Part shown: positions 1 to 64,000 of the stretch, one piece after another
Numbering within the stretch: position 1 is the stretch's first letter
Layout: the number at the start of each line of letters is the position of its first letter
Source of the DNA: a virus
Lineage: Duplodnaviria; Caudoviricetes
DNA: 64,000 nucleotides
Reading direction: 5' to 3' (one strand)
IMG/VR virus record: IMGVR_UViG_3300033066_001296
Location: 15,846-79,845 of that record
Position numbers and translations under genes: made by a program
The notes under the pieces: generated by a model
What the model was told of the DNA's origin: nothing
What the model saw: the letters and a program-made list of their open reading frames with translations, nothing else
Database searches by the model: none

Positions 1-718
1 CAGTGTCCGTCACTGTGCCAATCTGAGCGAGGAGGCCGCTCGCCGCGCTCACGACGGTGGTGGTGGTGTTGATATGAATGATCGTCCATGCGGTCGGGCG
101 CGCGCCTGCCGACCCGATGCCCCAGGCGTAAGTAAGTGTACCACCATACTTCTCGATCAAGAGCCACAACTGCCCTCCTGTACGATCACCCGAAGGAACC
201 GTCGTCGAGACCGTCGCGTGTGCTCCGTAGGACCCGCCAACGGTGCTGGACGCAATGAGTGTGCCATCGCCAAAAAGAGCAAGAGCGACGTTGTTTGTGG
301 CGTCCACGCCCGCAGCGATGTACGCCTGCCGCTGGCTTCCGCCGTTGCCTGTCACGATCGCGACGCGAGCTGCGAGTGACCAAGAGAGCGGAGATGGTAG
401 AAGTGTTGTATGTCTCACAGCACCAGAACCAGCCCCAGACACATCTACCGTCATCGCAAGCTCGGAGCCATCCCACGTTTCCGTGTGGGTGCCAGATCCC
501 GCAAGTGTAGTCCACCCCGTGCCTGTCATATCCTCCACCGCGATGGAGTCTTGCGATGCATCAATTGCTGCACGCACAGCAGAGGCCCCGCCCATTGCGG
601 TTATGGTCTCTGTAATGTTGTCGGCTTGAGCGATAGGTTCGCCCATTGTTCCGATGTCCGAGAGGTCGCCAAGGCTCGATGCGCCACCGCTCCCGCCACT
701 GTTACCTACGAATGGCAT
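1..718 (-). CDS. Putative distal tail/receptor-binding structural protein (3' end runs off the window)
   Basis: Manually read open frame from ATG at 718 (MPFVGNSGGSGGASSLGDLSDIG...QLWLLIEKYGGTLTYAWGIG...) to window start; G/S/T/A-rich beta-type composition; start overlaps stop of 718..1008; not in the ORF track because it is truncated. Confidence 0.6.
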   Translation of the reverse strand, partial: MPFVGNSGGSGGASSLGDLSDIGTMGEPIAQADNITETITAMGGASAVRAAIDASQDSIAVEDMTGTGWTTLAGSGTHTETWDGSELAMTVDVSGAGSGAVRHTTLLPSPLSWSLAARVAIVTGNGGSQRQAYIAAGVDATNNVALALFGDGTLIASSTVGGSYGAHATVSTTVPSGDRTGGQLWLLIEKYGGTLTYAWGIGSAGARPTAWTIIHINTTTTVVSAASGLLAQIGTVTDT

Positions 719-1008
719 CAGCGTGTCGTTCCTGCCATCACAGTGACGGCCACAGAGCCCGCACTAGCCAGCTTGAGGTAGACCTTCTGGCGTTTGGTGA
801 AGAGCCAAGTAAGACTCTGCGCAATACCGGGGATCAGCTTGCCCGCGTTGTTGATGCCGTCAAACGAAACGTACACAACGTCCGCAGCGGTGCTGGATTC
901 GTTGAGCACAGTAATCTGATCGGTTTCCCATGCAAGCGCCACTTGAGGGCTCGCAAGAGCTGGGTAGCTGGTTGAGTTTACGGTGTGTGTAGTGCATGAA
1001 TCTGGCAT
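718..1008 (-). CDS. Small virion-associated hypothetical protein
   Basis: 96-aa ORF, stop/start coupled to neighbours, beta-strand pattern (DQITVLNES, VYVSFDG, QKVYLK). Confidence 0.55.
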   Translation of the reverse strand: MPDSCTTHTVNSTSYPALASPQVALAWETDQITVLNESSTAADVVYVSFDGINNAGKLIPGIAQSLTWLFTKRQKVYLKLASAGSVAVTVMAGTTR

Positions 1009-1015
1009 TGTTCAA

Positions 1016-2458
1016 TCATCCGTTCGTGAAGAGAAGTGTGGCAGCAACTTCCGCAGCTCCCGCACTAATACCACCTCGACCTTTACCATGCACCGTAATC
1101 TTTTGCCCCTCTGTGACAGATACAGAGTGTGAAAGATCGGAAGCGCTTGTGCCCGAGGCTGCAAGTTCGCAGGTAATTGCGGTGGGGTTACCATCCACAT
1201 AGACCGTAAAGTCTATGCTGGAGGTTCCCGGTCCTGTGAACGCTGTAATGTAGAGCTTGGAGAGCTTGCCTGCTCTTGGTGCGGCAATACTTGGGTATGG
1301 ACCCGAAACAACAGGAGCCGTGCGGGCACCAAAGCCCGGATCGAGGGCCACTTCACTTGCGGATCCGGGCGTATCTTCATTTCCAAAGTAGAGAACACCG
1401 CCACCGGATGTGGAATCTACGTAGCTCTTCGTAGCCGCGTCTGAGGCGTTCGTTGGCGTATCTACGTTGGAAATCTTATAGGGTCCGGGCGTGGCGCTGA
1501 ACTTTCCAGTTGCCCCGTCAATGTTCCAACCCCGATCCGAAGAGTTCGCAAGCAGGTTGATATCTGCGTTGGAAGTCTCGGTCTGGATCGTCAGGTCGCC
1601 ATTCTGTTGTCGGATCTTCGCATCCGAGCCATAGAGCTTGAGGGCACCTTCGTGGTGCCCAAGACTCCCGTCTACAAAGACGTAGTAATCCGAACCGTCA
1701 ATGTAGACGATGTGTCCGATCCTTCGTGCGTACGTGCCTACGGTTACAGAGAGTGCGGCGGCATCTGTGACGTACACTGAGTCAAGTACGGAACCCGCAC
1801 CAAGGCTCAAAGGCCCCACAATTCCCGTCAACTTCGCACGAAAGAGCTCGTTTGCGCTTACGGAGGTGTTGCCTGCAATGTCGTTCATCACGACATAGAG
1901 GGGCTTGTCCATCTCCGCAATGTTGCTGGCTTGCGCCTTCTCGAAGACTGGAACAAGCTCTTCTCCCGGCAAACCGGCTTTGATGGTCGCCATGTCCGTA
2001 ATGACAACTACGTCACCACGAGCAAGGTTTACGTCGGCTTGTCCGGTAATTACGGAAGGATCTGCGAATCCATTATCGAGAATTCGCATGGCTCGGTTCA
2101 AGTCCCGTGCCCAGCCTCTCGAGGTTGACTCCTCGGTGGTCTCCCCCGCTGCGGGAACCCGCATCCCACTCTTCATCTGCTTTACACCGCAGATGACCTT
2201 GTTCACGCTTTCTGTAGCAAGCGTGCGGTTTACCGTGAGTCGAATGAGGTACGTGCCCTCTACATCGGGGGTAAAGGTTGGATTCTCAATCGCAGGATCA
2301 GAAAACGCAGCGGTAGAGCCCTCTGGGCGATCAATCCACTCCCACAGGTACGTAAGCTCTCCTCCGTTGTCGGAGTTTGAGAGTTGCACCAGTGTATCGA
2401 TTGGAAGATCGTTGTTAGAACCAGCAACCGTATTGATTTCAATGAGTGCGCGAGCCAT
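1016..2458 (-). CDS. Tail-associated structural protein with N-terminal PKD/Ig-like domain
   Basis: TYLWEWIDRPEGSTAAFSDPAIENPTFTPDVEGTYLIRLTVN is a PKD-type repeat; internal NVDTPTNASDAATKSYVD tail-fibre-like motif; located distal to baseplate genes. Confidence 0.65.
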   Translation of the reverse strand: MARALIEINTVAGSNNDLPIDTLVQLSNSDNGGELTYLWEWIDRPEGSTAAFSDPAIENPTFTPDVEGTYLIRLTVNRTLATESVNKVICGVKQMKSGMRVPAAGETTEESTSRGWARDLNRAMRILDNGFADPSVITGQADVNLARGDVVVITDMATIKAGLPGEELVPVFEKAQASNIAEMDKPLYVVMNDIAGNTSVSANELFRAKLTGIVGPLSLGAGSVLDSVYVTDAAALSVTVGTYARRIGHIVYIDGSDYYVFVDGSLGHHEGALKLYGSDAKIRQQNGDLTIQTETSNADINLLANSSDRGWNIDGATGKFSATPGPYKISNVDTPTNASDAATKSYVDSTSGGGVLYFGNEDTPGSASEVALDPGFGARTAPVVSGPYPSIAAPRAGKLSKLYITAFTGPGTSSIDFTVYVDGNPTAITCELAASGTSASDLSHSVSVTEGQKITVHGKGRGGISAGAAEVAATLLFTNG

Positions 2459-3687
2459 CAGTTACTCTGGTGATACATAAAGAGGACTTTTTCGGTGTTC
2501 GCAAGTGCGCCGCCCGATGCAGATCGAACTTGTAGCCCGAAGCTAATATAGGGTTGTCCAATTGCAATAAGTGCCGTGTCTGAGAAGTTGGTCCAGCTCG
2601 CACCCGAAGCGTTCAGATTTGTTCTGAGCGTACTGTTTACCAAGCCTCCAAGTGGTTCTGACCAGAACTCCACAATTCTTGCAGTAGACCCCTGTGCATA
2701 TGCTATACCCGTAACGGCTCCGCGACCTACGCCAGAGCCGTTGGAGATCTCGCCACCAAACAGATAACAACTTACGTGGTATGAAGTACCTGCCGTAAGA
2801 ACTTCTGCCGGGTTGAGGGCTGCAAAGATCTTCACACCGCCCGGAACGCTGTAGTTGGCAACTGCATGGGTTCCGAGCCCTCCCACTACACCAGGAACAC
2901 TCAACATGGCTGACGCTGTGAAGCCCCCCTTGGGGAACAGCAAAGGTCTGTGATCTACAATCAGATCTTGTGAAACAGAAGCGAGCGTGCCTGCCGAGTT
3001 ATCGAGGTTGATTCGCCCAATCTTGATGTAACCAGAGGTTGTGGCAGGTTCCGTTGCGGCAGTGATGTCACCTGTTGCCGCAACCCCTTGTTTGTAGGAG
3101 ATCGCAGCGATAGACGAGGCTGGCGATGTAACGTTGCCCGTCAAACCCAGAAGATCCCAAACAAGGCTCTTGTTCCTTGTGGCGGCATCGAAAACGCGCG
3201 TAGCCGTGTTGAAGATACCCACCGTGGCTGCTTCGGTGGCGGTGTACTGAGCTCTCACTTCGATGATATCGATGCGGGAGTCTCCAGAAGCAGGAATTGT
3301 TGGGATTGTGAAACCCTGCGCCGAGGACAGAAGAAGAGGAACGGAAAGACCTCCCGCCCCATCCCAATCTGCACCCGAGCAAGAATCGATGTCCGATGCG
3401 GAAGTTGGGCCTGCAATTGCAAGCCCAAACCCAGGCTTGATGGACACTCCCCAAGGGGTGTTTGCCGCATCCACCTCCACAAAGAACCCTGTTCCGTGGA
3501 ACCCGTACCCACTCAGAAGAGAGTGTCGGTTTGCAAAAGAGCCCGAAAGGGCTGGCTTCGCAAACGTTGCGGAGAGCCCGCTTCGCAACGACTCCAAGAT
3601 GCGCTCTTGCGCACGGTTAAGGTCGGTGCTTGTAGGTCTCTGGCGAAGGGGGACCAGCACCCGCTTGAAGAATTCACTAACAGCCAT
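2458..3687 (-). CDS. Tail fibre/baseplate-associated structural protein
   Basis: 409 aa, G/A/T/S-rich; SRIDIIEVRAQY and GYIKIGRINL segments resemble proximal tail-fibre domains; position after wedge genes. Confidence 0.55.
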   Translation of the reverse strand: MAVSEFFKRVLVPLRQRPTSTDLNRAQERILESLRSGLSATFAKPALSGSFANRHSLLSGYGFHGTGFFVEVDAANTPWGVSIKPGFGLAIAGPTSASDIDSCSGADWDGAGGLSVPLLLSSAQGFTIPTIPASGDSRIDIIEVRAQYTATEAATVGIFNTATRVFDAATRNKSLVWDLLGLTGNVTSPASSIAAISYKQGVAATGDITAATEPATTSGYIKIGRINLDNSAGTLASVSQDLIVDHRPLLFPKGGFTASAMLSVPGVVGGLGTHAVANYSVPGGVKIFAALNPAEVLTAGTSYHVSCYLFGGEISNGSGVGRGAVTGIAYAQGSTARIVEFWSEPLGGLVNSTLRTNLNASGASWTNFSDTALIAIGQPYISFGLQVRSASGGALANTEKVLFMYHQSN

Positions 3688-3690
3688 GAA

Positions 3691-5217
3691 TCAATTCCGT
3701 TTCTGTTGTAGCCCAGCAACAATACCAGCAGCTCGAAGAGATGTCAGCAGATCCCATACAGAATCTAGAAGAGCATCTTGCGCCACATCACGACCATCAA
3801 AGCACAGACCGAGATCCACACCCGTCCCAAACGTAGAGGAATCTACAAGATCATAAGCGGGGATTGCCCGCCTTCCCCCTGAGTTTGGGCTGATGAGCTG
3901 GTCCGCGGTTGTTGCAGGGTCGTCGTAACAACCCCCGTAGTCTTCGATGGGCTCGATCTGGGAGATGTTCACGTAGAACGTGCCCCAAAGCTCCCGCTCA
4001 TCCGAAACCCAATTGATCGCGGGGAACATCGTGGGGCGAGGGTCGTCATACGTGAATACGTTCGAGCCCTCTCCCATGTCGTAAGCGGTCTCGAAGTCCA
4101 AGTCGAAAGGCTCCACAAACTCGAAGGTTGCGCGGTACGGTTCCAACAAGTTCTCGAGTGCCTTGCGAATTGCGACGGGTGTGATGTTCTCTGGAAGGTG
4201 TCGCAGCCTGTATGCAAGCGAGATCGCAGTTTCTCCGTTTGCAGCGGTGATCCCCCGCTCCACAGCAAGGAGCTCAAGCGAAGGGTCGCGACCTCCTGTT
4301 GTGCTTACAAGTTGCCTGACTTTGATGCTCGGATCTCCAAATGGAGGCTCTTCCACAAGCACACGAATGGTATCAATCTCGCCAGGAAGAGTAATTCCAC
4401 CATTTGTAACGACAGTTCCAGTAACGTTGTGTTGGTAGTTCTGGAATAGAGATCGTACGTTTGCGGATACGGGACCAAGATCCAGGGCTCCAAACACTGC
4501 ATCATTGAGCGTACGGAAGAACCTTCCACCTTCTGCTTGTACGATGGTGCCTGCCTTTACAGTAACAGCACCATGTGCCGCAGTGCGGTAGAACTCCACA
4601 ACACCTTCCGCAAAGCTCCCAAGCTGTGCGTAGGTGATGAAAGATCCCTCCGCAGTGTTCTTGATGGCCTCGGATGCCCTTGCATTGATCTTCGCAAATG
4701 CTTGCAGAAGCTCGTAACCCTCCCCTGCTTGTAGACCTTTCACATATTCAGGATCGAGAACCCTCTCTGCAAGTCTCAGATAGTAGGTCTGATCGTGCGC
4801 AGTGAATCCTGAATCGCTGTTAGGTGGAGGAGCGCCCGCTGCAAATTGTGGAATTGCAGTTGTAGGTGTTTCTACGATGGGGTTTTGTAGAGCATAGGAC
4901 CAGTTTTGCGAGAGCTCTTCCGCAGATGTGTTGATCTGGTAGGCGTAAAGCTGCGGAGAGTCTGGCCAGACTGGATCTCTCAAAACGTTGAAACGAAAGC
5001 CGCCTGTAATGGCAGTTCTGGAAGACCTTCCGGCGTACCTCTCCGTAAAGGCTGAGCCGTCGTACACGACCTCTTCAAACTGAAGACCAGGGAATCTGGC
5101 AAACAGCATTGTGCGTTGAAGTGACGGAGAGGATGTCACCTCGTAGGACAGCACTTGAGTGCTCGGAATCGTTGTCGAAGCAGTGGGCGCGACGTTCGCA
5201 ATAACTGGAACTGCCAT
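3691..5217 (-). CDS. Baseplate wedge protein (baseplate J-related domain)
   Basis: Likely start MAVPVIANV at 5217, overlapping the stop of the baseplate J gene; VTVKAGTIVQAEGGRFFRTLNDAVF and TTGGRDP...ETAISLAYRL resemble J-like wedge motifs. Confidence 0.6.
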   Translation of the reverse strand: MAVPVIANVAPTASTTIPSTQVLSYEVTSSPSLQRTMLFARFPGLQFEEVVYDGSAFTERYAGRSSRTAITGGFRFNVLRDPVWPDSPQLYAYQINTSAEELSQNWSYALQNPIVETPTTAIPQFAAGAPPPNSDSGFTAHDQTYYLRLAERVLDPEYVKGLQAGEGYELLQAFAKINARASEAIKNTAEGSFITYAQLGSFAEGVVEFYRTAAHGAVTVKAGTIVQAEGGRFFRTLNDAVFGALDLGPVSANVRSLFQNYQHNVTGTVVTNGGITLPGEIDTIRVLVEEPPFGDPSIKVRQLVSTTGGRDPSLELLAVERGITAANGETAISLAYRLRHLPENITPVAIRKALENLLEPYRATFEFVEPFDLDFETAYDMGEGSNVFTYDDPRPTMFPAINWVSDERELWGTFYVNISQIEPIEDYGGCYDDPATTADQLISPNSGGRRAIPAYDLVDSSTFGTGVDLGLCFDGRDVAQDALLDSVWDLLTSLRAAGIVAGLQQKRN

Positions 5218-6368
5218 CAGACAACTCGTGTGAAGGTAGTAGAAGTGCGAATCACTTCGCCGGGAAGAGGCACCACATCGCCCGTGGGCGAGGCAAGCTC
5301 GTTGCCCGTGTAGTAAACACCCGATGTCGATTGGATAAGAGACCGAATTACGGAAGCTTGGAGCGTCTGTCCGGGCCTCAAAGAGTTTACATACTGAATC
5401 ACACGAGCCAGCACAACGGTTTTTACTGCATCCTGATCCGCACCCGATAGGTACGCAAGGCTGATCTGGATGCTCTGGATGACGACCGTTCCGAATACAA
5501 TCTGGGCACCGACACCCGCGGATCTCCACTCTTCCAACGTGGATTCGATCTGAGTCGCAATGTTTGCGCGTTGTGCTACGTAGGAAGCTGGGAGCGTAGT
5601 TGCAGTAACAAACTGCTCTGTGTAGCTATCCGCAACTACAATCTGCACATAGCCAATCGGTCTGCCTAGTGTGTCGAGGTTCTCGAACACGTTACACTTC
5701 ACAATGCCTGGGATTGAAAGCACAGCCTGCTCAATCGCAGACTTCGTGGCTCTACGCTGCGAGAGGAAGTACCCTCTCGACCTTGTAACATAATCTGTGT
5801 CGCTCTCGCGGTCCTCTCCTCCGAACGTAGCTGCGGTGTTTGAAACCGTCATTCCAGAGGTGGGGGCACCTGTGATCGCTGCGAGGAGTGAGTTGATCGC
5901 ACCGGGCTTGGCCTTTTGCTGAGCCCCTGCGAGCACAGACCGTACAGGTACGGAGATGGACGTTGTGCCGATTGCAACGGATGCTGCGCCCACTGTGATG
6001 AACTGTACGCCGTCCGCAGTTGATAGCTGAGTTCCATCAGGAATGGTGAACGCTGATGCAACCGCGGGAGAGAAACTGAATGTTACATATCCGAAGCTAG
6101 GCGCAGCTTGTTTGCGCACAAACCCAGGGTAACGATCCAAAATCAGCCGATCCAGAGCATCGTTACGTGCTGTACCAGAAAAGATATCCGCCTTGAACTG
6201 AGCGAGTTGCCCCATTGTGTCATCCGACATTGCAGCGGAAGCAGCAATGAGGATGTTCAGATCAGAGCCCTTGCGCTCAATCTCTTCCAGCGTAAGACGA
6301 TCGTTACGGGAAAGCGCCTCGTCTCTCCCAACACGCCACAAATCTGAAAAGTTTGGAAGGTCGCTCAT
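5217..6368 (-). CDS. Baseplate J-like protein (P2 gpJ/Mu gp47 family)
   Basis: ARNDALDRL...RKQAAPSFGYVTF...IPDGTQLST...FGGEDRESDTDYVTR...ATKSAIEQAVLSIPGI motif series. Confidence 0.9.
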   Translation of the reverse strand: MSDLPNFSDLWRVGRDEALSRNDRLTLEEIERKGSDLNILIAASAAMSDDTMGQLAQFKADIFSGTARNDALDRLILDRYPGFVRKQAAPSFGYVTFSFSPAVASAFTIPDGTQLSTADGVQFITVGAASVAIGTTSISVPVRSVLAGAQQKAKPGAINSLLAAITGAPTSGMTVSNTAATFGGEDRESDTDYVTRSRGYFLSQRRATKSAIEQAVLSIPGIVKCNVFENLDTLGRPIGYVQIVVADSYTEQFVTATTLPASYVAQRANIATQIESTLEEWRSAGVGAQIVFGTVVIQSIQISLAYLSGADQDAVKTVVLARVIQYVNSLRPGQTLQASVIRSLIQSTSGVYYTGNELASPTGDVVPLPGEVIRTSTTFTRVV

Positions 6369-7132
6369 CTGTTGCTTGCTCCGAGAGATACTTCGGTTTC
6401 CCCAGAGTCCGTTTGGATCCTGGCTTTGATCGTCAATATTCCGCCAGCGAGGGTAAGGTTTGCAACTGCGCCCGTTACTCCAGGCTCTTTTCTGATCTCT
6501 TCCTCGATTGAGACCTTGAGGGAAGAGAGGGTGCTGATGCGAAGGGGCTCTTTGATCTTCAGATCTTGTCCAAAGTCCGAAGGTGCAATGTGAAAGTAGG
6601 CACCGGGCATTGTGACCAGACGACGGATGACCATCTTACGGATCAGATCGTCACCGTACACGCGCACATAACCGCCCGCTTCGTTCGTTTTCAGACTTCC
6701 TCCGACAATCTCAGTCGAGGCAAGATCGAACGGGCGATAGCGATCCACGATGGCTTCTGCGGGCAACACTCCTCGGAACTCCGCATAGTACGGTGCGGAG
6801 ATCAGAAGTCCGGTGGAAGATCTCAGCTCGGTAGCTGTAACTCTGTGCAGGTAGTTTACGCTGCTAAGGGGTGTTCTTAGAAAGAGCTGAAACCTGCGAT
6901 CTGTAACTTGGAGAACTCCAACCACAGTGTAGGTAAGCCCTCCTGTAACGCGAGTCACAGCCCATGAACGAGGGTTGAGCGCATCCCCAGGTGCGAGAGG
7001 CGAAACAGCCCGCACCGTAGTTGAGGCGGTTACAAGTACGGAGTGTGTTGTAACAGCCGTTGCAGTTTGTAGGTAGAGCGAAGGATCTACCCCGAAGTAG
7101 TCGAGACCCCATGCCCCAATGCCATAGGTCAT
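6365..7132 (-). CDS. Baseplate wedge protein, gp25/gpW-like C-terminal domain with N-terminal Ig-like region
   Basis: C-terminal DDLIRKMVIRRLVTMPGAYFH...DFGQDL...SIEEEIRKEPGV fits a gp25-like fold; immediately upstream of baseplate J. Confidence 0.65.
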   Translation of the reverse strand: MTYGIGAWGLDYFGVDPSLYLQTATAVTTHSVLVTASTTVRAVSPLAPGDALNPRSWAVTRVTGGLTYTVVGVLQVTDRRFQLFLRTPLSSVNYLHRVTATELRSSTGLLISAPYYAEFRGVLPAEAIVDRYRPFDLASTEIVGGSLKTNEAGGYVRVYGDDLIRKMVIRRLVTMPGAYFHIAPSDFGQDLKIKEPLRISTLSSLKVSIEEEIRKEPGVTGAVANLTLAGGILTIKARIQTDSGETEVSLGASNR

Positions 7133-7353
7133 GTAATTGTTCCAGTTCCGGGTCCAGAAATCCCAACACCGGGCGTTACTGCCGACACAGAGGCGACTAC
7201 AACCTGAGCATTTGCTTGGAAGTATTGGACGATGGAGTTACCCAACGCTCGAAAGATGGCCTGCCGCTGAGCCTCGCCTGCAACGAGGCTTGTTGCAACC
7301 GCCGCGTCCACGTTGAGCTTGATAAAATCCCCCAGATCGTTACCGTTAAGCAT
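7129..7353 (-). CDS. Small baseplate/spike-associated protein
   Basis: 74 aa ending SAVTPGVGISGPGTGTIT; coupled to neighbours; position near spike gene. Confidence 0.5.
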   Translation of the reverse strand: MLNGNDLGDFIKLNVDAAVATSLVAGEAQRQAIFRALGNSIVQYFQANAQVVVASVSAVTPGVGISGPGTGTIT

Positions 7354-7945
7354 TAGTCACCTGCTCCAACTCAAATCCCCATCTCTTTTTAGCGGACCTG
7401 TAACCAGTCTCCTTCTTATTGATCGAATGTTGCCTAATTGGACCTCCTACACTCTTCCATTTTTTACCCATAACAATGTCCGATATTGTTGAGGAGTGTA
7501 CCATGAACTCAGAAGCCAAACTGTTCTGCAACTCTCCGCGGTTTGCGCGTTCTCTGATTGCAACAACATCTGTTGCTTTTAGTTTGCTGTGATTGGACTC
7601 TCCTCTCGGACGCGAGAGCGGTTTTGTTCTAGCGCCACTGAAATCTCCACAGGCTGTTCGACCTCTGACATTTCTGTCCGTCATGTTGTCTTTGTGAAGA
7701 CCGACGTAAAGATGTTCTGGGTTACAGCAAGGAGGATTGTCACACTTGTGGAGAACCATAAACCCGGTTAGAGATTTACTCAGGTGAATCTCATAGAAAA
7801 CTCTATGTACCAGCTTGCATGAGCCTTTAACTCCTATTACACCATAACCCTTTTTGTTTTTGGCTCCAGACCAGATCCAACACTCAGTAGTTTTGTCCAA
7901 TTTCGCCAAAATACGATCCTTTAGGTCCATATCTGACTTTAACAC
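7346..7945 (-). CDS. HNH homing endonuclease
   Basis: ECWIWSGAKNKKGYG...VHRVFYE...VLHKCDNPPCCNPEHL...HKDNMTD HNH motif plus C-terminal SKLKATDVVAIR DNA-binding helix. Confidence 0.92.
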   Translation of the reverse strand: MLKSDMDLKDRILAKLDKTTECWIWSGAKNKKGYGVIGVKGSCKLVHRVFYEIHLSKSLTGFMVLHKCDNPPCCNPEHLYVGLHKDNMTDRNVRGRTACGDFSGARTKPLSRPRGESNHSKLKATDVVAIRERANRGELQNSLASEFMVHSSTISDIVMGKKWKSVGGPIRQHSINKKETGYRSAKKRWGFELEQVTNA

Positions 7946-7961
7946 AGCCTTGTAGGGTCAA

Positions 7962-8597
7962 TCAACTTTTCCTGGCAAAAACTTTACTGGATGTACTTCC
8001 AAGTGTCGTAAAAGTCATACCAGTAAATGTGTCGATACCAGAACCATGCACGATACCATCGTTGATTCCATGTGAATCTGATCCAAGGTTCACAGATCCA
8101 GAGTTCACGATAAGGTTGCAGTTCCCTGCACCCTCAACCTTGATATCAACATTCGCACCTGCGGAAACCACGATCGTGGTTTTTGTTCCTGGCTTCGCAC
8201 GAAGGATGACCTCTTCCTTCGGGCGGTACATTCCAGGCGCACCTTCTACTGGTGTTGTGCTTTGGAAGTCTGCATGAGGCTTATCTCCAGAGTTCCAACC
8301 ACGAGAGATGACCCACGCACCTGCATCCGTGTCTCCATCAGGAATGGCAACAAGGACAAGATCGTCCTCTTGAATGGGTGCATGGAATCCAAAGCCATCT
8401 CCGGCGTAGCCAGTTCCGACGAATGCAGTCACGGTTTGTTGCTCTGGAAGCAGCGATACGTCTGCAAAGATCCCCTCATCAGGGTCCGCAACAACAGCGT
8501 CCACATGCGCAAGTTTGATCCAGTATCGGGTGTCAACCCCCGGCCCCCGTACAAACTCCCGAACGTTTGATGGGTTTGCTTTTCTACCCATTACCAC
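7962..8597 (-). CDS. Baseplate central spike (gpV/gp5 OB-fold type)
   Basis: OB-fold-like GFHAPIQEDDLVLVAIPDGDTDAGAWVI followed by beta-helix-like repeats; downstream of hub gene. Confidence 0.75.
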   Translation of the reverse strand: MVMGRKANPSNVREFVRGPGVDTRYWIKLAHVDAVVADPDEGIFADVSLLPEQQTVTAFVGTGYAGDGFGFHAPIQEDDLVLVAIPDGDTDAGAWVISRGWNSGDKPHADFQSTTPVEGAPGMYRPKEEVILRAKPGTKTTIVVSAGANVDIKVEGAGNCNLIVNSGSVNLGSDSHGINDGIVHGSGIDTFTGMTFTTLGSTSSKVFARKS

Positions 8598-10552
8598 CTC
8601 TGTCCAACGCGACGATAAATGTTCCCCATGTAATCTTCAACCGAACCATCCTCACGATTTACGATCGCATCCGCATGTGTTTGAAGATTTTCTCCAGTTT
8701 CTTCAGGGCGTGAAGGCATCGCAGACCTTTCAGGTTGTACAGCCTGTTGAACTTGCTGTGTAGCGTGCCGTCCTCGCGCGTGATCCACGGGGTGATTCCT
8801 CCGAGCCTCTGCTTGACGTTCGCTGGCATTCTGATCCCAACGTGGTGTGAAGTAGTTCTGGATGTCTGCCTTGACCTCAATGGAATCATTGCTCCAATCA
8901 AAGTCAACGCTACCTACTCTGAAGTAGCGTAGCACGCCCATGATGTTACCCCGTGCAGATGCAACGATTGCTCTGCATAGGTTCTCATCGGAGAGGTAGC
9001 GCTGCACCTGTCGCACCGCTTCGGAGAATGGAAGTTGTGCAGTCTGGTTTAGTGTAGAAACAATTGGACTCTGAACCTGAAGACGAGAGGCATCCACAAG
9101 GAGCTCAAGCGCATCTCCAACTCTCAGTCGAAGAAGGTCTGGATCAGCATTCGTTCCTCCGAACGAAGTAAGCTTGGTGGTCGAGATCGAGCCCTTCATC
9201 TCGAGCCTTCCGAGCTGTTCGTAGAAGCTTCTTGCGATGTCTGTAAGTTGCTGAATGTCTCGAACCCCGTGAACGGGAATGTTCAAAATCTCCTGAGACT
9301 CTTCACCACCCACTGCATTGCGTGGGTCTTTGGCACCCTCTCGGCGTGCTTCTCGCACCGTACGCGGAGGCCACGAAGCCTCAAGGAGCTGCTCCCTTCC
9401 CCGCCGTCCTGTGCCTGCGGAGGGGTCCACAGAGATGCATCGGACGGTCTTTGGCTTGTTGTGCCCCGCATACTTTCGTCCAAGGTCCATGGACTCAATG
9501 TCGCGACCCCAAACCATACGTCGAACATTCCAAGTTTCGGTTCCATTCGTTCTACTTTCGTTAGGACGGAAAGGTGTTTCGATGTTCCTTAGACGATCAA
9601 ATAGGGCATATCCTGGTCTGATGATCAGTTTACGACCGACAAACGTTGGAATGCCCCCTACAAGATACACGTAACGTGTTATCGCATCCCAAAAGTTCAT
9701 GTTTGAGTGTGCACCACCTCCACCACCACCTTGACCATTTGCACCTCTGCGATGTCGAGGGATGTGAGATCCTTTTCCGGGCGAAGGAACAATCCCATTT
9801 GGCCACTCCGCGGGATAGATCACCACAGTTGGTCTGAGTTCAACCGGAAGTCTACGAATCGTGTCGTGCTCGTAGAGGAGCTGCTCGACCACCTTGTTGA
9901 TCGGAACGTCCGTGATCAGACGATCCAGAATGTGAGTTCTGCGACGACGTGCGGGCGTGTTCGAGGTGTGAGCTGCACCAGTTTGCGGGGTTGTTGAGTG
10001 CGCAGTTCTCTGAGGACGTGCGGTATCTCGCTCCGAAACGAGCGGAGAGTCCAAGAGGATTCCACGAAGGTCTCTGCCCTCAAGATGCACCTCAGAAGCA
10101 CCTTCGTTGTGCTTCACGGACCAGTCATCCACCGGACCAATCATGACAAGGAATTCCTCGTTCATGGTCCCATCAGCCTTACGAGTCTGGAGAATGCTCC
10201 GACGAACACCGGGCCTTACTTCTCGGTTCATCCCATCCGCAAAGTCTGCTGCGGAGACTGTGCCGATGTAGATCTCGGCAGTTGCAGCGACTACGGTACG
10301 AGGATCAATAGGCAATTCGCGGTAGTCAAACACCAGCTTGTAGGTCGCCGCTTGGGTGTGACCCTGTAGCTGGATGTTGCACTTCACTGGAACCCTGTTG
10401 AGGATGAATGCTCCCGAGTTCTGCGTGCGAACGAGGTTCTGGTTCTCAAAGCCATGAGCCTCTTCTGCACGGATGTACAGTTTAGGATCGATCGTGAGCT
10501 GAAGGTTCACAATACAAGACGGATACTGAACTAGCTCTGAATTTCCTGGCAT
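8591..10552 (-). CDS. Baseplate hub protein (gp27/gp44-like)
   Basis: ~650 aa between LysM protein and spike; GPVDDWSV...VHLEGRDLRGILLD and LRLRVGDALEL...YFRVGSVDFDW...IEVKAD motifs; start at 10552 or 10567. Confidence 0.7.
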   Translation of the reverse strand: MPGNSELVQYPSCIVNLQLTIDPKLYIRAEEAHGFENQNLVRTQNSGAFILNRVPVKCNIQLQGHTQAATYKLVFDYRELPIDPRTVVAATAEIYIGTVSAADFADGMNREVRPGVRRSILQTRKADGTMNEEFLVMIGPVDDWSVKHNEGASEVHLEGRDLRGILLDSPLVSERDTARPQRTAHSTTPQTGAAHTSNTPARRRRTHILDRLITDVPINKVVEQLLYEHDTIRRLPVELRPTVVIYPAEWPNGIVPSPGKGSHIPRHRRGANGQGGGGGGAHSNMNFWDAITRYVYLVGGIPTFVGRKLIIRPGYALFDRLRNIETPFRPNESRTNGTETWNVRRMVWGRDIESMDLGRKYAGHNKPKTVRCISVDPSAGTGRRGREQLLEASWPPRTVREARREGAKDPRNAVGGEESQEILNIPVHGVRDIQQLTDIARSFYEQLGRLEMKGSISTTKLTSFGGTNADPDLLRLRVGDALELLVDASRLQVQSPIVSTLNQTAQLPFSEAVRQVQRYLSDENLCRAIVASARGNIMGVLRYFRVGSVDFDWSNDSIEVKADIQNYFTPRWDQNASERQAEARRNHPVDHARGRHATQQVQQAVQPERSAMPSRPEETGENLQTHADAIVNREDGSVEDYMGNIYRRVGQRW

Positions 10553-11031
10553 GTAAGCCACCCCCATTTTCTACCGCTGTGTATCGCGTAAATTGTCTGC
10601 CAACTTACGTTGTACAACTTTGCTATATCTCTCATGTCGCTGAGTTTGTGACCTTCCAGTAGTTTATCTTTTATTTCTATAACTTGAGCCTCATTCAGCT
10701 TAGATGTGCCGTTTTTCACTCCCCTGCAAGTGCGATTTCTGTTTATTTTGTCTTGTTCATTGTCATGCTGATTGCCAGCATACAGGTGATCGGGGCGCAC
10801 GCAACTTCCGTTATCACAGGTATGGAGTATCCACTTACCGGGTGGGATTGCTCCATGCGTAATCAGGTAAGCATATCGGTGAGCTTGTATTCTTCTGCCT
10901 TTGAAGAAAAACTGTCCATGACCATGATGCAGTTTAGATCTTTTCCATGTCCAGCACCCTGATTCATCTTTTGTAACCCCATCCCAGAAATGTTTTTGGT
11001 AAAGCTCGTCACTCAGATGTGGCCTTGACAT
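10531..11031 (-). CDS. HNH homing endonuclease (paralogue of 7346..7945)
   Basis: GCWTWK...HGHG...QAHRYAY...ILHTCDNGSCVRPDHL...QHDNEQD motif plus SKLNEAQVIEIK helix; start 11031 (alt. 11058). Confidence 0.92.
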   Translation of the reverse strand: MSRPHLSDELYQKHFWDGVTKDESGCWTWKRSKLHHGHGQFFFKGRRIQAHRYAYLITHGAIPPGKWILHTCDNGSCVRPDHLYAGNQHDNEQDKINRNRTCRGVKNGTSKLNEAQVIEIKDKLLEGHKLSDMRDIAKLYNVSWQTIYAIHSGRKWGWLTCQEIQS

Positions 11032-11099
11032 GAAAATTACTTTACCCAACGAATACACGCTATGTCAAGGGTAGTGAACCAGTTCGTTCGAGGTTGGCA

Positions 11100-12296
11100 T
11101 CAGATGATCTCCTCGTTTACACGATCCAGGCGAGGGATTGCAATGGTTTGACCCGCGTAGAGCTCTGGGCTCGAAAGACCGTTGTAGATCATGATGGCTC
11201 TCCATTCGTACGGAGTGCCGAAGTAGAGCTGGCTCACATCGCGAAGGTCTTCACCTTCTCGCGCCTTGTAGGTTCCAAGCGTATCGCTCGTGGACGAAGA
11301 CATGGCTCGCTGGTGTGCAAGTGCAGCGTCTCTCAAACGACGAGCATCTGTGATGAGCTCCCGCTCGTAAAGCTGTGCCTTGAACACTTGTTCAGGGTCG
11401 ATCGAATCGAGCCAGTTCTGGCGAGCTTGTTCCCAAGGAGAAGCTGCCAGATCATCAAAGTCTGGCATGACGCCGACAAAGCCCTGAGCCTGGATCTTCT
11501 CCGACACGGTATCCGCGATGTTACGAATCGATCCAATTGCAGCGAGGATTCCCCCCGATAGCTGGCTTGGAGAAACCGAATCAATCGTGCCCGATACGGA
11601 CTCATCAATGTCATACGTGAACTGTGCAACCGCAGCAATGTTGTTGCGCAAGTCTGTCATGAAGTCATTCGAGAGCCTTCGTGGTGCATCAATTGCACGC
11701 GCAAGCTTCGCGAGCTTATCCCGCAGCGAGGATCCGATCTCACGCTGCCCCGCAGGGGGTCCAAAGAGGGGAGAGGTTTCTACACGAGACTTCGATGTCC
11801 AAACGAAGGACATCGACCATTCGCAGTCATGGATGTTGTGCCACTTGTGTGTGAACTTCTTCATCACACCACGACGCACCACATAACCCCACGAAACCTC
11901 GAGGACTTGACCTTCCGATCGGATGGAGTCGAAGAGTGCTACAGCATCCGCCACTGACGTGACAGGTGTAGCTTCTCCAAGCTGAGCTCCATTCCTGCGA
12001 CTGTACAGGTTGATGGGTGCAGTTTCTCCGGTGTTGTAGCCGAGATACTTATCCTTCCAGAACCCATCGATCGTTGTTTCTCCCTCTGTTGGACCTTGCA
12101 CCGTTGCAAAACCGTGAGGGTTTCCTGCGGGAAACGTCACCTTGACGCGCTGCTCGCCTTCCCAGGTGATCGGACCATACGGCTTGGCTCGCTCCGTCAG
12201 CCAGACGGTGCGCTTTCTTCCAGAAAGCTCCTGAATCTTGAAGCCAGGAACCTCAGAAACCTGAGCAAGTGATCGTGTAGTAGGTGTGAAGGGCAT
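11100..12296 (-). CDS. Tail tube initiator-like protein with C-terminal LysM domain
   Basis: C-terminal TYKAREGEDLRDVSQLYFGTPYEWRAIMIYNGLSSPELYAGQTIAIP LysM consensus; follows tape measure. Confidence 0.75.
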   Translation of the reverse strand: MPFTPTTRSLAQVSEVPGFKIQELSGRKRTVWLTERAKPYGPITWEGEQRVKVTFPAGNPHGFATVQGPTEGETTIDGFWKDKYLGYNTGETAPINLYSRRNGAQLGEATPVTSVADAVALFDSIRSEGQVLEVSWGYVVRRGVMKKFTHKWHNIHDCEWSMSFVWTSKSRVETSPLFGPPAGQREIGSSLRDKLAKLARAIDAPRRLSNDFMTDLRNNIAAVAQFTYDIDESVSGTIDSVSPSQLSGGILAAIGSIRNIADTVSEKIQAQGFVGVMPDFDDLAASPWEQARQNWLDSIDPEQVFKAQLYERELITDARRLRDAALAHQRAMSSSTSDTLGTYKAREGEDLRDVSQLYFGTPYEWRAIMIYNGLSSPELYAGQTIAIPRLDRVNEEII

Positions 12297-12308
12297 GTGC
12301 AGATCCTA

Positions 12309-14243
12309 TCAGGCGCTTGTGAAAGCAGGGGCGAATCCAGAAGAAAGCCGCTGAGATGCCATTGCTTCGAGATCCGAGGCAAACGCCGAGGCAACACGAT
12401 CGGGATCAAAGCCTTCCGCAAACCTCTGAGTAATATCGAATCTGGAGTAACGGAAGTCCTGAACAGCGTGAGGGCGGTTGGTGCGATCTCCATGTCCTGT
12501 TCTGCCAAGATTCGCACCGCCTTTCCCGATCTCCGAGATGCTCTTTTGGATTGCAAGCATCCAATCTGGGATGGCGTTTGTGGATTGTCGCACCGCGCCC
12601 TCTTGAGCGCGAGCAGCTTCGCCCATATGACGACCCGCAAGATCGAATGCGGCACTTACCCCCTCTCCGACACCGGCCAGTGGATTGAACACACTTCCGA
12701 TAACACCAGCCACGGTTTGAAGGACTTGTGCAAGTGCAGAAGTACCTGCCATCAACTCTTGAAAGTACCCGATTACAGCTTGAATTCCAGGTGCTACAAA
12801 CTGGAAGATCGCAATCAGTTGGAGGAACGTCGAGAACAGCGGCGACAGCATTGTCAGAGTTGGTACGAGCAAATTGCTGACATAGAAGGAGATGATGGAG
12901 AACACCATCCCACCCTGCTGCCACAGCATCGAAAAGAAACTCTCAAAGAATGGGAACATCTTGTTGAAGACTGTTCCCATTGCGCTGAAGACGCTTCCGA
13001 TAACTCCATAAGCTGTAGTCGCAACGCCCCAGAAGAAAGTACCGATTGCGATGACCTTATCAACAAGGAACTTGAAAGCTGGCCATACGTAGTCCGTAAT
13101 TCCAGACCAGATGAGCCTGACGGCACCTATGAACAAGTTGCCCGCAACCCCAAAAGCCGAGCGTAGGGGTCCATAGATTCGCATCAGAACTGGAAAGAGC
13201 TCTCCTGTTACGAAGTTGGAGATTCGTGCTCCGAAGTTCTGTAGCTCCGGGAGGATCCCAAGCATGAACTTCTCTGCTCGCATGATGGTGTCTGTGACCT
13301 TATCAATCGCACCCGCACCAAGCTGCGCAAAGTACCTGCCGATACCTGCAATCACAGGGTAGAACGCGGACAACTGTCGGTTGACCTCGATCATTGTGCG
13401 CTTCCAGGCATTGAACAAAGGCTCGGAAGCCTCGAGGTAGAGCTCGTGCTGGAGCGATGTGAAGGTGCCCATGATTGCCTCATAAGCATCTCCAGTTGCG
13501 TCCATCATGGGCTGCAACTGCCCTGCAATGTCCTCAAGAACCTGAACTCGTTGCTCCTGTGTAAGTCGGTTGAACTCTGCGGGAGTGTTGATTCGCTTAC
13601 CCTTGAATCGAGCATAGTTCGAGAACACCTCGGTCCAAGAGCGATCCACGATCGAAGAACGTCCTGTAAGGGCCTGTACGATGTCTCGGCTTGCCTGCGG
13701 CGCATCAATACCCGCCGCAACAGCACCAGCCGTCAAGTAGTTCGAGAGGTGCGTTGCGCGCTCGAGAGTCATCCCCCGCACCTTCGCCATGTGAGGTAGC
13801 GCTACTGAGAAGGTCTGGAGATAGTCATTCAGCTCGCCGGGAAGCAAAGCAGCGTCCTTCGACATCTGTCGAACGATGCCTCTCGAGAACTGGCGAGCAT
13901 CGTTGAACTGCCGTTGGTAGACTTCCGTAAACTGAGCAGAGCGTTGAGCTTCTGTTGCTCCGGGCATCGATCTTGTGATGTCACGGTTGATCTCTGCGAC
14001 AGTCTGGCCGACGTAGCCATACTGACGAAGCGAGCGAGAGATGTTGTTGAGCTGTTGCTCTCTTCCAGACCACGCACTTGCAATGTTCTGAAGAGGTGCA
14101 ACAAGGGCTGAAAGGCTGGCTTGTGCAACGCTGGCAATCTCGGTCACGGACCAGAGACGTGCAGCGATGCCTACGAGGCCAGACGATACGCCCCCGTCGA
14201 TGAATGAGAGCTGGTAGGCAATCGCCTGGGCCATCTGTAGCAT
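12309..14243 (-). CDS. Tail tape measure protein
   Basis: 644 aa, helical, with aromatic/hydrophobic periodic central region; follows the tail chaperone pair. Confidence 0.8.
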   Translation of the reverse strand: MLQMAQAIAYQLSFIDGGVSSGLVGIAARLWSVTEIASVAQASLSALVAPLQNIASAWSGREQQLNNISRSLRQYGYVGQTVAEINRDITRSMPGATEAQRSAQFTEVYQRQFNDARQFSRGIVRQMSKDAALLPGELNDYLQTFSVALPHMAKVRGMTLERATHLSNYLTAGAVAAGIDAPQASRDIVQALTGRSSIVDRSWTEVFSNYARFKGKRINTPAEFNRLTQEQRVQVLEDIAGQLQPMMDATGDAYEAIMGTFTSLQHELYLEASEPLFNAWKRTMIEVNRQLSAFYPVIAGIGRYFAQLGAGAIDKVTDTIMRAEKFMLGILPELQNFGARISNFVTGELFPVLMRIYGPLRSAFGVAGNLFIGAVRLIWSGITDYVWPAFKFLVDKVIAIGTFFWGVATTAYGVIGSVFSAMGTVFNKMFPFFESFFSMLWQQGGMVFSIISFYVSNLLVPTLTMLSPLFSTFLQLIAIFQFVAPGIQAVIGYFQELMAGTSALAQVLQTVAGVIGSVFNPLAGVGEGVSAAFDLAGRHMGEAARAQEGAVRQSTNAIPDWMLAIQKSISEIGKGGANLGRTGHGDRTNRPHAVQDFRYSRFDITQRFAEGFDPDRVASAFASDLEAMASQRLSSGFAPAFTSA

Positions 14244-14246
14244 GGG

Positions 14247-14459
14247 TCAGTCCTTGTTGATTGTGTTCTCTTCTCCGATAAGCTCCACAACACAATCGAT
14301 GAATTTGTGGAGGTCTTTGGAGGGCATCATCATCGCATCGACAATGCCGATATGTCCATACCGACAAGCGATTGCGATCTTCTTCCAGAAGTCCTTCTGG
14401 TACTGCTCAATGTCGATGGACCTTGCGGCGAAAAGCCACATGGGCCACGACACCTTCAT
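14247..14459 (-). CDS. Tail assembly chaperone, downstream (T) frame
   Basis: 70-aa ORF in -1 frame relative to 14456..14845, open back through the slippery site. Confidence 0.7.
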   Translation of the reverse strand: MKVSWPMWLFAARSIDIEQYQKDFWKKIAIACRYGHIGIVDAMMMPSKDLHKFIDCVVELIGEENTINKD

Positions 14460-14845
14460 ACGGTGCTCGCCTGCACCCCTTGGAGAAAAAAATCCAGCTC
14501 TTCACGCTTTGGGTTCGAGATGGTGCTGTATGCGATGGTGAGTAGAGCTCGCCCTTTAGGTCCGATCTCAGACATGAACACATCGACAGACTCGTCGGCT
14601 GCACTGAGCTTTACAACCGAACCATCTGCCTTCTCTGCCTTGATGAGCGAAAGCTTCACAAGGGCTTGCTGAAGAAGTGCAGCATCCGTGCCTGCTGCGG
14701 AGATGGCTCGCGCTTCCATGCTTGGTAGAAGCTCGCGAAGTGAGATCTTCGAATACCCGCCAATCTCCGCTTGAAGCGAAGGTGGGACGGGGAATGTGAA
14801 CTCGGTAGCTGGCCGATACGACTTTACGCTTAGTTGATCTGACAT
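14456..14845 (-). CDS. Tail assembly chaperone (G)
   Basis: 129 aa between tube and tape measure genes; ends GAT TTT TTT CTC...GTA TGA. Confidence 0.8.
   Translation of the reverse strand: MSDQLSVKSYRPATEFTFPVPPSLQAEIGGYSKISLRELLPSMEARAISAAGTDAALLQQALVKLSLIKAEKADGSVVKLSAADESVDVFMSEIGPKGRALLTIAYSTISNPKREELDFFLQGVQASTV
14486..14492 (-). promoter_or_regulatory. -1 programmed ribosomal frameshift slippery heptamer (U UUU UUU)
   Basis: Seven As on + strand give GA-T TTT TTT-C on - strand; -1 shift reads SPRGAGEHR then MKVSW in frame with 14247..14459. Confidence 0.75.
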
Positions 14846-14868
14846 TGGTTACTCGCCTTTCTTGAATC

Positions 14869-15306
14869 TCACGTTAGGACAGCAGAGGCTTCCGAGCAAG
14901 CTGCTTCGAGCTTGACCGTCACGTAGTCGGTGCGGTTCCCGGCGTTGATTGGGAATGCACCAAACTCCACATCACGAAATGTGACACGAGCCTGCTGTCC
15001 GTTTGGATAGGTGATCGTACACTTGATGTTGATCCTCGTTCCAGGGGTGCGACGACGTGCCTTGTCCACCGCGCTCTGGATCAGCGAGAAGATCTTGTTG
15101 TTGTTGGTGTGGAGTTCCATGTCGAGCTTGATGCCCTTGAACACGGAATCCTTACGGTTCGTGGTTTCCCCAATGTAACCCTCGTCCTTGATCTCAAGTT
15201 CGTACGTAAACGAAAAGCTTCGTACGCAGTTAACTTCGTCAAGAATGTCCGAGTCCTGAATGATGATTACTGACACATTCTGACCCAAAACCCTTTGACT
15301 TGCCAT
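14869..15306 (-). CDS. Tail tube protein
   Basis: 145 aa, beta-rich (SFSFTYELEI...GIKLDMEL...VTVKLEAACS), between sheath and chaperones. Confidence 0.8.
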   Translation of the reverse strand: MASQRVLGQNVSVIIIQDSDILDEVNCVRSFSFTYELEIKDEGYIGETTNRKDSVFKGIKLDMELHTNNNKIFSLIQSAVDKARRRTPGTRINIKCTITYPNGQQARVTFRDVEFGAFPINAGNRTDYVTVKLEAACSEASAVLT

Positions 15307-15349
15307 TTCCTCTTGTCAAATCCTCTCTGTTTAGCTACCTTCTGACCAT

Positions 15350-16000
15350 ATGCAACGACTTGATTTGACAGGTCAAAAGTTCGGTAGACTTACGGTGGTA
15401 GAGTACATCAAAAAGGATGAGAAAGGGAAGATCTGGTGGAAGTGTATTTGCGACTGCGGAGAGTCAATCGAAACCTACACGCTGCTCCTAAGATCGAAAA
15501 AACAACAATCGTGCGGATGCTTGAGGAAAGAGACATCATCCAAGCACTGCGAAGGTATGACCAAGCACGGGCACTACAAAGGCAACAAACCCACGCCAGA
15601 GTGGTCTGCTTGGGCGGCGCTCAGAGCTCGTTGCTACGTTAAAACACACAAACAGTACAAGAACTACGGGGGCAGGGGAATCGCTGTTTGCGAACGCTGG
15701 CACACCTTCGATAACTTTCTGGAAGACATGGGGAAGAGGCCAGACAAAGGCTACTCAATCGATCGAATCGATAACTCGAAAGGATACGAGCCGGGAAACT
15801 GTCGGTGGGCAACTACCACCGAGCAAAACAACAATATGCGAACAAATAGACGAGTTTCTTACAACGGCGAGGAACTTACACTGGCGCAGTGGTGTAAAAG
15901 ACTTCACATATCGAGGGGTCTGTTGAAAGCCCCTTTGCAACGACTTGGTTCTTATGAGAAAGCTTTGGAGGAGATTATTGGCAAGCTCAAAGAACTTTGA
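15350..16000 (+). CDS. HNH homing endonuclease, antisense to the tail operon
   Basis: DLTGQKFGRLTV...WKCICDCG...SCGC...YGGRGIAVCERW..F..F.EDMG.RP...SIDRIDNSKGYEPGNCRWAT..EQ.NN phage HNH family. Confidence 0.92.
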   Translation: MQRLDLTGQKFGRLTVVEYIKKDEKGKIWWKCICDCGESIETYTLLLRSKKQQSCGCLRKETSSKHCEGMTKHGHYKGNKPTPEWSAWAALRARCYVKTHKQYKNYGGRGIAVCERWHTFDNFLEDMGKRPDKGYSIDRIDNSKGYEPGNCRWATTTEQNNNMRTNRRVSYNGEELTLAQWCKRLHISRGLLKAPLQRLGSYEKALEEIIGKLKEL

Positions 16001-16079
16001 GAAGCCATCTATATCTCCTAGAGAAGAAGCGCCCTATTGTATCGCACCGGGCCAGTGCGCTTGTGGTCCGCAGGCGAGA

Positions 16080-18113
16080 TCAGACCACAGAGGTTGTTAC
16101 GGTGTCTGGGCCAATCTCCGTAGCGAGGACCAGATCATCGAGAGTTGAAAGCATTCTCACCTTTGTCTTCACAACATGCACCCCTCTTGCGGTGAGTGCT
16201 GGTGTGTTGAGCGTCTTGTCGTCCAGCGAATAGCTATCAATACGCTGCGCTTCAGGGTTGTTCTCCGAGAGAAGGTCGCCAAGGAAGGCATCAAACTCGG
16301 AGAGGATTGCATCCTTGAGAGACTCACGAAGCAGGCGCTTGTTGAGCTGGTTGCCCCGTGCTGCAAGCGTATCCTGAATGAAGTCTGCCATTCTCCGACG
16401 ATTGATGTTTGTCTCGCCTGCCGTTAGAGAGGTAGTTACACCCGATTGGATGATCGGTCCCACAACCCGATCCATGCGAAGTGCGGCCACGCCGTACTGC
16501 TTGAACAGCTTATAGGTTTCCATGTCCAGAGACGGTGTGCCCCTCTGGTAGCCAAGGATCGGAGAGAAGATCTGCGGAACTGGATCCGATGCTTGGCCTG
16601 GGTTCAATTCAGGTTGCAAGTTGGACAACAGACAGGCAAGCCAAGTATCCATCCCCACATCGAGAATTCCATCATCTGTAGTCGTACCATCTGGACAGGC
16701 AATCGAGTAGCCAACTGCTTCTGGGATGTAGGTACGGCAACCGGGCCAGGAGTACCAGACACGCTCGTTGCGCACCGCGCCACCTGTACCTCCGACACCC
16801 GGAGCCGCAGATGCAAGCACCGCAGCGATCGTAAGCGTAGACAGGGTTGGAGACACAAGCGCACAGCGGCTCATCCCACGCGACGTGGACGTGAGTACAT
16901 GATTGTACAAGTACGATTGGATCGTCGCATCCTTGCGTGCGCAAGTGACAATCGAGATCTCGTTCGTCGGATAGTCATCGTTCAGGAGTGCGTTGATGGC
17001 ATCCAAGTAACGATTCCGCATGTCGGATGTTGTGGATGGGTTCGCTGCATGAAGGTCCGCATCGTAGGTCAGAGCACCCGAAGGGTGCGTGTAACCTGCG
17101 AGACCCGAAAGCTCGCTCCAATACGTTCCCGAAGCTGCGGTAGGCGCAGGAGAAGGTGTCAGTGCAGTGCCAGCGCTGATCGTGGCCACGGTTGGACGTG
17201 CCAGAACCGTGTAACCACCCGCCTCAGAGAACTGGTTCAGAGGGCCAGAGTCCGCGTCCGATCCTGCGTGAACACGGTAGGCAAGTGCAGAGCCAGCTTC
17301 CCAATCCGATGTGGTGAAGTTCGCGCCATTCTGCTTCTGGACTGTGATTTCCAGTCCGTTCGCATTGACCGACACGACACGGAGAGTGCCCGCTCCTGCG
17401 CACAGAAGGTTCTGCGAGAGTGCCGCCGCGTTCAAAGAGCCCGGAACGACAGCATCGCCCTCGACCACACCATCCGAAACAAACGAACCTGCGGCTCTTG
17501 TGATGGTTACGGTTGCGGCTGGGAGACCAGAAGTAACCGTCGTACCGTCCACACCCGAACTCTTTGGCGAGCTTCCGGTGAAGTCCACGCTCTGCGCGAG
17601 CTTCAGATAGTTCGAGCTGTTGTAGAACTGAGTACCCGCCCAAACGCGCGCAGGGGTCACTGCAACAATTGGAATTACAGAAGTTGCGGAAGTGTTGGTA
17701 GGGAGTTGACGCCAGATGCGAATGCCGTACTGAGTGCCCGATCCCTGACGAACAAGGTCCACTGGAACCACCACAAGCCTCGAGAAACGCTTGTTGCGAA
17801 GTTCCACGAAGAGGTTACCCATCTCCGCACCGAACTTGCCGAGCGAGCGATCAAATGGGCCGATCTTATCGAGAAGATCTGAACCACCGTACACTTCCTG
17901 GGGTCTGAACTTCGAGATGACCTCTCCCGAGGTGTTCACTGCGCAGCAGTAACTCATGTCGGAACATTCACCGACGACTGCCACAACACCATAACTTGCC
18001 CCGCGAATTGGACCCGGAGAGCGTTGATCCACAATGACAACGCCCTCAATTGCGGTGATCTCTTCGACACCGGGAAAGTATGTGTACTTACGAATAAAAC
18101 CAGCACCAGCCAT
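16080..18113 (-). CDS. Tail sheath protein
   Basis: 677 aa; N-terminal YFPGVEEITAIEGVVIVD, C-terminal INRRRMADFIQDTL...FLGDLL...IDSYSL sheath motifs. Confidence 0.92.
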   Translation of the reverse strand: MAGAGFIRKYTYFPGVEEITAIEGVVIVDQRSPGPIRGASYGVVAVVGECSDMSYCCAVNTSGEVISKFRPQEVYGGSDLLDKIGPFDRSLGKFGAEMGNLFVELRNKRFSRLVVVPVDLVRQGSGTQYGIRIWRQLPTNTSATSVIPIVAVTPARVWAGTQFYNSSNYLKLAQSVDFTGSSPKSSGVDGTTVTSGLPAATVTITRAAGSFVSDGVVEGDAVVPGSLNAAALSQNLLCAGAGTLRVVSVNANGLEITVQKQNGANFTTSDWEAGSALAYRVHAGSDADSGPLNQFSEAGGYTVLARPTVATISAGTALTPSPAPTAASGTYWSELSGLAGYTHPSGALTYDADLHAANPSTTSDMRNRYLDAINALLNDDYPTNEISIVTCARKDATIQSYLYNHVLTSTSRGMSRCALVSPTLSTLTIAAVLASAAPGVGGTGGAVRNERVWYSWPGCRTYIPEAVGYSIACPDGTTTDDGILDVGMDTWLACLLSNLQPELNPGQASDPVPQIFSPILGYQRGTPSLDMETYKLFKQYGVAALRMDRVVGPIIQSGVTTSLTAGETNINRRRMADFIQDTLAARGNQLNKRLLRESLKDAILSEFDAFLGDLLSENNPEAQRIDSYSLDDKTLNTPALTARGVHVVKTKVRMLSTLDDLVLATEIGPDTVTTSVV

Positions 18114-18133
18114 GAGTTACTCCGATTGGGAAT

Positions 18134-18760
18134 TTATCCCGAACTTGTTACAACTTCTACAAGAGCTCTTGGGTTGAATCGCGGAAGAACAACTCCGCGA
18201 ACATATGGACAGGCAACTCGTACTCTTGCGTTGAGCTTTTTGTATCTTCGCTCATTATCAGCCGAGATGTCTTCGTATGCAACAGAGAGCAATTGATATT
18301 CTGCTCTTTGCCCATAGTAGTGAGGCATGTCAAGCATGAACCCGAACATCCATTCGACCGGGTTGAGTGCATCCTCAAGGCACGTAAGACACTGCTCACG
18401 AACCCCCTCATCGTTCGTCCAGACGTGCAATGTCAGTTCCATGCGAAGGTCTCCTGCGAGGAGGAGTGCAAACTCACCTTCCTGGTCGTGGATGACTTGC
18501 TTGTCCAGCACACCATCTTCCGTTCCGTATTGGATGTCCCCTTCGGGGTAGATCCCAACACTCGGATACTCGGCAAGGTCTTCTGGATCCGCCTTCATGG
18601 CTTTTACAGCAGCAAACTTGAAGTGTGTCTGACCATCGATCGGGAATGTGACCGTTTTGAGGTACTCGGCGAGTGCAACAATAGGAGACTTGCTTGCGGA
18701 GTATTTCCGGTATCGGGTGGGGCTAACGTGAATGTTAGGCTCTGTAACGAGGAGACTCAT
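18134..18760 (-). CDS. Tail terminator/completion protein
   Basis: 208 aa immediately upstream of sheath; YPSVGIY...ELTLHVWTND pattern typical of gp37/gp17-like terminators. Confidence 0.55.
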   Translation of the reverse strand: MSLLVTEPNIHVSPTRYRKYSASKSPIVALAEYLKTVTFPIDGQTHFKFAAVKAMKADPEDLAEYPSVGIYPEGDIQYGTEDGVLDKQVIHDQEGEFALLLAGDLRMELTLHVWTNDEGVREQCLTCLEDALNPVEWMFGFMLDMPHYYGQRAEYQLLSVAYEDISADNERRYKKLNARVRVACPYVRGVVLPRFNPRALVEVVTSSG

Positions 18761-19272
18761 TTTGCAGCCTTTGCTCTAGCGCGTTCCAAGGCTTCCTGAA
18801 TTCTCTTGTTGAAGATCTCCGCAATACGATCCGAGCTTTCGCTCACAATGCGACGAGGTTGGAAGCGCCAGCCCTGCCGCTTGTTGATTGCGTGCTTGAT
18901 CGCCTTGGCGACTTTACGAGCCTTTGGACCGGCCACACCGAGCTTCTGGTTGACCCACGCTTCCAAGTTGATGAGAGCATTGGGTCCGAGCTTGCGTGTC
19001 GTGGCGAGCACACCATACTCCACAGGACCCGCGTGCTTCACCTTGTTGAGCACCTTTACGGTCATGGCGGTGGGGGAGTATTCAAAATCCCAACCTGCCT
19101 GGAGCTTGCCTGAGGCTACGGCACCCGCACGCTTTGTCTTTGCAACAAGCACGGTTTTAGCCTGTCGAGCCGCTTGTTTCATTGCGGCTTCGATCTCCTT
19201 TTTGATGGAGATTCCGAGCATTCTTTCAAATGCGCCCACCTTGTTGATGGGAACTCGATACGTTAGGCTCAT
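18757..19272 (-). CDS. Neck/tail-completion protein (HK97 gp10-like)
   Basis: Basic 171 aa; ASGKLQAGW...VKVLNKVKHAGPVEYG motif. Confidence 0.6.
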   Translation of the reverse strand: MSLTYRVPINKVGAFERMLGISIKKEIEAAMKQAARQAKTVLVAKTKRAGAVASGKLQAGWDFEYSPTAMTVKVLNKVKHAGPVEYGVLATTRKLGPNALINLEAWVNQKLGVAGPKARKVAKAIKHAINKRQGWRFQPRRIVSESSDRIAEIFNKRIQEALERARAKAAK

Positions 19273-19799
19273 CCTGGTCTCCCGTCATGCTGGCGGTCGG
19301 AGCCAGCTCGGATCAAGTTCACCGACCATTGCAAAGATTCTGCTTTGAAGCTCGGCACACCCTTCACCATGAAGCGTCTGCGCTTCTTGAGATCGGAGAC
19401 ATCGCCCTTGTCGAGCCTCACTTCCCAGGAGAAGGTTTCATTGTCTGCGATACCAGAACCGTCTGGATTGCGACCAAGTAGTTGATTCTCCGTGTAGCGA
19501 GGAGAGATCTGGCTTACTTGGAGTGAACCTTGCTCATCTATACCAATGTCCAAGAGCTGAAGCTGCACGGACGCCATCTCTTGAATCTTCGGAACGGGAA
19601 GAATCTCTTCCTCTCGGATCAGTGACTCCACACCCTCACCCCGCTCCTCTCCAGACCATCGTGTCCAGATGAGGAAGACTCTGTAGGGCCTTGCCCCAAG
19701 CTCAACTGGAATCTGGCGAATACAATCCACGCATTCCATGAGCTCTCCGAGCATGGACTCCTTGTAATTGAAGTCTTCAAGAGCTTGTTTGAGGTTCAC
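19269..19799 (-). CDS. Head closure (stopper) protein
   Basis: 176 aa beta-rich protein in neck cluster after MCP. Confidence 0.55.
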   Translation of the reverse strand: MNLKQALEDFNYKESMLGELMECVDCIRQIPVELGARPYRVFLIWTRWSGEERGEGVESLIREEEILPVPKIQEMASVQLQLLDIGIDEQGSLQVSQISPRYTENQLLGRNPDGSGIADNETFSWEVRLDKGDVSDLKKRRRFMVKGVPSFKAESLQWSVNLIRAGSDRQHDGRPG

Positions 19800-20206
19800 C
19801 TTGCAACCCTCACGTTCATGTTACCCCCCGCATGTGTTGCGTAGGGGTACATGGTCACACCGAGGCAATCCGCAAGCCTCTGGCACCAGTACTTGTATTC
19901 TTTGCGCAGAAGGTCGGTGGTGTTCTGATTCGCATTGGTGCGGAGAGTAATCTCCCCGACTTGCTGAGCGGAAAGCAGACATGCCGCCTTGATGATCTTG
20001 GCTTCAAAGCCGTCCAGCACACCCAGAAGAGTCTGAACCCGCTCCTTGGATTCCTCCGTAAGATGGTTCATCGCCATCTCGAGAAGGAACGCAGGCTGCG
20101 TAGGTTGCACCATACCCATCGCATAGATGATTGGCGATGTAGATTCTGGATAGCCCAGGTGCCTTCTTGTTCTGGCTTTCTCGTCTTCAGTTAGTAGAGC
20201 TGACAT
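19796..20206 (-). CDS. Head-tail adaptor protein
   Basis: 136 aa helical; LTEDEKARTRRHLGY N-terminus; position after MCP. Confidence 0.55.
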   Translation of the reverse strand: MSALLTEDEKARTRRHLGYPESTSPIIYAMGMVQPTQPAFLLEMAMNHLTEESKERVQTLLGVLDGFEAKIIKAACLLSAQQVGEITLRTNANQNTTDLLRKEYKYWCQRLADCLGVTMYPYATHAGGNMNVRVAR

Positions 20207-20474
20207 GGACTTCCTTGAACTCTACACCAAAAGGCAAGATCTTGTCGGCCCACTCTTTGTTACGGATGATCTTTCCTTTTGAAACGTAGGTAAGACCACC
20301 TGTCAGGCTCGGGACCAAAACTTGCTGCTCGTTCTGGACAATCCAATACGCAACCTCAGGAAGTACATCCTTTGGAAGATCTGGATTGTCAGGGAGTGCT
20401 TCGAGCTCGACAGGAGCTTCGATTGAGGTGTTAGTGGGTGTTGGTTGGAATTTGTTTAGTCTAGGTCTCGCCAT
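20187..20474 (-). CDS. Hypothetical protein
   Basis: 95-aa ORF filling the gap between MCP and adaptor. Confidence 0.5.
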   Translation of the reverse strand: MARPRLNKFQPTPTNTSIEAPVELEALPDNPDLPKDVLPEVAYWIVQNEQQVLVPSLTGGLTYVSKGKIIRNKEWADKILPFGVEFKEVHVSSTN

Positions 20475-20537
20475 GATTTACGAGACTAGCACCAGACAGA
20501 TCGAAGGAAAAGGGCTTTACACCAACCCTAACTGAGA

Positions 20538-21935
20538 TCAAGCCCCGTGAATTAGAAGGGACCAGCGTTTATACCTAGCGCTGGTTCCGGGTGCGGTTGC
20601 ATCCGTGCGTGCTGGCCAGTCGGCATCGAGACGCCACGAAGCCTTCACGAGATCCTGGAAGCGGTTCTGAGGTGCGAGGATGATCATCTTCACACGCTCT
20701 GCGACGATCGAGATGCCATCGTTCGACACTTGAACGTCCGTCATCTTGCCGAGCATACCCGCGTCCGTGAGGTACATCAGAGGATCGCGGTAGTACTCCA
20801 TCATGCCACCGCGGCCCGTGAAGAGCATACGGTGGATTGGAGTGCCCGATGCCGTACCATCGCTGTAAAGCTCGCCTGCGAATGGGTCCTGCTGCGAGAA
20901 CGTGATACCGTCATTTGGATACACGGTGTTCACGTAAGGGCACTGGTTGTTCATGACGAACGAGCAACCAAGCATCATACCGAGCACCATGTCACGATAC
21001 ATATAGTGCTCAGGACGGCCCGTCAGCATTCGCTGGATTTCGGTATCCGCAAGGATTGCCGTCTGCGAGTTCGGATCGATGTGAACGTGATACGTACCAT
21101 CTTGGAAACGAGGCACGTTGTTGATCTGAAGCTTCGAGACCACCGTACGGATGTCCTGAAGGCGAGGAAGGTCCGTCGAACCGATGTCGTTGACCGACGT
21201 TCCGCCACCCACGAACGACACTTCCGAGCGATCGGAGGCAAGAACCGCCGCACGATCGGACCAGTTCATTGCCACTGCGAGCGTCAGAATGCCAGGACCC
21301 ACCTCATCTCCCGCCGTGTCAGGAGTGAAGCCGACCACCGATGCAGCCGTACCCCCCACCGTAATTGCAAGAGGGTTGGACGAAGACACGGTATTGAACC
21401 GAACCTTCGAGCCCGCTGCAAGGTCTGGACGACGGGCGCGAGTGAAGCCATTGAGGCGCTTCACACGGAGCGAGGCCGAGCTTCCGCCCGACGCAGCACC
21501 ATCTGCAACCGTCCAACCCGACTCTGCGGTGTTGTACATGCGGTCACGCACGATGATGTTGAGCGTCTGTGCCGCCTGGAGACCCAGCTTGCGAATGTGC
21601 TGGAGGAACAAGTTCGCAATCGCCATCGTTGCCGTAGGCATGTGGGTGTCGATTGCCGAGCCGTACGTGTGAAGCTCAGCTTCCCACTGCTCGACAGCAT
21701 ACGACTGCGGAGTTGGGTCTTCGCCGGGACGGATCGGACGAGCATCGGGAGCCATCAGACCGTCGCCCGAGAAGACGTAGGTGTCTCCTGCCTCTGCGGG
21801 CCAAGGCACCGCCGACACTTCCCCACGGAAGATCAAGTTGGGGAAGAGCACATCGTGGAAGGCTCTCTCAAGAAGACCTTCCTGAACGATCGCGCGAGTC
21901 GTTGGTGTGTTCAGAAACGTTGAAAAATCTGGCAT
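20538..21935 (-). CDS. Major capsid protein (N4-gp56-like, HK97 fold)
   Basis: 465 aa after scaffold; EQWEAELHTYGSAIDT...LGLQAAQTLNIIVRD and YHVHIDPNSQTAILAD...LGMMLGCSFV motifs. Confidence 0.85.
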   Translation of the reverse strand: MPDFSTFLNTPTTRAIVQEGLLERAFHDVLFPNLIFRGEVSAVPWPAEAGDTYVFSGDGLMAPDARPIRPGEDPTPQSYAVEQWEAELHTYGSAIDTHMPTATMAIANLFLQHIRKLGLQAAQTLNIIVRDRMYNTAESGWTVADGAASGGSSASLRVKRLNGFTRARRPDLAAGSKVRFNTVSSSNPLAITVGGTAASVVGFTPDTAGDEVGPGILTLAVAMNWSDRAAVLASDRSEVSFVGGGTSVNDIGSTDLPRLQDIRTVVSKLQINNVPRFQDGTYHVHIDPNSQTAILADTEIQRMLTGRPEHYMYRDMVLGMMLGCSFVMNNQCPYVNTVYPNDGITFSQQDPFAGELYSDGTASGTPIHRMLFTGRGGMMEYYRDPLMYLTDAGMLGKMTDVQVSNDGISIVAERVKMIILAPQNRFQDLVKASWRLDADWPARTDATAPGTSARYKRWSLLIHGA

Positions 21936-22006
21936 TTACTTACCTTTCAGTCCTTTTGGGCGTTGAGCCCTTTCTTTCTATCTCATCGCCCATTGGGCTG
22001 TTTGTA

Positions 22007-22849
22007 TCACATATCTCCGAGATCGAGGCCCTGAGAACGTGCGTACTCACGAAATTCTGCGGAAGACATCTTCATGGCGTGCTTCCGCTCCGTTGTTTCC
22101 GGTGTGACCTGTTCCTTGATCTCCTTTGGAGAAGGCTTTGGTGCAGATCCAGCGGGTGCTGTATTCGCAGGCACCTCTTCCACCGGAGCTTCCTTCTTCT
22201 CGGGAGCCTGGATGTACTGACGGAAGTAAGCTGGCTTCTTGGCCTTGAGCTCCTTGAAGAACTCGTTGTGGTCGAACTCCTTGCGCTTCGCATCAGGAAG
22301 ACGCTTGAAGTGACCATCGAGCTTGGAAAGCACGGCGTCTACTTCTTCAGGATCAACTTCAGCGAGGTATGCGTCGTGTCGAAGCACCATTTCGTTCTGG
22401 AGATTTTCGCATTGGCTGCGCCAGTGTCGAACCTTCCCTTCGAGCGAACGGATCTCAGCACGAAGCGTACGGACTTGCTCTTCCAGATCTGAGATCTGCT
22501 TTGCAGATCGGTTGTCTGTTTGAGGCTTTTGACCCGAAGGTTGACCCTGAGCTGGCCGCTTCTGGAACATCTCATCCAGCGAGCCGAAGCCCAGCGCCTT
22601 TGCCTTCTTCTCGTACATCTCCTTGAACGAAGTGCGACCCGCTTCACGATCCGCTTGGCGTTGCTTCGCAAGATCGCTTTTGGCGGGTTGTGCCTTCTGT
22701 TGAGGCTTGTACTTGGGAGCGGGCGTAGCCTCTTCAGGCTGCTCCTGCTCCGGTTGAACCTCAACATCGGGCACAACCTCGTCAATAAGTTCTGCCACTT
22801 CGTTTTCGTTTTCCAGATTCACATCCGGTGTATCGTTCTCAGTTGCCAT
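22007..22849 (-). CDS. Capsid scaffolding protein
   Basis: Acidic N-terminus, coiled coil, C-terminal AMKMSSAEFREYARSQG capsid-binding-type helix; directly upstream of MCP. Confidence 0.75.
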   Translation of the reverse strand: MATENDTPDVNLENENEVAELIDEVVPDVEVQPEQEQPEEATPAPKYKPQQKAQPAKSDLAKQRQADREAGRTSFKEMYEKKAKALGFGSLDEMFQKRPAQGQPSGQKPQTDNRSAKQISDLEEQVRTLRAEIRSLEGKVRHWRSQCENLQNEMVLRHDAYLAEVDPEEVDAVLSKLDGHFKRLPDAKRKEFDHNEFFKELKAKKPAYFRQYIQAPEKKEAPVEEVPANTAPAGSAPKPSPKEIKEQVTPETTERKHAMKMSSAEFREYARSQGLDLGDM

Positions 22850-22887
22850 TTTCTACTCGCCTGTAGTTTATGTTCAGATCTGCCTAA

Positions 22888-23352
22888 TCAAAGGCGGGGG
22901 TAGTTATCCGAGAGTGCGGTTGCCGATCGAGGAATGTACTCAAGGATGAACCCTGTCACGGTGCCCTCGAAGGTGAGGGTGGTGCCATCATCCGAAAGAA
23001 GGGCCACACCCGCAATGCCGGTGCTCGGAGCCACTGCTGTGCCGCCTGCATCCGTCACCACACGAGGTCCCGTCGCGCCTGTACCAACGCCGGTCACGCG
23101 AAGCGTCTTCACCGCAAGAATCGCGGGAAGCGGATCCGTGGTCTCACGCTCAAGACCACTCACGGTTGCGGCAAGGCGCACCGCGGTGCTGGTAATGTCC
23201 GGGGTTGCAGTTGCCGTTAGCCCCGTCACTGTCACCTTCACTGGCGAGAGCATGTTTCCAAGCTTCATCTTCTGGAAGAGAGTTGGAAGCAGGTTGGCGT
23301 TAGCCTTGTTAAGCCAGTTCTGGTATGTCTGTTCTGCTGTCGTCGAGCTCAT
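22888..23352 (-). CDS. Putative head decoration/structural protein
   Basis: 154 aa, T/A/G-rich, upstream of scaffold. Confidence 0.5.
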   Translation of the reverse strand: MSSTTAEQTYQNWLNKANANLLPTLFQKMKLGNMLSPVKVTVTGLTATATPDITSTAVRLAATVSGLERETTDPLPAILAVKTLRVTGVGTGATGPRVVTDAGGTAVAPSTGIAGVALLSDDGTTLTFEGTVTGFILEYIPRSATALSDNYPRL

Positions 23353-23353
23353 T

Positions 23354-23737
23354 TCAGTCCTTTTGTCCCATCACGAGGAAAACCTCGGTTTGAATTCCAG
23401 CCTCTCGCAAGAGGTCGATTGCGGTTATATCAACCGTATTGGAGATCAGAATTAGAAGAGAGTCAACAGGAATTGCTTGCGTCGAACCATCTGTACTCGT
23501 GATGCGAACGCGAAGTTCTCCTCCTGATGCTTTGACAAGAAGAAAGTTGACCCCGGTTAGCGGCGAGATGTTCACCGCAACCACAGGATCACCATCCAGT
23601 GTGTAGTTTGCCGCGAGCTGGCGCTCCAAGGGGATCTTCTCTGCGATGGTCGCAAGAATGGAAGGTTGCCCTGAGGGCGTACCAACGGGAGGCTTGGAAG
23701 CCACGGAGCCCGTAAGCTCAAGAATCTGGAAGCTCAT
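23354..23737 (-). CDS. Putative structural protein
   Basis: 127 aa beta-rich, in head cluster. Confidence 0.5.
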   Translation of the reverse strand: MSFQILELTGSVASKPPVGTPSGQPSILATIAEKIPLERQLAANYTLDGDPVVAVNISPLTGVNFLLVKASGGELRVRITSTDGSTQAIPVDSLLILISNTVDITAIDLLREAGIQTEVFLVMGQKD

Positions 23738-23743
23738 TGGGGA

Positions 23744-24040
23744 TTACCACTTCACCTTGTCTGCCCAATATGCAGCGGAGAGCTTGCCCTTGGCGATGTT
23801 GGCCGCATGGCGAGCCTTGAAGGACTTCCGCTTTTTGGTCATACGTTCCGATTCCCCTGCCTTGGGCTTTCCGGCTGTTTCGGCTCCCTGCTCACCAAAG
23901 CGAATGGTCTTCACAGTGTCGCCCTCTTTGGCGACCACAATGTGAGACTTCGTAGGGTGATCGGGCGTGCGCTTTGGCTTGTTGTAGCCTGCTACACCCG
24001 CCTTTTCCAACCTGGGGTCTCTCTTTCCAGAGCCCTTCAC
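23744..24040 (-). CDS. Conserved basic phage protein (IRFG...RH...SAAYW family, DUF5754-like)
   Basis: KSHIVVAKEGDTVKTIRFGEQG...KSFKARHAANIAKGKLSAAYWADKVKW; GTG start at 24040 overlapping previous stop. Confidence 0.6.
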   Translation of the reverse strand: MKGSGKRDPRLEKAGVAGYNKPKRTPDHPTKSHIVVAKEGDTVKTIRFGEQGAETAGKPKAGESERMTKKRKSFKARHAANIAKGKLSAAYWADKVKW

Positions 24041-24153
24041 TTCTTCTTGCCCTTCTTCACGCAAGACTTGTCGATCATCTTTTGGATGAGCTTCTTGTCC
24101 TCTGCTTCGTCATCGTGCTTCTTGGGTGTCTTCTTTTGAGATTTCTTTGCCAT
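24037..24153 (-). CDS. Small lysine-rich protein
   Basis: MAKKSQKKTPKKHDDEAEDKKLIQKMIDKSCVKKGKKK; TGATG coupling to upstream gene. Confidence 0.5.
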   Translation of the reverse strand: MAKKSQKKTPKKHDDEAEDKKLIQKMIDKSCVKKGKKK

Positions 24154-24635
24154 CACATCATCCTTTCCTGCCCCTCGTCCTCTTCGCTTGGACTTGTCGT
24201 GAGCTGTCCTGCGCGCCAGAGCCATGCACCTACGAGGATTGGCTCTACTTCGACAATCTCGTTCTGAACACCCTCCTGTACGGCAAGCGCTTCGTCTGGG
24301 CTAATGCCAGATAGTAGTTCGGGCAGTCCATCACGCCAAAGATCCACCATCTCAAGAATCTGATCTGCGTGGTCTTCGGGAAGTTCGACCTCATCGTTGA
24401 GGAGAACTTCGGGGATCATATCGTGGATCTGCGACTCGATTTCCGGTAGGTGCATCTGGGTCAGCAGAATGATCTGATCCATCTCATTGGGGGTTTTCCC
24501 CTCCATGGCATCCGAACCCTCAAATGGCTCATCGCCGGGGAACGGCTCCTGGTCCTTAGGAGCATCCCAACCCTCGGGCGTGGAGCGAGGCTGATCGCCT
24601 CTAGCTTGTGACCAATTTGAAAGATCGAGTGCCAT
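24153..24635 (-). CDS. Acidic hypothetical protein
   Basis: 160 aa, strongly D/E-rich, coupled to neighbour. Confidence 0.55.
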   Translation of the reverse strand: MALDLSNWSQARGDQPRSTPEGWDAPKDQEPFPGDEPFEGSDAMEGKTPNEMDQIILLTQMHLPEIESQIHDMIPEVLLNDEVELPEDHADQILEMVDLWRDGLPELLSGISPDEALAVQEGVQNEIVEVEPILVGAWLWRAGQLTTSPSEEDEGQERMM

Positions 24636-24672
24636 ATCGAGATCTCAATAATCCTATTGTAATTCCAATAAG

Positions 24673-24870
24673 TCAATCCGCTTGCATTCGCAAAGCAATG
24701 TCGCCGGGATCTTCTTCGTCATGAACCCCCGGCATATCAAGATCGCCAAACTGATTCTCAGTTTGAATGTGCAGAATTACATCAGCTACATCAACCTCCT
24801 TCTGTAGTTCGAGGGGGTGTGAGTGCCCGTGAATCTTTGTTGGAAGATTCATGTTTCTTGGGTGTTTCAT
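24673..24870 (-). CDS. Hypothetical protein
   Basis: 65 aa; ATGA overlap with 24867..25667. Confidence 0.45.
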   Translation of the reverse strand: MKHPRNMNLPTKIHGHSHPLELQKEVDVADVILHIQTENQFGDLDMPGVHDEEDPGDIALRMQAD

Positions 24871-25667
24871 TTGTGACCTTTGCGAAGCAGCCCACGCTTC
24901 TGGAAGAGGCGGTCAAATTCTCGAGCAATGGGATCAAACTCCCAACGATCCCAATACGCGCGATAACCATGCTCACGCCAAGAATTTGCATCTGCAAGGA
25001 ACCCTTTGACGCCCTGTACGGAGCCTTGGCGACGCATGACCCACTGCTCGTAGGAGCGCGCGAAGAGCTCTTGCGGCCTGAGCATATACGTGGTGGTTTT
25101 GAGCCTTGGCTCGTTGTGCTCGGTCTTGTTCCTCGTATGCTGTTCTGTGAGCTTCCGCACGCTATACGATTTGTAGATTGCCCGCATCAAAGGTGCAAGT
25201 TCGTGATTCGGATCTTTGGTTGCCTGAAACGATGCACAAGCTGAGTATGTAGGCTTGCCGCTTCCAAACAATCTGTGATCCAGGAAGTGCCCATACTCAT
25301 GAACGAGCGTGTTGATGGGGTATTTGCCGTGTTTATTGATCAAGATCGAGCTTCGATCCGAGTGTGGCTCCCATGCGCGGTAGACACCCATGGAACCCGT
25401 ATCTCCCACCACGTTGACCTTCAGGTGGTACAAGTCCCTGGGAACCCGATGCGTACGGTCAATGGTGCGTAGCGCCTCCGCAACGCCCTGGTTTGCCTTG
25501 GACGCGAATAGCAAGCCATAGCTTACGGAAAGCCTGTCAGACGCCTTTGCAGGGGCATTAGCGGGCACATGCGGAGACTGGTCCTTGACCCAATAGGCAC
25601 GGCGCACAACGCCCGTGCTGGTGTGTGCGGAGAGAATGCGTCGATGAAGACCGGAAAGGTTTTTCAT
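24867..25667 (-). CDS. Zincin-like metallopeptidase/LPD1-like protein with N-terminal array motif
   Basis: TLVHEYGHFLD (HExxH) and YMLRPQELFARSYEQWV (LPD1-like); N-terminus SGLHRR...GVVRRAYWVK matches the array motif. Confidence 0.75.
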   Translation of the reverse strand: MKNLSGLHRRILSAHTSTGVVRRAYWVKDQSPHVPANAPAKASDRLSVSYGLLFASKANQGVAEALRTIDRTHRVPRDLYHLKVNVVGDTGSMGVYRAWEPHSDRSSILINKHGKYPINTLVHEYGHFLDHRLFGSGKPTYSACASFQATKDPNHELAPLMRAIYKSYSVRKLTEQHTRNKTEHNEPRLKTTTYMLRPQELFARSYEQWVMRRQGSVQGVKGFLADANSWREHGYRAYWDRWEFDPIAREFDRLFQKRGLLRKGHK

Positions 25668-25814
25668 GCGGAAGGTGCCCCGAGAAAAAGAACGGAGGGT
25701 GTATTTTGTCCGTAACCTTTTCCTCGCTTCTCTCGTACTACCATACAGTCTTTATTACTATTATTTATTATATATAGTATAGAGTGGGTTGAGGGGGGCT
25801 CTTTTGATGCTCGC

Positions 25815-26336
25815 TCAACGAGTATAGTTGCGGTACGCATCATAGGCTCGATGAAAGCTCTGATGGTGCTTGTTGTAGAGTCCCGCACCCTCTACTACGG
25901 TTCTATAGAGCCCATACATCTTGAGCCCTGTTCCAGCGAGGTGTGCAAAGCTTCCAAGAGCTCTCTCCGTGGATTCCCTCATATTGAGTGTGCGAGCGAG
26001 AACATGACCACTCAATCTTCCGGCTTGTCTTCCCGCTTGACCTCCAAAGTGACCTCCCACAAGAGCTGCACCAAATGCAGCCTCATGAGCTCCAACTCCA
26101 TGGCTCGCCGCTGCTCTCATTCCATACTTTGCAGCATGGTGAGCTCCCACAAGAGCTCCTAGTCCCGCTCCAAGATTACCCATTCCGTGTCCGAGAGCTC
26201 TGCCTTGATCCTCTCGACGAGATGGATGTTCCATGCTCTTGAACGAGCCTTTGGGATCGGACTTGACCCAATAAGAGCGGAGACCCTTTCGAGTGCTCTT
26301 CTTGATCTTCTTGAGGCCAGATCTAGTCTTCATCAC
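25815..26336 (-). CDS. Array protein 8: basic N-motif plus glycine zipper
   Basis: MKTRSGLKKIKKSTRKGLRSYWVKS; GNLGAGLGALVG...GGHFGGQAG. Confidence 0.75.
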   Translation of the reverse strand: MMKTRSGLKKIKKSTRKGLRSYWVKSDPKGSFKSMEHPSRREDQGRALGHGMGNLGAGLGALVGAHHAAKYGMRAAASHGVGAHEAAFGAALVGGHFGGQAGRQAGRLSGHVLARTLNMRESTERALGSFAHLAGTGLKMYGLYRTVVEGAGLYNKHHQSFHRAYDAYRNYTR

Positions 26337-26827
26337 GCCATTCTAGCAGCTTGAACCGTATCGTACAGCTTCCGAGCGTGGAGGTATCCACCCGCAGCCA
26401 TTGCAAATGTACCCAAAGCTCGCTGATGTCGAAGCTTCATCTTACCTTGAGCAACACGATTTCCAACACCGCGACCGAGCTTATAGCCCGCAAAAGAGCC
26501 TCCGGCGTAACCCGCGATATGGCCCAATCCTCCGGCGACAATGCCAGTTCTCATTCCCGATATGAGGGCTTCTTGAGGTCCAAGACCTTTCTTTGCAGCC
26601 CTGTGCCCGCCAATAAGCCCCCCGGTGATGGCTCCTCCAAAGAGTCCCGCAGTGCCACCTACACGCCCGCCAAGCGCGCTTCCAAGCACGCCCATACCGC
26701 GGCGAAGGTGGTTGTGAGAAAACCTCTTTTCTGCCTCTGCGGAGGTCCAGTAAGCGCGACGAACACGCTTCCCGTTCTTACCCTTTACAGACTTTACGAC
26801 TTTCTTGAGCCCTGCTCGACTCTTCAT
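26333..26827 (-). CDS. Array protein 7: basic N-motif plus glycine zipper
   Basis: MKSRAGLKKVVKSVKGKNGKRVRRAYWTS; GSALGGRVGGTAGLFGGAITGGLIGG. Confidence 0.75.
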   Translation of the reverse strand: MKSRAGLKKVVKSVKGKNGKRVRRAYWTSAEAEKRFSHNHLRRGMGVLGSALGGRVGGTAGLFGGAITGGLIGGHRAAKKGLGPQEALISGMRTGIVAGGLGHIAGYAGGSFAGYKLGRGVGNRVAQGKMKLRHQRALGTFAMAAGGYLHARKLYDTVQAARMA

Positions 26828-27360
26828 GATGATCTCCTTGGTGTGCGAATTGCACGCGCTGTTGCCTTACCAGCCTCAGCAATATGATGATCTGCAATTG
26901 CGTGTCCTAGAAAAGACACAGCCTCGTTAGCGAGGAAGCTACCGACTCTCTTACCATACTTTCCAGTTGAACCTCTCAGGCTGCGACCAACGGCTTTGCC
27001 AGCACGCTCTGCTCCATAATCGATCAGGCGTTGCCCTGCGGCATTGACGAGGTGCTCTCCGAGTCTGGCTCCAAGTCCTTTTCGGAATTTGTGAAAGCCT
27101 TTAACAGCAGCGCTCTTGTGCTTTTCGATTTCAACTTTGTGCTTCCAGAGGTTCTCATTGGAAAACGAGGCTCGGTGCTTGTATGCCAGAGCTCCCAAAC
27201 CTGCGGTTGCAAGAGCGCCCGCAGTACCAATCAGAGCCTTTTTGCCATGCTTCTTTGCGAAAGCAGAAACGGAAGACTTCGCACGCACCCAATAAGATCT
27301 CCGTACAGAGCCCTTCTTGCCTTTGACAGTCTTGGTTACTTTACGAAGTCCAGCTCTCAT
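26824..27360 (-). CDS. Array protein 6: basic N-motif plus hydrophobic helix
   Basis: MRAGLRKVTKTVKGKKGSVRRSYWVRA; KHGKKALIGTAGALATAGLGALAYKH. Confidence 0.75.
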   Translation of the reverse strand: MRAGLRKVTKTVKGKKGSVRRSYWVRAKSSVSAFAKKHGKKALIGTAGALATAGLGALAYKHRASFSNENLWKHKVEIEKHKSAAVKGFHKFRKGLGARLGEHLVNAAGQRLIDYGAERAGKAVGRSLRGSTGKYGKRVGSFLANEAVSFLGHAIADHHIAEAGKATARAIRTPRRSS

Positions 27361-27995
27361 CGCTGCATCCTATTCGCAACCCACTCGGCACCGCGCTTGA
27401 TGTGGGGAGCTGCTCTACCTCTTGCCACAAAGCCTCCCGCGTGGCCACCTAGGAAGCTTCCCACTGCACCTCCTGCACCACCACCAAATGCAGTACCAAG
27501 AGCACCACCAAGACGAGAGCCCACATGAGTTCCAATGTGCTCTGCCGCAGCTTCACCTCCAACGTGGGTCATATGCTCAGCAAGCTTGGACCCTTCACCT
27601 CTGCGCCACTGTGTGAAGCCCTCTCTAGCCTTGCCCCAGGCACTACGAACGTGCTCGTTGGCCCGTTCTCTTGCCGAGGGCTTTCTGTTTGCAGGCTCAT
27701 GAAATGCGGTGTGTCCCGATCCAGAACCGAGTTGCAATGGAGAGCTGCCCGCCCCTAGAAGCTTGCCAGAGCCGCCCTTGCGCATCCGATGGAGTCCATA
27801 TGCCGCAGCCCCGGCAAGAGCCAAACCCCCTACGATCTTCCCCGCGTTACGGCGAAGAAAGCCGGGTTGCTTCTGAGCAACTGGCTGGCCCTTCCTTGCG
27901 GCCTGGTTGGCTTTAACCCAATAGGTTCTGCGAACAGTGCCTTTCTTTCCTTTGACTGTCTTCTGAACCTTCTTGAGCCCCGCTTTGTTGGCCAT
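27357..27995 (-). CDS. Array protein 5: basic N-motif, hydrophobic helix and glycine zipper
   Basis: MANKAGLKKVQKTVKGKKGTVRRTYWVKA; GKIVGGLALAGAAAYG; GSRLGGALGTAFGGGAGGAVGSFLGG. Confidence 0.75.
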   Translation of the reverse strand: MANKAGLKKVQKTVKGKKGTVRRTYWVKANQAARKGQPVAQKQPGFLRRNAGKIVGGLALAGAAAYGLHRMRKGGSGKLLGAGSSPLQLGSGSGHTAFHEPANRKPSARERANEHVRSAWGKAREGFTQWRRGEGSKLAEHMTHVGGEAAAEHIGTHVGSRLGGALGTAFGGGAGGAVGSFLGGHAGGFVARGRAAPHIKRGAEWVANRMQR

Positions 27996-28447
27996 TACTT
28001 CCTCTTTCTAGGCTTGCGTGTGGCTACGATCTTGCCAGACTTGGAAGGTCCAGTTCCAGATCGACCGCTCGAGACCCCTGGGCCAAGTTGCAAAGGAGCT
28101 CTTCCAGAGTTGTGAAGATCCTGGCGCTTCCAGTCCGCATTGGAGTTTGCGTGTTGGGAGACTGCCTTGTTGTGAAGATTCTTCCAGAATCCACCATGGC
28201 GATCCACAACATGCTTCCAGTGTTTTGGGGTCGTCTTGGGCGGTTGGATGCTCTTGTACTTATGATGAGCAAGAGCCAGACCGGCTGCAAGAACCGCACC
28301 CCCAAGGATCTTGCCCTTGTGGCGAAGAGCAAACGTGCCCGCATTCTTTACAGATTGCTTGGCCCGGACCCAATAAGATCTCCGCACAGATCCTTTTCGG
28401 CCTCTGACAGTTTTTGTGATCTTACGAAGTCCTGCTTTGCTCGCCAT
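27995..28447 (-). CDS. Array protein 4: basic N-motif plus hydrophobic helix
   Basis: MASKAGLRKITKTVRGRKGSVRRSYWVRA; RHKGKILGGAVLAAGLALAHH; start at 28447 via TAATG overlap. Confidence 0.75.
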   Translation of the reverse strand: MASKAGLRKITKTVRGRKGSVRRSYWVRAKQSVKNAGTFALRHKGKILGGAVLAAGLALAHHKYKSIQPPKTTPKHWKHVVDRHGGFWKNLHNKAVSQHANSNADWKRQDLHNSGRAPLQLGPGVSSGRSGTGPSKSGKIVATRKPRKRK

Positions 28448-28869
28448 TAGCCGGTTCTCTTGACCCTGCCGTGAGTATTGCCCTGCGCATCTTTGATTGG
28501 ATATCCGCGCCAAGCTCTATAACGCTTTGTAATTGCATCAGAAGCTTTCCCGTACGGCGTTGAGGACCAACCCTGCGCATAGCCTTTTGCAGCGTGCGCC
28601 TGCACCGCATCGGGCATCCACTGAGCTTGCTGTGCAGCTTTCGTGAACTTCACGGACCTCTCCGATGCGTGGAATCGCGCATGTGCCCTTCCAGCCCCGG
28701 CAATGATGGCGAATGTGCCCAAAGTGGCAAGGGCAATCTTACCTTTGTGACGCCCAACCGCTCTTGCTACTTTTGATGCAGAGGTCTTAGCGCGGACCCA
28801 ATAAGAGCGCTTAACCAATCCACGCTTTCCGCGGACGGTCTTCGTAACTTTCTTGAGTCCTGATCTCAT
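28447..28869 (-). CDS. Array protein 3: basic N-motif plus hydrophobic helix
   Basis: MRSGLKKVTKTVRGKRGLVKRSYWVRA; RHKGKIALATLGTFAIIAGAG. Confidence 0.75.
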   Translation of the reverse strand: MRSGLKKVTKTVRGKRGLVKRSYWVRAKTSASKVARAVGRHKGKIALATLGTFAIIAGAGRAHARFHASERSVKFTKAAQQAQWMPDAVQAHAAKGYAQGWSSTPYGKASDAITKRYRAWRGYPIKDAQGNTHGRVKRTG

Positions 28870-29417
28870 TAGTCAGCTCTCTTGCGACTCACAGCCTTGC
28901 GAACTCTCGATCCCGCAGCACGAGCTCCTGATGCGACTGCACTACCTGCACGGGAAGCGAGTCCCGATACCGCATTCTTCGCGATTGAGCTTCGGCTCAT
29001 GCCAGCCTTACGCCCGCCTCTCACGAAGTCTGCGGCATTCCGAGCTGCCCCTCTTGCATCACTTGCGGCCTTATGAGCCTTCGCAGCGACACCCACCACA
29101 CCATGAGCCCCGCGCTCTGCTGCGCCCTTGGCACGGTCCTTCAGACCGCCAAAGACGGCCTTCGCAGCATCACCATGGGACATGCCCATGCCGCGGTAGC
29201 CCTTCACGAACTTGGCACCCTTGTAAGCTGCGGCGGCTCCGAGAGCCAGGCCAGCACCCGCGGCAATCTTGCCCTTGTGCTTGCCGATGAACTTACCTGC
29301 CGACTTTGCTGCACCCTTCACGGCGCTCGAAGCCTTGACCCAATAGGAACGCTGCACCGTTCCCTTCTTACCCTTTACAGACTTTGTAACTTTACGAAGC
29401 CCAGCACGATTTGCCAT
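28869..29417 (-). CDS. Array protein 2: basic N-motif plus hydrophobic helix
   Basis: MANRAGLRKVTKSVKGKKGTVQRSYWVKA; KHKGKIAAGAGLALGAAAAYK. Confidence 0.75.
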   Translation of the reverse strand: MANRAGLRKVTKSVKGKKGTVQRSYWVKASSAVKGAAKSAGKFIGKHKGKIAAGAGLALGAAAAYKGAKFVKGYRGMGMSHGDAAKAVFGGLKDRAKGAAERGAHGVVGVAAKAHKAASDARGAARNAADFVRGGRKAGMSRSSIAKNAVSGLASRAGSAVASGARAAGSRVRKAVSRKRAD

Positions 29418-29468
29418 TTTTTACCTCTTACAGACTTTGGTATCTGTCAATATCAAGCGGACTCAGAA

Positions 29469-29888
29469 TCAGCCGAGTCCGCCCTTACCCTTGCCAAACA
29501 AGTTTTTTCTTCCTGCAACAGCACGAATACCTTCGTGAGCCATTGCACCTGCAAAATGACCAACACCATGGCCAACATCGGAAGAAAGAAAGTTTTTGAT
29601 CTTACCCCCAAGCGTGCGACCATGTGTTTTTGTCTTCTTTCTCATGTGTGCTGCAAGAGTGTGGTTGACTGCCGCAGACGCCAAAGATGCACCTCTCACA
29701 CGATGAGCACCTAGCAGACCACTAGCAAAGCCTATTTTGGCTCCCATTTTTGCGGAAGCCATCTTTGGCCCTTTGCGGAATGCTGCCAAATTACGCTCTC
29801 CGGCTTTAACCCAATAAGAGCGCTTCGTAGAGCCTTTCTTACCCCGCACTGTTTTAGTTACTTTGCGAAGTCCGGCACGATTTGCCAT
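29469..29888 (-). CDS. Array protein 1: basic N-motif plus glycine-rich helices
   Basis: MANRAGLRKVTKTVRGKKGSTKRSYWVKA; start 29888. Confidence 0.75.
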   Translation of the reverse strand: MANRAGLRKVTKTVRGKKGSTKRSYWVKAGERNLAAFRKGPKMASAKMGAKIGFASGLLGAHRVRGASLASAAVNHTLAAHMRKKTKTHGRTLGGKIKNFLSSDVGHGVGHFAGAMAHEGIRAVAGRKNLFGKGKGGLG

Positions 29889-29919
29889 TTTCCGATTCCC
29901 TCCGAGCACTATTGCCCGA

Positions 29920-30174
29920 TCAAATGTTCTCTTTTGTAGAGTCCAGCAAAAGTTTACGCTGGTTTCTCAACTCAAGCCAAGCACGAATTCCAAAAAGATC
30001 ATGGAGGATATAGCGGAGGATCAACCAGATCCCCAACCTCCATGCGGTTCCAGAGGTCATGTGCGCGTGAAAGATGGCGGCATCCCCAGGTCCCGCTACG
30101 TAGAGCTCCACCATCGGACCTGTTCCGATGGCAGTAACCTCTGCGTACCCATCGTTTCGATGAAACGGTCTCAT
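29920..30174 (-). CDS. Hypothetical protein
   Basis: 84 aa; ATGA overlap with methylase gene. Confidence 0.45.
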   Translation of the reverse strand: MRPFHRNDGYAEVTAIGTGPMVELYVAGPGDAAIFHAHMTSGTAWRLGIWLILRYILHDLFGIRAWLELRNQRKLLLDSTKENI

Positions 30175-31088
30175 CGAGTTCTCCCTTCCTTCCTGAGCGT
30201 CTTTTGGAGCGCCTTCTCGAGATTGTTACTTGCAGAGAATTTTGGCTTGAAGCCGTGACGAATTTCAAGTGATTCTGGATAGTTCATCCACAATACTTCC
30301 GTCTTCTGTCGATCCTCTTTATCGAGAAAGTTCGCTGAGCTTGCGTTTGCGCTGTATTCGACCCTTCTCCAGTCTTTGTATGCCTGATCGTAAAAGTCTC
30401 CAGCGTATCCAGAAATTGCAATGAGAGCTCCCCGTCTAGTTGCTTCCAAGTTTGAGGCCAGGAGCTTCTCATGCCATGCAGCATCCATCTCGTGCTGATA
30501 TCCGTGCCCCGCACCCCGGCTTGCCGGATGGTACGGAGGATCTTCATAGATGAAAACGCCACTCTTGCCGTAGTACTTCACCAACTCCACGGCATCGGTG
30601 TTGTTGATCTCGACACCACGAAAGAACTCTGCGTATTCTTGAAAGAGCTCGAGCTTGTTACTTACAGCTCTCGCTACGGAGCCTTTGGGGGTTCCACGGC
30701 GGAAGCCTTCGATGGTTTGCTGCATCCCCGCAAAATTCTGGGTCTGCCGCACCCAAACCCTGCGCGCGAGCTCTAGCTCGTCTTCTGGGTCTTGCGTCCA
30801 ATCTCGACACGCTCGTTGCTCATCAAATGCGTAGGGGGTAAGCTCGCAAACCCTCCGAAGTTCCTCGGGACGTTCTCGAAGTACTTTGAAGAACGTAACA
30901 ACGCCCCTGTTCAGATCATTGATGACTCGATTTGGGTAAAGCCCCTCGGGCAGAGCAAAGAAGAGCGCACCCGAACCGAAGCACGTCTCTACGTAGGTCT
31001 CAGGGCCTTTTGGAAAGTGCGGAAGTATCTTCTCTGCAATCTGGCTCTTTGCTCCGTAGTAACAACCAAATACTGATCCTTTAATCAT
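30171..31088 (-). CDS. dam: DNA adenine methyltransferase (Dam/D12 class)
   Basis: YYGAKSQIA...YVETCFGSGALFF...VINDLN motif I region and IYEDPPY motif IV. Confidence 0.9.
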   Translation of the reverse strand: MIKGSVFGCYYGAKSQIAEKILPHFPKGPETYVETCFGSGALFFALPEGLYPNRVINDLNRGVVTFFKVLRERPEELRRVCELTPYAFDEQRACRDWTQDPEDELELARRVWVRQTQNFAGMQQTIEGFRRGTPKGSVARAVSNKLELFQEYAEFFRGVEINNTDAVELVKYYGKSGVFIYEDPPYHPASRGAGHGYQHEMDAAWHEKLLASNLEATRRGALIAISGYAGDFYDQAYKDWRRVEYSANASSANFLDKEDRQKTEVLWMNYPESLEIRHGFKPKFSASNNLEKALQKTLRKEGRTR

Positions 31089-32044
31089 CCTCGCCTGCGT
31101 CCTCTTGTATGTGCATTAACCTTTACGGAACCTGCACCTCTTGCCGCGGGTGACTTGCTCTTGCGATTTGCCTGCACTTCTTCCTTCGGTGCGACGCGAG
31201 TTCCACCAGCCTTCGTCTTCACAGTTGCAGATCCAGATGCGTGCATCTTGAGGATCTGAAGCTTGCTCTTCTCGCGTAGGGTCTGTCGTATTGACTTCTG
31301 CCGATCCCGCACTCCCTTTGTGTTGGACTCCTGTCCTTGCGACTTCACCTCGTTCAAGCGCTCCTGTGCGGCAATCTTGGCCGCAGCTCTCTGAGCTTGG
31401 GAAGCCTGTGCCACGGAATGCACCTCTCGAAGACGTTGGATCTTCTTCTTGTGAGCTTCTTCCTTGAGCTTGTCACGGGCTGCATAGTCCTGGGCACGAG
31501 TCTGTGCCTTGTGATCCATAAGCTTCTCGTGCTTGATCTTCAGACCACGGACGTGCTCGTCCACCTTCTGAACTTGCCTACGATGCAGCTCACCCCGTGT
31601 GGTTTCTCGGATCATGTCCGCATGAGGCCCACCATACTTCTGTGCGTGGTCCCAGACCTCGCGAAGATGCGTGTGGCTCATTTGTGTGATCTCAGGATCA
31701 CCGCGCTTCACCTTCGCAATGTTCTCGAAGATACGCTGATCGTTCTTGAGCCTGGACATCGTGCCTTGGAATGCAGTGTGTGCAAACGCAAACAGAGCGG
31801 TCTTGAGCAGACCGCTCCTGCCACTGCGCATACCACGTTCGAGGAACTTGCTGATTGCAACACCACCCGCCATACGAGCGGTGGCACGCCCAGCATCCGA
31901 AGTTACGTATTCCTTGGCAGACGGTAGGTTTCCGTGGACACCCTCGTAGTCCCTACGATGCTGGTTGATGTGCTCTTTACCAGCACCATACGCACTCTTT
32001 ACGTGCTCTCCAGCATTACGGATATGCTCACTGAACTTTGCCAT
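31085..32044 (-). CDS. Basic His-rich protein, putative internal virion protein
   Basis: 319 aa K/R/H-rich; GEHVKSAYG resembles NEHVRSAWG of 27357..27995; C-terminal SVKVNAHTRGRRRG. Confidence 0.6.
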   Translation of the reverse strand: MAKFSEHIRNAGEHVKSAYGAGKEHINQHRRDYEGVHGNLPSAKEYVTSDAGRATARMAGGVAISKFLERGMRSGRSGLLKTALFAFAHTAFQGTMSRLKNDQRIFENIAKVKRGDPEITQMSHTHLREVWDHAQKYGGPHADMIRETTRGELHRRQVQKVDEHVRGLKIKHEKLMDHKAQTRAQDYAARDKLKEEAHKKKIQRLREVHSVAQASQAQRAAAKIAAQERLNEVKSQGQESNTKGVRDRQKSIRQTLREKSKLQILKMHASGSATVKTKAGGTRVAPKEEVQANRKSKSPAARGAGSVKVNAHTRGRRRG

Positions 32045-32056
32045 GCGAGAAGATTA

Positions 32057-32446
32057 TCAAGTTCCAGGACCAAAAACGAGCTTATCGGGGTTTGGGCCTC
32101 TGTCAATCCAGACATAAACCCAATCTGGATGCTTTGCCGCTGCCTTTTCCGCAGCAGGCGCACAGGACTTGCACGCAAACGCCTCAGAGATTCTGAAAAG
32201 AGGCCCCCACTTCGAGTGCATGATCATGTCGTAGAACTTCTCTGGATTCTCATTCTTCAACACCGTAAGCGCAGGGTCCTTCTCCATCATGGTTTTGTAC
32301 TCACCATACGTATGAATGCGAATCAGCGGAGGAGCTTCGCATCCCATGCACTTGTCTGTAGGACGAAATGCATACTTCTGATGGAACTCCTGCGGAGTAA
32401 TGAGCCCATCTTGGAACTTTTTACGGTGGGTGATCTTGTTATTCAC
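32057..32446 (-). CDS. Hypothetical Zn-binding protein
   Basis: GTG start at 32446; CMGC...CKSC. Confidence 0.55.
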   Translation of the reverse strand: MNNKITHRKKFQDGLITPQEFHQKYAFRPTDKCMGCEAPPLIRIHTYGEYKTMMEKDPALTVLKNENPEKFYDMIMHSKWGPLFRISEAFACKSCAPAAEKAAAKHPDWVYVWIDRGPNPDKLVFGPGT

Positions 32447-32885
32447 GATCCCATTTCTCTTTCTTTGTCTTGTCAGGTGTCTTTTTGACAGTTTTTTGAG
32501 GTGCAAATGCAGATTCCGCAAGCACCTTCTTCGGGTCTCGGATGCGAAAGAGGGGCACTGTGCTCCCTCGCACCATCGCGGCGTCAATGGCACCGTCCTG
32601 AACTTGCCCTGTAACCCACTCTTCCGTCTCTCGTACAAGTTTTCGGAGTGTGAGCATGTCCATCCAATGATCCTCTGGATGTGCCTTCTGGATCTTTCGA
32701 TAGCGAATTCCCCAGGGGCCATCTACGAATGAATCATTCTCTCTGGGTTTTCCGAGAAAGACAGGGGTGTTCAAGATGTCCACATCCTTTACGTGGAGAG
32801 GCTCTATGACTCTGCCCTTGTTGTAGACGATGTTCCGGCCTTTGCTGTGGATGATTGTTGGCATCGGACTGGACAAATGTTCCAC
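32439..32885 (-). CDS. Hypothetical protein
   Basis: 148-aa ORF coupled to downstream gene. Confidence 0.5.
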   Translation of the reverse strand: MEHLSSPMPTIIHSKGRNIVYNKGRVIEPLHVKDVDILNTPVFLGKPRENDSFVDGPWGIRYRKIQKAHPEDHWMDMLTLRKLVRETEEWVTGQVQDGAIDAAMVRGSTVPLFRIRDPKKVLAESAFAPQKTVKKTPDKTKKEKWDRE

Positions 32886-32907
32886 GGATGGGTATCCGTA
32901 GTCAAGT

Positions 32908-33267
32908 ATGTGTGATCAGACCGTGTGGATCGATGACAAAGGCACACTCCATCGATTGACACTTCAACTTAAAGAGGAGAGATGCCTGCACTGCATGTGT
33001 AGTGTATGTGTGCAAGACTTTACAACTAGAGATGATAGAGAGCCTATCATTGTTCATGGTGTAGGATTCGAGAATCAGAAAGGTTCATGGGAAATAATCC
33101 CATACTCGAATCACATTGTGGTGTGCCTTGCTTCGTATGAGGTTCCCGGTGAAAGCAAAGAGATCAAGAAGAGAGATCGTCTGGTGCGAAAAGTCAAAGA
33201 TCGATGGGATTATCACGCACCGACTCAAGATGAACTGGAAGAAGGATCCAATGTGCAGGTTTTGTGA
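32908..33267 (+). CDS. Hypothetical Cys-rich protein
   Basis: 119 aa with CLHCMCSVC. Confidence 0.45.
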   Translation: MCDQTVWIDDKGTLHRLTLQLKEERCLHCMCSVCVQDFTTRDDREPIIVHGVGFENQKGSWEIIPYSNHIVVCLASYEVPGESKEIKKRDRLVRKVKDRWDYHAPTQDELEEGSNVQVL

Positions 33268-33357
33268 GGCTGGAGTTTGTATTCAGGACTACCAAAGCTC
33301 GCCAAAGTGGTCTTGCGGTGTAGTTGTTCACGGATTTGGATGGGAGGAGTATGGCAA

Positions 33358-33978
33358 ATGATTGTCCTCGGGCTCGACATCTCAATGACCGCAACAGGTT
33401 GGGCTATTGCCAATGTAAGCGGTCAGAAACCAAGCTTGCTTCGTTGCGGTGTGATTGAAACCAAGAAGAGCAAAGGTAAAGGTTCCGGTACGCTCGACTC
33501 CATTCGCAGAGCGCACCACATCTATGTTGAACTTGGAAAGGTACTTTCTTCAGAGCTTGGGCTGAAGATCGATCTGATCTGTCTGGAATCGATGAGCTGG
33601 CCCCGCAACGCCTCATCTTCGATCAAGATGGCAATTGCATGGGGGGCGATTGCTCCGCTACTTGCGGATCGCCCCCTCATTCCTGTTGGGCCGATGGCTT
33701 TGAAGTTGGCGGTTAGCGGGAAGAAGACTGCTTCAAAGGCAGAAGTGGCTTCTGGGGTTCGCTCTTTGATGCCGAAGGCGACTTCGCGGGTTTTGAAGGA
33801 GTTTGTCCCGAAGGCTTCTTTGCAGGAGCATTGTTGGGACGCGCTTGGGGCGATCCTGGCTTCGATGAAGACGGAGAAGTTCCAGCTTTTGAAGGCTGGC
33901 CTTTCGGAGCGGAAGACTGCCCCGATTTCGCCACCCGAGGAGCTCCGGGTTTCTGGAGAGCCCCCTGCTTACCCATGA
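33358..33978 (+). CDS. RuvC-like Holliday junction resolvase
   Basis: MIVLGLDISMTATGWA (D), LICLES (E), KLAVSGKKTASKAEV, HCWDALG (D). Confidence 0.88.
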   Translation: MIVLGLDISMTATGWAIANVSGQKPSLLRCGVIETKKSKGKGSGTLDSIRRAHHIYVELGKVLSSELGLKIDLICLESMSWPRNASSSIKMAIAWGAIAPLLADRPLIPVGPMALKLAVSGKKTASKAEVASGVRSLMPKATSRVLKEFVPKASLQEHCWDALGAILASMKTEKFQLLKAGLSERKTAPISPPEELRVSGEPPAYP

Positions 33979-35782
33979 CGCCCATCTGGTTTGGATCTGG
34001 TTGAGGCTGTGAAGCCTGTACCATCGCCTTGACCATCTCCTGACTCTGGGCTGCTGTGTTGGCTACCCAGATGTCCTGGTGCTTCGATCGATACTGAACA
34101 AGCGTCAGATCTCCATCGGGGATTGCACCAAGCTGCAAAGCACCTTCACGATACTCGTTGATCGTGCAGATACCCTGCGCAAGAGCTTCCTTCCACGTCA
34201 TTGCATCAGGCCCCTCTGGCTCTTCGGGAGCTGCTCCTTCTTCGCCTTCTGCACCCTCTTCGCCCGTATCGGCAGACATTGCCGCGTCCTCTTCCGCCTT
34301 CTTCAGCGCATGGATCTCCTTGAGCGGATCCAACTCTGTGAGACCCATCCAATACTTGATGGCTGTCTCCTTGGTCAGAACCTCGGAGTCTTTGCCAGTT
34401 GTAGCAATGCGCTGTGCGGTCTCGATATCTGTGAATGTAGGTTTGAAGTAGTGAGGCCACTGGAGCTCGCAAACCTGTCCATTGCCCACCACACGAGGAA
34501 TCGTAACTTGATCTCCATCTGGCTGCGCGATGACCCTCTTTGGAACGTAGACACGATAGCGAATGCGCCGCACCGAACCATCTTCGTTTTGTACTTCGCG
34601 AATACCCTCTACAGTTCGTACAGCCTTTAGCACCTTCTGGCAGATACGGATGATTGCAGGTCCATACTGTTCTCGGAGAGAGTCTGCCTTCTCGATCATG
34701 GAGTGGAAGATTCTCTCGATCTCCATGGCAGTCTTTTCGCCATTGTTCTGGAAGAGAATCTGATCTGGAACACACTGGCAGAGTCGATAGATGCGCTCCT
34801 CTAGCTTCTCAAGAACTGTGATTCCAATAGTAGGTCCAGAACCGCTCAGTTCGAGATACTGAGCGGTGCTGCTTGGCCCAAGAAACAGAGCATTGTCCGA
34901 ACCCTTTCTAACAGTGCCGGGGTTCTCCATATCTGTAACGATATTAAGCGTTGGATCACAGTTAGATACGGTCCCGTACCAGATTTCAGCGAGCAACTGA
35001 TCGACTGCTTCGAGCATTCGATAGGCACCGTGACAATCGGAGTCCCCATCGATCTCGTCATCCGATCGGAGGTTTTGGATCCACTCGTACGGCACAAACC
35101 CCAGACCGTGAGGAACTGTGTTTCGCTGCATGTACTCCCAGCGAGGTTCCTTGTTACGGCATTTGATGGGCCTCCATACCGTATCGTTCTCTTCGTCCAC
35201 AACGCGCCGATACCAGTACCAGATGGTCTTGTAGCGACCGTCTTCCTGCTTCTCGTCCTTCGGGTACGTATACTGAATGGTCAGCTTCGTGAGCCTGTTG
35301 GAGCCCCTACCATCGAACTCAGGTTCAGTCCAACGAGGGTCCAGCGCTTCAAACTGGCACATACCATCCAGAATCTTGAAACCCACACAAGCCGAGCCTG
35401 TAGCACCTCCGTAGTTACGGGCTTGCGTCATTGCAGCCCAGAACTCGCCCTGCTTTAGAAGTGCGGAGAGGTAATCCTGTGTGCGCTCATCATCAGGCAC
35501 AAGAACTCTTGGTTGCTTCTGATTGGAAAACAGAAGTCCTGTGAAGCGGGAGACAATGTTTCGTACAATGCCAAGTGGAGCGACGGGACGACGGAAGTCA
35601 CGGGGGACATCTCCTGCGTTCTCCATTCCGGGCGGCACAACACCCTCTCGCTGGACGGCATCCCACATATCGCCCGAGAGGACGGGCCTCCCGTTCCATT
35701 CGTGACCCTTTCCGTCGTGCTCGCAGACACGGAAATAGCTCCATAGGTTATTGAGCTCTCTTTGCCGTTTGGAGAGCTTCAT
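33713..35782 (-). CDS. Portal protein (SPP1-like) with long acidic then P/K/S-rich C-terminal tail
   Basis: IVRNIVSRFTGLLFS...ARNYGGATGSA...HGLGFVPY.WIQN...DGDSD...LEAVDQLL portal motifs; start 35782 (alt. 35869). Confidence 0.85.
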   Translation of the reverse strand: MKLSKRQRELNNLWSYFRVCEHDGKGHEWNGRPVLSGDMWDAVQREGVVPPGMENAGDVPRDFRRPVAPLGIVRNIVSRFTGLLFSNQKQPRVLVPDDERTQDYLSALLKQGEFWAAMTQARNYGGATGSACVGFKILDGMCQFEALDPRWTEPEFDGRGSNRLTKLTIQYTYPKDEKQEDGRYKTIWYWYRRVVDEENDTVWRPIKCRNKEPRWEYMQRNTVPHGLGFVPYEWIQNLRSDDEIDGDSDCHGAYRMLEAVDQLLAEIWYGTVSNCDPTLNIVTDMENPGTVRKGSDNALFLGPSSTAQYLELSGSGPTIGITVLEKLEERIYRLCQCVPDQILFQNNGEKTAMEIERIFHSMIEKADSLREQYGPAIIRICQKVLKAVRTVEGIREVQNEDGSVRRIRYRVYVPKRVIAQPDGDQVTIPRVVGNGQVCELQWPHYFKPTFTDIETAQRIATTGKDSEVLTKETAIKYWMGLTELDPLKEIHALKKAEEDAAMSADTGEEGAEGEEGAAPEEPEGPDAMTWKEALAQGICTINEYREGALQLGAIPDGDLTLVQYRSKHQDIWVANTAAQSQEMVKAMVQASQPQPDPNQMGVMGKQGALQKPGAPRVAKSGQSSAPKGQPSKAGTSPSSSKPGSPQARPNNAPAKKPSGQTPSKPAKSPSASKSEPQKPLLPLKQSSSR

Positions 35783-35937
35783 GTGCTTCGATCCAGGCTC
35801 CCCACTCGATTCTCTTAGGAGATCCCCTGTAAATTCCCGAGCTGTGTCGGGTTCGCGCGTTACTGGCATGAGTAAAGATTACACTCCCATTTGATGCGTG
35901 TCATTGTCTTCCTGTACAGATGTTGTACTCTGCCTGT

Positions 35938-36189
35938 ATGTCTGAACAGGAAGAACTGTCAAAACCCTCAGAGCGGCAGCTTGAGCTTCTCAGAGTGGTG
36001 CATACTTATTCAATCGAGCAAGGATACTCCCCTTCTCGAAGAGATCTAGCAGAGAAACTTGGCGTAAAGAGCATCCACACAGTGCAGGGTCTTGTGGATC
36101 TGCTCGTCGAGAAAGGGTTTCTACTTCGACAACCCCGAATCTCCCGTAGCTTGTCGCTCACTGCACGCGGCAAGGAGTTGCTTGTATGA
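35938..36189 (+). CDS. Stand-alone LexA-type winged-helix DNA-binding domain
   Basis: SERQLELLRVV...GYSPSRRDLAEKLGVKSIHTVQGLVDLLVEKGFL.R.PRISRSL; no peptidase domain. Confidence 0.85.
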   Translation: MSEQEELSKPSERQLELLRVVHTYSIEQGYSPSRRDLAEKLGVKSIHTVQGLVDLLVEKGFLLRQPRISRSLSLTARGKELLV

Positions 36190-37037
36190 GCATCTTGAAG
36201 CCCGGACAGCAAAGACCCTCGATCAACCTTACGAATCGGAAGTCCTTTGTAGAGAACTCTGTGCCAGCCCAAGTACCTGTAACGGAGAACTTCGAGTCTC
36301 CCAATCCTGGTCTTGCAATCCAGACTATCGCAAAGCTTCCCAACCAGCGAGGGAAGGGCGGAAGACCTACCAAGGCCCAGAGTCGCGATGCAGGCTACAT
36401 GGAAGGTGCTCAGAAGGCCATCGAGGAGATTCGAGAAGCAAACCCTCCGCTTCTCGCTGCCGCACCTCACCGTTCTGGAAAGATGGAGATTCAGAGATCC
36501 TGGGAAAAGGCATACGACGCCAAGGAGAAGTCTCTCGAGCGGCAGGAAGCCGAAGCCATCCTTGCAGCGCGGAGCGAAAGGCTTGCCGCACTTGAAGAGG
36601 AAACCGCCATTCGCAGAGCCAACCGAAAGGTTGGCGTCGCCGCAGGGCTTGCTGCATTCACGATGGTGCGAACGCTTGGAGATGTGGCAGAGCGACTCGA
36701 CAAAAAGGTGCGAGAATCGAAGGACATGAGCTTCTCGGAGCTTCGGGGTGCAATCAACACACTTTCGGGCTCTGTATCCAAGATGCAGTCCGCAATGGAG
36801 ACTGTGGCACGCCTCGAACGCACGATTACGCGGCGACCGCTTGATGAAGAGGGTGTAAATTCTGTTAGCGAAGACGATCTTTCAAACCTCTCTGTTGAAG
36901 ACGCAGAGAAGATCCTCGAGAACATTCTCAAAACGACCTATCACACGGCAAAGAGCGCAGGAATCAAAATTTACGATGGTACTGCGGAGGTGGTAGAGAC
37001 TTCAGAAGAGGTGAGCAATGGCGAAGTTGAATCCTGA
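36186..37037 (+). CDS. Probable terminase small subunit
   Basis: 283 aa helical protein overlapping the TerL start; GKGGRPTK basic motif and coiled coil. Confidence 0.55.
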   Translation: MSILKPGQQRPSINLTNRKSFVENSVPAQVPVTENFESPNPGLAIQTIAKLPNQRGKGGRPTKAQSRDAGYMEGAQKAIEEIREANPPLLAAAPHRSGKMEIQRSWEKAYDAKEKSLERQEAEAILAARSERLAALEEETAIRRANRKVGVAAGLAAFTMVRTLGDVAERLDKKVRESKDMSFSELRGAINTLSGSVSKMQSAMETVARLERTITRRPLDEEGVNSVSEDDLSNLSVEDAEKILENILKTTYHTAKSAGIKIYDGTAEVVETSEEVSNGEVES

Positions 37038-40000
37038 TCTCATCAAGTTCATCGCAAAAGAAGATCCAGAGCACGCTGTACAACTTGAACGAGACTACAA
37101 GCGTGCCATGATCATTCTTGCGCGTAATGATCCCGCCATGTTTTGTCAGTATGTCCTTCGTAATGGCAAAACAGGAGGTGCGATCTACCTCACACCCGAG
37201 CATGTGGCTTTGCACAAGCTGATTCAGCCGTGCTCTAGAACTGCGGTTTGGACTTATCCTGAGTTTGGCAAAGGTCTAGACCTAAATACTGACATTCCGA
37301 CACCATCAGGATGGGTAAAGATGTCAGATATTCAAGTTGGGTCATCTGTATTCGGATCTGACGGCATAGAGGCTCGTGTCATTTGGGTAAGCCCTATCCA
37401 AAACATCCGAGTTTTTGATGTAGAGTTTGACGATGGTGTAGTTATTCGTTGTGACGAGTCTCATTTGTGGTCCGCATACTCATGCAAAGATCGTCACAAG
37501 AATCCACAACCGCTCAAACTCGTGAGCACGTTGGAAATGTCCAACTCCGTCAAGCATGGAGATAGGAACCAGTGGGGAATTCCAATCGCACCTCCGGTCC
37601 AATATCCATCCAAGCAATTGCCGGTGCATCCATATCTTTTGGGTGCTTGGCTAGGAGATGGTGACAGTAAAGGACTAACTTTGACTTGTCACCAAGAAGA
37701 CATTGCGATTGTGGATCGGTGTTGCCAGCTATCCGGTGAGTTGGTCAAAAAGGTTCCAGACAAGCGTAAGCCTCATGTACTGCGCTGTAAGATTGGTGGT
37801 TCTGAACTTCAGAAAAAGTTCAGGCAGCTTGGGGTTCTTGGAAAAGCAGGTTGCAAATTCATTCCTGCCGAATACCTCACAGCTTCCGAGGACCAAAGGA
37901 GGGAGTTGTTGGCGGGGCTGCTAGACACTGATGGTACTGTCTACACGAGATCTAACGATGTGTCGTTTGTAGAAGTATCTTTTTGTGTTGAACGTCTGGC
38001 ACTCGACACGCTTGAGCTTGTCAGGTCCCTGGGCTTCAAGGCCAGGCTCCGTTCTGAACCCTCTAAACTCTACGGCAGGGTTGTAGGTGCACGACATAGG
38101 ATTTTCTTCACAGCCAGGGAACCAGTCTTCAAACTGGAACGCAAGCTCAACAAGCAGAAACTCCAAGCTGCTCACGGGAGCAAAGCAAACGCGCGATACG
38201 TTGTAAGCGTTACGGAAGTTCCCTCTGTTCCGACCAAATGCATCAAGGTTGATTCGCCTGATCACACCTTTCTTGCGGGGCGCAGCTACACAGTCACGCA
38301 CAACTGTGAAGAGTCTGGAAATTCTGTACTCCTTCGGGATGGCACTTGGAGAAAGATCGAAGATCTGGCAGATGGGAACTTTCACGAACTTCTAACGTGG
38401 GATCTACACCAACCCGCACTCAAACCAGTTACAGGACGTGTAACTGCGAACGGGAAACGTCCCGTGGTTCGTTTCCACTTGGCAAACGGGCACAAGATCG
38501 GCGTTACACAGGAGCATCCTCTTTGCGCTGCGGACGATGTTCAGTGGCGGCAAGCTCAGAATTTGAAGGTGGGGGACCGAATCGTCTGCCTCCGTCATCT
38601 TGAGCTCGAGTCCACAACACCCGAAAGTGACGTACCCTCCGAAGAAGCAGAGATTCTTGGATATCTCCTAGCGGGCGAGGTTCGAGGTCGGAGAGTCTTT
38701 GTTCGCAAGCTCTGGAAAAGCGAGCATTGGAGCTCTCGCCGTGCTCGGATGTTCAAGAAAGCCATGTGGGAGCTTGTGGACCACGATCGGGATTGGTTGG
38801 AAGTGGTGCTCTCCAAGAGCGCTGATTCCACCGATATGCACCCTTACGTGTTCATAAATCAGCTCGCCACAATTCAAGACAAGTATCCCGTGGATCTGAG
38901 CCCAGAAATCTGGAGGCTCCACAAGACGGGACTTCAGAGGCTCCTTACTGCATTCTTTGTAACGGCATTTTGTGATCCTCGGAGGAAGATCTGGACAAGG
39001 GGTCGCACAGTAGGCGTCTCTGACAAGCGCTACCCCAAGGGCTTCGTTCACAAGTGTTACGAAACTGGTGACATGATCCGCAGGCTTGCACTGCGATTGG
39101 GGGTGTCCATAATCGTAAAGCAGGACTATTACTTTACGAAAGAGTGGCTGATCAGCGTACCTAATCCCCAAGTAAAGATCTTTTACCCATCGAAGGTAGA
39201 ATACCCAGACCAGATTCCGTTGATGGAGGCTGTTGAGATTGTAAAGATCGAACATGCAGAGGCGGAAACCTGGGCAGTTGAGATTCTGGATAGCGAGCAC
39301 AGCTACATTTCTGGGGGTGTGCTCTCTCACAACACCACGCAGATGATCGGGCATGTTCTCTGGCGTCTTGGGAAAGACCCCAACATCTCGATTGGTATCT
39401 TTCAGAACTCCAAAGGCTCCGCGATCAACACCCTCAAGACGATCAAGGAGTACATTGAGGATTCTGTAGAGCTCCACGACGTGTTCCCGAACTTGGTTCC
39501 GGGTACAACATGGAGCGAGCATCAGATCACGGTTCCACGAAGCACCTTCCGACGTGACCCTTCCGTCAAGGCGGTGTCTCTCGGATCGAAGTTCATGGGG
39601 GACCGCTTTGATGGTCTGATCCTTGACGACGTGGACAACCCTGATACCGTGCTCACAGAGGAATCGAGAAAGAAGACAGAGGATTGGGTTCGTCGAAGTG
39701 CTCTCTCCCGTCTTACAGAGGAAGCCTGGGCAATCGCCATCGGCAACATCTGGCACGAAGGCGATCTCATGCACCAGCTTGTTAAATCGGGCTGGAATGC
39801 AGTAAAGCACCCTGTCCTTCGCCCTGATGGAACACCTCTCGATCCAGACCGCTTTACGTTGGAGCGCATCTACCACATTCGCGATGTGGATCAGAAGCCC
39901 ATCGAGTTTGAGCGCCTTTACATGCTCAAAGAGCGGAGGGATGGCGATCAGAGATTCCGTATGGAATGGATTGCCAACGCCTTGAAGAAGGGCAATCAGA

Positions 40001-41814
40001 ATATCCTCGTGAAGTGCGAGGAGCACATTCCAAAGATCCCATCGGGATGCCGTGCGATTACGGGCGTGGACCTTGGTGTGAAAAAGAAGGCATCTTCGGA
40101 CCCTACAGTGATCACTACGATTCTCGAAGCCCCAGCCGGGAAGGATCGCTACGAATATCAGATTCTCAACATCAAGAAGGGTCGTTGGGATGCTGATGAG
40201 ATCATGAAGAACATTGCGGAGCAGCAACGCTGGTTCGGATCTCAAGTATTCGTGGAGTCGAACGGCTGTTTTGTTCCGGGCACTCGGGTGCTTACACCCT
40301 CCGGGTATGTGCCTATCGAGAAGGTTGAACCTGGAACTCTGGTGTGGACTCATATGGGACGTTGGAGAAAGGTCATCAATCGATACGACGGCACTGCGCG
40401 GCATGTGACTCCCGTAAAGGCAACCGGAAGTCTTTCAGTAACATGCACACCTAACCACGCATTTTATGTGCGGCAGGCTGGTAGAACATCTGGGCGTGGC
40501 GGGGGCCATCACAGACCGCTGGACCCAAAGGGCTGGTGCTCTATTGGGTTCCCCGACGTGCCCCTGTATCTGAATTTGGCTCTGCCAGTCTGGCCCGCCA
40601 AATCACCGGAGCTTCACTTGGAGCAGACCAAAAAGCTTCCGGCTCGTGCAATTCCTGTTAACGAAAAGTTGGCGCTTGTTCTCGGTCTTTTCATGGCAGA
40701 AGGGCACACAACGACGGGTCAAGTGTTTTGGACGTTGAACAAAAACGAGGGTTATCTTGCAGACCTGATCGACGAGGTGTTGAGTCCTCTTGGCTTCAAA
40801 TCCAGCCGCCGCATTTACAACAACACACTTCGTGTCGTAATTTCTCAGGTGCAACTTGCAAAGACCCTCAAATGTGGAAAGGGTCCGAACAAATGCCTGC
40901 CATTGGATTGGATGGGGTGGCCTCTGGATCTGCGTATTGCTCTTGTCAGAGGTTGGCTACTCGGAGATGGCTGTGCAGGTAAGAACGGCAACAGAAAGAA
41001 GTTGCCGTCTATTAGTCTTTCTGGTGTGACGATCTCTAGGGATTGGGCTTTGTTTGTGAGGTCAACCCTTCATCAAGCTGGAATCACTGTTGCGCTTAGG
41101 GAGTCCACACGTAAACAATCTGTGATCGAAGGGCGCATAGTTAATAGAAATCCGTCGTTCCTCTTGAATCTTACACAAGATGGTTCTGAGCAACTTCGCA
41201 AGCACATGACGCATTCTGTCGAAGCTGAGCGTTGGGGAGCAAAGTGGTGGGATCAGTCTCTTCCAAATGCAAGGCAGCATGGATGTCCGACTGTAATCCA
41301 AGCTGATGGTGTTTGGGCTCGAATGAAAGATCATGATCTAGACCCAAAGAAGACGTACATTCCATACGAAAACGGGCCTGTTCATAATCTAGTTGTTGAG
41401 GAAGATGAGTCCTTCACTGTTGAGGATTTTGTTGTTCACAATGCCCAGGACTTTCTTGTTCAGCTCATCAACTTGTCGGGTTCCAACTTCCGCGTTACAC
41501 CCTTCAACACAGGCCGTAACAAGTACGATCCAATGTACGGTATCGAGTCTCTTGCGGGGGAAATGGCGGTTGGTTACAACGAGGGCTCTGAGAATGAGTT
41601 CGGCCTCTGGTATTTCCCTTCGATCGATGGGACGCTCGAGAGCGCAGACGATGAGATCCAGGAGCTCGTTCAAGAGATGCTCGCGTACACGCCGGGGGAT
41701 CACACGGGCGACCTTCTCATGTCGCTCTGGATTGCCCGTGAAGGCGCAAGAAACTCGCGGATTCAAGTGAAAGAATCCAAGTTTCAGTGGGGTCGCCTTC
41801 GTCTTCGCCACTGA
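37018..41814 (+). CDS. terL: Terminase large subunit with three inteins (519 aa after removal)
   Basis: Reconstituted Walker A PEFGK|TT, Walker B LILDD, nuclease GVDLG...SD and GDHTGDLLMSLWIA; three Hint/LAGLIDADG insertions. Confidence 0.93.
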   Translation: MAKLNPDLIKFIAKEDPEHAVQLERDYKRAMIILARNDPAMFCQYVLRNGKTGGAIYLTPEHVALHKLIQPCSRTAVWTYPEFGKGLDLNTDIPTPSGWVKMSDIQVGSSVFGSDGIEARVIWVSPIQNIRVFDVEFDDGVVIRCDESHLWSAYSCKDRHKNPQPLKLVSTLEMSNSVKHGDRNQWGIPIAPPVQYPSKQLPVHPYLLGAWLGDGDSKGLTLTCHQEDIAIVDRCCQLSGELVKKVPDKRKPHVLRCKIGGSELQKKFRQLGVLGKAGCKFIPAEYLTASEDQRRELLAGLLDTDGTVYTRSNDVSFVEVSFCVERLALDTLELVRSLGFKARLRSEPSKLYGRVVGARHRIFFTAREPVFKLERKLNKQKLQAAHGSKANARYVVSVTEVPSVPTKCIKVDSPDHTFLAGRSYTVTHNCEESGNSVLLRDGTWRKIEDLADGNFHELLTWDLHQPALKPVTGRVTANGKRPVVRFHLANGHKIGVTQEHPLCAADDVQWRQAQNLKVGDRIVCLRHLELESTTPESDVPSEEAEILGYLLAGEVRGRRVFVRKLWKSEHWSSRRARMFKKAMWELVDHDRDWLEVVLSKSADSTDMHPYVFINQLATIQDKYPVDLSPEIWRLHKTGLQRLLTAFFVTAFCDPRRKIWTRGRTVGVSDKRYPKGFVHKCYETGDMIRRLALRLGVSIIVKQDYYFTKEWLISVPNPQVKIFYPSKVEYPDQIPLMEAVEIVKIEHAEAETWAVEILDSEHSYISGGVLSHNTTQMIGHVLWRLGKDPNISIGIFQNSKGSAINTLKTIKEYIEDSVELHDVFPNLVPGTTWSEHQITVPRSTFRRDPSVKAVSLGSKFMGDRFDGLILDDVDNPDTVLTEESRKKTEDWVRRSALSRLTEEAWAIAIGNIWHEGDLMHQLVKSGWNAVKHPVLRPDGTPLDPDRFTLERIYHIRDVDQKPIEFERLYMLKERRDGDQRFRMEWIANALKKGNQNILVKCEEHIPKIPSGCRAITGVDLGVKKKASSDPTVITTILEAPAGKDRYEYQILNIKKGRWDADEIMKNIAEQQRWFGSQVFVESNGCFVPGTRVLTPSGYVPIEKVEPGTLVWTHMGRWRKVINRYDGTARHVTPVKATGSLSVTCTPNHAFYVRQAGRTSGRGGGHHRPLDPKGWCSIGFPDVPLYLNLALPVWPAKSPELHLEQTKKLPARAIPVNEKLALVLGLFMAEGHTTTGQVFWTLNKNEGYLADLIDEVLSPLGFKSSRRIYNNTLRVVISQVQLAKTLKCGKGPNKCLPLDWMGWPLDLRIALVRGWLLGDGCAGKNGNRKKLPSISLSGVTISRDWALFVRSTLHQAGITVALRESTRKQSVIEGRIVNRNPSFLLNLTQDGSEQLRKHMTHSVEAERWGAKWWDQSLPNARQHGCPTVIQADGVWARMKDHDLDPKKTYIPYENGPVHNLVVEEDESFTVEDFVVHNAQDFLVQLINLSGSNFRVTPFNTGRNKYDPMYGIESLAGEMAVGYNEGSENEFGLWYFPSIDGTLESADDEIQELVQEMLAYTPGDHTGDLLMSLWIAREGARNSRIQVKESKFQWGRLRLRH
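37273..38304 (+). mobile_element. Intein 1 (344 aa, class 3 WCT type, Gly1) with LAGLIDADG endonuclease
   Basis: GLDLNTDIPTPSGW start; block B CDESHLW, block F TKCIKV, block G VTHN; YLLGAWLGDG and LLAGLLDTDG motifs. Confidence 0.9.
38305..39333 (+). mobile_element. Intein 2 (343 aa, class 1, Cys1) with degenerate LAGLIDADG region
   Basis: CEESGNSVLLRDG start, TQEHP block B, ends GGVLSHN before Thr; EILGYLLAGE remnant. Confidence 0.88.
40267..41442 (+). mobile_element. Intein 3 (392 aa, Cys1) with LAGLIDADG endonuclease, followed by Ala
   Basis: CFVPGTRVLTPSG start, CTPNHAF block B, LGLFMAEG and VRGWLLGDG motifs, ends DFVVHN then GCC (Ala). Confidence 0.88.
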
Positions 41815-41877
41815 CGTAACCCCTTCTCAGCCCTTCCCGTACTTGCTAGTCTAGGCTTTCAACCATTCGGAGGATTC

Positions 41878-44190
41878 ATGTCTCGTTCCAAGGCTTCGGC
41901 CTCAAGGTCTTCTATTTTTCAGATTCAGGATGCAGATCGTTTCCTTCTCGACGACGCTTTCATCGAGAAATACAAGGGACAAGAGCCTAAATGGGGTCCA
42001 GTTGGTAAGATTGCATACGTAAGAACCTATGCAAGAGAGCTTCGCAACGAGGAGCTTGTCCAATTCTTCATGCGCGACATGAAGATGAGCCGAAAAGATG
42101 CCAGAGCAGCAGCTCGCAAGGCGGGTGTGCGCCGTGAAGAGTTCTGGCAGACGGCTCGCCGTGTCGTCGAGTTTGCTTGGACTGTGTTTCAGCGACAGGC
42201 TCGCATGGCGCATCACTCCTGGGATGCTGCGGAGGCTCAAGTAAAGGCGCAGGAGATGTTTGAGCGTCTTTGGGCCTTCAAATGGCTCCCACCCGGCAGA
42301 GGTATGCAGTTCGCAGGAACCCCTGTGGTGGAACTCAAAGGGGGTGCAGTGCTGAACAATTGCGGATTCGTGAGCACAAGACACCTATCCGCAGACCTTG
42401 CATCTCCTTTCTGCCGTTTCATGGACTTCTTGATGCTTGGTGTGGGCATGGGTGCCGATGTTCGAGGTGCTGGGTCTGTCACAATCAAAGCCCCCATCCA
42501 AGGCAATGACCCTCCTTATCGCGTCGAAGACAGTCGCGAGGGCTGGGTAAACGCACTTCGGGTGAAGCTCGACACCTACTTTCACGGACTCATGGAAGTA
42601 GAGTTTGATTTCTCAAACATTCGAGCAGAGGGCAAGCCTCTGAAGACTCTGGGGGGCACTTCGAGCGGTTCCGCACCTCTCGAAAGGCTCTTGAATCGTG
42701 TGGATGAGATCCTCAAGCCACTAATCGACCGTACGATTACTGTGTCTGCGATTGCAGACATCTTCAACGAGATTGGCGTGTGCGTTGTCTCTGGTAACAT
42801 TCGCAGATCTGCCGAGATCATGATCGGAGAGAACGGAGATGACGCATTTGCAGCATTGAAAGACCCATCTGATCTCAATAATGCGTTCGCAGAGCGCAGT
42901 CTTATTGAGGATCAGATCCCCGAGGTTTCCAGACTGCATCAAAAGATCGCAAGACTGCGTGAGAAGCAAGCAGACCTGTCTGCTGCCAACGCCAAGTTCC
43001 TCTATCTCCAAGACAAAATCGATCGGGCCAACGCAAGGCTCCACAAGATTGCCAGCTCGAACGAAGCCTGGTTGGCTGTAACGGACAAGATCAACAAGCA
43101 CCCCCTCAATACACACCGCTGGGCATCGAATAACACCCAACTCTTCTCGACCAAGGACAGCTTTGAAGAGGTCGCAGCAAGAATCATATCCAATGGAGAG
43201 CCCGGTATTGCCTTCATGGACAGCATTCGCGCATACGGGAGAATGGGCGACTTTGTTCACTATCCTCGAAGTGCAGATCTGAAAGACCCTCGTGTTGAGG
43301 GCTTCAACCCTTGCTCTGAGCAGTCTCTCGAAGATGGTGAGCTGTGTTGCCTCGGGGAGCTCAACCCCAACGCGCACGAAACCCTCGAAGACTTCCTCAT
43401 GACCATCAAGTTTGCGTATATGTATTGCAAGGCGGTCACGCTGGTGCCTACCCATGACCCTGAAACCAATCAGATCATGACGAGAAACCGCCGTATCGGG
43501 CTCTCCATGATGGGCATCTGGAAGATGTACGAACGACTTGGAATGCAGGAGTGCATTCGTTGGTGGGATCGCGGCTACGAAGAGGTGCGCAAGTGGGACA
43601 GGACCTACTCTTCGTGGCTTGGTGTGAACGAATCCATCAAAGTTACCTCCGTGAAACCCGGAGGCACAATCCCTCTTCTCGTTGGGGAAGAGGGCGGCAT
43701 GAAGATTCCTACTGCCAAGTACTACTTCCGCACCATTCGCATGGATCACAAGTCGCCGCTCGTAAAGGCTTGCAAGGATGCGGGTTATCGTGTGGAGAAG
43801 GACCGTGTTTCACCAAGAACGGCGGTTGTGTACTTCCCAATCCACGATGAGTCCACAAAGCGCACCTCGGAGCAGGTTACGCTTTGGGAGCAGATGGGGT
43901 TGCTTGCAGCTCTGCAAGCCCATTGGTCCGACAACATGGTGTCCAACACCATCACGTTCCGTCCTCACGAGGCAGATCAGATCGCGTCTGCGGTGGGAAT
44001 GTTCGCAAACCGAATCAAATCGGTGAGCTTTCTACCCCTGATGACGCACGGATACGCGCAAGCCCCCTACATCCCAATCGAAGAGTGGGAGTACGAGCTT
44101 GCAGTTGGAAAGTTGGGGAATCTAGATCTGTCAGGCGGGGGTCACGAAGTAGACGAGAAGTACTGCACCGGAGATGTCTGTATGCGCTGA
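41878..44190 (+). CDS. nrdJ: Class II (adenosylcobalamin-dependent, monomeric type) ribonucleotide reductase
   Basis: WLPPGRG, LNNC, GVGMG, VVSGNIRRSAEI, GFNPCSEQ, CCLGE, SVKPGGT motifs. Confidence 0.93.
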   Translation: MSRSKASASRSSIFQIQDADRFLLDDAFIEKYKGQEPKWGPVGKIAYVRTYARELRNEELVQFFMRDMKMSRKDARAAARKAGVRREEFWQTARRVVEFAWTVFQRQARMAHHSWDAAEAQVKAQEMFERLWAFKWLPPGRGMQFAGTPVVELKGGAVLNNCGFVSTRHLSADLASPFCRFMDFLMLGVGMGADVRGAGSVTIKAPIQGNDPPYRVEDSREGWVNALRVKLDTYFHGLMEVEFDFSNIRAEGKPLKTLGGTSSGSAPLERLLNRVDEILKPLIDRTITVSAIADIFNEIGVCVVSGNIRRSAEIMIGENGDDAFAALKDPSDLNNAFAERSLIEDQIPEVSRLHQKIARLREKQADLSAANAKFLYLQDKIDRANARLHKIASSNEAWLAVTDKINKHPLNTHRWASNNTQLFSTKDSFEEVAARIISNGEPGIAFMDSIRAYGRMGDFVHYPRSADLKDPRVEGFNPCSEQSLEDGELCCLGELNPNAHETLEDFLMTIKFAYMYCKAVTLVPTHDPETNQIMTRNRRIGLSMMGIWKMYERLGMQECIRWWDRGYEEVRKWDRTYSSWLGVNESIKVTSVKPGGTIPLLVGEEGGMKIPTAKYYFRTIRMDHKSPLVKACKDAGYRVEKDRVSPRTAVVYFPIHDESTKRTSEQVTLWEQMGLLAALQAHWSDNMVSNTITFRPHEADQIASAVGMFANRIKSVSFLPLMTHGYAQAPYIPIEEWEYELAVGKLGNLDLSGGGHEVDEKYCTGDVCMR

Positions 44191-44469
44191 TCAAGCACCG
44201 TCGAGTGTGGCGTCCTGGGCGTTCTGGGACGTCACACTCACGAGGAGCTGCATCTTGGCGTACTCCAAGTTGCCGATCATTCGCATCTGATCCGACACTT
44301 CCTTCACAATGTGCGATCCCTGATTCTTCGACTCTGTAACAACGAGAGCTCCGTAGATCTCCCCCTTCTTGGCAAGATCCAGCAAGTGCTGAAGCACGCC
44401 CACAAGAATGAGGTTCGGAGGATCACGATCAATTACGGTCAGATTGGATTTCTTGTTCTTCCTGGCCAT
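44191..44469 (-). CDS. Hypothetical protein
   Basis: MARKNKKSNLTVID... 92 aa, start 2 nt after KTSC stop. Confidence 0.5.
   Translation of the reverse strand: MARKNKKSNLTVIDRDPPNLILVGVLQHLLDLAKKGEIYGALVVTESKNQGSHIVKEVSDQMRMIGNLEYAKMQLLVSVTSQNAQDATLDGA
44203..44239. terminator. Long hairpin at convergence of nrdJ and minus-strand genes
   Basis: GAGTGTGGCGTCC...GGACGTCACACTC stem just after nrdJ stop; no U-tract. Confidence 0.4.
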
Positions 44470-44470
44470 A

Positions 44471-44680
44471 TCACACCTTTTCGTAGGGGAACTTGTTACG
44501 GACGTTCTTCCAGAAGAACTTACCCTTGGAGGGAGCTTGAAGCAAGAAACGAGCGGTGTTCGGGTGGACACCCTCGTATTGGTAGATAGAGCCTGTCCAA
44601 AACTCCACCTCAAGGGTCTGCTGGCTCTTGTCGTAGCCGACAGATTTGAGGTTTGAGCTTCGGACAGGTTTTCTATTCAT
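44471..44680 (-). CDS. KTSC domain protein
   Basis: PVRSSNLKSVGYD...LEVEF..GSIYQYEGV...LLQAPSKGKFF..NVRNKFPY. Confidence 0.92.
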   Translation of the reverse strand: MNRKPVRSSNLKSVGYDKSQQTLEVEFWTGSIYQYEGVHPNTARFLLQAPSKGKFFWKNVRNKFPYEKV

Positions 44681-44685
44681 GGGGA

Positions 44686-45495
44686 TCAGGTGGCAATCAG
44701 ACCGAGAGTCCGAAGACGGGCCAGCAAAGCGTTGAGCGCTGTCCGAGCTTCCGCATCCGTTGTGGCCCCACCTGATGCGTCAGCCACAGCGGTAGGCTGA
44801 GCAGCTTCCGCAGCGCCGAAGAACCCGATGCCCGTTGCACCCACCACGATTCGGGTTGCGTTGTCCGCGGGGTTACGAAGCTGGAGAGCTCCGGTTCCCT
44901 TGGCTCGGATGCGAAGGCTGACGTTGGTCTCTCCGTACGCTGCAAGCAGGGCAGGGACGGTCGTAGCGCCGGGGACAACCTCCACACCGTTTACACCCGC
45001 CGCCGCCTCTGCGCGGGCTCTGAAGCCCGCTGTGTGGGCCGTTCCGGCATACGCAGGTCGGAACTCCAGGAAGCCTGACTCCGAAGCCGCCGTAACCACT
45101 GCGAGCCCGCCTGCGATAGAACCTGCAAGAACCTCTGTACCCGAACCATTCTCCGTCTTCAGAACGGCACGAACACCGATACCTGCCGTGGCAGTTCCCG
45201 ATGTGGTGTGCGAAAGTGTAATTGCAGTTGTGAGGTTGTCCGCAACCGCATCGTTCACCGTATAGGTGGGTGCCGAAGCGGAAACCGGACCAAACGTTGC
45301 ATCATCATTCGATCCGGCATACGAAGCGCCAAGATCCTGAAGCTCCAATGCACCATCATCCAGCGATGGGCACAGCGCCACAAGGGAAGCAAGCGACGCC
45401 GAAAGAACGATCCGCTGCCCGCCACGAAGAATACCCTGAAGAGGGTAGGGAAGAGCGCAGATCTCAACTGATGGATTTCTAACTAGAACTGCCAT
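44686..45495 (-). CDS. Putative head fibre/decoration structural protein
   Basis: A/G/T-rich; C-terminal EARTALNALLARLRTLGLIA trimerisation-type motif. Confidence 0.6.
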   Translation of the reverse strand: MAVLVRNPSVEICALPYPLQGILRGGQRIVLSASLASLVALCPSLDDGALELQDLGASYAGSNDDATFGPVSASAPTYTVNDAVADNLTTAITLSHTTSGTATAGIGVRAVLKTENGSGTEVLAGSIAGGLAVVTAASESGFLEFRPAYAGTAHTAGFRARAEAAAGVNGVEVVPGATTVPALLAAYGETNVSLRIRAKGTGALQLRNPADNATRIVVGATGIGFFGAAEAAQPTAVADASGGATTDAEARTALNALLARLRTLGLIAT

Positions 45496-45585
45496 TGAGT
45501 CTCCTGTTTTGTCAGAAGCCTACGAAAAACCACTTCAAGAGTCGAGCGAAACTTTGTAGTTTCGTATTCCGTAAAAGGGGGGTGT

Positions 45586-45915
45586 ATGACGTTTTCAGAG
45601 TACACATGGGAATATGGCAAGTTTGGTGCGGACTCCATACGCACCACCACGATGTTCGGACGGAAGGTAGACATCTGTCAGAAGAGCCGAGGAGCTCCGG
45701 GTGAAACTCAGCACGGTATGGGTGTAGACAAACCCAGCACCTACTACCGCATCAACAACGGAGACTGGATCTGGTCCAATTACAGATCCATGGTGGAAAC
45801 TGTGAATGTACTTTCTGGGATTCTGGAAGATCTTTCTATTCAGGATCGTAACTTGGAGATTTGTCGCCAGCTTGATCTGGAAAGAAACAAGTTTGAGTTC
45901 AAGGAACGGAGATGA
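45586..45915 (+). CDS. Hypothetical protein
   Basis: 109 aa; ATGA overlap with next ORF. Confidence 0.5.
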   Translation: MTFSEYTWEYGKFGADSIRTTTMFGRKVDICQKSRGAPGETQHGMGVDKPSTYYRINNGDWIWSNYRSMVETVNVLSGILEDLSIQDRNLEICRQLDLERNKFEFKERR

Positions 45916-46106
45916 GCCTTCATCTCGATCTTGATCCAAAACTCCAAGAGCACTTCTCCCGATACGGAGACAAGCTGATCCTCTGGTCTCGCCTCGAAGC
46001 TCTCAAAGAGTGGGAACCCTTCCTCAAGGAAGGTTACTACGAAAAACTACTCCGAGCTGCCTACCGCACTCCAGTCCATGAGGACTACCCTCCCAAAACC
46101 CTATGA
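45912..46106 (+). CDS. Hypothetical protein
   Basis: 64 aa, coupled to previous ORF. Confidence 0.45.
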   Translation: MSLHLDLDPKLQEHFSRYGDKLILWSRLEALKEWEPFLKEGYYEKLLRAAYRTPVHEDYPPKTL

Positions 46107-46370
46107 AACAAGAGGTTACGCAAGAATCGTAAGCCGGTTTCATTTTCTTTCCGAAATAGCGTAACCTTTTTCCGCCAGACCTCGTACCGAGTGTTATCGG
46201 TTTCGAGAACCAGAAAACCAAGTCAAGAATACCTCACCATTCCTGACCATTCACAACCACAGATTCCAGAAAAATCAAACTCATTCGAGAGGGGGTACCC
46301 CACCCCCACCTGGAATCTGGAAAAGACCCCTCCCCCCACTAGCTAGGACAATCCGAAAAACCGGGAGAAA

Positions 46371-46397
46371 GCCCTGTCCTACACTGTAGGACAGGGC
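46371..46397. repeat. Perfect palindrome with 13-bp arms
   Basis: GCCCTGTCCTACA-C-TGTAGGACAGGGC. Confidence 0.9.
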
Positions 46398-46481
46398 GGG
46401 GAGAAAACCCGGAGAGTCGGAAGGCGCCTAGACGGTTCTAGAGGGTAGAAAACAGGGGATAGGACACCCCCCAAAAACAGC

Positions 46482-46523
46482 CCCGTAAAGGCCCCTAGCA
46501 GCCCCTACAGTGGCAGGAAAGGG
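46482..46523 (+). repeat. 42-bp element, inverted copy at 60707..60748
   Basis: 35/42 ungapped identity to the reverse complement of 60707..60748. Confidence 0.85.
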
Positions 46524-46640
46524 AGGGGGTAGGTAGGGGGGTAGCCACCCCGTTGAAACCCCCCTTCTAGAACGTCCAATAGCACTAGTCAAGAATCCCT
46601 GTAGAATCGTAAAAGAACTCGGTTGAGTTTCCTCCCGAAT

Positions 46641-46684
46641 ACGACACCGGGAGGGGGTTGAGACGACACCGGGAGGGGGTTGAG
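46641..46684 (+). repeat. Tandem 22-bp direct repeat, 2 copies
   Basis: ACGACACCGGGAGGGGGTTGAG x2. Confidence 0.9.
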
Positions 46685-46727
46685 GGTTGACTCGGTTACA
46701 GATAGTCCAGACTTCTGTGCTATGAAC

Positions 46728-46752
46728 ATTCGACCCCGTAACGGGGTCGAAT
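46728..46752. repeat. Inverted repeat with 11-bp arms
   Basis: ATTCGACCCCG-TAA-CGGGGTCGAAT. Confidence 0.85.
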
Positions 46753-47029
46753 GGGTGCAATCGATGGAATGGAGAAAGCGATGTTGCGGTGCAACAATCG
46801 ACATTGCAGAAGTGAAAGGAATCGGAAAACGCTTGAAAACAAGTGCTACGGTGCGCCACACCGATGCAAAACGTTACGAAAACAGGCATTTCAGATTTGA
46901 AAGGTTGCCTTTCAGTTTTGAAAGGGAGGAGTGCTCGGAAACGGGCAAAAAACGAAGTGAAAACAAGCACTTACAACGAATTGCCTGTTTCTCCGCTGAA
47001 AACGCTCAAACCCCTTCTAGCAAAGCGTT

Positions 47030-48390
47030 TCGTGCGGTTGGCACCGTCCCTGCACTATGCCCTTTCGCCCCGTCGCTCCCCACGCCGCGACGGGTGCCGC
47101 GCTGTGTGGCGCGGTGGACGGCGAGGGTATCCCGCACGGGAGGCAGGGCGCTCAGGGCGTCCGCGGCGCAAGGCCGCTGAGCGTGCGGGAGGGGGTTAGG
47201 CCCCCCGTAGACGCTAGCTGTGCGTGCCAACAAGCGCGCAGCAAACTGGAAACTGCGAAGTCTGGAAGACTCTCCAACGGCACAACGTGCGCCGAGCCTC
47301 TGCTTGCAAGCTCATAATGCACAACGAATGCCAACGAGCCTCTAGCGGGATTCAACCCGGTACGCTCGGAGACGATTCAGACATGCGGCCAACGCGCAAA
47401 CCCCCACGCAAACGGTGTGGTCAGGGACGCGAAGGGACGGTAGCAAGCCTACCGCACAATCCGGCGCAATGCCGGTCCCGAAACACCGCAACGCACGGGC
47501 GAATCGGCCATTCTATCCCAACGCTCCCAACGTTGGGTCATGAACCCCGATTCCCTCGAAGACCGACGGGACAACGGAAAGCGACTCGGAACGAGCGAGT
47601 TTGCAGGGTATCGAAGGGAACCGGGGCATTGAAGGTGCGGCTCTATGAAGGCCGATAAGCGCCAAGGTCGCCAAGGGCGACGGTATGCAACCCCACAATG
47701 GGCGATCCCCCTTCGCTGCAAACAAGCAAGCTTCGAGGGTTCTTGAAACAGCGTGTAGGGCGCTACATCCAACCGGAGAAAGACTCCCGTGCGGAACCTT
47801 ACTGCGATCGTACGGCGCGCATGAATCGACCCGTGGCATAGCGGTAAAGCCATGAACCCGCGGTGTGTGTGGAGTGACCCGAGTGAAGGTTGCCACACAC
47901 GAGAACGAAGCTAATCGGAAGTGCGTTCCTGTGCGGTGTGGTCTGCCATATCGTAACGGGCAACGTGAAGCCTCGTACCTAGCGCGACACATGGAGGTCT
48001 GTGCGTCCAGTGGGCTAATACTAGCCTAACCGGAATGTCTGTTCTGAAGTGTGTTGTAGCTTGGCGAGTGTCGAATGTTGTCGCTGTGAATGGTGGTACA
48101 GCCTACACCGCACAGGGCGCACGTCCGTTTCGACGATACACAAGTCCGAATAACGCGCTCATGGCGCGTAGCGCCCTAACGGGCAAAGCACAGTCGCGGT
48201 TTGACTGCGATGCACTGTGCGGGAAACGACGGTTCGCCGCCGTTCGTTTTCCAGTGTTTCCATTCTGGTCTGTGAGCCTGTTTCAAGGTGCCTATTCCAG
48301 AATGCAAGCACTGAAAAGCGAATGGTCGATATTCTCGTAACGTGGCTCGCGATCTTCGCGTTCGCGGGTCTTTCTCTCCGAAAGGGGCTC
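47030..48390 (+). ncRNA. Candidate large structured non-coding RNA (boundaries approximate)
   Basis: No credible ORF; dense nested stems and GNRA/UUCG tetraloops (see finding). Confidence 0.6.
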
Positions 48391-48398
48391 AAGTGAAT

Positions 48399-48596
48399 AT
48401 GTCTCCGATCCGTGCAGTGGTTTGTCTCATGCCGAGCTTCATGCTCGGTCTCTCGGTTGGGGGCGCGCTCCGCGTGGCGATCCCCAACCCGTACGTTCGG
48501 GCGCTGACGGGCATCGTTGTCATGCCCGCCGTGGGCTATGCGGGAGGGTTCATCACCGAGCGCATGGTCCGTTGGACGGAAGGGCGCATCGCCTAG
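48399..48596 (+). CDS. Small membrane protein
   Basis: 65 aa, two hydrophobic segments. Confidence 0.5.
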   Translation: MSPIRAVVCLMPSFMLGLSVGGALRVAIPNPYVRALTGIVVMPAVGYAGGFITERMVRWTEGRIA

Positions 48597-48694
48597 GAAC
48601 ATCGATGACTGTTCACGTTCTGTAATGTGAACAGTAATGGGCGTTTCTAGCCAACCACGGCGGTTGTGTAACCGCCATTCTCAGGAGAATCAGC

Positions 48695-49924
48695 ATGACA
48701 AAGATCGGTGTGACTGCGGGGTGCCTGCGGGCGCTGCTCGCGGGGGATGTACTCACGCACGAAGTGAGCAAGGCGGACGTGGCATCCAAGGGTCTCGCGC
48801 ACTTCTGCAATTGCGCGGAGCGTGCTCACAAGGCGGGGGGGATCTCTCTCCGTGAGCTCAACAATGCGGGGTTCGCCCTGCAATGCGCCCATGTGAGCAA
48901 CATTCAGGGATCGGGGGCTCCGGCCAGCAAGTCGGACATCGAATGGTACAACACTCACCACGGGCGCGCGGCTCACGCGCTGTGCAGCGGTGCGACGTGT
49001 CCGAGCGGTCTCCGACCCCTTTCGATCCCCAACGGTGGGGGGGCGCACAAGGTCAATCGCGACACGATGCTCAACTGGACTCAGCGGCTCAAGGAATACC
49101 TCAACGATCCGGTGCGTCCCTTGCCGGACGACGCCATCGTCAACATCAACGACGTGCCGTTCATCGTGGGGATCGATGATCGCTCCGGGGGGGCGGCGAT
49201 CATCGGGACGGACAACGGCGGCGGGTACAACCGCAAGTCTGACGGATCGCCCGGTCACTCCCGCAAGCATGACGGCGCGGTCGGTGCGCCGCGGTCGTCC
49301 GATCGTCTCCCGAAGCTCTGGAAAGAATACGTCGCGGCCAAGGAGAGCGTGACGCGGGGGATCGCCACGATGCACGATCTTCTCCACCGTGCCGAGGTTC
49401 CTCAGAACGATGTCTGCGACGCTCTGGCCGCGTGGGCGCTTTCCGCCCCCCTCGAAGCCATCGAGGGTGTCAACCCCGGCGTGTTCGATGGTACGATCGT
49501 CCGCGAGGGTGTGATGGTCCGTCCCGCGGACAACGAGCTCGGGAAGGCTCTCGTCACCCGGCTCAAGGTGACGCGCAAGCCTGCCATCGACCCCGCGGTG
49601 GGGGTCAAGGTCGTGAAGCGCAACGACGACGGGACGTTCGTGATCGCGATCATGGAAACTCTGCACATGACGGTCGCGCCGGGTTCCATCGAGCGCGTTC
49701 CGCCCCCCGAGCCCGTGAAGGCTCTCGCGGCGTGGAAGCCGCGGGTTGGAGAAGCCGCTCTCTACGTTCCGACCGGGGTTCAGGGCTCGACCCCCATCGA
49801 AGTGTTCATCGAGGGGGTCAACGGCGAGAAGTTCATCGTTCTCTTCGCCATGGAAGACGGCGAGGAGATTCGACTCAACGACGTGCTCCCCACCGAGCTC
49901 TCCGAGGTTCCCTCGGAAGCCTGA
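48695..49924 (+). CDS. Hypothetical protein
   Basis: 409 aa, AGGAG RBS, strong GC3 codon bias. Confidence 0.7.
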   Translation: MTKIGVTAGCLRALLAGDVLTHEVSKADVASKGLAHFCNCAERAHKAGGISLRELNNAGFALQCAHVSNIQGSGAPASKSDIEWYNTHHGRAAHALCSGATCPSGLRPLSIPNGGGAHKVNRDTMLNWTQRLKEYLNDPVRPLPDDAIVNINDVPFIVGIDDRSGGAAIIGTDNGGGYNRKSDGSPGHSRKHDGAVGAPRSSDRLPKLWKEYVAAKESVTRGIATMHDLLHRAEVPQNDVCDALAAWALSAPLEAIEGVNPGVFDGTIVREGVMVRPADNELGKALVTRLKVTRKPAIDPAVGVKVVKRNDDGTFVIAIMETLHMTVAPGSIERVPPPEPVKALAAWKPRVGEAALYVPTGVQGSTPIEVFIEGVNGEKFIVLFAMEDGEEIRLNDVLPTELSEVPSEA

Positions 49925-49942
49925 TTCTCCTCCCACCGAAAC

Positions 49943-50002
49943 AACCCCGAATGGTTGGACGCTGGTGTACAGCGTCCGCGGGTTCGATTCCCGTACGGGG
50001 TT
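49943..50002 (+). ncRNA. D-arm-less tRNA-like element E1
   Basis: Acceptor AACCCCG/CGGGGTT, AATGGTT linker, 8-bp hairpin, T-arm CGGG-TTCGATT-CCCG. Confidence 0.6.
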
Positions 50003-50152
50003 CCGAAGCCTCCAAGGCGCTGCACACGGGAAGTGAGGGTTGCATAGCGCAACCCTTGCGCCCGTCAGATGGCCAGGAGGCTTCTTTTTTTTCTCTTTTT
50101 TTAACTTCAGAAACCCTGATTTTTGAGGGGGAGACCCCCTCGGAGGTTCATC

Positions 50153-50620
50153 ATGAACAAGCAGATCGAACGTGCGATCCTCGATGCGATGGCGGTCGCG
50201 TGGGCCGAAGAGGCGTACGACGCGCGCAAGGTGCTCAGGTTGGCTCTCAAGGGGAGCATGTCTGAGGCGCAGAGCACGCTCATGGCTCTGGAGATGTTCC
50301 TCGTGAAGCGTGAGGAGAGGCTCACGAGGAACGCGGTCGGATGGGCTCTCAACACGATCAACACCACGATCCACCGTAACGAAGAGGCTCGAAAGGCGAA
50401 GATCATCAAGGAGCGCATCGCACAGCTCAAGGTCGGCAACATCGTGATCATCAAGGGCTACGAGGACGGTAACGACGAGTACATCGACAAGTCCGTCACG
50501 GTCAAGGAGGTGGGCGCAATCACCATCTCCGTTCAAGATGCAGATGGGAAGCTCTACAGTTTCCACAAGAAGTCTGGAATGAGCGTCTTCAGCAAAGAAC
50601 TGAGCCTGATGCCCTACTGA
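50153..50620 (+). CDS. Hypothetical protein
   Basis: 155 aa, GGAGG RBS. Confidence 0.7.
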   Translation: MNKQIERAILDAMAVAWAEEAYDARKVLRLALKGSMSEAQSTLMALEMFLVKREERLTRNAVGWALNTINTTIHRNEEARKAKIIKERIAQLKVGNIVIIKGYEDGNDEYIDKSVTVKEVGAITISVQDADGKLYSFHKKSGMSVFSKELSLMPY

Positions 50621-50640
50621 TCTTCTGGCCCATGAAGGGC

Positions 50641-50755
50641 CTTGACAGGCATCCCACGACGGTTGGACGTGTTGCAACCTCGGCACTTGGCAATGGTGCA
50701 AAAGACTGAGGATTTTCAACGTGGGATGTCTGTCAAGACTCTTCATAGAGTCTAA
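50641..50755 (+). ncRNA. Structured RNA element: 18-bp closing stem plus terminal hairpin
   Basis: CTTGACAGGCATCCCACG pairs with CGTGGGATGTCTGTCAAG (one G-U); followed by GACTCT-TCAT-AGAGTCTAA. Confidence 0.5.
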
Positions 50756-51012
50756 GGGAACGATTGCGGATTCTAACACTCTCCTTTGAAGCTCGAACGA
50801 ACTGGACCCGCAGAGCCTCTCCCGAACAACGGATACAGCACGAGCACTCGATGCGCGCTAGAGAGTGACGTGTCAATCGTCAGTGATGACGCGAGACAAG
50901 CGAAGGGTATCGTTGGCCTTCTGGTAGATCAGGAATCGTCAGAATCGTTCTTGGATTGCCTGTCTCCCTTGACGCGGTGAGGGGGAGGGGATCTATGTCC
51001 AACCGCAGGAAC

Positions 51013-51080
51013 GCCCAATGGTAGGATCCTCTTGAGCGCTCAAGAGGATGTCTCAGGTTCGATTCCTGAGATGGGCACCA
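51013..51080 (+). ncRNA. D-arm-less tRNA-like element E2 ending in ACCA
   Basis: GCCCA/TGGGC acceptor, ATGGTAGG linker, 24-nt palindrome hairpin, T-arm TCTCAGG-TTCGATT-CCTGAGA, A-CCA. Confidence 0.65.
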
Positions 51081-52003
51081 TGAAAAAGCTCTTCGGTTTC
51101 TCTCGGGGATCGTTTTACCGATCCCCAGATGTGGAGGTAGACGTAACAGATGCATCGATTGAGGAGATCGATGCAGAGTATGTTGCTCTTCGGAGCAACT
51201 ATCCGATCGTAACTGCCAATGATCGGAACACCGTGATTGTCCGGTTTGGAAAGTGCATCTTTCATGAGATGGTCGCGATCCCCGGACGGAACGGTCTTTC
51301 TGACTTTGCGATCGGGAAGTTTCCGATCACAGAGATGGAATGGCGGGTGCTCATTTGCGGGACAGACCCCCGTTGGGAGAAGTCCCGCAAACCTGTAACG
51401 TATGTTTCCGCATCACAAGCGGAACGGGTGATCGAGAAGCTCGGGTTGAGGTTGCCCTCCGAGCAGGAATGGAACCTCGCCGCATATGGTACAGATGGCA
51501 GACCTTATCCATGGGGATCGGCTCCTCCGAGCGATCGAAGGCTTATCTGGGCAAGAGAGTTCTATAGATTTGAGCCCGAATGTGTGGGCAAGCGACCCGA
51601 TGGGGCGTCTCCCTTTGGCGTCGAAGACATGCTCGGCAATGTTCGCCAGTGGACGAGCACCGGGGCATATACGGCGCGTGTGTCAATGGGCATGAGTTTC
51701 GAGTCTGATTGGATTCGAGATCGTGACAACACACAATCACACAAGGATAACAAGCTCGCCGATGAGCTTGTGAAAGAGCTTTCTCCAATGCAAGTTGGGA
51801 AGCTCGCAACGAAACTGGTTCTCCGCACCATGAGGGGTGACTCGCTTGGACGGAGAATCAGGAAAGCGGTAATGGGAGATAAAACCCCAAACCTGCTCAA
51901 TGAGATCGAAACGGGGCTGAGGAATGACTCCTCAGTCCGAACCTTCTCCATGGACATCGGAAACGCCTTTACAGGATTCCGATGCGCAATGGATCTCTCG
52001 TGA
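51080..52003 (+). CDS. Formylglycine-generating-enzyme (SUMF1/FGE-sulfatase, C-type lectin fold) domain protein
   Basis: FAIGKFPITEMEW...KPVTYVS...RLPSEQEW..AA.GTDGRPYPWG...ASPFGVEDMLGNVRQWT...TGFRC. Confidence 0.88.
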   Translation: MKKLFGFSRGSFYRSPDVEVDVTDASIEEIDAEYVALRSNYPIVTANDRNTVIVRFGKCIFHEMVAIPGRNGLSDFAIGKFPITEMEWRVLICGTDPRWEKSRKPVTYVSASQAERVIEKLGLRLPSEQEWNLAAYGTDGRPYPWGSAPPSDRRLIWAREFYRFEPECVGKRPDGASPFGVEDMLGNVRQWTSTGAYTARVSMGMSFESDWIRDRDNTQSHKDNKLADELVKELSPMQVGKLATKLVLRTMRGDSLGRRIRKAVMGDKTPNLLNEIETGLRNDSSVRTFSMDIGNAFTGFRCAMDLS

Positions 52004-52076
52004 TCATCCCCACCATATTCTTTCTCAGTGCAACTCTCTGCACTCTTCTCACACTCGCATCGAACAGGAGCCCATC

Positions 52077-52448
52077 ATGACCACCCGATCGACCAAGCGC
52101 ACGAACAGCATTTTCCGTCGCCATCTCGCCATCGCGCTCATGCGAGGGGATACGAGCATCCCCGGCGTCAAGGAGATCCTCCAGAGCGCCCCCTCTTCCC
52201 AGAACCGCATCGGCTACGATGGCAAGCAGGGTACGCGAGGGTTCTCTCCCTCGTTCGGCACCACGTCTCGCACCCCTGGCGGTGCTCAGGGAGCGAAGAC
52301 CCTCGTGATCAATGCCTTCGTCAACACGACCACGAGCAAGGGCCGAGAGAAGGCCAAACACCCCCACAACATCACGCATCGCATGACGCGAGCATGGGCC
52401 GAAAACCTCGCGGGGCAGTGGCTTCGCGAGAGCAACTACGAGATCTGA
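52077..52448 (+). CDS. Hypothetical basic protein
   Basis: 123 aa, AGGAG RBS. Confidence 0.6.
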   Translation: MTTRSTKRTNSIFRRHLAIALMRGDTSIPGVKEILQSAPSSQNRIGYDGKQGTRGFSPSFGTTSRTPGGAQGAKTLVINAFVNTTTSKGREKAKHPHNITHRMTRAWAENLAGQWLRESNYEI

Positions 52449-52474
52449 TCCCCCTCCGACACATCCCGCCTTTA

Positions 52475-52542
52475 ACAACCGCTCAGTGGTGAGTTTCAGG
52501 ATGTGTGTCCTGAATTGGGTTCGATCCCCTTCGGTTGTTCCA
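52475..52542 (+). ncRNA. Aberrant tRNA-like element E3 ending in UCCA
   Basis: ACAACCG/CGGTTGT acceptor, mini D hairpin CTCA-GTGG-TGAG, 7-bp stem with 6-nt loop, GGG-TTCGATC-CCC, T-CCA. Confidence 0.6.
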
Positions 52543-52644
52543 AACTTCTAATCTCAATAGGAGGTTCATCGTGTGGGCACGATGCGTACATCTGTTTCTC
52601 ACCTATAACGTCGAGATCTGCCGAGCGCTGGAGGCGCTGTTCTG

Positions 52645-52926
52645 ATGACGATGCAAGAACTCGACTCGCTGCTCAAGCGTAGCGAGAAGCTCAATCCCAT
52701 GCCAGAGATCGTGTATCCGGCTGAGCAGGGGGAGAAGCTCAATCCCATGCCAGAGATCGTGTATCCGGCTGAGCAGGGGGAGAAGCTCAATCCCATCATC
52801 CTGGCGAGCGGAACGTCGGAGAAGGACGCGATCCGCATCGCCAAGGATCTCGGAAGGGTGCTCGGTCATAACCGAGCTCAGATCATTCTCAACAACGGCT
52901 TCAAGATCGAAAACATCGAGGTGTGA
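52645..52926 (+). CDS. Hypothetical protein with internal 16-aa duplication
   Basis: EKLNPMPEIVYPAEQG x2 plus EKLNP. Confidence 0.6.
   Translation: MTMQELDSLLKRSEKLNPMPEIVYPAEQGEKLNPMPEIVYPAEQGEKLNPIILASGTSEKDAIRIAKDLGRVLGHNRAQIILNNGFKIENIEV
52684..52796 (+). repeat. Perfect 48-bp tandem repeat, 2 copies plus 17-nt partial
   Basis: GAGAAGCTCAATCCCATGCCAGAGATCGTGTATCCGGCTGAGCAGGGG x2. Confidence 0.95.
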
Positions 52927-53279
52927 TCATGGAAGGTTCTCAGTTCGACTTCAGCACGCACAAGAAGGCTCGCAAGGCCATCGCCATCTACGAGACGATG
53001 GGCAAGGGTCCGCGCCACCCTCACAAGCACTCTGGACGGCGCGAGATGCGAGCTCTCATGAAGAGCCTTCAAACCTACTACATGCCCGGAAGCTCTCATG
53101 GGAGGGTGGAAAGCTTCCTCGGTGAAGGGGTGGTCTACTCTGGTGAGGGCCTGAGCTTCGCTCAGTACGAGGGGCTGTGGAAGGTGGGCAATCCGCACCC
53201 CTTCAACAGAGCTGCGCGCCGCGAGCGCGGGCTCCCCTGTGGCCGGTGGAGTCGCTCCCACCAACACACCAAGTCGTGA
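52923..53279 (+). CDS. Hypothetical protein
   Basis: 118 aa, overlaps upstream stop. Confidence 0.55.
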   Translation: MIMEGSQFDFSTHKKARKAIAIYETMGKGPRHPHKHSGRREMRALMKSLQTYYMPGSSHGRVESFLGEGVVYSGEGLSFAQYEGLWKVGNPHPFNRAARRERGLPCGRWSRSHQHTKS

Positions 53280-53724
53280 TGGACCCTGTAGAGGGGGTCA
53301 TCCTCGTTCTCTCCATGTTCGCAATCGGATTCCAGCTCATTCTGGAGTTCACGGGGTTGTAAGAGATGGAAACTCCAATCGCGCTGATCAAGTTCGACAA
53401 GCAGGGCAGTCCGTGCCCCTGCGGCAAACGAAAGCTGTGTGCTCTGTGGTGTGATTTGTGCGACAAGCACAAGGAGCACTGCGAAGCGTACAAAGCCTCC
53501 AAGAAGAGCTAAAGGAGGGTCTATGCATTTCGCAAGAGGCCCGCCTGAGTAATTCTCCGTGAGAATGGAAAGTATTGATGTATGCGGACTAGGTAACTCC
53601 CGAACCCTATGAAGTGCAGAGGGTTGGTAGCGAGACGGGAGAATCTGGGGGAGGTGGCTCTGACCCCATACAAAGAAGCATGGAGGTGTGTTATGTAGGC
53701 TTGACCGCCTATACGCTCCAATTT

Positions 53725-53756
53725 AAGATGGTGTTAAGAGATTAACACCATCTTTT
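53725..53756 (+). terminator. 13-bp hairpin with short U-tract
   Basis: AAGATGGTGTTAA-GAGA-TTAACACCATCTT-TT directly before tRNA-Thr. Confidence 0.55.
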
Positions 53757-53831
53757 GCCACGCTCGTATAAAAGTAATTACTCGGCCCTTGTAATGCCGA
53801 TATCAGAGTGCAAGTCTCTGGCGTGGCTCCA
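53757..53831 (+). tRNA. tRNA-Thr(UGU)
   Basis: GCCACGC/GCGTGGC acceptor, loop CT-TGT-AA, T-arm CAGAG-TGCAAGT-CTCTG, encoded CCA. Confidence 0.85.
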
Positions 53832-53848
53832 TTTCTGCTCGTATCTAA

Positions 53849-53884
53849 GCCCCTATAGCTCAATGGACAGAGCGCGCGGCTTCT
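53849..53884 (+). pseudogene. 5' half of tRNA-Arg(UCU), interrupted after the anticodon
   Basis: GCCCCTA-TA-GCTC-AATGGACA-GAGC-G-CGCGG-CT-TCT; matching acceptor strand TAGGGGT only at 54571..54577. Confidence 0.7.
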
Positions 53885-54405
53885 GGTTTCGGTGGGATTT
53901 TTCTCGCCGGAATCTGCTCCAGCGTAAGTTTACCATTATCAAACTCCCAATGATGATTTGGGCACAAAACAAGAATGTTGGATGGTGCATTCACAATCCC
54001 AAGTTGCGTGTTGGCATCAAAAGATGAAACTGATTTGATGTGGGCAAGCTCTATGTGGAGTGAATAGCCGCAAACTTGGCAAGGTAGCTTCGTTAGATCT
54101 CTGTTCCAAGTTCTACAAAACATCCGAACTCTTACATTCTTCCAAGACGGATGACGCCCTTTTATGGATATGCCATCGGAAAACTCTTTGATGGTCTTGC
54201 CCTTGTTTATGCTCTTACCATCGCTAATGATACAAGCTCTGTGTCGCTTACCTCTAACAATATCACCGCAAAATGAACAAACCTTCCATACCTTACTTGT
54301 TCGTTTTCGCTTCACATAGAGTTTGTTGGTGATAATTGCGCTGCATCTTCTGCTGCAATATTTTACGTTTGCGATATTGCTACAGTCTGGATTTCCACAT
54401 TTCAT
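53860..54405 (-). CDS. HNH endonuclease with N-terminal Zn-binding motifs, antisense within tRNA cluster
   Basis: CGNPDC...YCSRRC; PCQVCGYSLHIELAHIKSV...NILVLCPNHHWEFD; AT-rich; start MKCG at 54405. Confidence 0.88.
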   Translation of the reverse strand: MKCGNPDCSNIANVKYCSRRCSAIITNKLYVKRKRTSKVWKVCSFCGDIVRGKRHRACIISDGKSINKGKTIKEFSDGISIKGRHPSWKNVRVRMFCRTWNRDLTKLPCQVCGYSLHIELAHIKSVSSFDANTQLGIVNAPSNILVLCPNHHWEFDNGKLTLEQIPARKIPPKPEAARSVH

Positions 54406-54481
54406 CTTGGCGTATCCTCTCTGCCTTCTAAGCAGTAGAAAAGGTAATCGGAACATGAGGGTTCGAGTCCCTTCGCCAAGG
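54406..54481 (+). tRNA. D-arm-less tRNA-Arg(UCU)-like element E4
   Basis: CTTGGCG/CGCCAAG acceptor, CTGC-CTTCTAA-GCAG anticodon arm, T-arm GAGGG-TTCGAGT-CCCTT; no D-arm. Confidence 0.55.
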
Positions 54482-54553
54482 CTAAACCACCATAAAACAA
54501 GAATCAAGTCAGCGCCATTATCAAAAGTTCGATTTCGGCTATTCAAGTCTTGT

Positions 54554-54578
54554 GAAGGTTCGAGTCCTTCTAGGGGTG
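54554..54578 (+). pseudogene. Orphan tRNA 3' part (T-arm plus acceptor strand)
   Basis: GAAGG-TTCGAGT-CCTTC-TAGGGGT-G, complementary to GCCCCTA at 53849. Confidence 0.65.
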
Positions 54579-54584
54579 CTATCA

Positions 54585-54659
54585 GTGCCGTTTGCTGATG
54601 CTGGTTTCAGCAATCGCCCTATAAGCGATAGGACATGGGTTCGATTCCCATACGGCACA
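54585..54659 (+). tRNA. tRNA-Ile(UAU), atypical C33
   Basis: GTGCCGT/ACGGCAC acceptor, GCTG/CAGC D-stem, ATCGC-CCTATAA-GCGAT anticodon arm, ATGGG-TTCGATT-CCCAT. Confidence 0.75.
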
Positions 54660-54778
54660 CAGCGGTTGATGTGGTGAGATTTGTTTTCCGTGGAGGGCTG
54701 CTTCTGATTGCTTCTCAGCCCGACGAAGCGGAGCATATCGATGTACCCGACTCTTCACTAGAGTCTAAAACCACATCT

Positions 54779-54850
54779 GCTAGCGTATCTCAATGGTAGA
54801 GAAGCGACCTTTTAAGTCGCGATATGAGGGTTCAACTCCCTCCGCTAGCA
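54779..54850 (+). tRNA. tRNA-Lys(UUU)
   Basis: GCTAGCG/CGCTAGC acceptor, TCTC/GAGA D-stem, GCGAC-CTTTTAA-GTCGC, GAGGG-TTCAACT-CCCTC. Confidence 0.92.
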
Positions 54851-54890
54851 CTATCGATCAATGGAGATCGGTAAAAGAGGAGTGTCTGCA

Positions 54891-55028
54891 ATGGACGATG
54901 ATTCAAAGATCGTGAGTGGCGTATTCGGGTTGGGTTGCCTCACGGTGATCCTGAACTTCGTGCTCAGCATCGCGTTTCTCGCGGCGGTCGCCTACGCGGT
55001 CGTCTGGGTGATCAAGCACGTCAACTGA
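54891..55028 (+). CDS. Small single-pass membrane protein
   Basis: MDDDSKIVSGVFGLGCLTVILNFVLSIAFLAAVAYAVVWVIKHVN; GAGGAG RBS. Confidence 0.6.
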   Translation: MDDDSKIVSGVFGLGCLTVILNFVLSIAFLAAVAYAVVWVIKHVN

Positions 55029-55056
55029 GCCGCCAACGCACAGAAGGGAAACTTTC

Positions 55057-55449
55057 ATGAACATCAACACGCAATACCACCCCACCGCCCGCGTCAAGAT
55101 CCGCCGCACCGAGATCCTGGACGGAGGCTCGATGGACGAAGAGGTTTTCCACTACACCTACCGAGTCTTCGAGAAGGGTCCGGGCTCGAACAAGCGCACG
55201 ACGTGGATCTACAAGAGCGACATCACGCTCAAGGACGCCATCGCCGGATACTGCAAGTTCAAGGGCACGCTCGACAAGTTCCCCTCGTTCTGGTTCGAGG
55301 GGCGAGAGGTGCGCGATCAGTGGGAGAGGCTCCTGATCCTTCACCACCTCATCGAGAAGTGCAAGATCGCCGAGAAAGCGGTCGTCGAAGAGCTCGAGAG
55401 GGAGATGGGGATGCGGGATCTGGCCTGCCTCGTCCCTCCCGGTCGCTGA
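55057..55449 (+). CDS. Hypothetical protein
   Basis: 130 aa, GC3-biased, preceded by 18-bp leader repeat. Confidence 0.65.
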   Translation: MNINTQYHPTARVKIRRTEILDGGSMDEEVFHYTYRVFEKGPGSNKRTTWIYKSDITLKDAIAGYCKFKGTLDKFPSFWFEGREVRDQWERLLILHHLIEKCKIAEKAVVEELEREMGMRDLACLVPPGR

Positions 55450-55476
55450 ACTCAACACAGAAGGGAAACTTTCGCC

Positions 55477-55950
55477 ATGAAGATCCGTCGTCGCAACCAT
55501 CCCGAGGGTCACGTCGCCCGAGGCAAGAACAACCCGAGCCCGACGCGCGGAGCGCGCACGAAGTCGGGAGCGCTCCGAGTTCATCCCCGTGACAAGATGG
55601 GGAGGGTCTACGCCCAGAGCACTGATGGAGGGCTCGTCCGTACGTGGGGGGCTCTCTACAACCACAACGGCGAAGAGATCAACCCCGTCGAGATCCAGGC
55701 CAAGATCGACGAGCGCACCGCTATGACCTCGTGGGTCAGGTCGGGACAGTCCACGACGATCGAGCTCGGCAAGAAGCTCTTCCTCACCGTGGACGACAGA
55801 GGCAAGCAGCCGACCGTGTTCCTGCACACGTCGAGCAACCCAACCCACACGCAGAAGTTTCCCAAGGGCATCAGGACACTGCCCAACCTCAAGGTGGCGC
55901 GTCGCTACGCCCGCGAGCTGCTCAACTACCACGCGCAGAAGGCGGCGTGA
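55477..55950 (+). CDS. Hypothetical basic protein
   Basis: 157 aa, preceded by 18-bp leader repeat. Confidence 0.65.
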   Translation: MKIRRRNHPEGHVARGKNNPSPTRGARTKSGALRVHPRDKMGRVYAQSTDGGLVRTWGALYNHNGEEINPVEIQAKIDERTAMTSWVRSGQSTTIELGKKLFLTVDDRGKQPTVFLHTSSNPTHTQKFPKGIRTLPNLKVARRYARELLNYHAQKAA

Positions 55951-56165
55951 GAGTTCACGCCACGTTCGTGAGGACTCGTCGGGAAGTGGTGGAGATGGAC
56001 TTCATCCTTCCCGACGATTCTTCTCGCCAAGCCATCTTCGAGAAATTCAGAGAAGTCCAGAACTCTGGAAATCTTCGCTACACACCGACAGACGAGATCG
56101 ATGATCAGTGGGCTTACCTCAACGATGAGGAAGAGCCGCTCCAGAACACGAAGAAAGGTCCGTGA
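55947..56165 (+). CDS. Hypothetical protein
   Basis: 72 aa, GTGA overlaps at both ends. Confidence 0.5.
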   Translation: MRVHATFVRTRREVVEMDFILPDDSSRQAIFEKFREVQNSGNLRYTPTDEIDDQWAYLNDEEEPLQNTKKGP

Positions 56166-56740
56166 TCATGCCCCGTAATCTCGTCGCCAAGCTCACCCGT
56201 TCAACCAACCAGATCGGAAAGGTCGCCCTCAATGGCGTCTCCGATGCCGCCACGCCCGAAGAGATCCGCAACTACGCGATGCTCTTCGGCAAGCTCTTCC
56301 CCGATCGTGTGCAGTGGGAGGCTCCCGAACAGACGGCGAGCGCCATCACGATTGTGGACAACCTCTTCAACAAAGCGACAAGTGTCGAACCGGGTGCCAA
56401 GGTCAAGCTCGTCTCCGGGCTCTTGGGGGATCGCTCTCCCAAGCCACTCTTCAAGCAGACGGTCAAGCTCCCCGCCAAGGGGACCAAGATCTTCTCGATC
56501 CTCACCTACCTGCTCTCGAACCCCGGCTCGACCGTGACGGAGCTGTCGAGGGTGCGCGGTCACAATCTCCACAAGGAGCACGAGGATGCAAACAAGCTCA
56601 CGAACGCTCTCGTGAGCGCGTACTCCAGACTTCTCGATCGTGTGCGCAATCCCTCCAGCCTCCGCGCTGGGACCGAGGTCTGGTGCTACTCGCTCAGGCC
56701 CGAGGTCGCCGAGGCCGTGCGCGAGGCTCTGAAGGTCTGA
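56162..56740 (+). CDS. Hypothetical protein, possible C-terminal winged helix
   Basis: SILTYLLSNPGSTVTELSRVRG...VWCYSL pattern. Confidence 0.6.
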   Translation: MIMPRNLVAKLTRSTNQIGKVALNGVSDAATPEEIRNYAMLFGKLFPDRVQWEAPEQTASAITIVDNLFNKATSVEPGAKVKLVSGLLGDRSPKPLFKQTVKLPAKGTKIFSILTYLLSNPGSTVTELSRVRGHNLHKEHEDANKLTNALVSAYSRLLDRVRNPSSLRAGTEVWCYSLRPEVAEAVREALKV

Positions 56741-56755
56741 CACAAGGAGGGCTTC

Positions 56756-57103
56756 ATGGCACTTCGTGAGTGCAGCGAGTGTGGTGTGAGTTTCGACCCG
56801 CACTCTCCTGCAAAGCGAAAGGCCGGGGGGAAGATCTTTCATTGCCCCGACTGCTCCGAAGAGGTATCTACACCATACCTCGGGGTGGTCGGGGGCGATG
56901 GAAAGCAGAGTTCGGTCTCGGTCATCAAGTTCGACTCGCAGAGTGACCGAGACAAGTATCAGAGGTGGTTCCAATCCGTTTCTGGTTACAATACGGGCAA
57001 GAACTGTCAGATGGGTCATGAGCCACCGCCGTGTCCTGTCGCTCACTTCACCACAGTTGCTCACAATGGGGGCAACTCAAACCACAAGGGGAAAGCATCA
57101 TGA
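56756..57103 (+). CDS. Zn-ribbon protein
   Basis: CSECG...FHCPDC. Confidence 0.6.
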   Translation: MALRECSECGVSFDPHSPAKRKAGGKIFHCPDCSEEVSTPYLGVVGGDGKQSSVSVIKFDSQSDRDKYQRWFQSVSGYNTGKNCQMGHEPPPCPVAHFTTVAHNGGNSNHKGKAS

Positions 57104-57330
57104 AGAACTGGTCTCACCGAGGAATGCCTCGGATGCTTCAGAGCGAAGGGGCGGTCAACACCGCCCCCAACTTCAAGATCAAGAAGACGGACAAGGGAGA
57201 GGTTCCGGTGTCACACCTCGAACCTCTCAACAAGACCGTCCGATGGAACTCAAACGAGTTTCAGTACGTGCGGAACATGCGACCGCTCTCGCGGCGCAAG
57301 CATCGTCGGGGTGCTCCAAGCGGGTACTGA
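57100..57330 (+). CDS. Hypothetical protein
   Basis: 76 aa, ATGA overlap. Confidence 0.5.
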   Translation: MKNWSHRGMPRMLQSEGAVNTAPNFKIKKTDKGEVPVSHLEPLNKTVRWNSNEFQYVRNMRPLSRRKHRRGAPSGY

Positions 57331-57369
57331 TCTGACAACGTGGGCCGCGATTACGTAAAACGCGGATCT

Positions 57370-57518
57370 GCCGCTCGTTGAAGTTGCCTCACATCTGGCT
57401 CAGAGACCTCTATCCCGAGAGTATCTGGGAGGGTGTGGGTGCAATGGCAGCACGTTCTTGTCGAGTGCGGGATCACAGACACAAGATCGTATGGGTTCGA
57501 TTCCCTTGAGCGGAACCA
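57370..57518 (+). ncRNA. Expanded tRNA-like element E5 ending in ACCA
   Basis: D-arm GTGC-AATGGCA-GCAC, T-loop GGG-TTCGATT-CCC, 3' GAGCGG-AA-CCA pairing with CCGCTC at 57371; no anticodon loop. Confidence 0.5.
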
Positions 57519-57533
57519 AGAAAGGAGAGGGTA

Positions 57534-57764
57534 ATGCGATACTACGCAGTGCAGTTCTGCTGCAAGAGGGCCGGTTGGACAACTCTGGAACATCTCGGCT
57601 TCAAAAAGCTCCACGAAGCTGTGAAAGTTCTTCAGGAACTCTCGAGCCAAAGGCCCTATTTCGCGATGAGAACTCACCAGATGCCAAAGAGCTGGGCACC
57701 CTCTCCTTGTGAGGGGGATGTGATCGAGGTTGCCAAGGAGACCATGGACAAATGTCATTTCTGA
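57534..57764 (+). CDS. Hypothetical protein
   Basis: 76 aa, AAGGAG RBS. Confidence 0.55.
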   Translation: MRYYAVQFCCKRAGWTTLEHLGFKKLHEAVKVLQELSSQRPYFAMRTHQMPKSWAPSPCEGDVIEVAKETMDKCHF

Positions 57765-58096
57765 CAAGTCACCACGGATCTTACATTCACGACTATGAAA
57801 AGTCTTGCAACCTCAAACAAATCGCGACTCTCAGCCGGGAGGGTGCGGAGGATGTGCTCCGTGGGAGCCCCTTCGTCGATCCCAGGAACATCCGATGGGG
57901 TTCTGAGTACCTCTTCATGAACAAGGGGTGGTACATCGTCGCCCACAACGCGAAAGAGGATACCTGCGACATCCTCTACCTTGCCGATGGTAGGTACTAC
58001 CTCTGGCAAGCATCGCCCGCTTCCAGACTCCTCCAAGAGATCAACCGCTATCGGGATAATCCAATCACAAGCATCGAGCAGATAAGGGTGAGGTAA
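57752..58096 (+). CDS. Hypothetical protein
   Basis: 114 aa. Confidence 0.55.
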   Translation: MSFLTSHHGSYIHDYEKSCNLKQIATLSREGAEDVLRGSPFVDPRNIRWGSEYLFMNKGWYIVAHNAKEDTCDILYLADGRYYLWQASPASRLLQEINRYRDNPITSIEQIRVR

Positions 58097-58103
58097 TCCT
58101 CTG

Positions 58104-58328
58104 ATGTTCAAGCACGGAGATATCGTAAAGTACAAGGGCGAGTTCCTTCGCTCTGTGGGTTGGTACACCAACGTTCCGAAGGACGGAAAGGTGATCATCA
58201 ACGATCAGAATCCCATCATGGGAGATCCTTCCGAAAAGTTCTGTTGCGTGGCGGTGCATTGGTGCGACTCGCCCGCACCCAAGCTTTGCAACATCAAAAA
58301 CATCATGCTCGCATCGAAGCCGGGGTGA
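58104..58328 (+). CDS. Hypothetical SH3/KOW-like small protein
   Basis: MFKHGDIVKYKG...GKVII...VAVHW pattern. Confidence 0.55.
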   Translation: MFKHGDIVKYKGEFLRSVGWYTNVPKDGKVIINDQNPIMGDPSEKFCCVAVHWCDSPAPKLCNIKNIMLASKPG

Positions 58329-58331
58329 ACC

Positions 58332-58847
58332 ATGGGCATCGTAGTGCAAAAAGTCGCAGAGCTTCTCAACTGCACGAAGGGGGGAGTATTGATCCTTTCT
58401 GGACTTCCGGGCTCTGGTAAAAGCAAGCTCGCCAACGAGCTTTCAGAGCAGCACGCGAACACTCGCGTGATCTCCTCCGATGATTACTTCATGCGGAATG
58501 GAAAGTACGAGTTTGATCCAAGAAAGCTTGGAGAAGCTCACGATCGGTGTTGGGAGAGCTTCCTTCGAGAGTGCGATCGTTGGGACTCTTGGAGACTGTC
58601 TGATGGGCTGCTCATCGTGGACAACACGAACACCTCTCCGTTCGAGCTCGCCCCCTACGTGAGATACGCAACGGGGTGCGGAATTCCTACGCTTACACTC
58701 TTCGTGAGCCGTTCGTTCGAGTGGTGTGCTCGCGATCAGACACACGGGGTGTCTATCGAGACCATGCAACGCATGGATCAGAACATCACACGTACGCTCA
58801 AGGACTTCCCTCGGTATTGGGATCGCAAGATCTGGAGTTGGTCATGA
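58332..58847 (+). CDS. P-loop nucleotide/polynucleotide kinase (AAA_33, N4BP2-like)
   Basis: ILSGLPGSGKS...ISSDDYF...YEFDPRKLGEAH...LIVDNTN...THGVS.ETMQRM. Confidence 0.85.
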   Translation: MGIVVQKVAELLNCTKGGVLILSGLPGSGKSKLANELSEQHANTRVISSDDYFMRNGKYEFDPRKLGEAHDRCWESFLRECDRWDSWRLSDGLLIVDNTNTSPFELAPYVRYATGCGIPTLTLFVSRSFEWCARDQTHGVSIETMQRMDQNITRTLKDFPRYWDRKIWSWS

Positions 58848-59068
58848 AAGTCATCGAAACACTCTACGAAACGATCAAGGACTCTGCCGTCGGGGCGGTG
58901 GGATCGTTTGTCGCGAAGAAGGTTCGCGACAAGATCACAGAACGCCTCGAAGAGACCGATTGGGAGAGGTTGCAAGCCAACCTCCGCAAGCGGGTCGAAG
59001 AAGCCAATCGGGCCAAGGCTCAGCAGAAGCCCAACTACATCAAGGTAACGAGGTTGGACAAGCAATGA
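58844..59068 (+). CDS. Hypothetical helical protein
   Basis: 74 aa, ATGA overlaps. Confidence 0.55.
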   Translation: MKVIETLYETIKDSAVGAVGSFVAKKVRDKITERLEETDWERLQANLRKRVEEANRAKAQQKPNYIKVTRLDKQ

Positions 59069-60345
59069 ACGGACAAACCTACAAGGTCGTGACCGAAGCT
59101 CTTCTGGCCGCATTCCCCTCTCGGAGTGCATTGAGTAGAGCGCTCTTGTTCGGCTGTGAGCTTCGGCTCAACGAGATTGCTGGAGATGGTATCCCTCTCC
59201 CTGCGGTTGTCGGTGAGCTCCTCACCTACATGAACTCCCAAGGAGTCGCTGCAACCGTGCTCAAAGGGCTTCTGAGCCAGAATCCCCTGAACCCGAAACT
59301 CCAGAGCGCCGTTGCTCTGGTTACGGGATCGCCCATCGAAGTCACAACCCCAACCCAAGAAAGCACTCCTACAGTGAGCAACGCCAATCAGAAGATCCAC
59401 AGCGTACATCGTATGGGGCTTCTCGCCGTGCTCTGTCTCGCGCTCAAGGCTCCGAGCGAAGAGGTGGAGGGATTTCTCGATGAGCTCATCGAGGAAGACA
59501 CCACCTACAAGGGGCTCGCCGACATCGACCGCGACACCATCTCCGATGCGGCACGAGCCACCATCAAGGGGGTCAAGGCGATCCAGATCAACAACGCCGT
59601 GAAGGTTCTTCAGCTCTTCGGACCCGAGATCAAGGTCTCGGAGAAGGGGAGGCTCAACATCGTCAAGAACGAGCTCACAGGCGAGTGGGAAGTCTCCTCG
59701 CGCACGACAGACGCCGAGGATGGCACGCTCTACAAGCCTGTGGAGTTCCCGAAGCCCATCGTCGGTTGGTATGACGGGAAGACATACCCGATGGGGGCTC
59801 TCGTCGATGACAACGACCTCCCGCTCACAAGCGAAGGCATCGAGTCTCTCCTTCAGAGGAACTACCAGATGGGGGCGCACCCGTGGTGGTCCAGAAACCT
59901 CGGGAACTTCTCCGTGGTGGACCTCTGCCGCGCTCTGAAGGACGGAAAGCAACCCGTTCAGATCTTCAAGATCCTCATCGACCCGCTCAGCAACTTCTGT
60001 CTGCGTGAGCAGGACTGCCAGATCTTCATCGAGAAGATGAAGACGGCGGTGCCCAAGAACACAGATGCGACGAGCACCACTCAATCGTTCGAGTGGACGC
60101 GAGAGAGGAAGATCGCGCTGCGAAAGGCTCTGGCCAAGCTCTTTCCATCGAGCTCCAAGCTCAGGACCCTCGCATCCGACTCTGCACTGAACACATCGAG
60201 GGTCGATTTCAACGGTGCGGAGGAGAACATCGCCTTCTCCATCATCCAGGAAGCGGAGGCGGCACAGAAGCTCGACAGGCTCTACGCGGTCGCCCTCTCG
60301 GAGTGGCCCAACTCGACCATCCTCCGTGATGTGAGGCTCGCGTGA
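59065..60345 (+). CDS. Protein with N- and C-terminal Effector-Associated Domain 1 (EAD1)-like domains
   Basis: N: EALLAAFPSRSALSRAL...RLNEIA...VVGELLTYMNSQG...LSQNPLNPKL; C: LRKALAKLFPSSSKLRTL...IAFSIIQEAEAAQKLDRLYAVALSEWPNS. Confidence 0.75.
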   Translation: MNGQTYKVVTEALLAAFPSRSALSRALLFGCELRLNEIAGDGIPLPAVVGELLTYMNSQGVAATVLKGLLSQNPLNPKLQSAVALVTGSPIEVTTPTQESTPTVSNANQKIHSVHRMGLLAVLCLALKAPSEEVEGFLDELIEEDTTYKGLADIDRDTISDAARATIKGVKAIQINNAVKVLQLFGPEIKVSEKGRLNIVKNELTGEWEVSSRTTDAEDGTLYKPVEFPKPIVGWYDGKTYPMGALVDDNDLPLTSEGIESLLQRNYQMGAHPWWSRNLGNFSVVDLCRALKDGKQPVQIFKILIDPLSNFCLREQDCQIFIEKMKTAVPKNTDATSTTQSFEWTRERKIALRKALAKLFPSSSKLRTLASDSALNTSRVDFNGAEENIAFSIIQEAEAAQKLDRLYAVALSEWPNSTILRDVRLA

Positions 60346-60656
60346 GTAAGGACTACGCAAACCTCTTTTCTTGGCTTGCCAAGCAAGATGCGAGCAAACC
60401 CCACATTCAAGAGCTCATCGATCTGATCGGGGCCTCGGTTGAGGCGAAGCAAGCCGCGGAGAACTTCGATCGTGCGATGGGCATCGCCGAAGCGACCGTG
60501 GATAAGCTCAGAGCAGCCTCAGAGGAGCTCAACAAGCTCAAAGAGGAGCGTGCAATCCTTGCGGAGATGCTCGGAACGGTCTCGATCCTCGATGCCGTGA
60601 AGGAGCTCAGGGAGATCGCTCGAAGCATCCCCAACGACCCTCCGGGTTTGGACTAG
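60342..60656 (+). CDS. Hypothetical coiled-coil protein
   Basis: 104 aa, GTGA overlap. Confidence 0.6.
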   Translation: MSKDYANLFSWLAKQDASKPHIQELIDLIGASVEAKQAAENFDRAMGIAEATVDKLRAASEELNKLKEERAILAEMLGTVSILDAVKELREIARSIPNDPPGLD

Positions 60657-60706
60657 GCCCTTTAAAGCCTTCCAAACCCCTTCTAGCTACCCACCCCTAT
60701 CCCCGA

Positions 60707-60748
60707 CCCTTTCCTGCCATTGCAGCGCCTCGTAGGTGCCTTTACGGG
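60707..60748 (-). repeat. Inverted copy of the 42-bp element at 46482..46523
   Basis: 35/42 identity. Confidence 0.85.
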
Positions 60749-60868
60749 CATGGTTCAAGGCACCCTTCCGACCTTCAACCCGGATGGGGTTTGGGAAGGG
60801 GGTAGGGGGATGGGTAGTAATACCTAATACTAAGTATAAGAATATATAGGGAGACTGAAAAAAACTCA

Positions 60869-63349
60869 GTGAGGTGCCTTGTGAACATCGAAGAGATCGT
60901 CAGAAATCCGACATCATTTAGAGTGGAGAAGCTCTCCGCTACTGAGTACGAAGAGCTCTTCAATGCTCTCAAGGATCGCTACAACCCTCATGTGAAGTAC
61001 CGCGGAGGGGGCGGTGGTCTGATCCTCTGTCGTGCAGAGCTCATAGCTGGCAGTTCCATGCCACACGATACGGACTGCTACTGTCGTGGGCGTCTGATCT
61101 ACGAAACAGTTGCGACCTCGGGCTGGTTGCGCGAGCACAACGAGACAATGGAGAGAGCCAAAAACCTGAGAGCCACCATGGAAAAAACTGCAATCGACAA
61201 ACTCAGAGATCTCGTCGTCAGAAACTCAAGCACAACGTGGATTGGTGTCGACAGGTTCTCGGAGAGCGTGACCTTCGTTCTCCGAAACGAACAAGGTCAT
61301 TACTTGTACAGTGCTGACCTCAAAGATCCCAAGACACAAATCGCTGTTGCCAACGCTAACAGCATCGGATCTTGGGACAGCTCTCTGTGGTCAAACGGGA
61401 TCGGCAGCGAACTCAAAGCATTTTGGTCCACGATCCGTTGGGGCTACGATGCCTTCCCAAAGGATGCGTTGAGTTTCACGTTCAAGGATGGTGTCATCAC
61501 CTACACCAACGCGAAGGGCGAGAAGTTCAGTGAGCCAGTCTGTGTAGTGGATTCTGCTCACAAATCGCAGTGGTCAACGCTACCCACTACCGCAGCAAGT
61601 GCGACTCCCCCACTGACTCACAAAGCGTTGATCGAGAAGAGAGACATCCTTGGGCTCATTACGAAGTTCAAAGATGGCCCCCTGGAGATCTGCCTTGTCG
61701 ATCCGGGGCACTCACACTACGACCCCACGCTGCTCAACATCGCCGATTTCCTGAAATCTCTGTCCGGTTTCAACTGGATTGATGGTTTCAACACGGATTC
61801 TAGAGTGCAAGAGTCGTGCGGGCTCTTCCGAGAGATCAAAGCTCGGCTTGAGTGTAACGAGCTCAAGTTCAAGCCAGAGTGCGTCCGACTCACCATCTTC
61901 TACGATGGAAGCTATCGAGTAACTCGAGTTCCTGGTAGCCCTGCGGGTGTCACAAAAGGTCTTGAGGGCATTCGCAGACTCAAGGAATTTCTCGTGGATG
62001 CCACCCTCGCAGGTCAGTTCAAAGCCTACGTGACCTCGGAAAACCCCACCATCGAGGGGGCTTTGGCACTCTTGGATGGAAAGAGGATCAGCCTGTCGGG
62101 TACTGTGGGCATGGAGGCAGAAGGTGCGGTACTCGATAATCGAGATCTTGATCGGTACGCTTGGAACGATGACTTCTGGAATACGGTCATCAGGAGTGAA
62201 TCGGGTGGTACGGCTCTTCGATGGCTTCGCACATCGAACCGGGGTGATCACATCCGATATGCGCTCGTCTATCAGAGCGCAGAGCTCATCGAAATGGTGG
62301 GGCACGATGGAAAGCAGATCCGAGTCCGCTTCAAAGACCTCTTCGATGCCAACACTGCGGTTCTGATTCGATACAACCCAACCACGATCCAAGAGGCGCT
62401 CAGTCTGCTCGCAGTGGCTCCCCTTGAGCCCGAGAAGTGCATCGATGCCGCTGCGCCCATCTTGGATGGGATCACCGTCACGCTCAAGGGATATCCCCAC
62501 GTCGCGCGCCCAATCCGATGGGAGGCGTTCCAAGAGCTCTTCCATTCGGGGTGTCCGGTTTGGGATAAGGTTGTGCAGGATCGTAGGCCCAATCAGATCA
62601 ACGGAGATCAGATCTCGGACATTTCCTACTACCTTGCCGGATTTCCTGAGCTCTACAGGGAGCTCAGTCACATCACGTTCAATCTCTCCCGACGAGAGGT
62701 CATTCTCACAAACATGAAAGGTGTGTCCGTAGTCTGGACGCACACTCAATTCACCCACAACCGCAAGCCCGTAGAGTTCCCCGCAACAACCGTGAAAGAA
62801 GAGGCTCCCATGGCAACTCCCAATTCCAATGATTCGCTCGTCAACTTCGTGAACAACGCCCGTCGGGATGGTCGCAAGATGGCCACTCGCATGGCAGGCA
62901 AGCAGATCGTCAAGGCGATCCAGGAACCGCTCGTGGCTGCACTCGCGGCGCAGCTCGGACCCGGAGATGAGGCCCTCAAGGCGAAGATCGCGCTGTTTCT
63001 CGCCACGGACATCGGCAAGGCTCTTCTGGGCGGTCTCGTCTCTGCGGGCCTCTCTGCGGCCAACGGGACGATCATCAAGAAGTCCGATCAGATGGTGATC
63101 TGCGCGGAGCTCGCCGAGGACATGAAGATCGAGGCGGGTGCCGTGGCGATGGATGCCGTGGTCGATGTGATCATGGGACCGGCGCGCAGCATCATCACCG
63201 GGACGATCGCCTCCCTCGCGGAGAGCAATGGCAATGAACAGATCGCGCCTCCCGAGCCTCCCGCAGCGGGTCTCGGGAACGGGAACGGAGAGAAGCTCAA
63301 CATGAACGTCGAAGAGTGTGTGGCCGAGAAGGTCGAGGTGGTCAAGTGA
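60869..63349 (+). CDS. Large hypothetical protein
   Basis: 826-aa ORF with no recognised motifs. Confidence 0.75.
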   Translation: MRCLVNIEEIVRNPTSFRVEKLSATEYEELFNALKDRYNPHVKYRGGGGGLILCRAELIAGSSMPHDTDCYCRGRLIYETVATSGWLREHNETMERAKNLRATMEKTAIDKLRDLVVRNSSTTWIGVDRFSESVTFVLRNEQGHYLYSADLKDPKTQIAVANANSIGSWDSSLWSNGIGSELKAFWSTIRWGYDAFPKDALSFTFKDGVITYTNAKGEKFSEPVCVVDSAHKSQWSTLPTTAASATPPLTHKALIEKRDILGLITKFKDGPLEICLVDPGHSHYDPTLLNIADFLKSLSGFNWIDGFNTDSRVQESCGLFREIKARLECNELKFKPECVRLTIFYDGSYRVTRVPGSPAGVTKGLEGIRRLKEFLVDATLAGQFKAYVTSENPTIEGALALLDGKRISLSGTVGMEAEGAVLDNRDLDRYAWNDDFWNTVIRSESGGTALRWLRTSNRGDHIRYALVYQSAELIEMVGHDGKQIRVRFKDLFDANTAVLIRYNPTTIQEALSLLAVAPLEPEKCIDAAAPILDGITVTLKGYPHVARPIRWEAFQELFHSGCPVWDKVVQDRRPNQINGDQISDISYYLAGFPELYRELSHITFNLSRREVILTNMKGVSVVWTHTQFTHNRKPVEFPATTVKEEAPMATPNSNDSLVNFVNNARRDGRKMATRMAGKQIVKAIQEPLVAALAAQLGPGDEALKAKIALFLATDIGKALLGGLVSAGLSAANGTIIKKSDQMVICAELAEDMKIEAGAVAMDAVVDVIMGPARSIITGTIASLAESNGNEQIAPPEPPAAGLGNGNGEKLNMNVEECVAEKVEVVK

Positions 63350-63708
63350 GCTACAAGAAGGCAATCGAGGTTCTCGAGGCTCTGCCCGAGGATCAGAAGA
63401 TCATGATCCGTCGTTACTACAACGATCACAATGGGCGGCACTGCGCGATCGGGCACCTTGTCCGAGTGAAGCCCGAACACGAAACAGGAATCCGAATCCT
63501 GCTCGATCCCAGGTGCTACGTCTCCCAAGTGCCGAGCATCAATACGAAGTACATCAAGGATCGTCTCGATGAGCTCGAGATGACCGAAGATGAGGCTGGC
63601 CGACTTCAAGAGTACGTGGACACCGAATCGGAACGCGCGGGTGTTGAGATGGGCAGAACCCTCTTCGATGCGGCGCTCAACTTCATGCGAGAACAGGAGA
63701 GTCTGTAA
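63346..63708 (+). CDS. Hypothetical protein
   Basis: 120 aa, GTGA overlap; HCAIGH motif. Confidence 0.6.
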   Translation: MSYKKAIEVLEALPEDQKIMIRRYYNDHNGRHCAIGHLVRVKPEHETGIRILLDPRCYVSQVPSINTKYIKDRLDELEMTEDEAGRLQEYVDTESERAGVEMGRTLFDAALNFMREQESL

Positions 63709-63944
63709 TGTCGTACAACGTACGTGGTGCATCGGTCGCCGAACAAGTCATGCTCGAACAAGCTGGATTCAGGAAGAGTTCGCTCGAAAGTCTTCCGGTC
63801 GAGCGCTTTCATGGACCGTGGCACCACCCTGAGTACCCCGGCAGAATCTTCTCCGTCGAAGAGGCTCTGGCACTCATGGCAAAGCGCCAGCAGAGCTTCC
63901 AGAGCAAGCCGGATGGGATCGGACACACCACCTCAGACTTCTGA
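63708..63944 (+). CDS. Hypothetical protein
   Basis: 78 aa, TAATG overlap. Confidence 0.55.
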   Translation: MSYNVRGASVAEQVMLEQAGFRKSSLESLPVERFHGPWHHPEYPGRIFSVEEALALMAKRQQSFQSKPDGIGHTTSDF

Positions 63945-64000
63945 GAGTGTAATCTCATGGAATCCTACGACTGGCTCGACGAGATCTGCGAGCTTGGCTT

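Follow-up and report, generated by a model that had tools for sequence, protein, structure and literature searches.

A common N-terminal hairpin tag on nine head-region proteins of an uncultured myovirus, a candidate capsid-targeting label

Results

Array of Tagged Genes

Nine genes of an uncultured myovirus, situated between the portal and scaffold genes, encode proteins that all begin with the same motif of about 27 residues, GLxKVxKTVxGKKGxVRRSYWV[KR]A, starting 1–5 residues past the Met. On balance, we favor the reading that this tag is a capsid-targeting label for internal or ejected proteins, analogous to the capsid-targeting sequence (CTS) of T4 and the DarB signal of P1.

The genes (24867–29888, all on the minus strand) come from the ORF list of the window, that is, the whole 64,000-nt stretch of DNA analyzed here, which belongs to a 79.8-kb record (Table 1). 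As stated in the preliminary description of this DNA, all nine start with the tag and most are translationally coupled, with TAATG or ATGA overlaps at six junctions, g2>g3 (TAATG), g3>g4, g4>g5, g5>g6, g6>g7, and g7>g8; g9 is preceded by a 147-nt gap. Promoter and terminator scans yielded only chance-level results. The location of the array between the portal and the scaffold and major head protein genes, also noted earlier, is correct, and the reported lack of a recognizable prohead protease or Mu gpF gene extends to the whole 79.8-kb record, where profile searches gave zero matches to Phage_Mu_F, Phage_min_cap2, and the S78, S77, ClpP, and S49 proteases (no match to PF03420, the S77, gp21-type prohead protease). 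The acidic protein p160 is a candidate partner or chaperone.

Table 1. Tagged genes and flanking features (positions in the window).
Feature	Position	Strand	Description
g1	29469..29888	-	139 aa; tag and basic Gly/Ala-rich body, pI 12.0
g2	28869..29417	-	182 aa; tag and basic Ala/Gly-rich body, pI 11.9
g3	28447..28869	-	140 aa; tag and basic body; hydrophobic helix ~45–63
g4	27995..28447	-	150 aa; tag and basic body; start ATG overlaps g3 stop
g5	27357..27995	-	212 aa; predicted tag hairpin 7–28; hydrophobic helix 46–73; glycine-zipper-like C-terminal helix
g6	26824..27360	-	178 aa; tag and basic body; C-terminal module also in g5
g7	26333..26827	-	164 aa; tag and Gly-rich basic body; weak similarity to g8
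g8	25815..26333	-	172 aa; shortened tag and Gly-rich basic body
g9	24867..25667	-	266 aa; diverged tag, predicted hairpin 7–28; predicted zincin endopeptidase, C-terminal part matching LPD1
p160	24153..24635	-	acidic protein, pI 4.1; after the array in every relative with flank
portal	33713-35869		flanks the array
scaffold-like protein	22007-22849		flanks the array
major head protein	20538-21935		flanks the array

Sequence and Structure of the Tag

A loose regular expression for the motif end had nine matches in the six-frame translation of the 64 kb, all at the N-termini of g1–g9, and a tag profile retrieved exactly these nine proteins in the window and the same nine in the whole record. Homologues were searched for with this profile, as had been suggested, and 198 representative proteins (clusters at 50% identity) were identified, 54 of them with E ≤ 1e-10. 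Among the 150 matches listed out of these 198, the proteins are 59–291 aa long, the tag is placed at residues 1–5 in 148, and its Tyr at residue 23–26 in 146. The conservation boundary is sharp and directly follows the tag, with the information content of 3–4 bits per position in the tag and about 1 bit five residues beyond the Tyr. The Gly, Leu, Tyr, and Trp of the tag are invariant and their distance from the N-terminus is fixed; about ten of the 27 residues are Lys or Arg, and for so basic a peptide nucleic acid binding is conceivable instead.

The motif appears to constitute a family without earlier description, in agreement with the preliminary description, as it has no match in Pfam or PHROG, and the best match among PDB sequences (E 4.5) is at the chance level. 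The ESM Atlas returned only unnamed viral clusters with scores <0.8. A match to a nucleic-acid-binding family, which had been named as evidence against head loading, was sought in Pfam and PDB and none was found. The tag is unlike any known targeting signal. Judged from its sequence without a predictor, it is unlikely to be a Sec or Tat signal: it has no hydrophobic core, and the stretch with RR, ahead of the hydrophobic helix, is located about 45 residues in and disagrees with the order of a Tat signal.

AlphaFold2 models predict the tag to be a free-standing beta-hairpin in two different proteins, g5 and g9, with the same strands 7–16 and 19–28 (overall pLDDT 93.6 for g9; in g5, tag pLDDT of 81–87 and a low-confidence body). 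All structural matches of g9 begin at residue 37 or later, and hence the hairpin is an addition outside the zincin core. A complex prediction for the coat, scaffold, p160, and tag, run without controls, scored 0.00 and has no bearing either way.

The tag DNA is 61–79% identical between the copies, and for the paralogous tags pS is 0.74 (saturated) and pN, 0.19. Saturation at synonymous sites means that the copies date far back and have been maintained by selection, and these values show strong purifying selection on the tags. A recent duplication, previously proposed from near-identical 5′ DNA of two copies, is therefore rejected, and expansion of the array by this route is not supported; the identical 5′ run common to g1 and g2 is only short.

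Relatives and Genomic Context

Genomic contexts of relatives were gathered via scans with DNA patterns and the peptidase; 98 of 120 metagenome pattern matches were chance ones, tag-free. Every tag-bearing contig with enough flank represents one phage lineage, and the same head/neck synteny is observed in all such viral, MAG, and metagenome contigs; the single MAG match comes from a bin nominally assigned to Bdellovibrionales. The tagged genes, 4–11 per phage, are always found among late structural genes: the position of the array between portal and scaffold is conserved, and further tagged genes occur among the neck and tail genes. One tagged gene is present or absent between near-identical phages. 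No cultured relatives were found among 50,697 phage records.

Bodies of the Tagged Proteins

Past the tag, the proteins diverge less than the complete divergence described earlier. The bodies of g1–g8 form one class with a common layout and composition: they have pI of 11–12, are Gly/Ala-rich, and contain one weakly hydrophobic helix each, with basic residues on the flanks of the hydrophobic Gly/Ala stretch. The Kyte-Doolittle maximum (19-residue window) is 0.9–1.5, under that of typical membrane spans. Similarity can still be detected within two pairs, g5/g6 and g7/g8, and g5 and g6 are paralogues having a C-terminal module in common.

Comparison of the g1–g8 bodies with Pfam, PHROG, and PDB sequences gave nothing significant (for PF13488, glycine zipper, no match at E ≤ 0.1), and g5 has a weak tape-measure-like match in PHROG. 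In a Pfam scan of 50 relatives, the only recurring domains were the glycine zipper (Gly-zipper_Omp, sub-threshold matches in six at E ≤ 0.01) and LPD1 (in two); for the relative P0078, PF13488 scored 22.6 bits against a cut-off of 25 bits. A few further body types are present in relatives, and Pfam found nothing in their non-Gly bodies, in the Akkermansia phage protein, or in p148, p129, p84, and p65. A freely variable cargo set, as initially proposed, is thus not supported, as the cargo mostly comprises one basic Gly/Ala-rich class. Such low diversity fits a paralogous family with a conserved N-terminal domain equally well as a tag with cargo.

The ninth protein differs from the others. According to its sequence and model, g9 is a complete zincin peptidase of the HExxH fold, with predicted activity: the active site is HEYGH at 123–127, with invariant H, E, Y194, and E200, and the model aligns (VIA-align) with PPEP-2 (Z 9.1, rmsd 3.3, 146 aligned) and the anthrax LF catalytic domain (Z 8.2). 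Foldseek against PDB yielded only weak zincin matches (best E 0.02). Past HExxH, g9 matches LPD1 (PF18796) at E 5.8e-6 and 26.7 bits, just below the cut-off of 27, and PF18796 is annotated (precomputed) in the close relative P0061. In other (pro)phages, homologues of the catalytic module form the C-termini of fusion proteins with Phage_Mu_F, Phage_min_cap2, or Portal_Mu (31% identity, E 4e-18 with a Phage_Mu_F fusion); further matches of the module are PHROG 4529, “minor head protein and DNA pilot,” and, at E 4e-11, BFVD proteins labeled “head morphogenesis domain.” In g1–g9, Phage_Mu_F and Phage_min_cap2 themselves have no match, and the 266-aa g9 is single-domain, not multidomain as polyvalent proteins are. 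All arrays observed in full include a tagged zincin.

Discussion

Possible Function of the Tag

The earlier proposal of a modular tag-plus-cargo system for head loading stands in part. The strictly N-terminal and autonomous tag, purifying selection on it, its restriction to late structural regions, and a peptidase module that is MuF- or portal-tethered elsewhere argue for it indirectly; the variable cargo and recent duplication, which were also parts of it, are not supported. Most likely, the hairpin loads the tagged proteins into the capsid. As parts of this reading, we infer virion presence, a docking partner, cleavage, ejection, and functions of the bodies, as follows. Late in infection the coupled genes would yield the zincin endopeptidase along with eight small proteins that are very basic and rich in Gly/Ala, and the common hairpin would dock all of them on some part of the procapsid (the scaffold, the portal, or the inner face of the coat), so that they are enclosed upon shell closure. 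After packaging they would lie with the DNA and exit the head with it at infection; the basic charge of the bodies may help to neutralize DNA, and the hydrophobic glycine-zipper helices may be suited to membrane insertion at entry. The tagged zincin would take the place of the form of this peptidase that is tethered to MuF or portal elsewhere, and may either trim tags or scaffold in the head, in place of the missing prohead protease, or act in the host.

The charge of the tag and bodies would also suit a nucleic-acid-binding beta-ribbon, with g1–g9 being DNA-coating proteins and a DNA-tethered peptidase that reach the head via another signal. Indeed, two-stranded beta-ribbons occur in known DNA binders, and such a ribbon is predicted here. 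We consider this possibility unlikely, given the lack of nucleic-acid-binding family matches in Pfam and PDB, the invariant Gly, Leu, Tyr, and Trp and the fixed N-terminal distance, which exceed what charge needs, and the tethering of the peptidase relatives to MuF or portal rather than to DNA-binding domains. Further, DNA-bound proteins cannot pass the portal during packaging, and hence a contact with the procapsid would be required for head entry all the same. 

Another interpretation starts from the bodies: the hydrophobic Gly/Ala helices between basic residues in g1–g8, the sub-threshold Gly-zipper_Omp matches in relatives, the tape-measure-like match of g5, and translational coupling, which suggests fixed stoichiometry, could indicate that tags of paralogues pair into a common beta-structure of a hetero-oligomeric membrane-active complex (a channel for entry, or a device for lysis or exclusion), which need not be inside the capsid. 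The low hydrophobicity maxima, the same tag on a soluble zincin and other non-Gly bodies, and the conserved portal–scaffold position make it quite unlikely, and copy numbers from 4 to 11 with presence or absence in near-identical phages would be odd for a fixed complex. Finally, zincins bind the substrate as an added beta-strand, and the hairpin might chiefly serve the tagged zincin as a recognition or propeptide element, in the form of a substrate handle or an autoinhibitor, localization being achieved by other means. The constant presence of the zincin in complete arrays, the sharp boundary just after the tag, and the lack of another recognizable protease in the genome agree with such a role. 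Still, the peptidase itself is tagged and its homologues are head-tethered, which points to co-localization, and a recognition role is compatible with the capsid-targeting one; as the chief function we find it very unlikely.

Comparison With Known Systems

If the tag is a capsid-targeting label, the array would add a further case to a strategy already seen in T4 and P1, where N-terminal capsid-targeting signals have experimental precedent (PMC3012670, PMC9024508). In T4, the internal proteins IPI–III and Alt share a short conserved N-terminal CTS on diverse basic head-internal proteins, whose genes are clustered and variable among relatives, and a protease is assembled into the core together with them (PMC3012670, PMC5694885). 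In g1–g9, head-region proteins that are otherwise dissimilar likewise share a short conserved peptide at the N-terminus. The T4 CTS, however, is 10–20 aa long and is cleaved off by gp21, an S77 protease, whereas here the peptide is a predicted 27-aa hairpin of unrelated sequence, the genome has no S77 protease, and the tagged zincin is the sole recognized one; packaging has experimental precedent in T4, while here it is proposed. In P1, about 30 N-terminal residues of DarB suffice for entry into the myovirus head (PMC9024508), and an N-terminal head-packaging signal in a myovirus is what we propose for the tag. Polyvalent-type proteins that bear an MPTase, for example DdrB, also belong to the Dar system (PMC9024508, PMC5512222). 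The Dar proteins have no consensus N-terminus (PMC9024508), in contrast to one motif in all nine proteins here, and the cargo proteins here are small.

The catalytic module of g9 is shared with MuF/SPP1 gp7-type and MPTase-LPD1 polyvalent proteins, but only the hairpin tag stands in front of it; g9 lacks the MuF, minor-capsid-protein-2, and portal domains, and MuF is absent from the entire phage genome. If the proposed role is true, a large MuF-tethered polyvalent protein could be replaced by separate small genes, each with a short address label. A tagged zincin in a genome without a known prohead protease also raises the question of head maturation. A far-reaching version, in which one 27-residue hairpin has taken over from the MuF tether as well as from the classical prohead protease system, the tag is a general transferable loading signal, and the co-loaded zincin serves as the protease of head maturation by which tags and scaffold are removed, seems improbable to us; if true, it would provide the first metalloprotease in this role and a readable signal revealing the injected proteome of uncultured phages. 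As a rule, the proteins that a phage carries in its head and injects become known only when virions of a cultured phage are analyzed by proteomics, and if the tag works as proposed, the head-internal or injected set could be read from sequence in an uncultured lineage. Being compact, the tag could then also be used to bring foreign proteins into capsids, a use to which the T4 and P1 signals have already been put.

In phiKZ and SPN3US, paralogous head-internal proteins have N-terminal propeptides for targeting, and the mature part of some contains a transmembrane segment (PMC5694885). These propeptides differ from the tag, being mostly >100 aa long, cut by an S77-like protease, and found in jumbo phages, and no sequence relation between them and the tag system was found. 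In encapsulins, short terminal peptides dock diverse cargo inside an HK97-fold shell; by description, these cargo-loading peptides are set apart from the tag, as they are usually C-terminal, are not basic hairpins, and function in non-viral compartments.

Tagged genes and their place in the head module

All nine genes of the array (g1–g9) begin with the shared basic motif, as noted in the preliminary description: a loose regular expression for the motif end gives nine matches in the six-frame translation, exclusively at the nine N-termini, and the tag profile recovers the identical nine genes from the whole genome. Translational coupling also holds, with TAATG/ATGA overlaps joining g2 through g8. 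The suggested recent duplication does not: DNA identity among tag copies is only 61–79%, with saturation at synonymous sites (pS 0.74, pN 0.19). The copies are therefore old, and selection on the protein has kept them similar.

The window comes from an IMG/VR virus record of 79.8 kb, 90% complete by CheckV, and the sheath, tape measure and baseplate genes indicate a contractile-tailed phage. The 221-aa ORF called over the two small genes following the portal is probably an over-extended call. The 319-aa protein, for which no family match was found, terminates in a short motif, V-x-V-x-A-H-[TS]-R-G, that is conserved among all close relatives (L001, L003, L004). The methyltransferase retains its position between the portal and the array in relatives. 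The 106-aa protein is a second stand-alone module of the polyvalent-protein type in the head region, untagged here; it also matches an internal piece (534–604) of PHROG 220, “minor head protein and DNA pilot.” The acidic protein p160 comes immediately after the array in all relatives that have flank (29–89% identity), and might serve the very basic tagged proteins as a chaperone or adaptor.

Table. Features of the head module, in gene order, and genes with the second tag variant in two relatives
Feature	Position	Strand	Remarks
Portal	33713–35869	minus	first in head-module order
Two small genes	32057–32885	minus	148 aa and ~129 aa (latter Cys-rich); conserved; overlapping in different frames
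Basic 319-aa protein	31085–32044	minus	between portal and array
Dam-type (D12-class) adenine methyltransferase	30171–31088	minus	E 3e-20; between portal and array
84-aa protein		minus	beside methyltransferase, ahead of array
Nine-gene array g1–g9	24867–29888	minus	before p65
p65, 65-aa ORF	24673–24870	minus	after array
p160, acidic 160-aa protein	24153–24635	minus	pI 4.1
106-aa protein	23744–24064	minus	PHROG 7595 (4e-42)
Two beta-rich proteins		minus	between 106-aa and scaffold-like proteins
Coiled-coil scaffold-like protein	22007–22849	minus
Major head protein	20538–21935	minus	last in head-module order
Second tag variant, L008	7766–8410; 8429–8809
Second tag variant, L027	1725–2252; 7065–7586

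The tag as a protein family

A profile built from 26 tags and searched against 1.84 billion representative proteins yielded 198 matches at E ≤ 1e-3, 54 of them at E ≤ 1e-10. Among the 150 matches listed, the motif starts at residues 1–5 in 148, the other two (residues 10 and 14) looking like mis-called starts, and the tag Tyr is at residue 23–26 in 146; these proteins are all 59–291 aa long, so there is no large fused form among them. Conservation is 3–4 bits per position over approximately 26 positions, falling to about 1 bit five residues beyond the invariant Tyr-Trp. No tag-like sequence was found in Pfam, PHROGs or PDB sequences, and the motif strings matched no relevant paper in the literature collection searched. 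AlphaFold2 predicts the same two-stranded hairpin (7–16 and 19–28) in g9 and g5; in the g5 model the tag has pLDDT 81–87 and the body is a low-confidence helix.

The bodies of g1–g8, described earlier as completely divergent, are not unrelated. All eight proteins have pI 10.8–12.0, Gly+Ala content of 21–40% and a single Gly/Ala helix of weak hydrophobicity around residues 40–70; similarity is still detectable in the g5/g6 and g7/g8 pairs, and the g5 group has in common a conserved glycine-zipper-like C-terminal module. A few body types in relatives are not Gly-rich (184-aa helical, roughly 155-aa and 80-aa) and have no Pfam match. When 50 family members were scanned with Pfam, only sub-threshold glycine zippers (6) and LPD1 (2) recurred.

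The tagged peptidase and the proposed function

The peptidase g9 has the HEYGH motif as well as a Tyr194 and a Glu200 that are invariant across 46 homologues. Its model (mean pLDDT 93.6) is a zincin, nearest to Pro-Pro endopeptidases (Z 9.1 and 8.8) and the catalytic domain of anthrax lethal factor (Z 8.2). As every structural match starts at residue 37 or beyond, the hairpin is an appendage outside the zincin core. The g9 score against LPD1 (PF18796), 26.7 bits, is just below the cut-off of 27 bits, and g9 matches PHROG 4529, “minor head protein and DNA pilot.” In structure comparisons with viral proteins, g9 comes closest to “head morphogenesis domain” proteins (E 4e-11) and large polyvalent proteins; a further match is a “head morphogenesis” protein from an Akkermansia phage.

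Longer homologues carry the g9-type module C-terminally in head proteins, e.g., a Phage_Mu_F protein of 699 aa (31% identity, E 4e-18) and a Phage_min_cap2 protein of 499 aa. Out of ten long prophage proteins, six score above the Phage_Mu_F cut-off and one is sub-threshold, the others being a Portal_Mu fusion, a VG15 fusion and a protein without a Pfam match. Genome-wide searches for MuF, minor capsid protein 2, S78, S77, ClpP and S49 gave zero matches. Thus, a module that usually has a covalent link to a head-incorporated domain has solely the hairpin in front of it in this phage, and the hairpin would then provide head incorporation; this indirect argument is the strongest one for that role. 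In the N4 virion RNA polymerase, the MPTase-containing region is needed for encapsidation (PMC5512222).

We slightly favor the hairpin being a capsid-targeting tag. The earlier capsid-loading interpretation is partly supported, and the observation of nine tagged genes is confirmed. The hairpin would dock tagged proteins onto a procapsid component, the putative partner, ahead of DNA entry; the basic bodies would then sit alongside DNA and exit the head together with it, the zincin being co-loaded. Cleavage may occur at the sharp conservation boundary following the tag, and the bodies may act in charge neutralization or membrane insertion. Alternatively, the hairpin could be a DNA-binding ribbon, an oligomerization element of a membrane complex, or a protease-recognition handle, the last being compatible with capsid targeting. 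Capsid-targeting signals and internal proteins are already known; new here are the undescribed hairpin motif, for which a targeting role is somewhat the better bet, and the unusual tagged zincin.

Relatives

Loci of relatives were gathered by searching with the portal and with the peptidase, and through a degenerate DNA pattern. Synteny is the same in all contigs that carry a true tag and have sufficient flank, at coat identity of 48% to 99%, with 4–11 tagged genes per phage and a tagged peptidase in each array seen whole. As far as sampled, the tag is confined to one uncultured myovirus lineage. One tag-bearing contig, L027 (CAZTYU010000033.1, 7965 bp), is binned in a Bdellovibrionales MAG, possibly a host hint or a binning artefact.

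Additional tagged genes outside the array still lie in late-gene regions, either between neck genes, after the sheath or beside p160. In L177, a metagenome relative (coat 99%, sheath 100% identical), such a gene (3953–4426) separates two neck genes, whereas in the window these abut (19269–19272) without it; this tagged non-Gly body, also present in L024, L144 and L027, thus shows presence/absence polymorphism. In L008 and L027, the standard tag is accompanied within one phage by a second variant without the Tyr-Trp pair, G-K-x-Y-Q-R-S-[VM]-[ML]-V-K.

Follow-up and report, generated by a model that had tools for sequence, protein, structure and literature searches.

In intein biology, each intein is taken to be flanked by exteins, which provide the residues at positions -1 and +1. 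Class-3 inteins that occupy P-loops, e.g., that of mycobacteriophage Bethlehem DnaB (PMC2807308) and TerL1-a (Kelley et al., 2016; PMC5050341), are described as having a non-nucleophilic residue 1, a WCT triplet (Trp at block B:12, Cys at block F:4 and Thr at block G:5; PMC2807308), a terminal His-Asn, a LAGLIDADG endonuclease and an insertion site between the Lys and Thr of the Walker A motif. The class-3 +1 residue is nearly always Ser or Thr, with Cys in 1 of 34 (Tori et al., 2010; PMC2807308), and Ser or Thr at this position is reported to favour the second transesterification energetically (PMC2807308). Class-3 splicing is described as relying absolutely on the block F Cys and as passing through a branched intermediate at block F. 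Class-1 endonuclease inteins such as TliVMA, PhoVMA, PI-SceI and PI-PfuI carry Cys1, TxxH, His-Asn and a Thr at +1, and combine a HINT fold with a LAGLIDADG domain. Two inteins can also share one essential P-loop ATPase, as described for MCM-a and MCM-d of Haloferax (PMC10643990) and for DnaBi1 and DnaBi2 of M. smegmatis (PMC6195587), where double alleles form when an intein invades an allele that already carries one, rather than an empty allele, and one partner may be without an active endonuclease. Here, we describe two unrelated inteins that occupy one codon boundary in the Walker A motif of a phage large terminase (TerL).

The tandem within the TerL precursor

The window (the whole 64,000-nt stretch of viral DNA that was analysed) encodes a TerL precursor with the following features.

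37018..41814, + strand: TerL precursor ORF, 1598 aa, with three inteins (ORF list, translation)
37018..37272, + strand: N-extein, aa 1-85, ending in Walker A ...YPEFGK, with K85 at 37270-37272 (alignment, DNA)
37273..38304, + strand: intein 1 (I1), 344 aa, G86...VTHN429, putative class-3-type intein with LAGLIDADG homing endonuclease (Pfam PF14528/PF05204; single-intein alleles)
37462..37470, + strand: I1 block B, H149-L150-W151, with the predicted Trp of the WCT triplet (H149 and W151 invariant in 25 tandem alleles)
37636..37665, + strand: I1 LAGLIDADG motif 1, ..LGAWLGDGD.. (G209, W211, L212, G213, D214 and G215 invariant in 25 alleles)
37906..37935, + strand: I1 LAGLIDADG motif 2, ..LLAGLLDTDG.. 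(L297, L298, G300, D303, T304, D305 and G306 invariant in 25 alleles)
38239..38241, + strand: I1 block F Cys408, predicted class-3 catalytic nucleophile (invariant; role after Tori et al., 2010)
38296..38304, + strand: I1 block G, T427-H428-N429, i.e., predicted Thr of the WCT triplet, penultimate His and terminal Asn (25 tandem alleles)
38305..38307, + strand: Cys430, the shared residue, at I1 position +1 and I2 residue 1 (nucleophile) (invariant; DNA AAC/TGT)
38305..39333, + strand: intein 2 (I2), 343 aa, C430...LSHN772, putative class-1 intein (Pfam PF14890, TIGR01445; AF2; Foldseek)
38506..38517, + strand: I2 block B, T497-Q-E-H500 (TxxH) (36 I2 homologues)
38617..39204, + strand: I2 central LAGLIDADG-fold domain (fold match, alignment columns)
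39331..39336, + strand: I2 terminal Asn772 followed by Thr773, the I2 +1 residue and the Walker A Thr after double removal (conservation, DNA)
39334..40266, + strand: middle extein, aa 773-1083, the remaining ATPase domain and start of the nuclease domain (PHROG 38, alignment)
40267..41442, + strand: third intein (I3), aa 1084-1475, CFVPG...VVHN, followed by Ala1476 (Pfam Hint_2)
41443..41814, + strand: C-extein, aa 1476-1598, with stop codon (alignment)

The original prediction placed two inteins at one site with no extein between them, the first residue of the second serving as +1 residue of the first, and both statements proved exact in the translation of 37018-41814 and in the junction DNA. 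The translation reads PEFGK/I1/I2/TTQ (slashes mark intein boundaries), with I1 running from G to VTHN and I2 from C to LSHN. I1 begins at 37273 within TTT GGC AAA/GGT CTA (K85/G86), the I1/I2 boundary falls between 38304 and 38305 within ACG CAC AAC/TGT GAA GAG (N429/C430), and I2 stops at 39333 within TCT CAC AAC/ACC ACG CAG (N772/T773), so that zero extein codons lie between the two and N429 is the -1 residue of I2. These boundaries were set by natural alleles that carry I1 only (GK/A or GK/G...THN/T or THN/S), I2 only (GK/C...HN/T) or both. The two inteins are not duplicates of one another (BLASTP E = 0.62).

The host protein has the Walker A ATPase domain and the RNase H-like nuclease domain of a TerL, and K85 is invariant in an alignment of 41 homologues. 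Removal of the three inteins would give a product of ~519 aa, in which the restored sequences, PEFGK-TTQ and ESNG-AQDF, are the same as in homologues. The middle extein matches PHROG 38 (terminase large subunit, E 8.5e-42), while NCBIfam NF033889 (termin_lrg_T7) matches the ORF partially, its 61.5 bits lying under the cut-off of 150 because the inteins interrupt the match. I3 stands apart from the tandem, and its ...VVHN/AQD junction was present in 7 of the 7 I3-bearing homologues retrieved (P0016, P0063, P0071, P0075, P0123 and the window's P0002/P0003). Antisense endonucleases have been reported in actinophage inteins; a candidate of this sort, the antisense ORF at 38668-40404 (578 aa), gave no Pfam match, runs in the TerL codon register, which by chance lacks TTA, CTA and TCA codons, and was treated as spurious.

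Judged by its residues, I1 is a class-3 intein. Its residue 1 is non-nucleophilic (G86 in the window; Gly, Ala, Asp, Leu, Glu or Pro among homologues), and the WCT triplet is complete, with W151, C408 and T427 invariant in the 25 tandem alleles, as are H428 and N429; T427-H428-N429 is also kept in two tandems with a mini-I1. The usual Ser or Thr at +1 is not present, its place being taken by Cys430. Since the class-3 relatives P0142, P0174 and P0202 carry an extein Cys at +1, Cys seems acceptable there. I1 also has two LAGLIDADG motifs with conserved acidic residues (LGDGD and LLDTDG, invariant in 25 alleles) and matches Pfam PF14528 and PF05204, in keeping with the earlier statement that these motifs are intact, and it is predicted to encode a LAGLIDADG homing endonuclease. 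It appears to belong to a broad family that targets the P-loops of terminases, DnaB and FtsK.

I2 carries C430 (invariant), T497..H500 (H500 invariant and T497 almost so among 36 I2 homologues), H771-N772 (both invariant in the homologue alignment) and a nearly invariant T773 at +1, and is on these residues a class-1 intein unrelated to I1. The Pfam PF14890 score lies below the cut-off of 35.8 bits for I2 by itself (32.1 bits) and reaches 37.3 bits for the whole protein. An AF2 model of I2 (pLDDT 95.3) has the HINT fold, with Foldseek probability 1.00 to many solved inteins, among them TliVMA 7qsu (E 8e-17), PhoVMA 7qst, PI-SceI 1vde and PI-PfuI 1dq3 (E 8e-17 to 6e-9). The I2 block A had been called atypical, but CEESGNSVLLRDG is ordinary, the family consensus being CEvxGtxVLLADGTW; in the window, Ala occupies block F position 4. 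As for the proposed decay of the I2 endonuclease, the catalytic acids are indeed not conserved across the family, most homologues having LLAGR and AF[MLH]x, but the LAGLIDADG-type fold is predicted with confidence to be kept (AF2 pLDDT 95, Foldseek). The window's subclade has LLAGE and AFCD, with E and D at or beside the canonical positions, possibly one position out of register, and no Pfam LAGLIDADG match to the window's I2 was obtained. The I2 endonuclease is probably inactive in most lineages.

At least 18 runs, spread over 9 studies, contain the window stretch. Among the best 150 of 3416 matches to a junction-spanning query, all tandems are in TerL. P0174, P0142 and P0202, which also read THN/C, were rejected as tandems in other proteins, the Cys there being an extein residue.

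A chimeric assembly joining an I1 allele to an I2 allele, named beforehand as the refutation of the tandem, could draw on the fact that strains with differing I1 copies share one sample (X3 contains a P0004-like junction contig). However, a co-occurring variant has the same THN/CEES junction, and 38304/38305 is bridged, with no joint or indel, by independent contigs from 4 of the 9 studies (a wastewater RNA library, freshwater, river and activated sludge). Moreover, the THN/C junction is common to ~31 distinct protein clusters of 31-76% identity (~30 related phages) drawn from JGI, ENA, Logan and NCBI, and the probability of a chimera is consequently negligible. The gene might instead be dead, i.e., a TerL pseudogene or non-splicing relic in a phage whose packaging is done by another terminase; splicing of this TerL is predicted from conservation and from the essential role of TerL, and both the Ala at I2 block F position 4 and the Ala directly after I3 would suit such a reading. 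Yet the 1598-codon frame is unbroken, the catalytic residues of I1, I2 and the extein are kept in the ~31 clusters, to ~31% identity, and close alleles differ mostly synonymously (94 nt vs 7 aa changes). The phage is also sampled at depth in many samples, and its TerL lies in an ordinary portal / small-subunit-candidate / TerL module. We therefore consider a dead gene extremely unlikely.

Distribution of the two inteins among TerL alleles

An I2-family intein was found in 39 of 40 ingroup rows, i.e., in all retrieved members of the close extein clade that have a complete N-terminus (P0123 is cut), and the I2 and extein trees show the same clades. On this evidence from alleles and trees, I2 is the resident intein, inherited vertically and co-diverging with the extein. 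I1, in contrast, has a patchy distribution and is exchanged among backgrounds that are nearly identical. The exteins of P0018 and P0041 are 99.4% identical and their I2 copies 98.9% identical, but the length of P0041 is that of P0018 minus I1, and in DNA the two differ by an exact 1023-nt indel at AAG/TGC within genes that are 96.4% identical. The same presence/absence difference separates P0013 from P0124, and the 1214-aa from the 867-aa members of one 90% cluster. In P0004 and P0007, exteins (99.8%) and I2 (99.4%) are nearly identical while the I1 copies are just 65% identical, and each of these I1 types is found again in another background. I1 copies with Cys at +1 also fall at no fewer than three separate positions in the I1 tree. 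By these comparisons I1 is the mobile partner, although any single allele pair may reflect precise loss of I1 rather than gain. Because I1 is gained or lost without compensating changes, the two inteins behave as independent modules. These patterns bear out the proposal that one intein entered a site already holding the other.

Single-intein and empty terminase alleles had been suggested as a check. Both single-intein types were found, the I1-only alleles in distant TerL clades only (24-38% extein identity), but no close allele without inteins was returned by a word-based search for shorter proteins, which may miss some; the sole ~520-aa candidate (514 aa, 25% identity) had no GK[ST] motif and was rejected.

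I1 would insert directly after the Lys codon, before either the extein Thr or the Cys codon of I2, and its insertion into a P-loop site held by I2 would yield I1-I2 without intervening extein. Counting against homing of I1 into such a site, the 3' half of its target is very different when occupied by I2 (TGTGAAGAG...) and when empty (ACCACGCAG...), and no likeness between I2 5' DNA and the empty-site 3' half-site was evident on comparison. Repair of a break from an I1-only donor would also be expected to replace I2, not to build a tandem.

Splicing of the tandem

TerL is essential and its Walker A motif is split; therefore, both inteins must presumably splice. We consider it likely that I1 and I2 are two autonomous inteins, a resident I2 and a mobile I1, which would be removed by two ordinary, sequential splicing reactions. 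The arrangement of I1 ahead of I2 would be the sole one that always gives both inteins a +1 nucleophile, namely Cys1 of I2 for I1 and Thr773 for I2. If I1 were removed first, C408 would attack the K85 carbonyl, the acyl group would pass to the C430 thiol and N429 would cyclise, leaving GK/C-I2 for canonical splicing of I2; if I2 were removed first, I1 would be left with the usual Thr at +1. Both intermediates equal natural single-intein alleles, I2-only (GK/C) and I1-only (THN/T), which suggests that each is a viable precursor and that, chemically, the two inteins could plausibly splice in either order. The claim that splicing must be ordered thus goes too far, as either order, or an acyl relay, is possible; the suggested regulatory switch on packaging found no support in the data. 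We lean slightly toward I1 before I2, since I1 is translated, and able to fold, before I2 is complete. Given the near-universal Ser or Thr at the class-3 +1 position, splicing of I1 onto Cys430 may be inefficient. An AF2 model of the tandem was too uncertain to guide the order (pTM 0.52; pLDDT <50 for the last strand of I1, model residues 353-358), and the low confidence for this strand suggests that both active sites may not form simultaneously.

Two other accounts of the tandem bear on its history and on its chemistry. An I1 that was resident, with I2 entering between its terminal Asn and the extein Thr, would produce the identical I1-I2 order. The I2 family has shifted within the TerL clade (site u R/T, P-loop site K/T and site d K/T) and so was presumably mobile at some time, and in the tandem of P0177 it is I2 that has a Pfam LAGLIDADG match, I1 being a mini-intein. 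Nevertheless, the agreement of I2 phylogeny with the extein, the presence of I2 in all the complete close alleles, the exchange of a patchy I1 among near-identical backgrounds, the confinement of I1-only alleles to distant clades and the unconserved catalytic acids of I2 make this reversed history very unlikely. With regard to chemistry, I1-I2 might act as a composite unit, freed as a single 687-aa product, in which the K85 acyl group would move to C408-S and on to C430-S, and I2 would transfer it to Thr773 and cyclise Asn772, making cyclisation of I1 Asn429 dispensable. Cys430 would be part of both active sites, the Cys1 thioester is the substrate of the second step of I2 and a normal class-1 intermediate (PMC2807308), and its conversion to the Thr773 oxy-ester would provide the driving force missing with Cys at +1. 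However, H428 and N429 do not vary in the 25 tandem alleles, and His-Asn is retained even in the I1 of P0177 (..PTHN/C) and P0212 (..VTHN/C), which have no endonuclease and are thus probably old, immobile copies, so cyclisation of the I1 Asn is apparently still selected. The relay would further need both HINT active sites around one peptide bond at once, for which the tandem model is not confident. We consequently regard the relay as unlikely, and find it similarly doubtful that the tandem is a composite splicing device sharing Cys430 and leaving as one piece, or that a Cys408/Cys430 redox trap conditions packaging.

Comparison with known inteins

With two autonomous inteins as the preferred reading, one intein here plays the 'extein' to its neighbour, and the same cysteine would take part in both class-3 and class-1 chemistries. 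The locus offers a natural system for asking whether intein active sites are truly modular, how a homing endonuclease enters a site with a substituted 3' half and whether acyl groups pass between inteins. It is a case of inteins accumulating upon inteins at the P-loop hot spot of terminases, and linker-free tandem orthogonal inteins could possibly be of use in protein engineering. It is also relevant to annotation, these 1200-1600-aa TerL proteins being unnamed or labelled 'hypothetical protein' in the source databases.

No description of two inteins without extein between them was found in the open full-text literature, and such a pair is not described in the available portions of Kelley 2016, Novikova 2016, Gosselin 2025, Tori 2010 or the Haloferax double-intein paper. 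The TerL1-a and TerL1-b sites lie one residue apart in the mycobacteriophage P-loop, which marks Walker A as a hot spot for independent inteins, as it is here; the available text gives no account of both sites occupied together (PMC5050341), whereas here one boundary holds two inteins.

I1 resembles the class-3 P-loop inteins of Bethlehem DnaB and TerL1-a in each of the features listed for them above, and by tblastn it is 34-37% identical to the inteins in TerL of mycobacteriophages Eureka, Omega and LittleE; it differs at +1, where the catalytic Cys1 of a second intein stands in place of an extein Ser or Thr. I2 likewise shares the listed residues and the HINT plus LAGLIDADG architecture of TliVMA, PhoVMA, PI-SceI and PI-PfuI, but another intein supplies its -1 residue, a terminal Asn; its family has Ala, Gly or Ser in place of Asp at block F position 4, and its endonuclease acidic residues are not conserved. 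Like the double inteins of Haloferax MCM and M. smegmatis DnaB, the pair resides in one essential P-loop ATPase, would have arisen from a singly occupied allele and may include a partner without an active endonuclease. Those inteins, however, are described as having extein between them and independent splice junctions (PMC10643990; PMC6195587), whereas I1 and I2 share the N429-C430 bond and one Cys.

Anatomy and distribution of the tandem-intein terminase

The window belongs to a phage genome (source contig, 79.8 kb), and the tandem inteins lie in a head-and-packaging module with the features given below.

Features of the head-and-packaging module
33713-35869, minus strand: divergent portal gene
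Between the portal gene and the large terminase: small LexA-like regulator
Before the large terminase: candidate small terminase subunit, 283 aa
37018-41814: large terminase (TerL) ORF, 1598 aa, with three inserts
After the large terminase: ribonucleotide reductase

A T7-type terminase model and PHROG 38 matched the TerL ORF only in its extein parts, i.e., those retained after splicing. Translation of the ORF gave the layout ...WTYPEFGK85|G86...VTHN429|C430...LSHN772|T773TQ..., with boundary DNA of AAA|GGT, AAC|TGT and AAC|ACC at the three junctions of the tandem inteins, I1 and I2. The original prediction had placed two back-to-back inteins at 37273-39333, and translation and boundary DNA matched it exactly in coordinates, in lengths (I1, 344 aa; I2, 343 aa) and in the zero extein codons between them. 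Since I1 and I2 have no mutual sequence similarity (E 0.62), the pair did not arise by duplication.

At least 18 public runs, drawn from nine studies (wastewater, rivers, freshwater and activated sludge), contained the stretch, and contigs from four of these studies crossed the junction of the inteins (38304/38305) without a joint or indel. In one of the bridging samples, a contig of a related strain (similar to homologue P0004) was also present, and it too reads THN|CEES at the junction. Among 5.8 billion proteins searched, ~25 clusters covered both inteins, and a junction-spanning query against 1.84 billion representatives added further tandems, including alleles P0177 and P0212, in which I1 is a mini-intein (best 150 of 3416 matches). 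In total, THN|C followed by an I2-family intein was present in ~31 clusters (31-76% identity), and TerL was the host in every one, the junction-spanning query again being represented by the best 150 of its 3416 matches. The bridging contigs contradict a chimeric assembly of two alleles, and the predicted two-intein junction, with its THN|C common to ~31 clusters, stands as a genuine one. The tandem layout is common in environmental phages.

The class-3 intein is down to 165 aa in P0177 (1007 aa) and to 147 aa in P0212 (1102 aa), having lost its endonuclease but kept THN|C; the class-1 partner in P0177 still matches Pfam LAGLIDADG_3. From these sequences, a stacked pair appears to last long enough for the endonuclease of either partner to decay. 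In river and freshwater runs, longer contigs broke at 39114-39261, in the 3' part of I2 before its boundary with the extein, where two alternative 148-nt contig variants occurred at differing depths. This pattern suggests either microdiversity among strains or a recombination boundary close to where I2 ends.

Classes of the inteins in TerL

I1 matched the Pfam families LAGLIDADG_3 and Hom_end and had all of the class-3 sequence hallmarks set out by Tori et al. (2010; PMC2807308), namely a non-nucleophilic residue 1, W151 in block B, C408 at block F position 4, and T427-H428-N429. These hallmarks and both LAGLIDADG motifs (LGDGD and LLDTDG) were invariant across 25 tandem alleles, and by these features I1 is classed as a class-3 intein. 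Its sole deviation from known class-3 inteins is that they tend to have Ser/Thr at +1, whereas I1 has Cys430. Sequence features likewise place I2 in class 1, i.e., Cys1, a block B TxxH (H500 invariant), a terminal His-Asn and Thr at +1. An AlphaFold model of I2 (pLDDT 95.3; alignment of 36 homologues) had endonuclease-bearing inteins as its top structural matches (TliVMA, 7qsu, E 8e-17; PhoVMA; PI-SceI; PI-PfuI), and since these are its best matches, both the HINT and the LAGLIDADG folds are predicted to be kept. The acidic residues ending the two LAGLIDADG helices of I2 were not conserved, most homologues having LLAGR; LLAGE and AFCD were confined to the window's I2 subclade, and their register may be off by one position. 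The description of the LAGLIDADG motifs of I2 as decayed would be only partly right, applying to these acidic residues across the family but not to the fold.

A third intein, I3 (aa 1084-1475), lies in the TerL nuclease domain and has a Hint_2 N-terminus and two LAGLIDADG motifs. Together with Ala1476 it spans 40267-41445 (VESNG|CFVPGT...VVHN|AQDF), with Ala at +1 instead of Cys/Ser/Thr. HN|AQD occurred in 7/7 retrieved I3-bearing sequences (P0002/P0003, which are the window's own, P0016, P0063, P0071, P0075 and P0123), one of which has a distant extein, and alleles lacking I3 read ESNGAQDF. On the minus strand, a 578-aa antisense ORF (38668-40404) in the TerL codon register had no Pfam match; it remains uninterrupted owing to the lack of TTA, CTA and TCA among sense codons 552-1139. 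The inteins contained all 19 codons of these types in TerL and the 519 extein codons contained none (~5 expected), which suggests that codon usage differs between inteins and exteins. P0174 (1242 aa), from another terminase family, carries two class-3 inteins only 27 extein residues apart (..QNGK|N...PTHN|CILEIRELAGLFVIGESLIIHTSHEFK|ALDTE...THN|TSQ), the first with an extein Cys at +1.

History of I2 and probable mobility of I1

An I2-family intein was present in 39/39 N-terminally complete members of the close extein clade (40 ingroup rows), and no close intein-free allele was found among the retrieved homologues of that clade. Since the I2 tree also reproduced the clades of the extein tree, I2 appears to be an old resident of this TerL clade. 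The family occupied three insertion points within ~50 residues of the TerL ATPase.

Insertion points of the I2-family intein
Site u: 11 residues upstream of the P-loop site; ..NLR|C...SHN|TLIWTYPEFGK; empty form R|T; window equivalent ~37237/37238 (R73|T74); P0124, P0125, P0013
P-loop site: K|T; position of the I2-family intein in the window
Site d: 39 residues downstream of the P-loop site; ..AMK|C...SHN|TYIAESPEL; empty form K|T; window equivalent ~39450/39451; P0126-P0130, P0071, P0075, P0023-25

In the I2 tree, the copies at sites u and d branched from within the P-loop copies, so the intein has apparently changed site within one protein.

The position of I1 was constant at GK| and its presence patchy. 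P0018 (tandem) and P0041 (I2 only) were 99.4% identical in their exteins and 98.9% in I2, and P0018 minus I1 gave exactly the 878 residues of P0041; in DNA, the genes were 96.4% identical with an exact 1023-nt indel at AAG|TGC, and the two codons immediately upstream of the I1 site differed synonymously. Presence or absence of I1 was equally clean between P0013 and P0124, with I2 at site u, and between 1214-aa and 867-aa members of one 90% cluster, with I2 at site d. P0004 and P0007 had nearly identical exteins (99.8%) and I2 (99.4%) but I1 copies only 65% identical, and each I1 type recurred in the P0006/P0008 background. A tree of 117 I1-family inteins placed the Cys-followed copies in at least three well-supported separate positions, among Ser/Thr-followed copies of terminases, DnaB and FtsK. 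The simplest reading would be a mobile class-3 P-loop intein that has repeatedly invaded alleles with I2 already in the P-loop site, or been exchanged among them. This would agree with the original prediction that one intein entered the junction made by the other, with I1, patchy or swapped in near-identical backgrounds, as the mobile partner and I2 as the resident. The 3' half of the I1 target is quite different in the I2-occupied allele (TGTGAAGAG...) and the empty site (ACCACGCAG...). A break repaired from an I1-only donor would be expected to lose I2 and not to gain a stacked pair. An illegitimate join was therefore probably required for the first stacking event, after which the stack could spread through homology in the N-extein and I2.

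Possible splicing routes and comparison with known systems

TerL is essential, and since the pair splits Walker A, both inteins must be removed for a working terminase. Three features would be consistent with a working gene, namely an unbroken reading frame, conservation of the catalytic residues, and divergence between P0018 and P0041 that is mostly synonymous (94 nucleotide against 7 amino acid changes). I1-then-I2 is the only order that always gives each intein a +1 nucleophile; in the reverse order, residue 1 of the class-3 intein is Gly/Ala and so unusable as the +1 residue of I2.

The mature protein would be identical by three possible routes. With I1 first (route A), C408 would attack the K85 carbonyl, the acyl group would pass to the C430 thiol, N429 would cyclise and an S-to-N shift would yield GK-C[I2], which is just what natural I2-only alleles encode and would then splice canonically. 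With I2 first (route B), the intermediate would be GK-[I1]-T, as in natural I1-only alleles, with the Thr that I1 prefers at +1. In a relay (route C), which we consider unlikely, the N-extein thioester on C430 would be used directly for I2 transesterification to T773 and I1-I2 would leave as one piece. According to Tori et al. (PMC2807308), Ser/Thr at +1 energetically favours class-3 transfer, which slightly favours route B or the relay; on the other side, an extein Cys does occupy +1 in some class-3 relatives. A pure relay is opposed by retention of the I1 His-Asn even in old mini-I1 tandems. An AlphaFold model of the tandem (pTM 0.52) had both inteins folded and the last strand of I1 at low confidence, a hint of little weight that the two active sites may be unable to assemble simultaneously around a single peptide bond. 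I1 has been gained or lost without accompanying sequence changes in either partner, an argument for modular inteins that would use route A or B. The proposed regulatory switch found no support in the data.

Taken singly, I1 and I2 are each members of a known intein class, and multiple inteins per gene are known. P-loop intein hot spots are also known, including TerL1 sites one residue apart (PMC5050341). Across 8.4 million open-access papers and preprints and in the main intein surveys, we found no description of two inteins on one insertion boundary without extein between them. This layout is directly testable. Its likeness to the Haloferax MCM double-intein alleles, which arise from singly occupied alleles (PMC10643990), is that a double allele would be built on one already singly occupied.

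Follow-up and report, generated by a model that had tools for sequence, protein, structure and literature searches.

Canonical protein splicing requires a Cys, Ser or Thr at the +1 position (PMC4031507), whereas type A bacterial intein-like (BIL) domains, which have no +1 nucleophile, splice by aminolysis after Asn cyclization (PMC4031507, citing Dassa 2004 and Aranko 2013). Reviews describe one of these three residues at +1 as a requirement for inteins, and regard splicing without a nucleophile as a curiosity of the non-mobile BIL domains, and an inefficient one. Type A BIL domains (e.g., BIL4 of Clostridium thermocellum, PDB 2lwy) resemble the intein described here, intein 3, in their N-terminal Cys, C-terminal His-Asn, non-nucleophilic +1 residue, and Hint fold; however, BIL domains are ∼130–150 aa long and lack a homing endonuclease, whereas intein 3 has 392 aa and both LAGLIDADG motifs intact. 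BIL domains lie in variable stretches of bacterial proteins, many of them secreted, and are not known to be mobile or to occupy conserved sites of essential genes; intein 3, in contrast, sits at one fixed position within a catalytic motif of a phage enzyme that is essential, and near-identical alleles differ in having or lacking it. A C. thermocellum domain in the 2004 work of Dassa reportedly has a native Ala at +1.

Class 1 LAGLIDADG inteins, specifically PI-SceI (1ef0/1vde), TliVMA and PhoVMA (7qsu/7qss/7qst), and PI-PfuI (1dq3), match intein 3 in their two-domain fold (Foldseek E 1e-17 to 1e-10). Intein 3 also has the class 1 hallmarks of Cys1, a block B Thr-x-x-His, a terminal His-Asn, a Hint fold, and a conserved host insertion site with intein-free alleles; however, class 1 inteins splice through a block G branched intermediate with Cys, Ser or Thr at +1, whereas intein 3 is followed by Ala1476. 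Inteins are known from the terminase large subunit (TerL) of other phages, some with active homing endonucleases and some in multi-intein TerL genes (PMC5050341; PMC7156551). Like intein 3, those described from mycobacteriophages (Kelley et al. 2016, PMC5050341) and cyanophage Mic1 (PMC7156551) sit in TerL; however, the mycobacteriophage inteins occupy seven sites, every one of them in the ATPase domain and with a canonical +1 residue, whereas intein 3 lies in the nuclease domain. Mic1 has an intein in the nuclease domain, depicted with Cys where it meets the extein. In the non-subscription literature covered, no terminase intein or endonuclease-bearing intein with a native non-nucleophilic +1 residue was found described.

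The interrupted terminase and the anatomy of intein 3

The window analyzed, a 64,000-nucleotide stretch of a Caudoviricetes virus (IMG/VR record IMGVR_UViG_3300033066_001296, positions 15,846 to 79,845), contains the following features, numbered from its first base:

37018..41814, + strand: terminase large subunit gene with three inteins (1598-aa precursor, extein ∼525 aa; open reading frame intact)
39334..40266, + strand: extein between inteins 2 and 3 (aa 773–1083), with the remaining ATPase and the beginning of the RNase H-like nuclease
from 40063, + strand: GVDLG, with a nuclease Asp that is invariant in 26 aligned homologues
40255–40257, + strand: catalytic Glu1080 (GAG) at a strand end, invariant in 26 homologues
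40267..41442, + strand: intein 3, 392 aa from Cys1 to His-Asn, consisting of a Hint splicing domain into which a LAGLIDADG homing endonuclease is inserted
40267..40269, + strand: Cys1 (TGT), the N-terminal nucleophile
40447..40458, + strand: block B T-P-N-H, intein positions 61–64
40699..40701, + strand: catalytic Glu of LAGLIDADG motif 1 (LGLFMAEG)
40966..40968, + strand: catalytic Asp of LAGLIDADG motif 2 (GWLLGDG)
41380..41442, + strand: blocks F and G, VHNLVVEEDESFTVEDFVVHN, ending His-Asn
41440–41442, + strand: terminal Asn392 (AAT)
41443..41445, + strand: +1 residue Ala1476 (GCC), a non-nucleophile
41443..41811, + strand: C-extein, 123 aa, comprising helix AQDFLVQLIN and the remaining nuclease including HTGD
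starting at 41695, + strand: GDHTGD, the final conserved acidic motif of the nuclease, within the C-extein; the Asp is invariant in 26 homologues

The TerL open reading frame matched PHROG terminase large subunit families (PHROG 38 at E 2e-47), and the structure modeled for a homologue that has no intein where intein 3 sits matched TerL structures 8dgc, 5oee, 3cpe, 6z6d, 5m1o, and 3c6a; with both the fold and the acidic residues in place, the interrupted protein is a terminase large subunit with an ATPase and an RNase H-like nuclease. A PDB sequence search with TerL aligned only the ATPase part, to T7 gp19, and PF03237, PF17289, and PF03354 had no match in the phage's own genome; all three also miss this TerL. 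Among ten large open reading frames scanned against PHROG in the record beyond its first 15.8 kb, no second terminase was found.

The extein segment aa 773–1083 is 53–61% identical to its homologues. In the homologue model, strand 314–318 stops at the catalytic Glu and the following helix begins at 321, placing the intein 3 site in a three-residue surface turn between strand and helix, three residues past the invariant Glu; the C-extein contributes one strand and four helices, all packed into the nuclease domain. The earlier note had located the insertion in the nuclease domain, with the last nuclease Asp downstream, and both observations hold: the site falls within the nuclease catalytic core and GDHTGD lies in the C-extein. 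The interval 40255–41460, to which that note drew attention, runs from the Glu codon through six codons beyond the junction.

Across its two junctions the precursor reads ...FVESNG / CFVPGTRVLT ... EDFVVHN / AQDFLVQL..., and the open reading frame and codons 40267–41445 bear out the earlier description of a 392-aa third intein followed by Ala (GCC). Intein 3 matched Pfam Hint_2 (34.3 bits, cut-off 28.4), over its first 45 aa only, and LAGLIDADG_3 (34.4 bits, cut-off 22.5), and its AlphaFold model (pLDDT 88.4, pTM 0.87) retrieved PI-SceI (1ef0/1vde) and the TliVMA intein (7qsu) as the best PDB folds by Foldseek. A shifted intein boundary was ruled out, there being exactly 392 aa between the native Gly and Ala and F and G blocks with the standard His-Asn end; a nucleophile moved to −1 or to +2 to +12 was likewise ruled out, no Ser, Cys or Thr being conserved there. 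PDB sequence searches gave no significant match for intein 3, the only Hint chain returned being 2lwy (E 0.51). A tblastn search of GenBank phages recovered no cultured phage with intein 3, only distant inteins (∼25% identity) that lie outside terL in mycobacteriophages. Prokaryote species genomes yielded only distant inteins (22–26% identity) and no prophage copy.

The +1 residue and the intein 3 clade

The HN/A junction was found in 12/12 members of the same 90% cluster (near-identical assemblies) and in 5/5 of the next cluster, and a second viral contig kept GCC despite synonymous-site differences. At the exact insertion site, at least 44 diverged inteins, down to ∼40% identity, have Ala at +1 (Gly in one), with GCC, GCA, GCT, and GCG all in use, versus 15 with Ser or Cys; as a control, each of the ∼65 inteins that this hit list contained for other sites carries Cys, Ser or Thr at +1. 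Alignment of intein-free homologues, proposed in the earlier note, gave 43 alleles reading VE(S/N)N(G/A)-(A/G/S)QDF, with Ala in 40, Gly in two, and Ser in one. On the evidence of these alleles, Ala is the native host residue at the site, and ESNG-AQDF is the native uninterrupted form, as had been suspected from the resemblance of ESNGAQ to a natural terminase motif. The earlier note named Ser, Thr or Cys at this position in relatives as the refuting observation, and on this the outcome is mixed: Ala is found in the intein-free relatives and in most of the intein-bearing ones, and Ser or Cys in a minority.

The Ser/Cys +1 sisters (e.g., P0030, P0032, P0033, P0034, P0036, and P0037, and mini-inteins P0058 and P0065) share the insertion point VE.N./.QDF and the architecture of intein 3 at 35–40% identity; however, in the sisters the native host Ala is replaced by Ser or Cys and the canonical route is usable, whereas the Ala clade keeps Ala. 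The clade is also marked by Trp27 (Leu in the sisters), Ala71, Ala105, and Val or Ile in place of Ala three residues before the end (V/I-V-H-N versus A-V-H-N in the sisters); it is not obvious how these residues would help to activate an amine, which counts against aminolysis splicing, and they may be mere lineage markers. A mini relative of 140 aa (P0071) also has Ala at +1.

Phylogenetic analysis placed the Ala/Gly inteins in one block (SH-aLRT 87–94) beside the Ser/Cys +1 inteins, with two reversions to Ser nested within the block (SH-aLRT 97–100); one nested Ser intein is 70% identical to an Ala neighbor and 39% identical to a basal Ser intein. By this phylogeny the clade descends from ordinary inteins at the same site, and with the +1 Cys/Ser nucleophile lost, it is the host's native Ala, rarely Gly, that follows the intein.

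All 42 full-length Ala/Gly +1 members retain Cys1, the block B Thr/Ser, the block B His, Asp380, His391, and Asn392 (each 42/42), and the acidic LAGLIDADG residues are nearly as constant (Glu 41/42, Asp 41/42). Mean pairwise identity was 55% and 68% in the Hint blocks and 45% in the endonuclease, a pattern also seen in the Ser/Cys group, and comparison with a 65%-identical copy gave pN of 0.12–0.27 and pS of ∼0.86. The C-exteins of intein-bearing fragments were 98.2% and 96.4% identical to those of intein-free alleles. The intein-free site of one such allele, P0004, matches the joined exteins at 42 of 60 bases. Invariant splicing residues, together with near-identical alleles with and without the intein, mark this as an intein family that lacks a +1 nucleophile and is living and mobile. 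From these alignments the clade is large, old, LAGLIDADG-bearing, and devoid of the ancestral Cys/Ser at +1, and its processing is probably still under selection.

Possible routes of processing

Because Ala occupies +1 in intein 3 and in at least 44 relatives, the textbook branched-intermediate route is closed and an unusual chemistry is required. The earlier note had concluded that without Cys, Ser or Thr at +1 only cleavage occurs; the requirement stands for canonical splicing (PMC4031507), but "only cleavage" is too strong given the best precedent, absent from that note, of type A BIL domains. The most likely route, on which our judgement is evenly balanced, is splicing in the manner of type A BIL domains, through a thioester, Asn cyclization, and aminolysis. 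Cys1, aided by the block B Thr and His, would form the N-terminal thioester; cyclization of Asn392, aided by His391, would free the α-amino group of Ala1476; and this amine, kept near by the already folded nuclease domain, would attack the thioester directly. The product would be a scar-free VESNG-AQDF terminase, with a ligated junction reading ...VESNG-AQDFLVQLINLSGSNFR. Sequence anatomy, fold, clade size and age, purifying selection, and recent gain and loss were observed; we infer all of the chemical steps.

Ordinary inteins engineered to carry Ala at +1 are known to undergo cleavage instead of splicing, which counts against the aminolysis reading. So does the excess of cleavage products over spliced product in type A BIL domains (PMC4031507; PMC7664689), which lends support to a somewhat unlikely alternative, that thioester hydrolysis at the N-junction and Asn cyclization at the C-junction release the intein with no ligation. 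As the earlier note had envisaged, the active nuclease would then have two chains, aa 1–1083 minus inteins 1 and 2 and the C-fragment of 123 aa, kept associated through the RNase H-like fold. Such cleavage would draw on the conserved residues that aminolysis would also use (Cys1, Thr/His, and His-Asn), and the model makes a stable non-covalent complex plausible, since the C-extein packs a strand and four helices into the domain. The sequence and model evidence would fit a ligated product and two non-covalently associated fragments alike; however, a break beside the catalytic Glu of an essential enzyme would have had to be viable immediately after the Ser-to-Ala change, and the two nested Ser reversions show that a ligated product is also acceptable and the break not required. 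We also know of no naturally two-chain terminase nuclease.

The other option of the earlier note, a tolerated insertion in which the intein is never removed and the 392-aa domain simply loops out beside the active site of a working terminase, is improbable. The surface turn at the site and the closeness of the two ends of the Hint domain would permit this, but the insert adjoins the invariant catalytic Glu, there would be no reason for Cys1, the block B Thr/His, Asp380, His391, and Asn392 to persist in 42/42 lineages at ∼40% identity, and the Hint blocks should not exceed the endonuclease in conservation, yet they do. Even less probable is another chemistry, in which the +1 Ala codon is read as Ser or Cys, or the thioester is resolved by a C-extein side chain or a third molecule: the phage carries tRNA genes but nothing more direct, its three tRNAs read Thr, Ile, and Lys codons and none Ala, all four Ala codons are seen at +1, and the flanking positions from −1 to +12 offer no other conserved nucleophile. 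The one-base error or recent mutation proposed in the earlier note, whether a sequencing or assembly error or an inactivating Ser/Thr-to-Ala change in a defective genome, can be dismissed, since, although a single base separates GCC from TCC or ACC, independent assemblies agree on Ala, Ala or Gly recurs in 44 diverged relatives, which among them spell Ala with four different codons, intein-free alleles also read Ala, and the open reading frame is intact and under purifying selection.

Implications for inteins and phage terminases

The site shows how an intein can settle where the host's own residue is non-nucleophilic; canonical sisters force an Ala-to-Ser/Cys change upon the host, whereas the Ala clade does not. 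A clade without a +1 nucleophile has persisted across deep divergence in an essential phage enzyme, and its splicing blocks are not relaxed. If these inteins only cleave, the terminase nuclease would be the first with two chains by nature, and an intein would have gained a new role as a maturation protease. If they ligate, they would form a natural splicing class of a new kind and be candidates for scar-free (traceless) protein ligation; present tools always leave Cys, Ser or Thr behind. We tentatively suggest, short of regarding it as probable, a fourth mechanistic class of natural inteins, mobile and endonuclease-bearing, that splice efficiently without a +1 side-chain nucleophile and leave the host Ala or Gly untouched. 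If this is true, such inteins could home into any allele without carrying a Cys or Ser codon, and this may be why the site holds more of them than of their canonical sisters.

The large terminase gene and its third intein

The source record of the window comprises 79,845 bases in IMG/VR, with an estimated completeness of about 90%; other genes within the window encode tail sheath, tape measure, major head, and portal proteins and a ribonucleotide reductase. The product of the gene matching PHROG terminase large subunit families (terL) holds three Hint/LAGLIDADG inserts, the third of which (intein 3) is followed by Ala at the first C-extein position (+1).

37018-41814, + strand: terL, an open reading frame of 1598 aa
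40267-41442, + strand: intein 3, 392 aa, from Cys1084 (TGT, 40267-40269) to Asn1475 (AAT, 41440-41442)
41443-41445, + strand: the +1 residue after intein 3, Ala1476 (GCC)

Both junctions of intein 3, FVESNG^CFVPGT... on the N side and ...EDFVVHN^AQDFLV on the C side (^ marks a junction), are as the earlier note had described, and reading of the ORF confirmed Ala at +1. The ribonucleotide reductase gene lies directly 3′ of terL (41878-44190; PHROG 367, E 7e-113), an unusual position beside a packaging gene, and three tRNA genes (Thr-TGT, Ile-TAT, and Lys-TTT) are located at 53757-54851.

Inteins 1 and 2 of terL (37273-39333) are back to back inside Walker A, with zero extein residues between them (PEFGK^G...VTHN^C...LSHN^TTQMIGHVLW). 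The first residue of intein 1 is Gly, and this intein bears class 3 marks, specifically a Trp following the His of block B, a block F Cys, and a terminal T-H-N; Cys1 of intein 2 serves as its +1 residue. The same tandem occurs with Ala1 in P0166, a 63%-related terminase (GK^ALPLDT...VTHN^CEKRNN...VHN^TNQ), and the class 3 type is present alone, at GK^T, in terminases P0169 and P0019. A second nuclease-domain site, after HTGD.LMA/S, holds relatives of intein 3 in terminases of other phages (P0042, P0045, P0049, P0053, and P0169, the last with inteins at three sites); their +1 residue is a canonical Cys or Ser (HN^CWF, HN^SWF), where the window equivalent (about 41704-41724) has the Leu of LMS-LWIAREG.

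Ala as the native residue at the insertion site

Eleven homologues without an insert at the intein 3 site (53-61% identity) read VESNG-AQDFL(I/V)QL, with Gly in one, and among all uninterrupted alleles collected the residue was Ala in 40, Gly in two, and Ser in one. As judged from these alignments, the native residue of the host protein is Ala, in line with the earlier note's reading of the joined exteins as a natural terminase motif. The sole Ser allele, from another phage (P0084, VENNG-SQEFIRQF), may mark where a Ser +1 intein was precisely lost.

In a predicted model of a homologue lacking an intein at the site (pLDDT 84.5), which matches the solved large terminases or nuclease domains 8dgc, 5oee, 3cpe, 6z6d, 5m1o, and 3c6a, the Glu of VESNG is the last residue of a strand and AQDF opens a helix. 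This Glu and the Asp residues of GVDLG and HTGD are invariant across 26 homologues; together, the model and the invariant acidic residues place intein 3 in a three-residue turn adjoining the catalytic Glu, with one conserved acidic residue, the Asp of HTGD, falling within the C-extein.

The earlier note had offered a one-base error or mutation as one explanation for the Ala, but this is refuted by agreeing assemblies, Ala in relatives, and the use of all four Ala codons. HN^A was found in 12 of 12 junction-covering members of the cluster that contains this protein at 90% identity, including full-length variants from separate assemblies that differ from it by 1 to 18 residues, and in all five proteins of the next cluster (63% identical). 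Another viral contig, whose 515 encoded aa are the same, shows synonymous differences and retains GCC; the codon is GCC in a 65%-identical copy, GCT in a mini-intein relative, and GCA, GCT, GCG, or GCC among six more viral contigs. The occurrence of four different Ala codons, together with the tRNA set of the phage, likewise excludes recoding of the +1 codon.

Phylogeny and conservation of the Ala/Gly +1 inteins

Relatives were gathered in two steps, first by searching 1.84 billion representative proteins without a profile and then by a word-based search, which gave many terminases with an intein at exactly this site. The junction form ENNS^CFP...VHN^AQD is present in P0018 and L011. No close relative of intein 3 was found among GenBank phages and prokaryote species genomes, and thus the family is known from metagenomes only. 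A tree of 59 same-site inteins contained 44 with Ala at +1 (one of them Gly) and 15 with Ser or Cys, so the earlier note's question of whether relatives show Ser, Thr, or Cys here has a mixed answer: a minority of the same-site inteins do, but not the 44 Ala/Gly inteins or most intein-free alleles, which have Ala. The Ala/Gly inteins formed one block beside the Ser/Cys inteins (SH-aLRT 87-94), and two well-supported Ser +1 groups were nested within it (SH-aLRT 97-100), one Ser intein being 70% identical to its Ala neighbor and 39% to a basal Ser intein. At minimum, the tree suggests that the nucleophile was lost once and Ser regained twice. The same match list contained about 65 inteins inserted elsewhere, which served as a control; every one had Cys, Ser, or Thr at +1. 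Mini-inteins also occupy the site, with Ala at +1 in P0071 (140 aa) and Ser in P0058 and P0065 (about 135 aa). The contig carrying the P0071 terminase (L003, 93.5 kb) has two IS605 OrfB/TnpB (Cas12f-like) genes near terL, at 9387-10502 and 15009-16205.

Conservation was assessed in 42 full-length inteins with Ala or Gly at +1, among which identity falls to about 40%. All 42 have Cys1, the His of block B, Asp380, His391, and Asn392; the Thr position of block B is always Thr or Ser, and the LAGLIDADG acidic residues are each kept in 41. Mean pairwise identity was highest in the Hint regions (55% and 68%) and 45% in the endonuclease, and conservation of these regions equaled or exceeded that in the Ser/Cys group. 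Between intein 3 and the 65%-identical copy, synonymous sites were saturated (pS about 0.86); non-synonymous values were 0.18 for one Hint half, 0.12 for the other, and 0.27 for the endonuclease. Residues peculiar to the clade are Trp27 (Leu in the Ser/Cys sisters), Ala71, Ala105, and, three positions short of the end, Val/Ile in place of Ala; these are candidate adaptations, or may only mark the lineage. Two intein-bearing fragments have C-exteins that match those of intein-free alleles at 98.2% and 96.4% identity, so at least two terminase lineages gained or lost the intein recently. The predicted model of intein 3 with its flanks (pLDDT 88.4, pTM 0.87) matches the inteins PI-SceI, TliVMA, PhoVMA, and PI-PfuI.

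Proposed processing without a +1 nucleophile

The second step of splicing requires Cys, Ser, or Thr at +1; type A bacterial intein-like (BIL) domains have no such residue and take another route, in which formation of an N-terminal thioester is followed by Asn cyclization, which cuts the C-junction, and by attack of the freed amine on the thioester, although cleavage products predominate (PMC4031507; PMC7664689). The residues required by this route are those invariant in the Ala/Gly clade. A BIL domain of Clostridium thermocellum with native Ala at +1 was reportedly described by Dassa et al. in 2004. By analogy, intein 3 most likely splices by the type A route, aided by the extein fold: Cys1 would form the thioester, Asn cyclization would free the amino group of Ala, and this amine would attack the thioester and join the exteins, with both extein halves, in one compact RNase H-like domain, possibly holding amine beside thioester. 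The main rival, double cleavage without ligation to give a two-chain terminase nuclease, as the earlier note had also envisaged, depends on the same conserved residues as splicing by aminolysis, and either a ligated or a two-chain product may result. Retention as an unprocessed insertion fits poorly, being at odds with the invariant catalytic residues.

Fold, architecture, site behavior, and phylogeny all mark intein 3 as a class 1 type of intein, but it lacks the +1 nucleophile that defines this class; it resembles type A BIL domains in its proposed chemistry, but these are small, lack an endonuclease, and reside in variable bacterial proteins, none of which applies here. Mycobacteriophage terminase inteins all lie within the ATPase domain (PMC5050341), and the nuclease-domain terminase intein of cyanophage Mic1 is drawn with a Cys boundary (PMC7156551). 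Within the literature covered, no intein was described that carries an endonuclease yet is natively followed by a non-nucleophilic residue. On the sequence evidence, intein 3 belongs to an intein family that is genuine, widespread, mobile, and under selection, and that has no nucleophile at +1.
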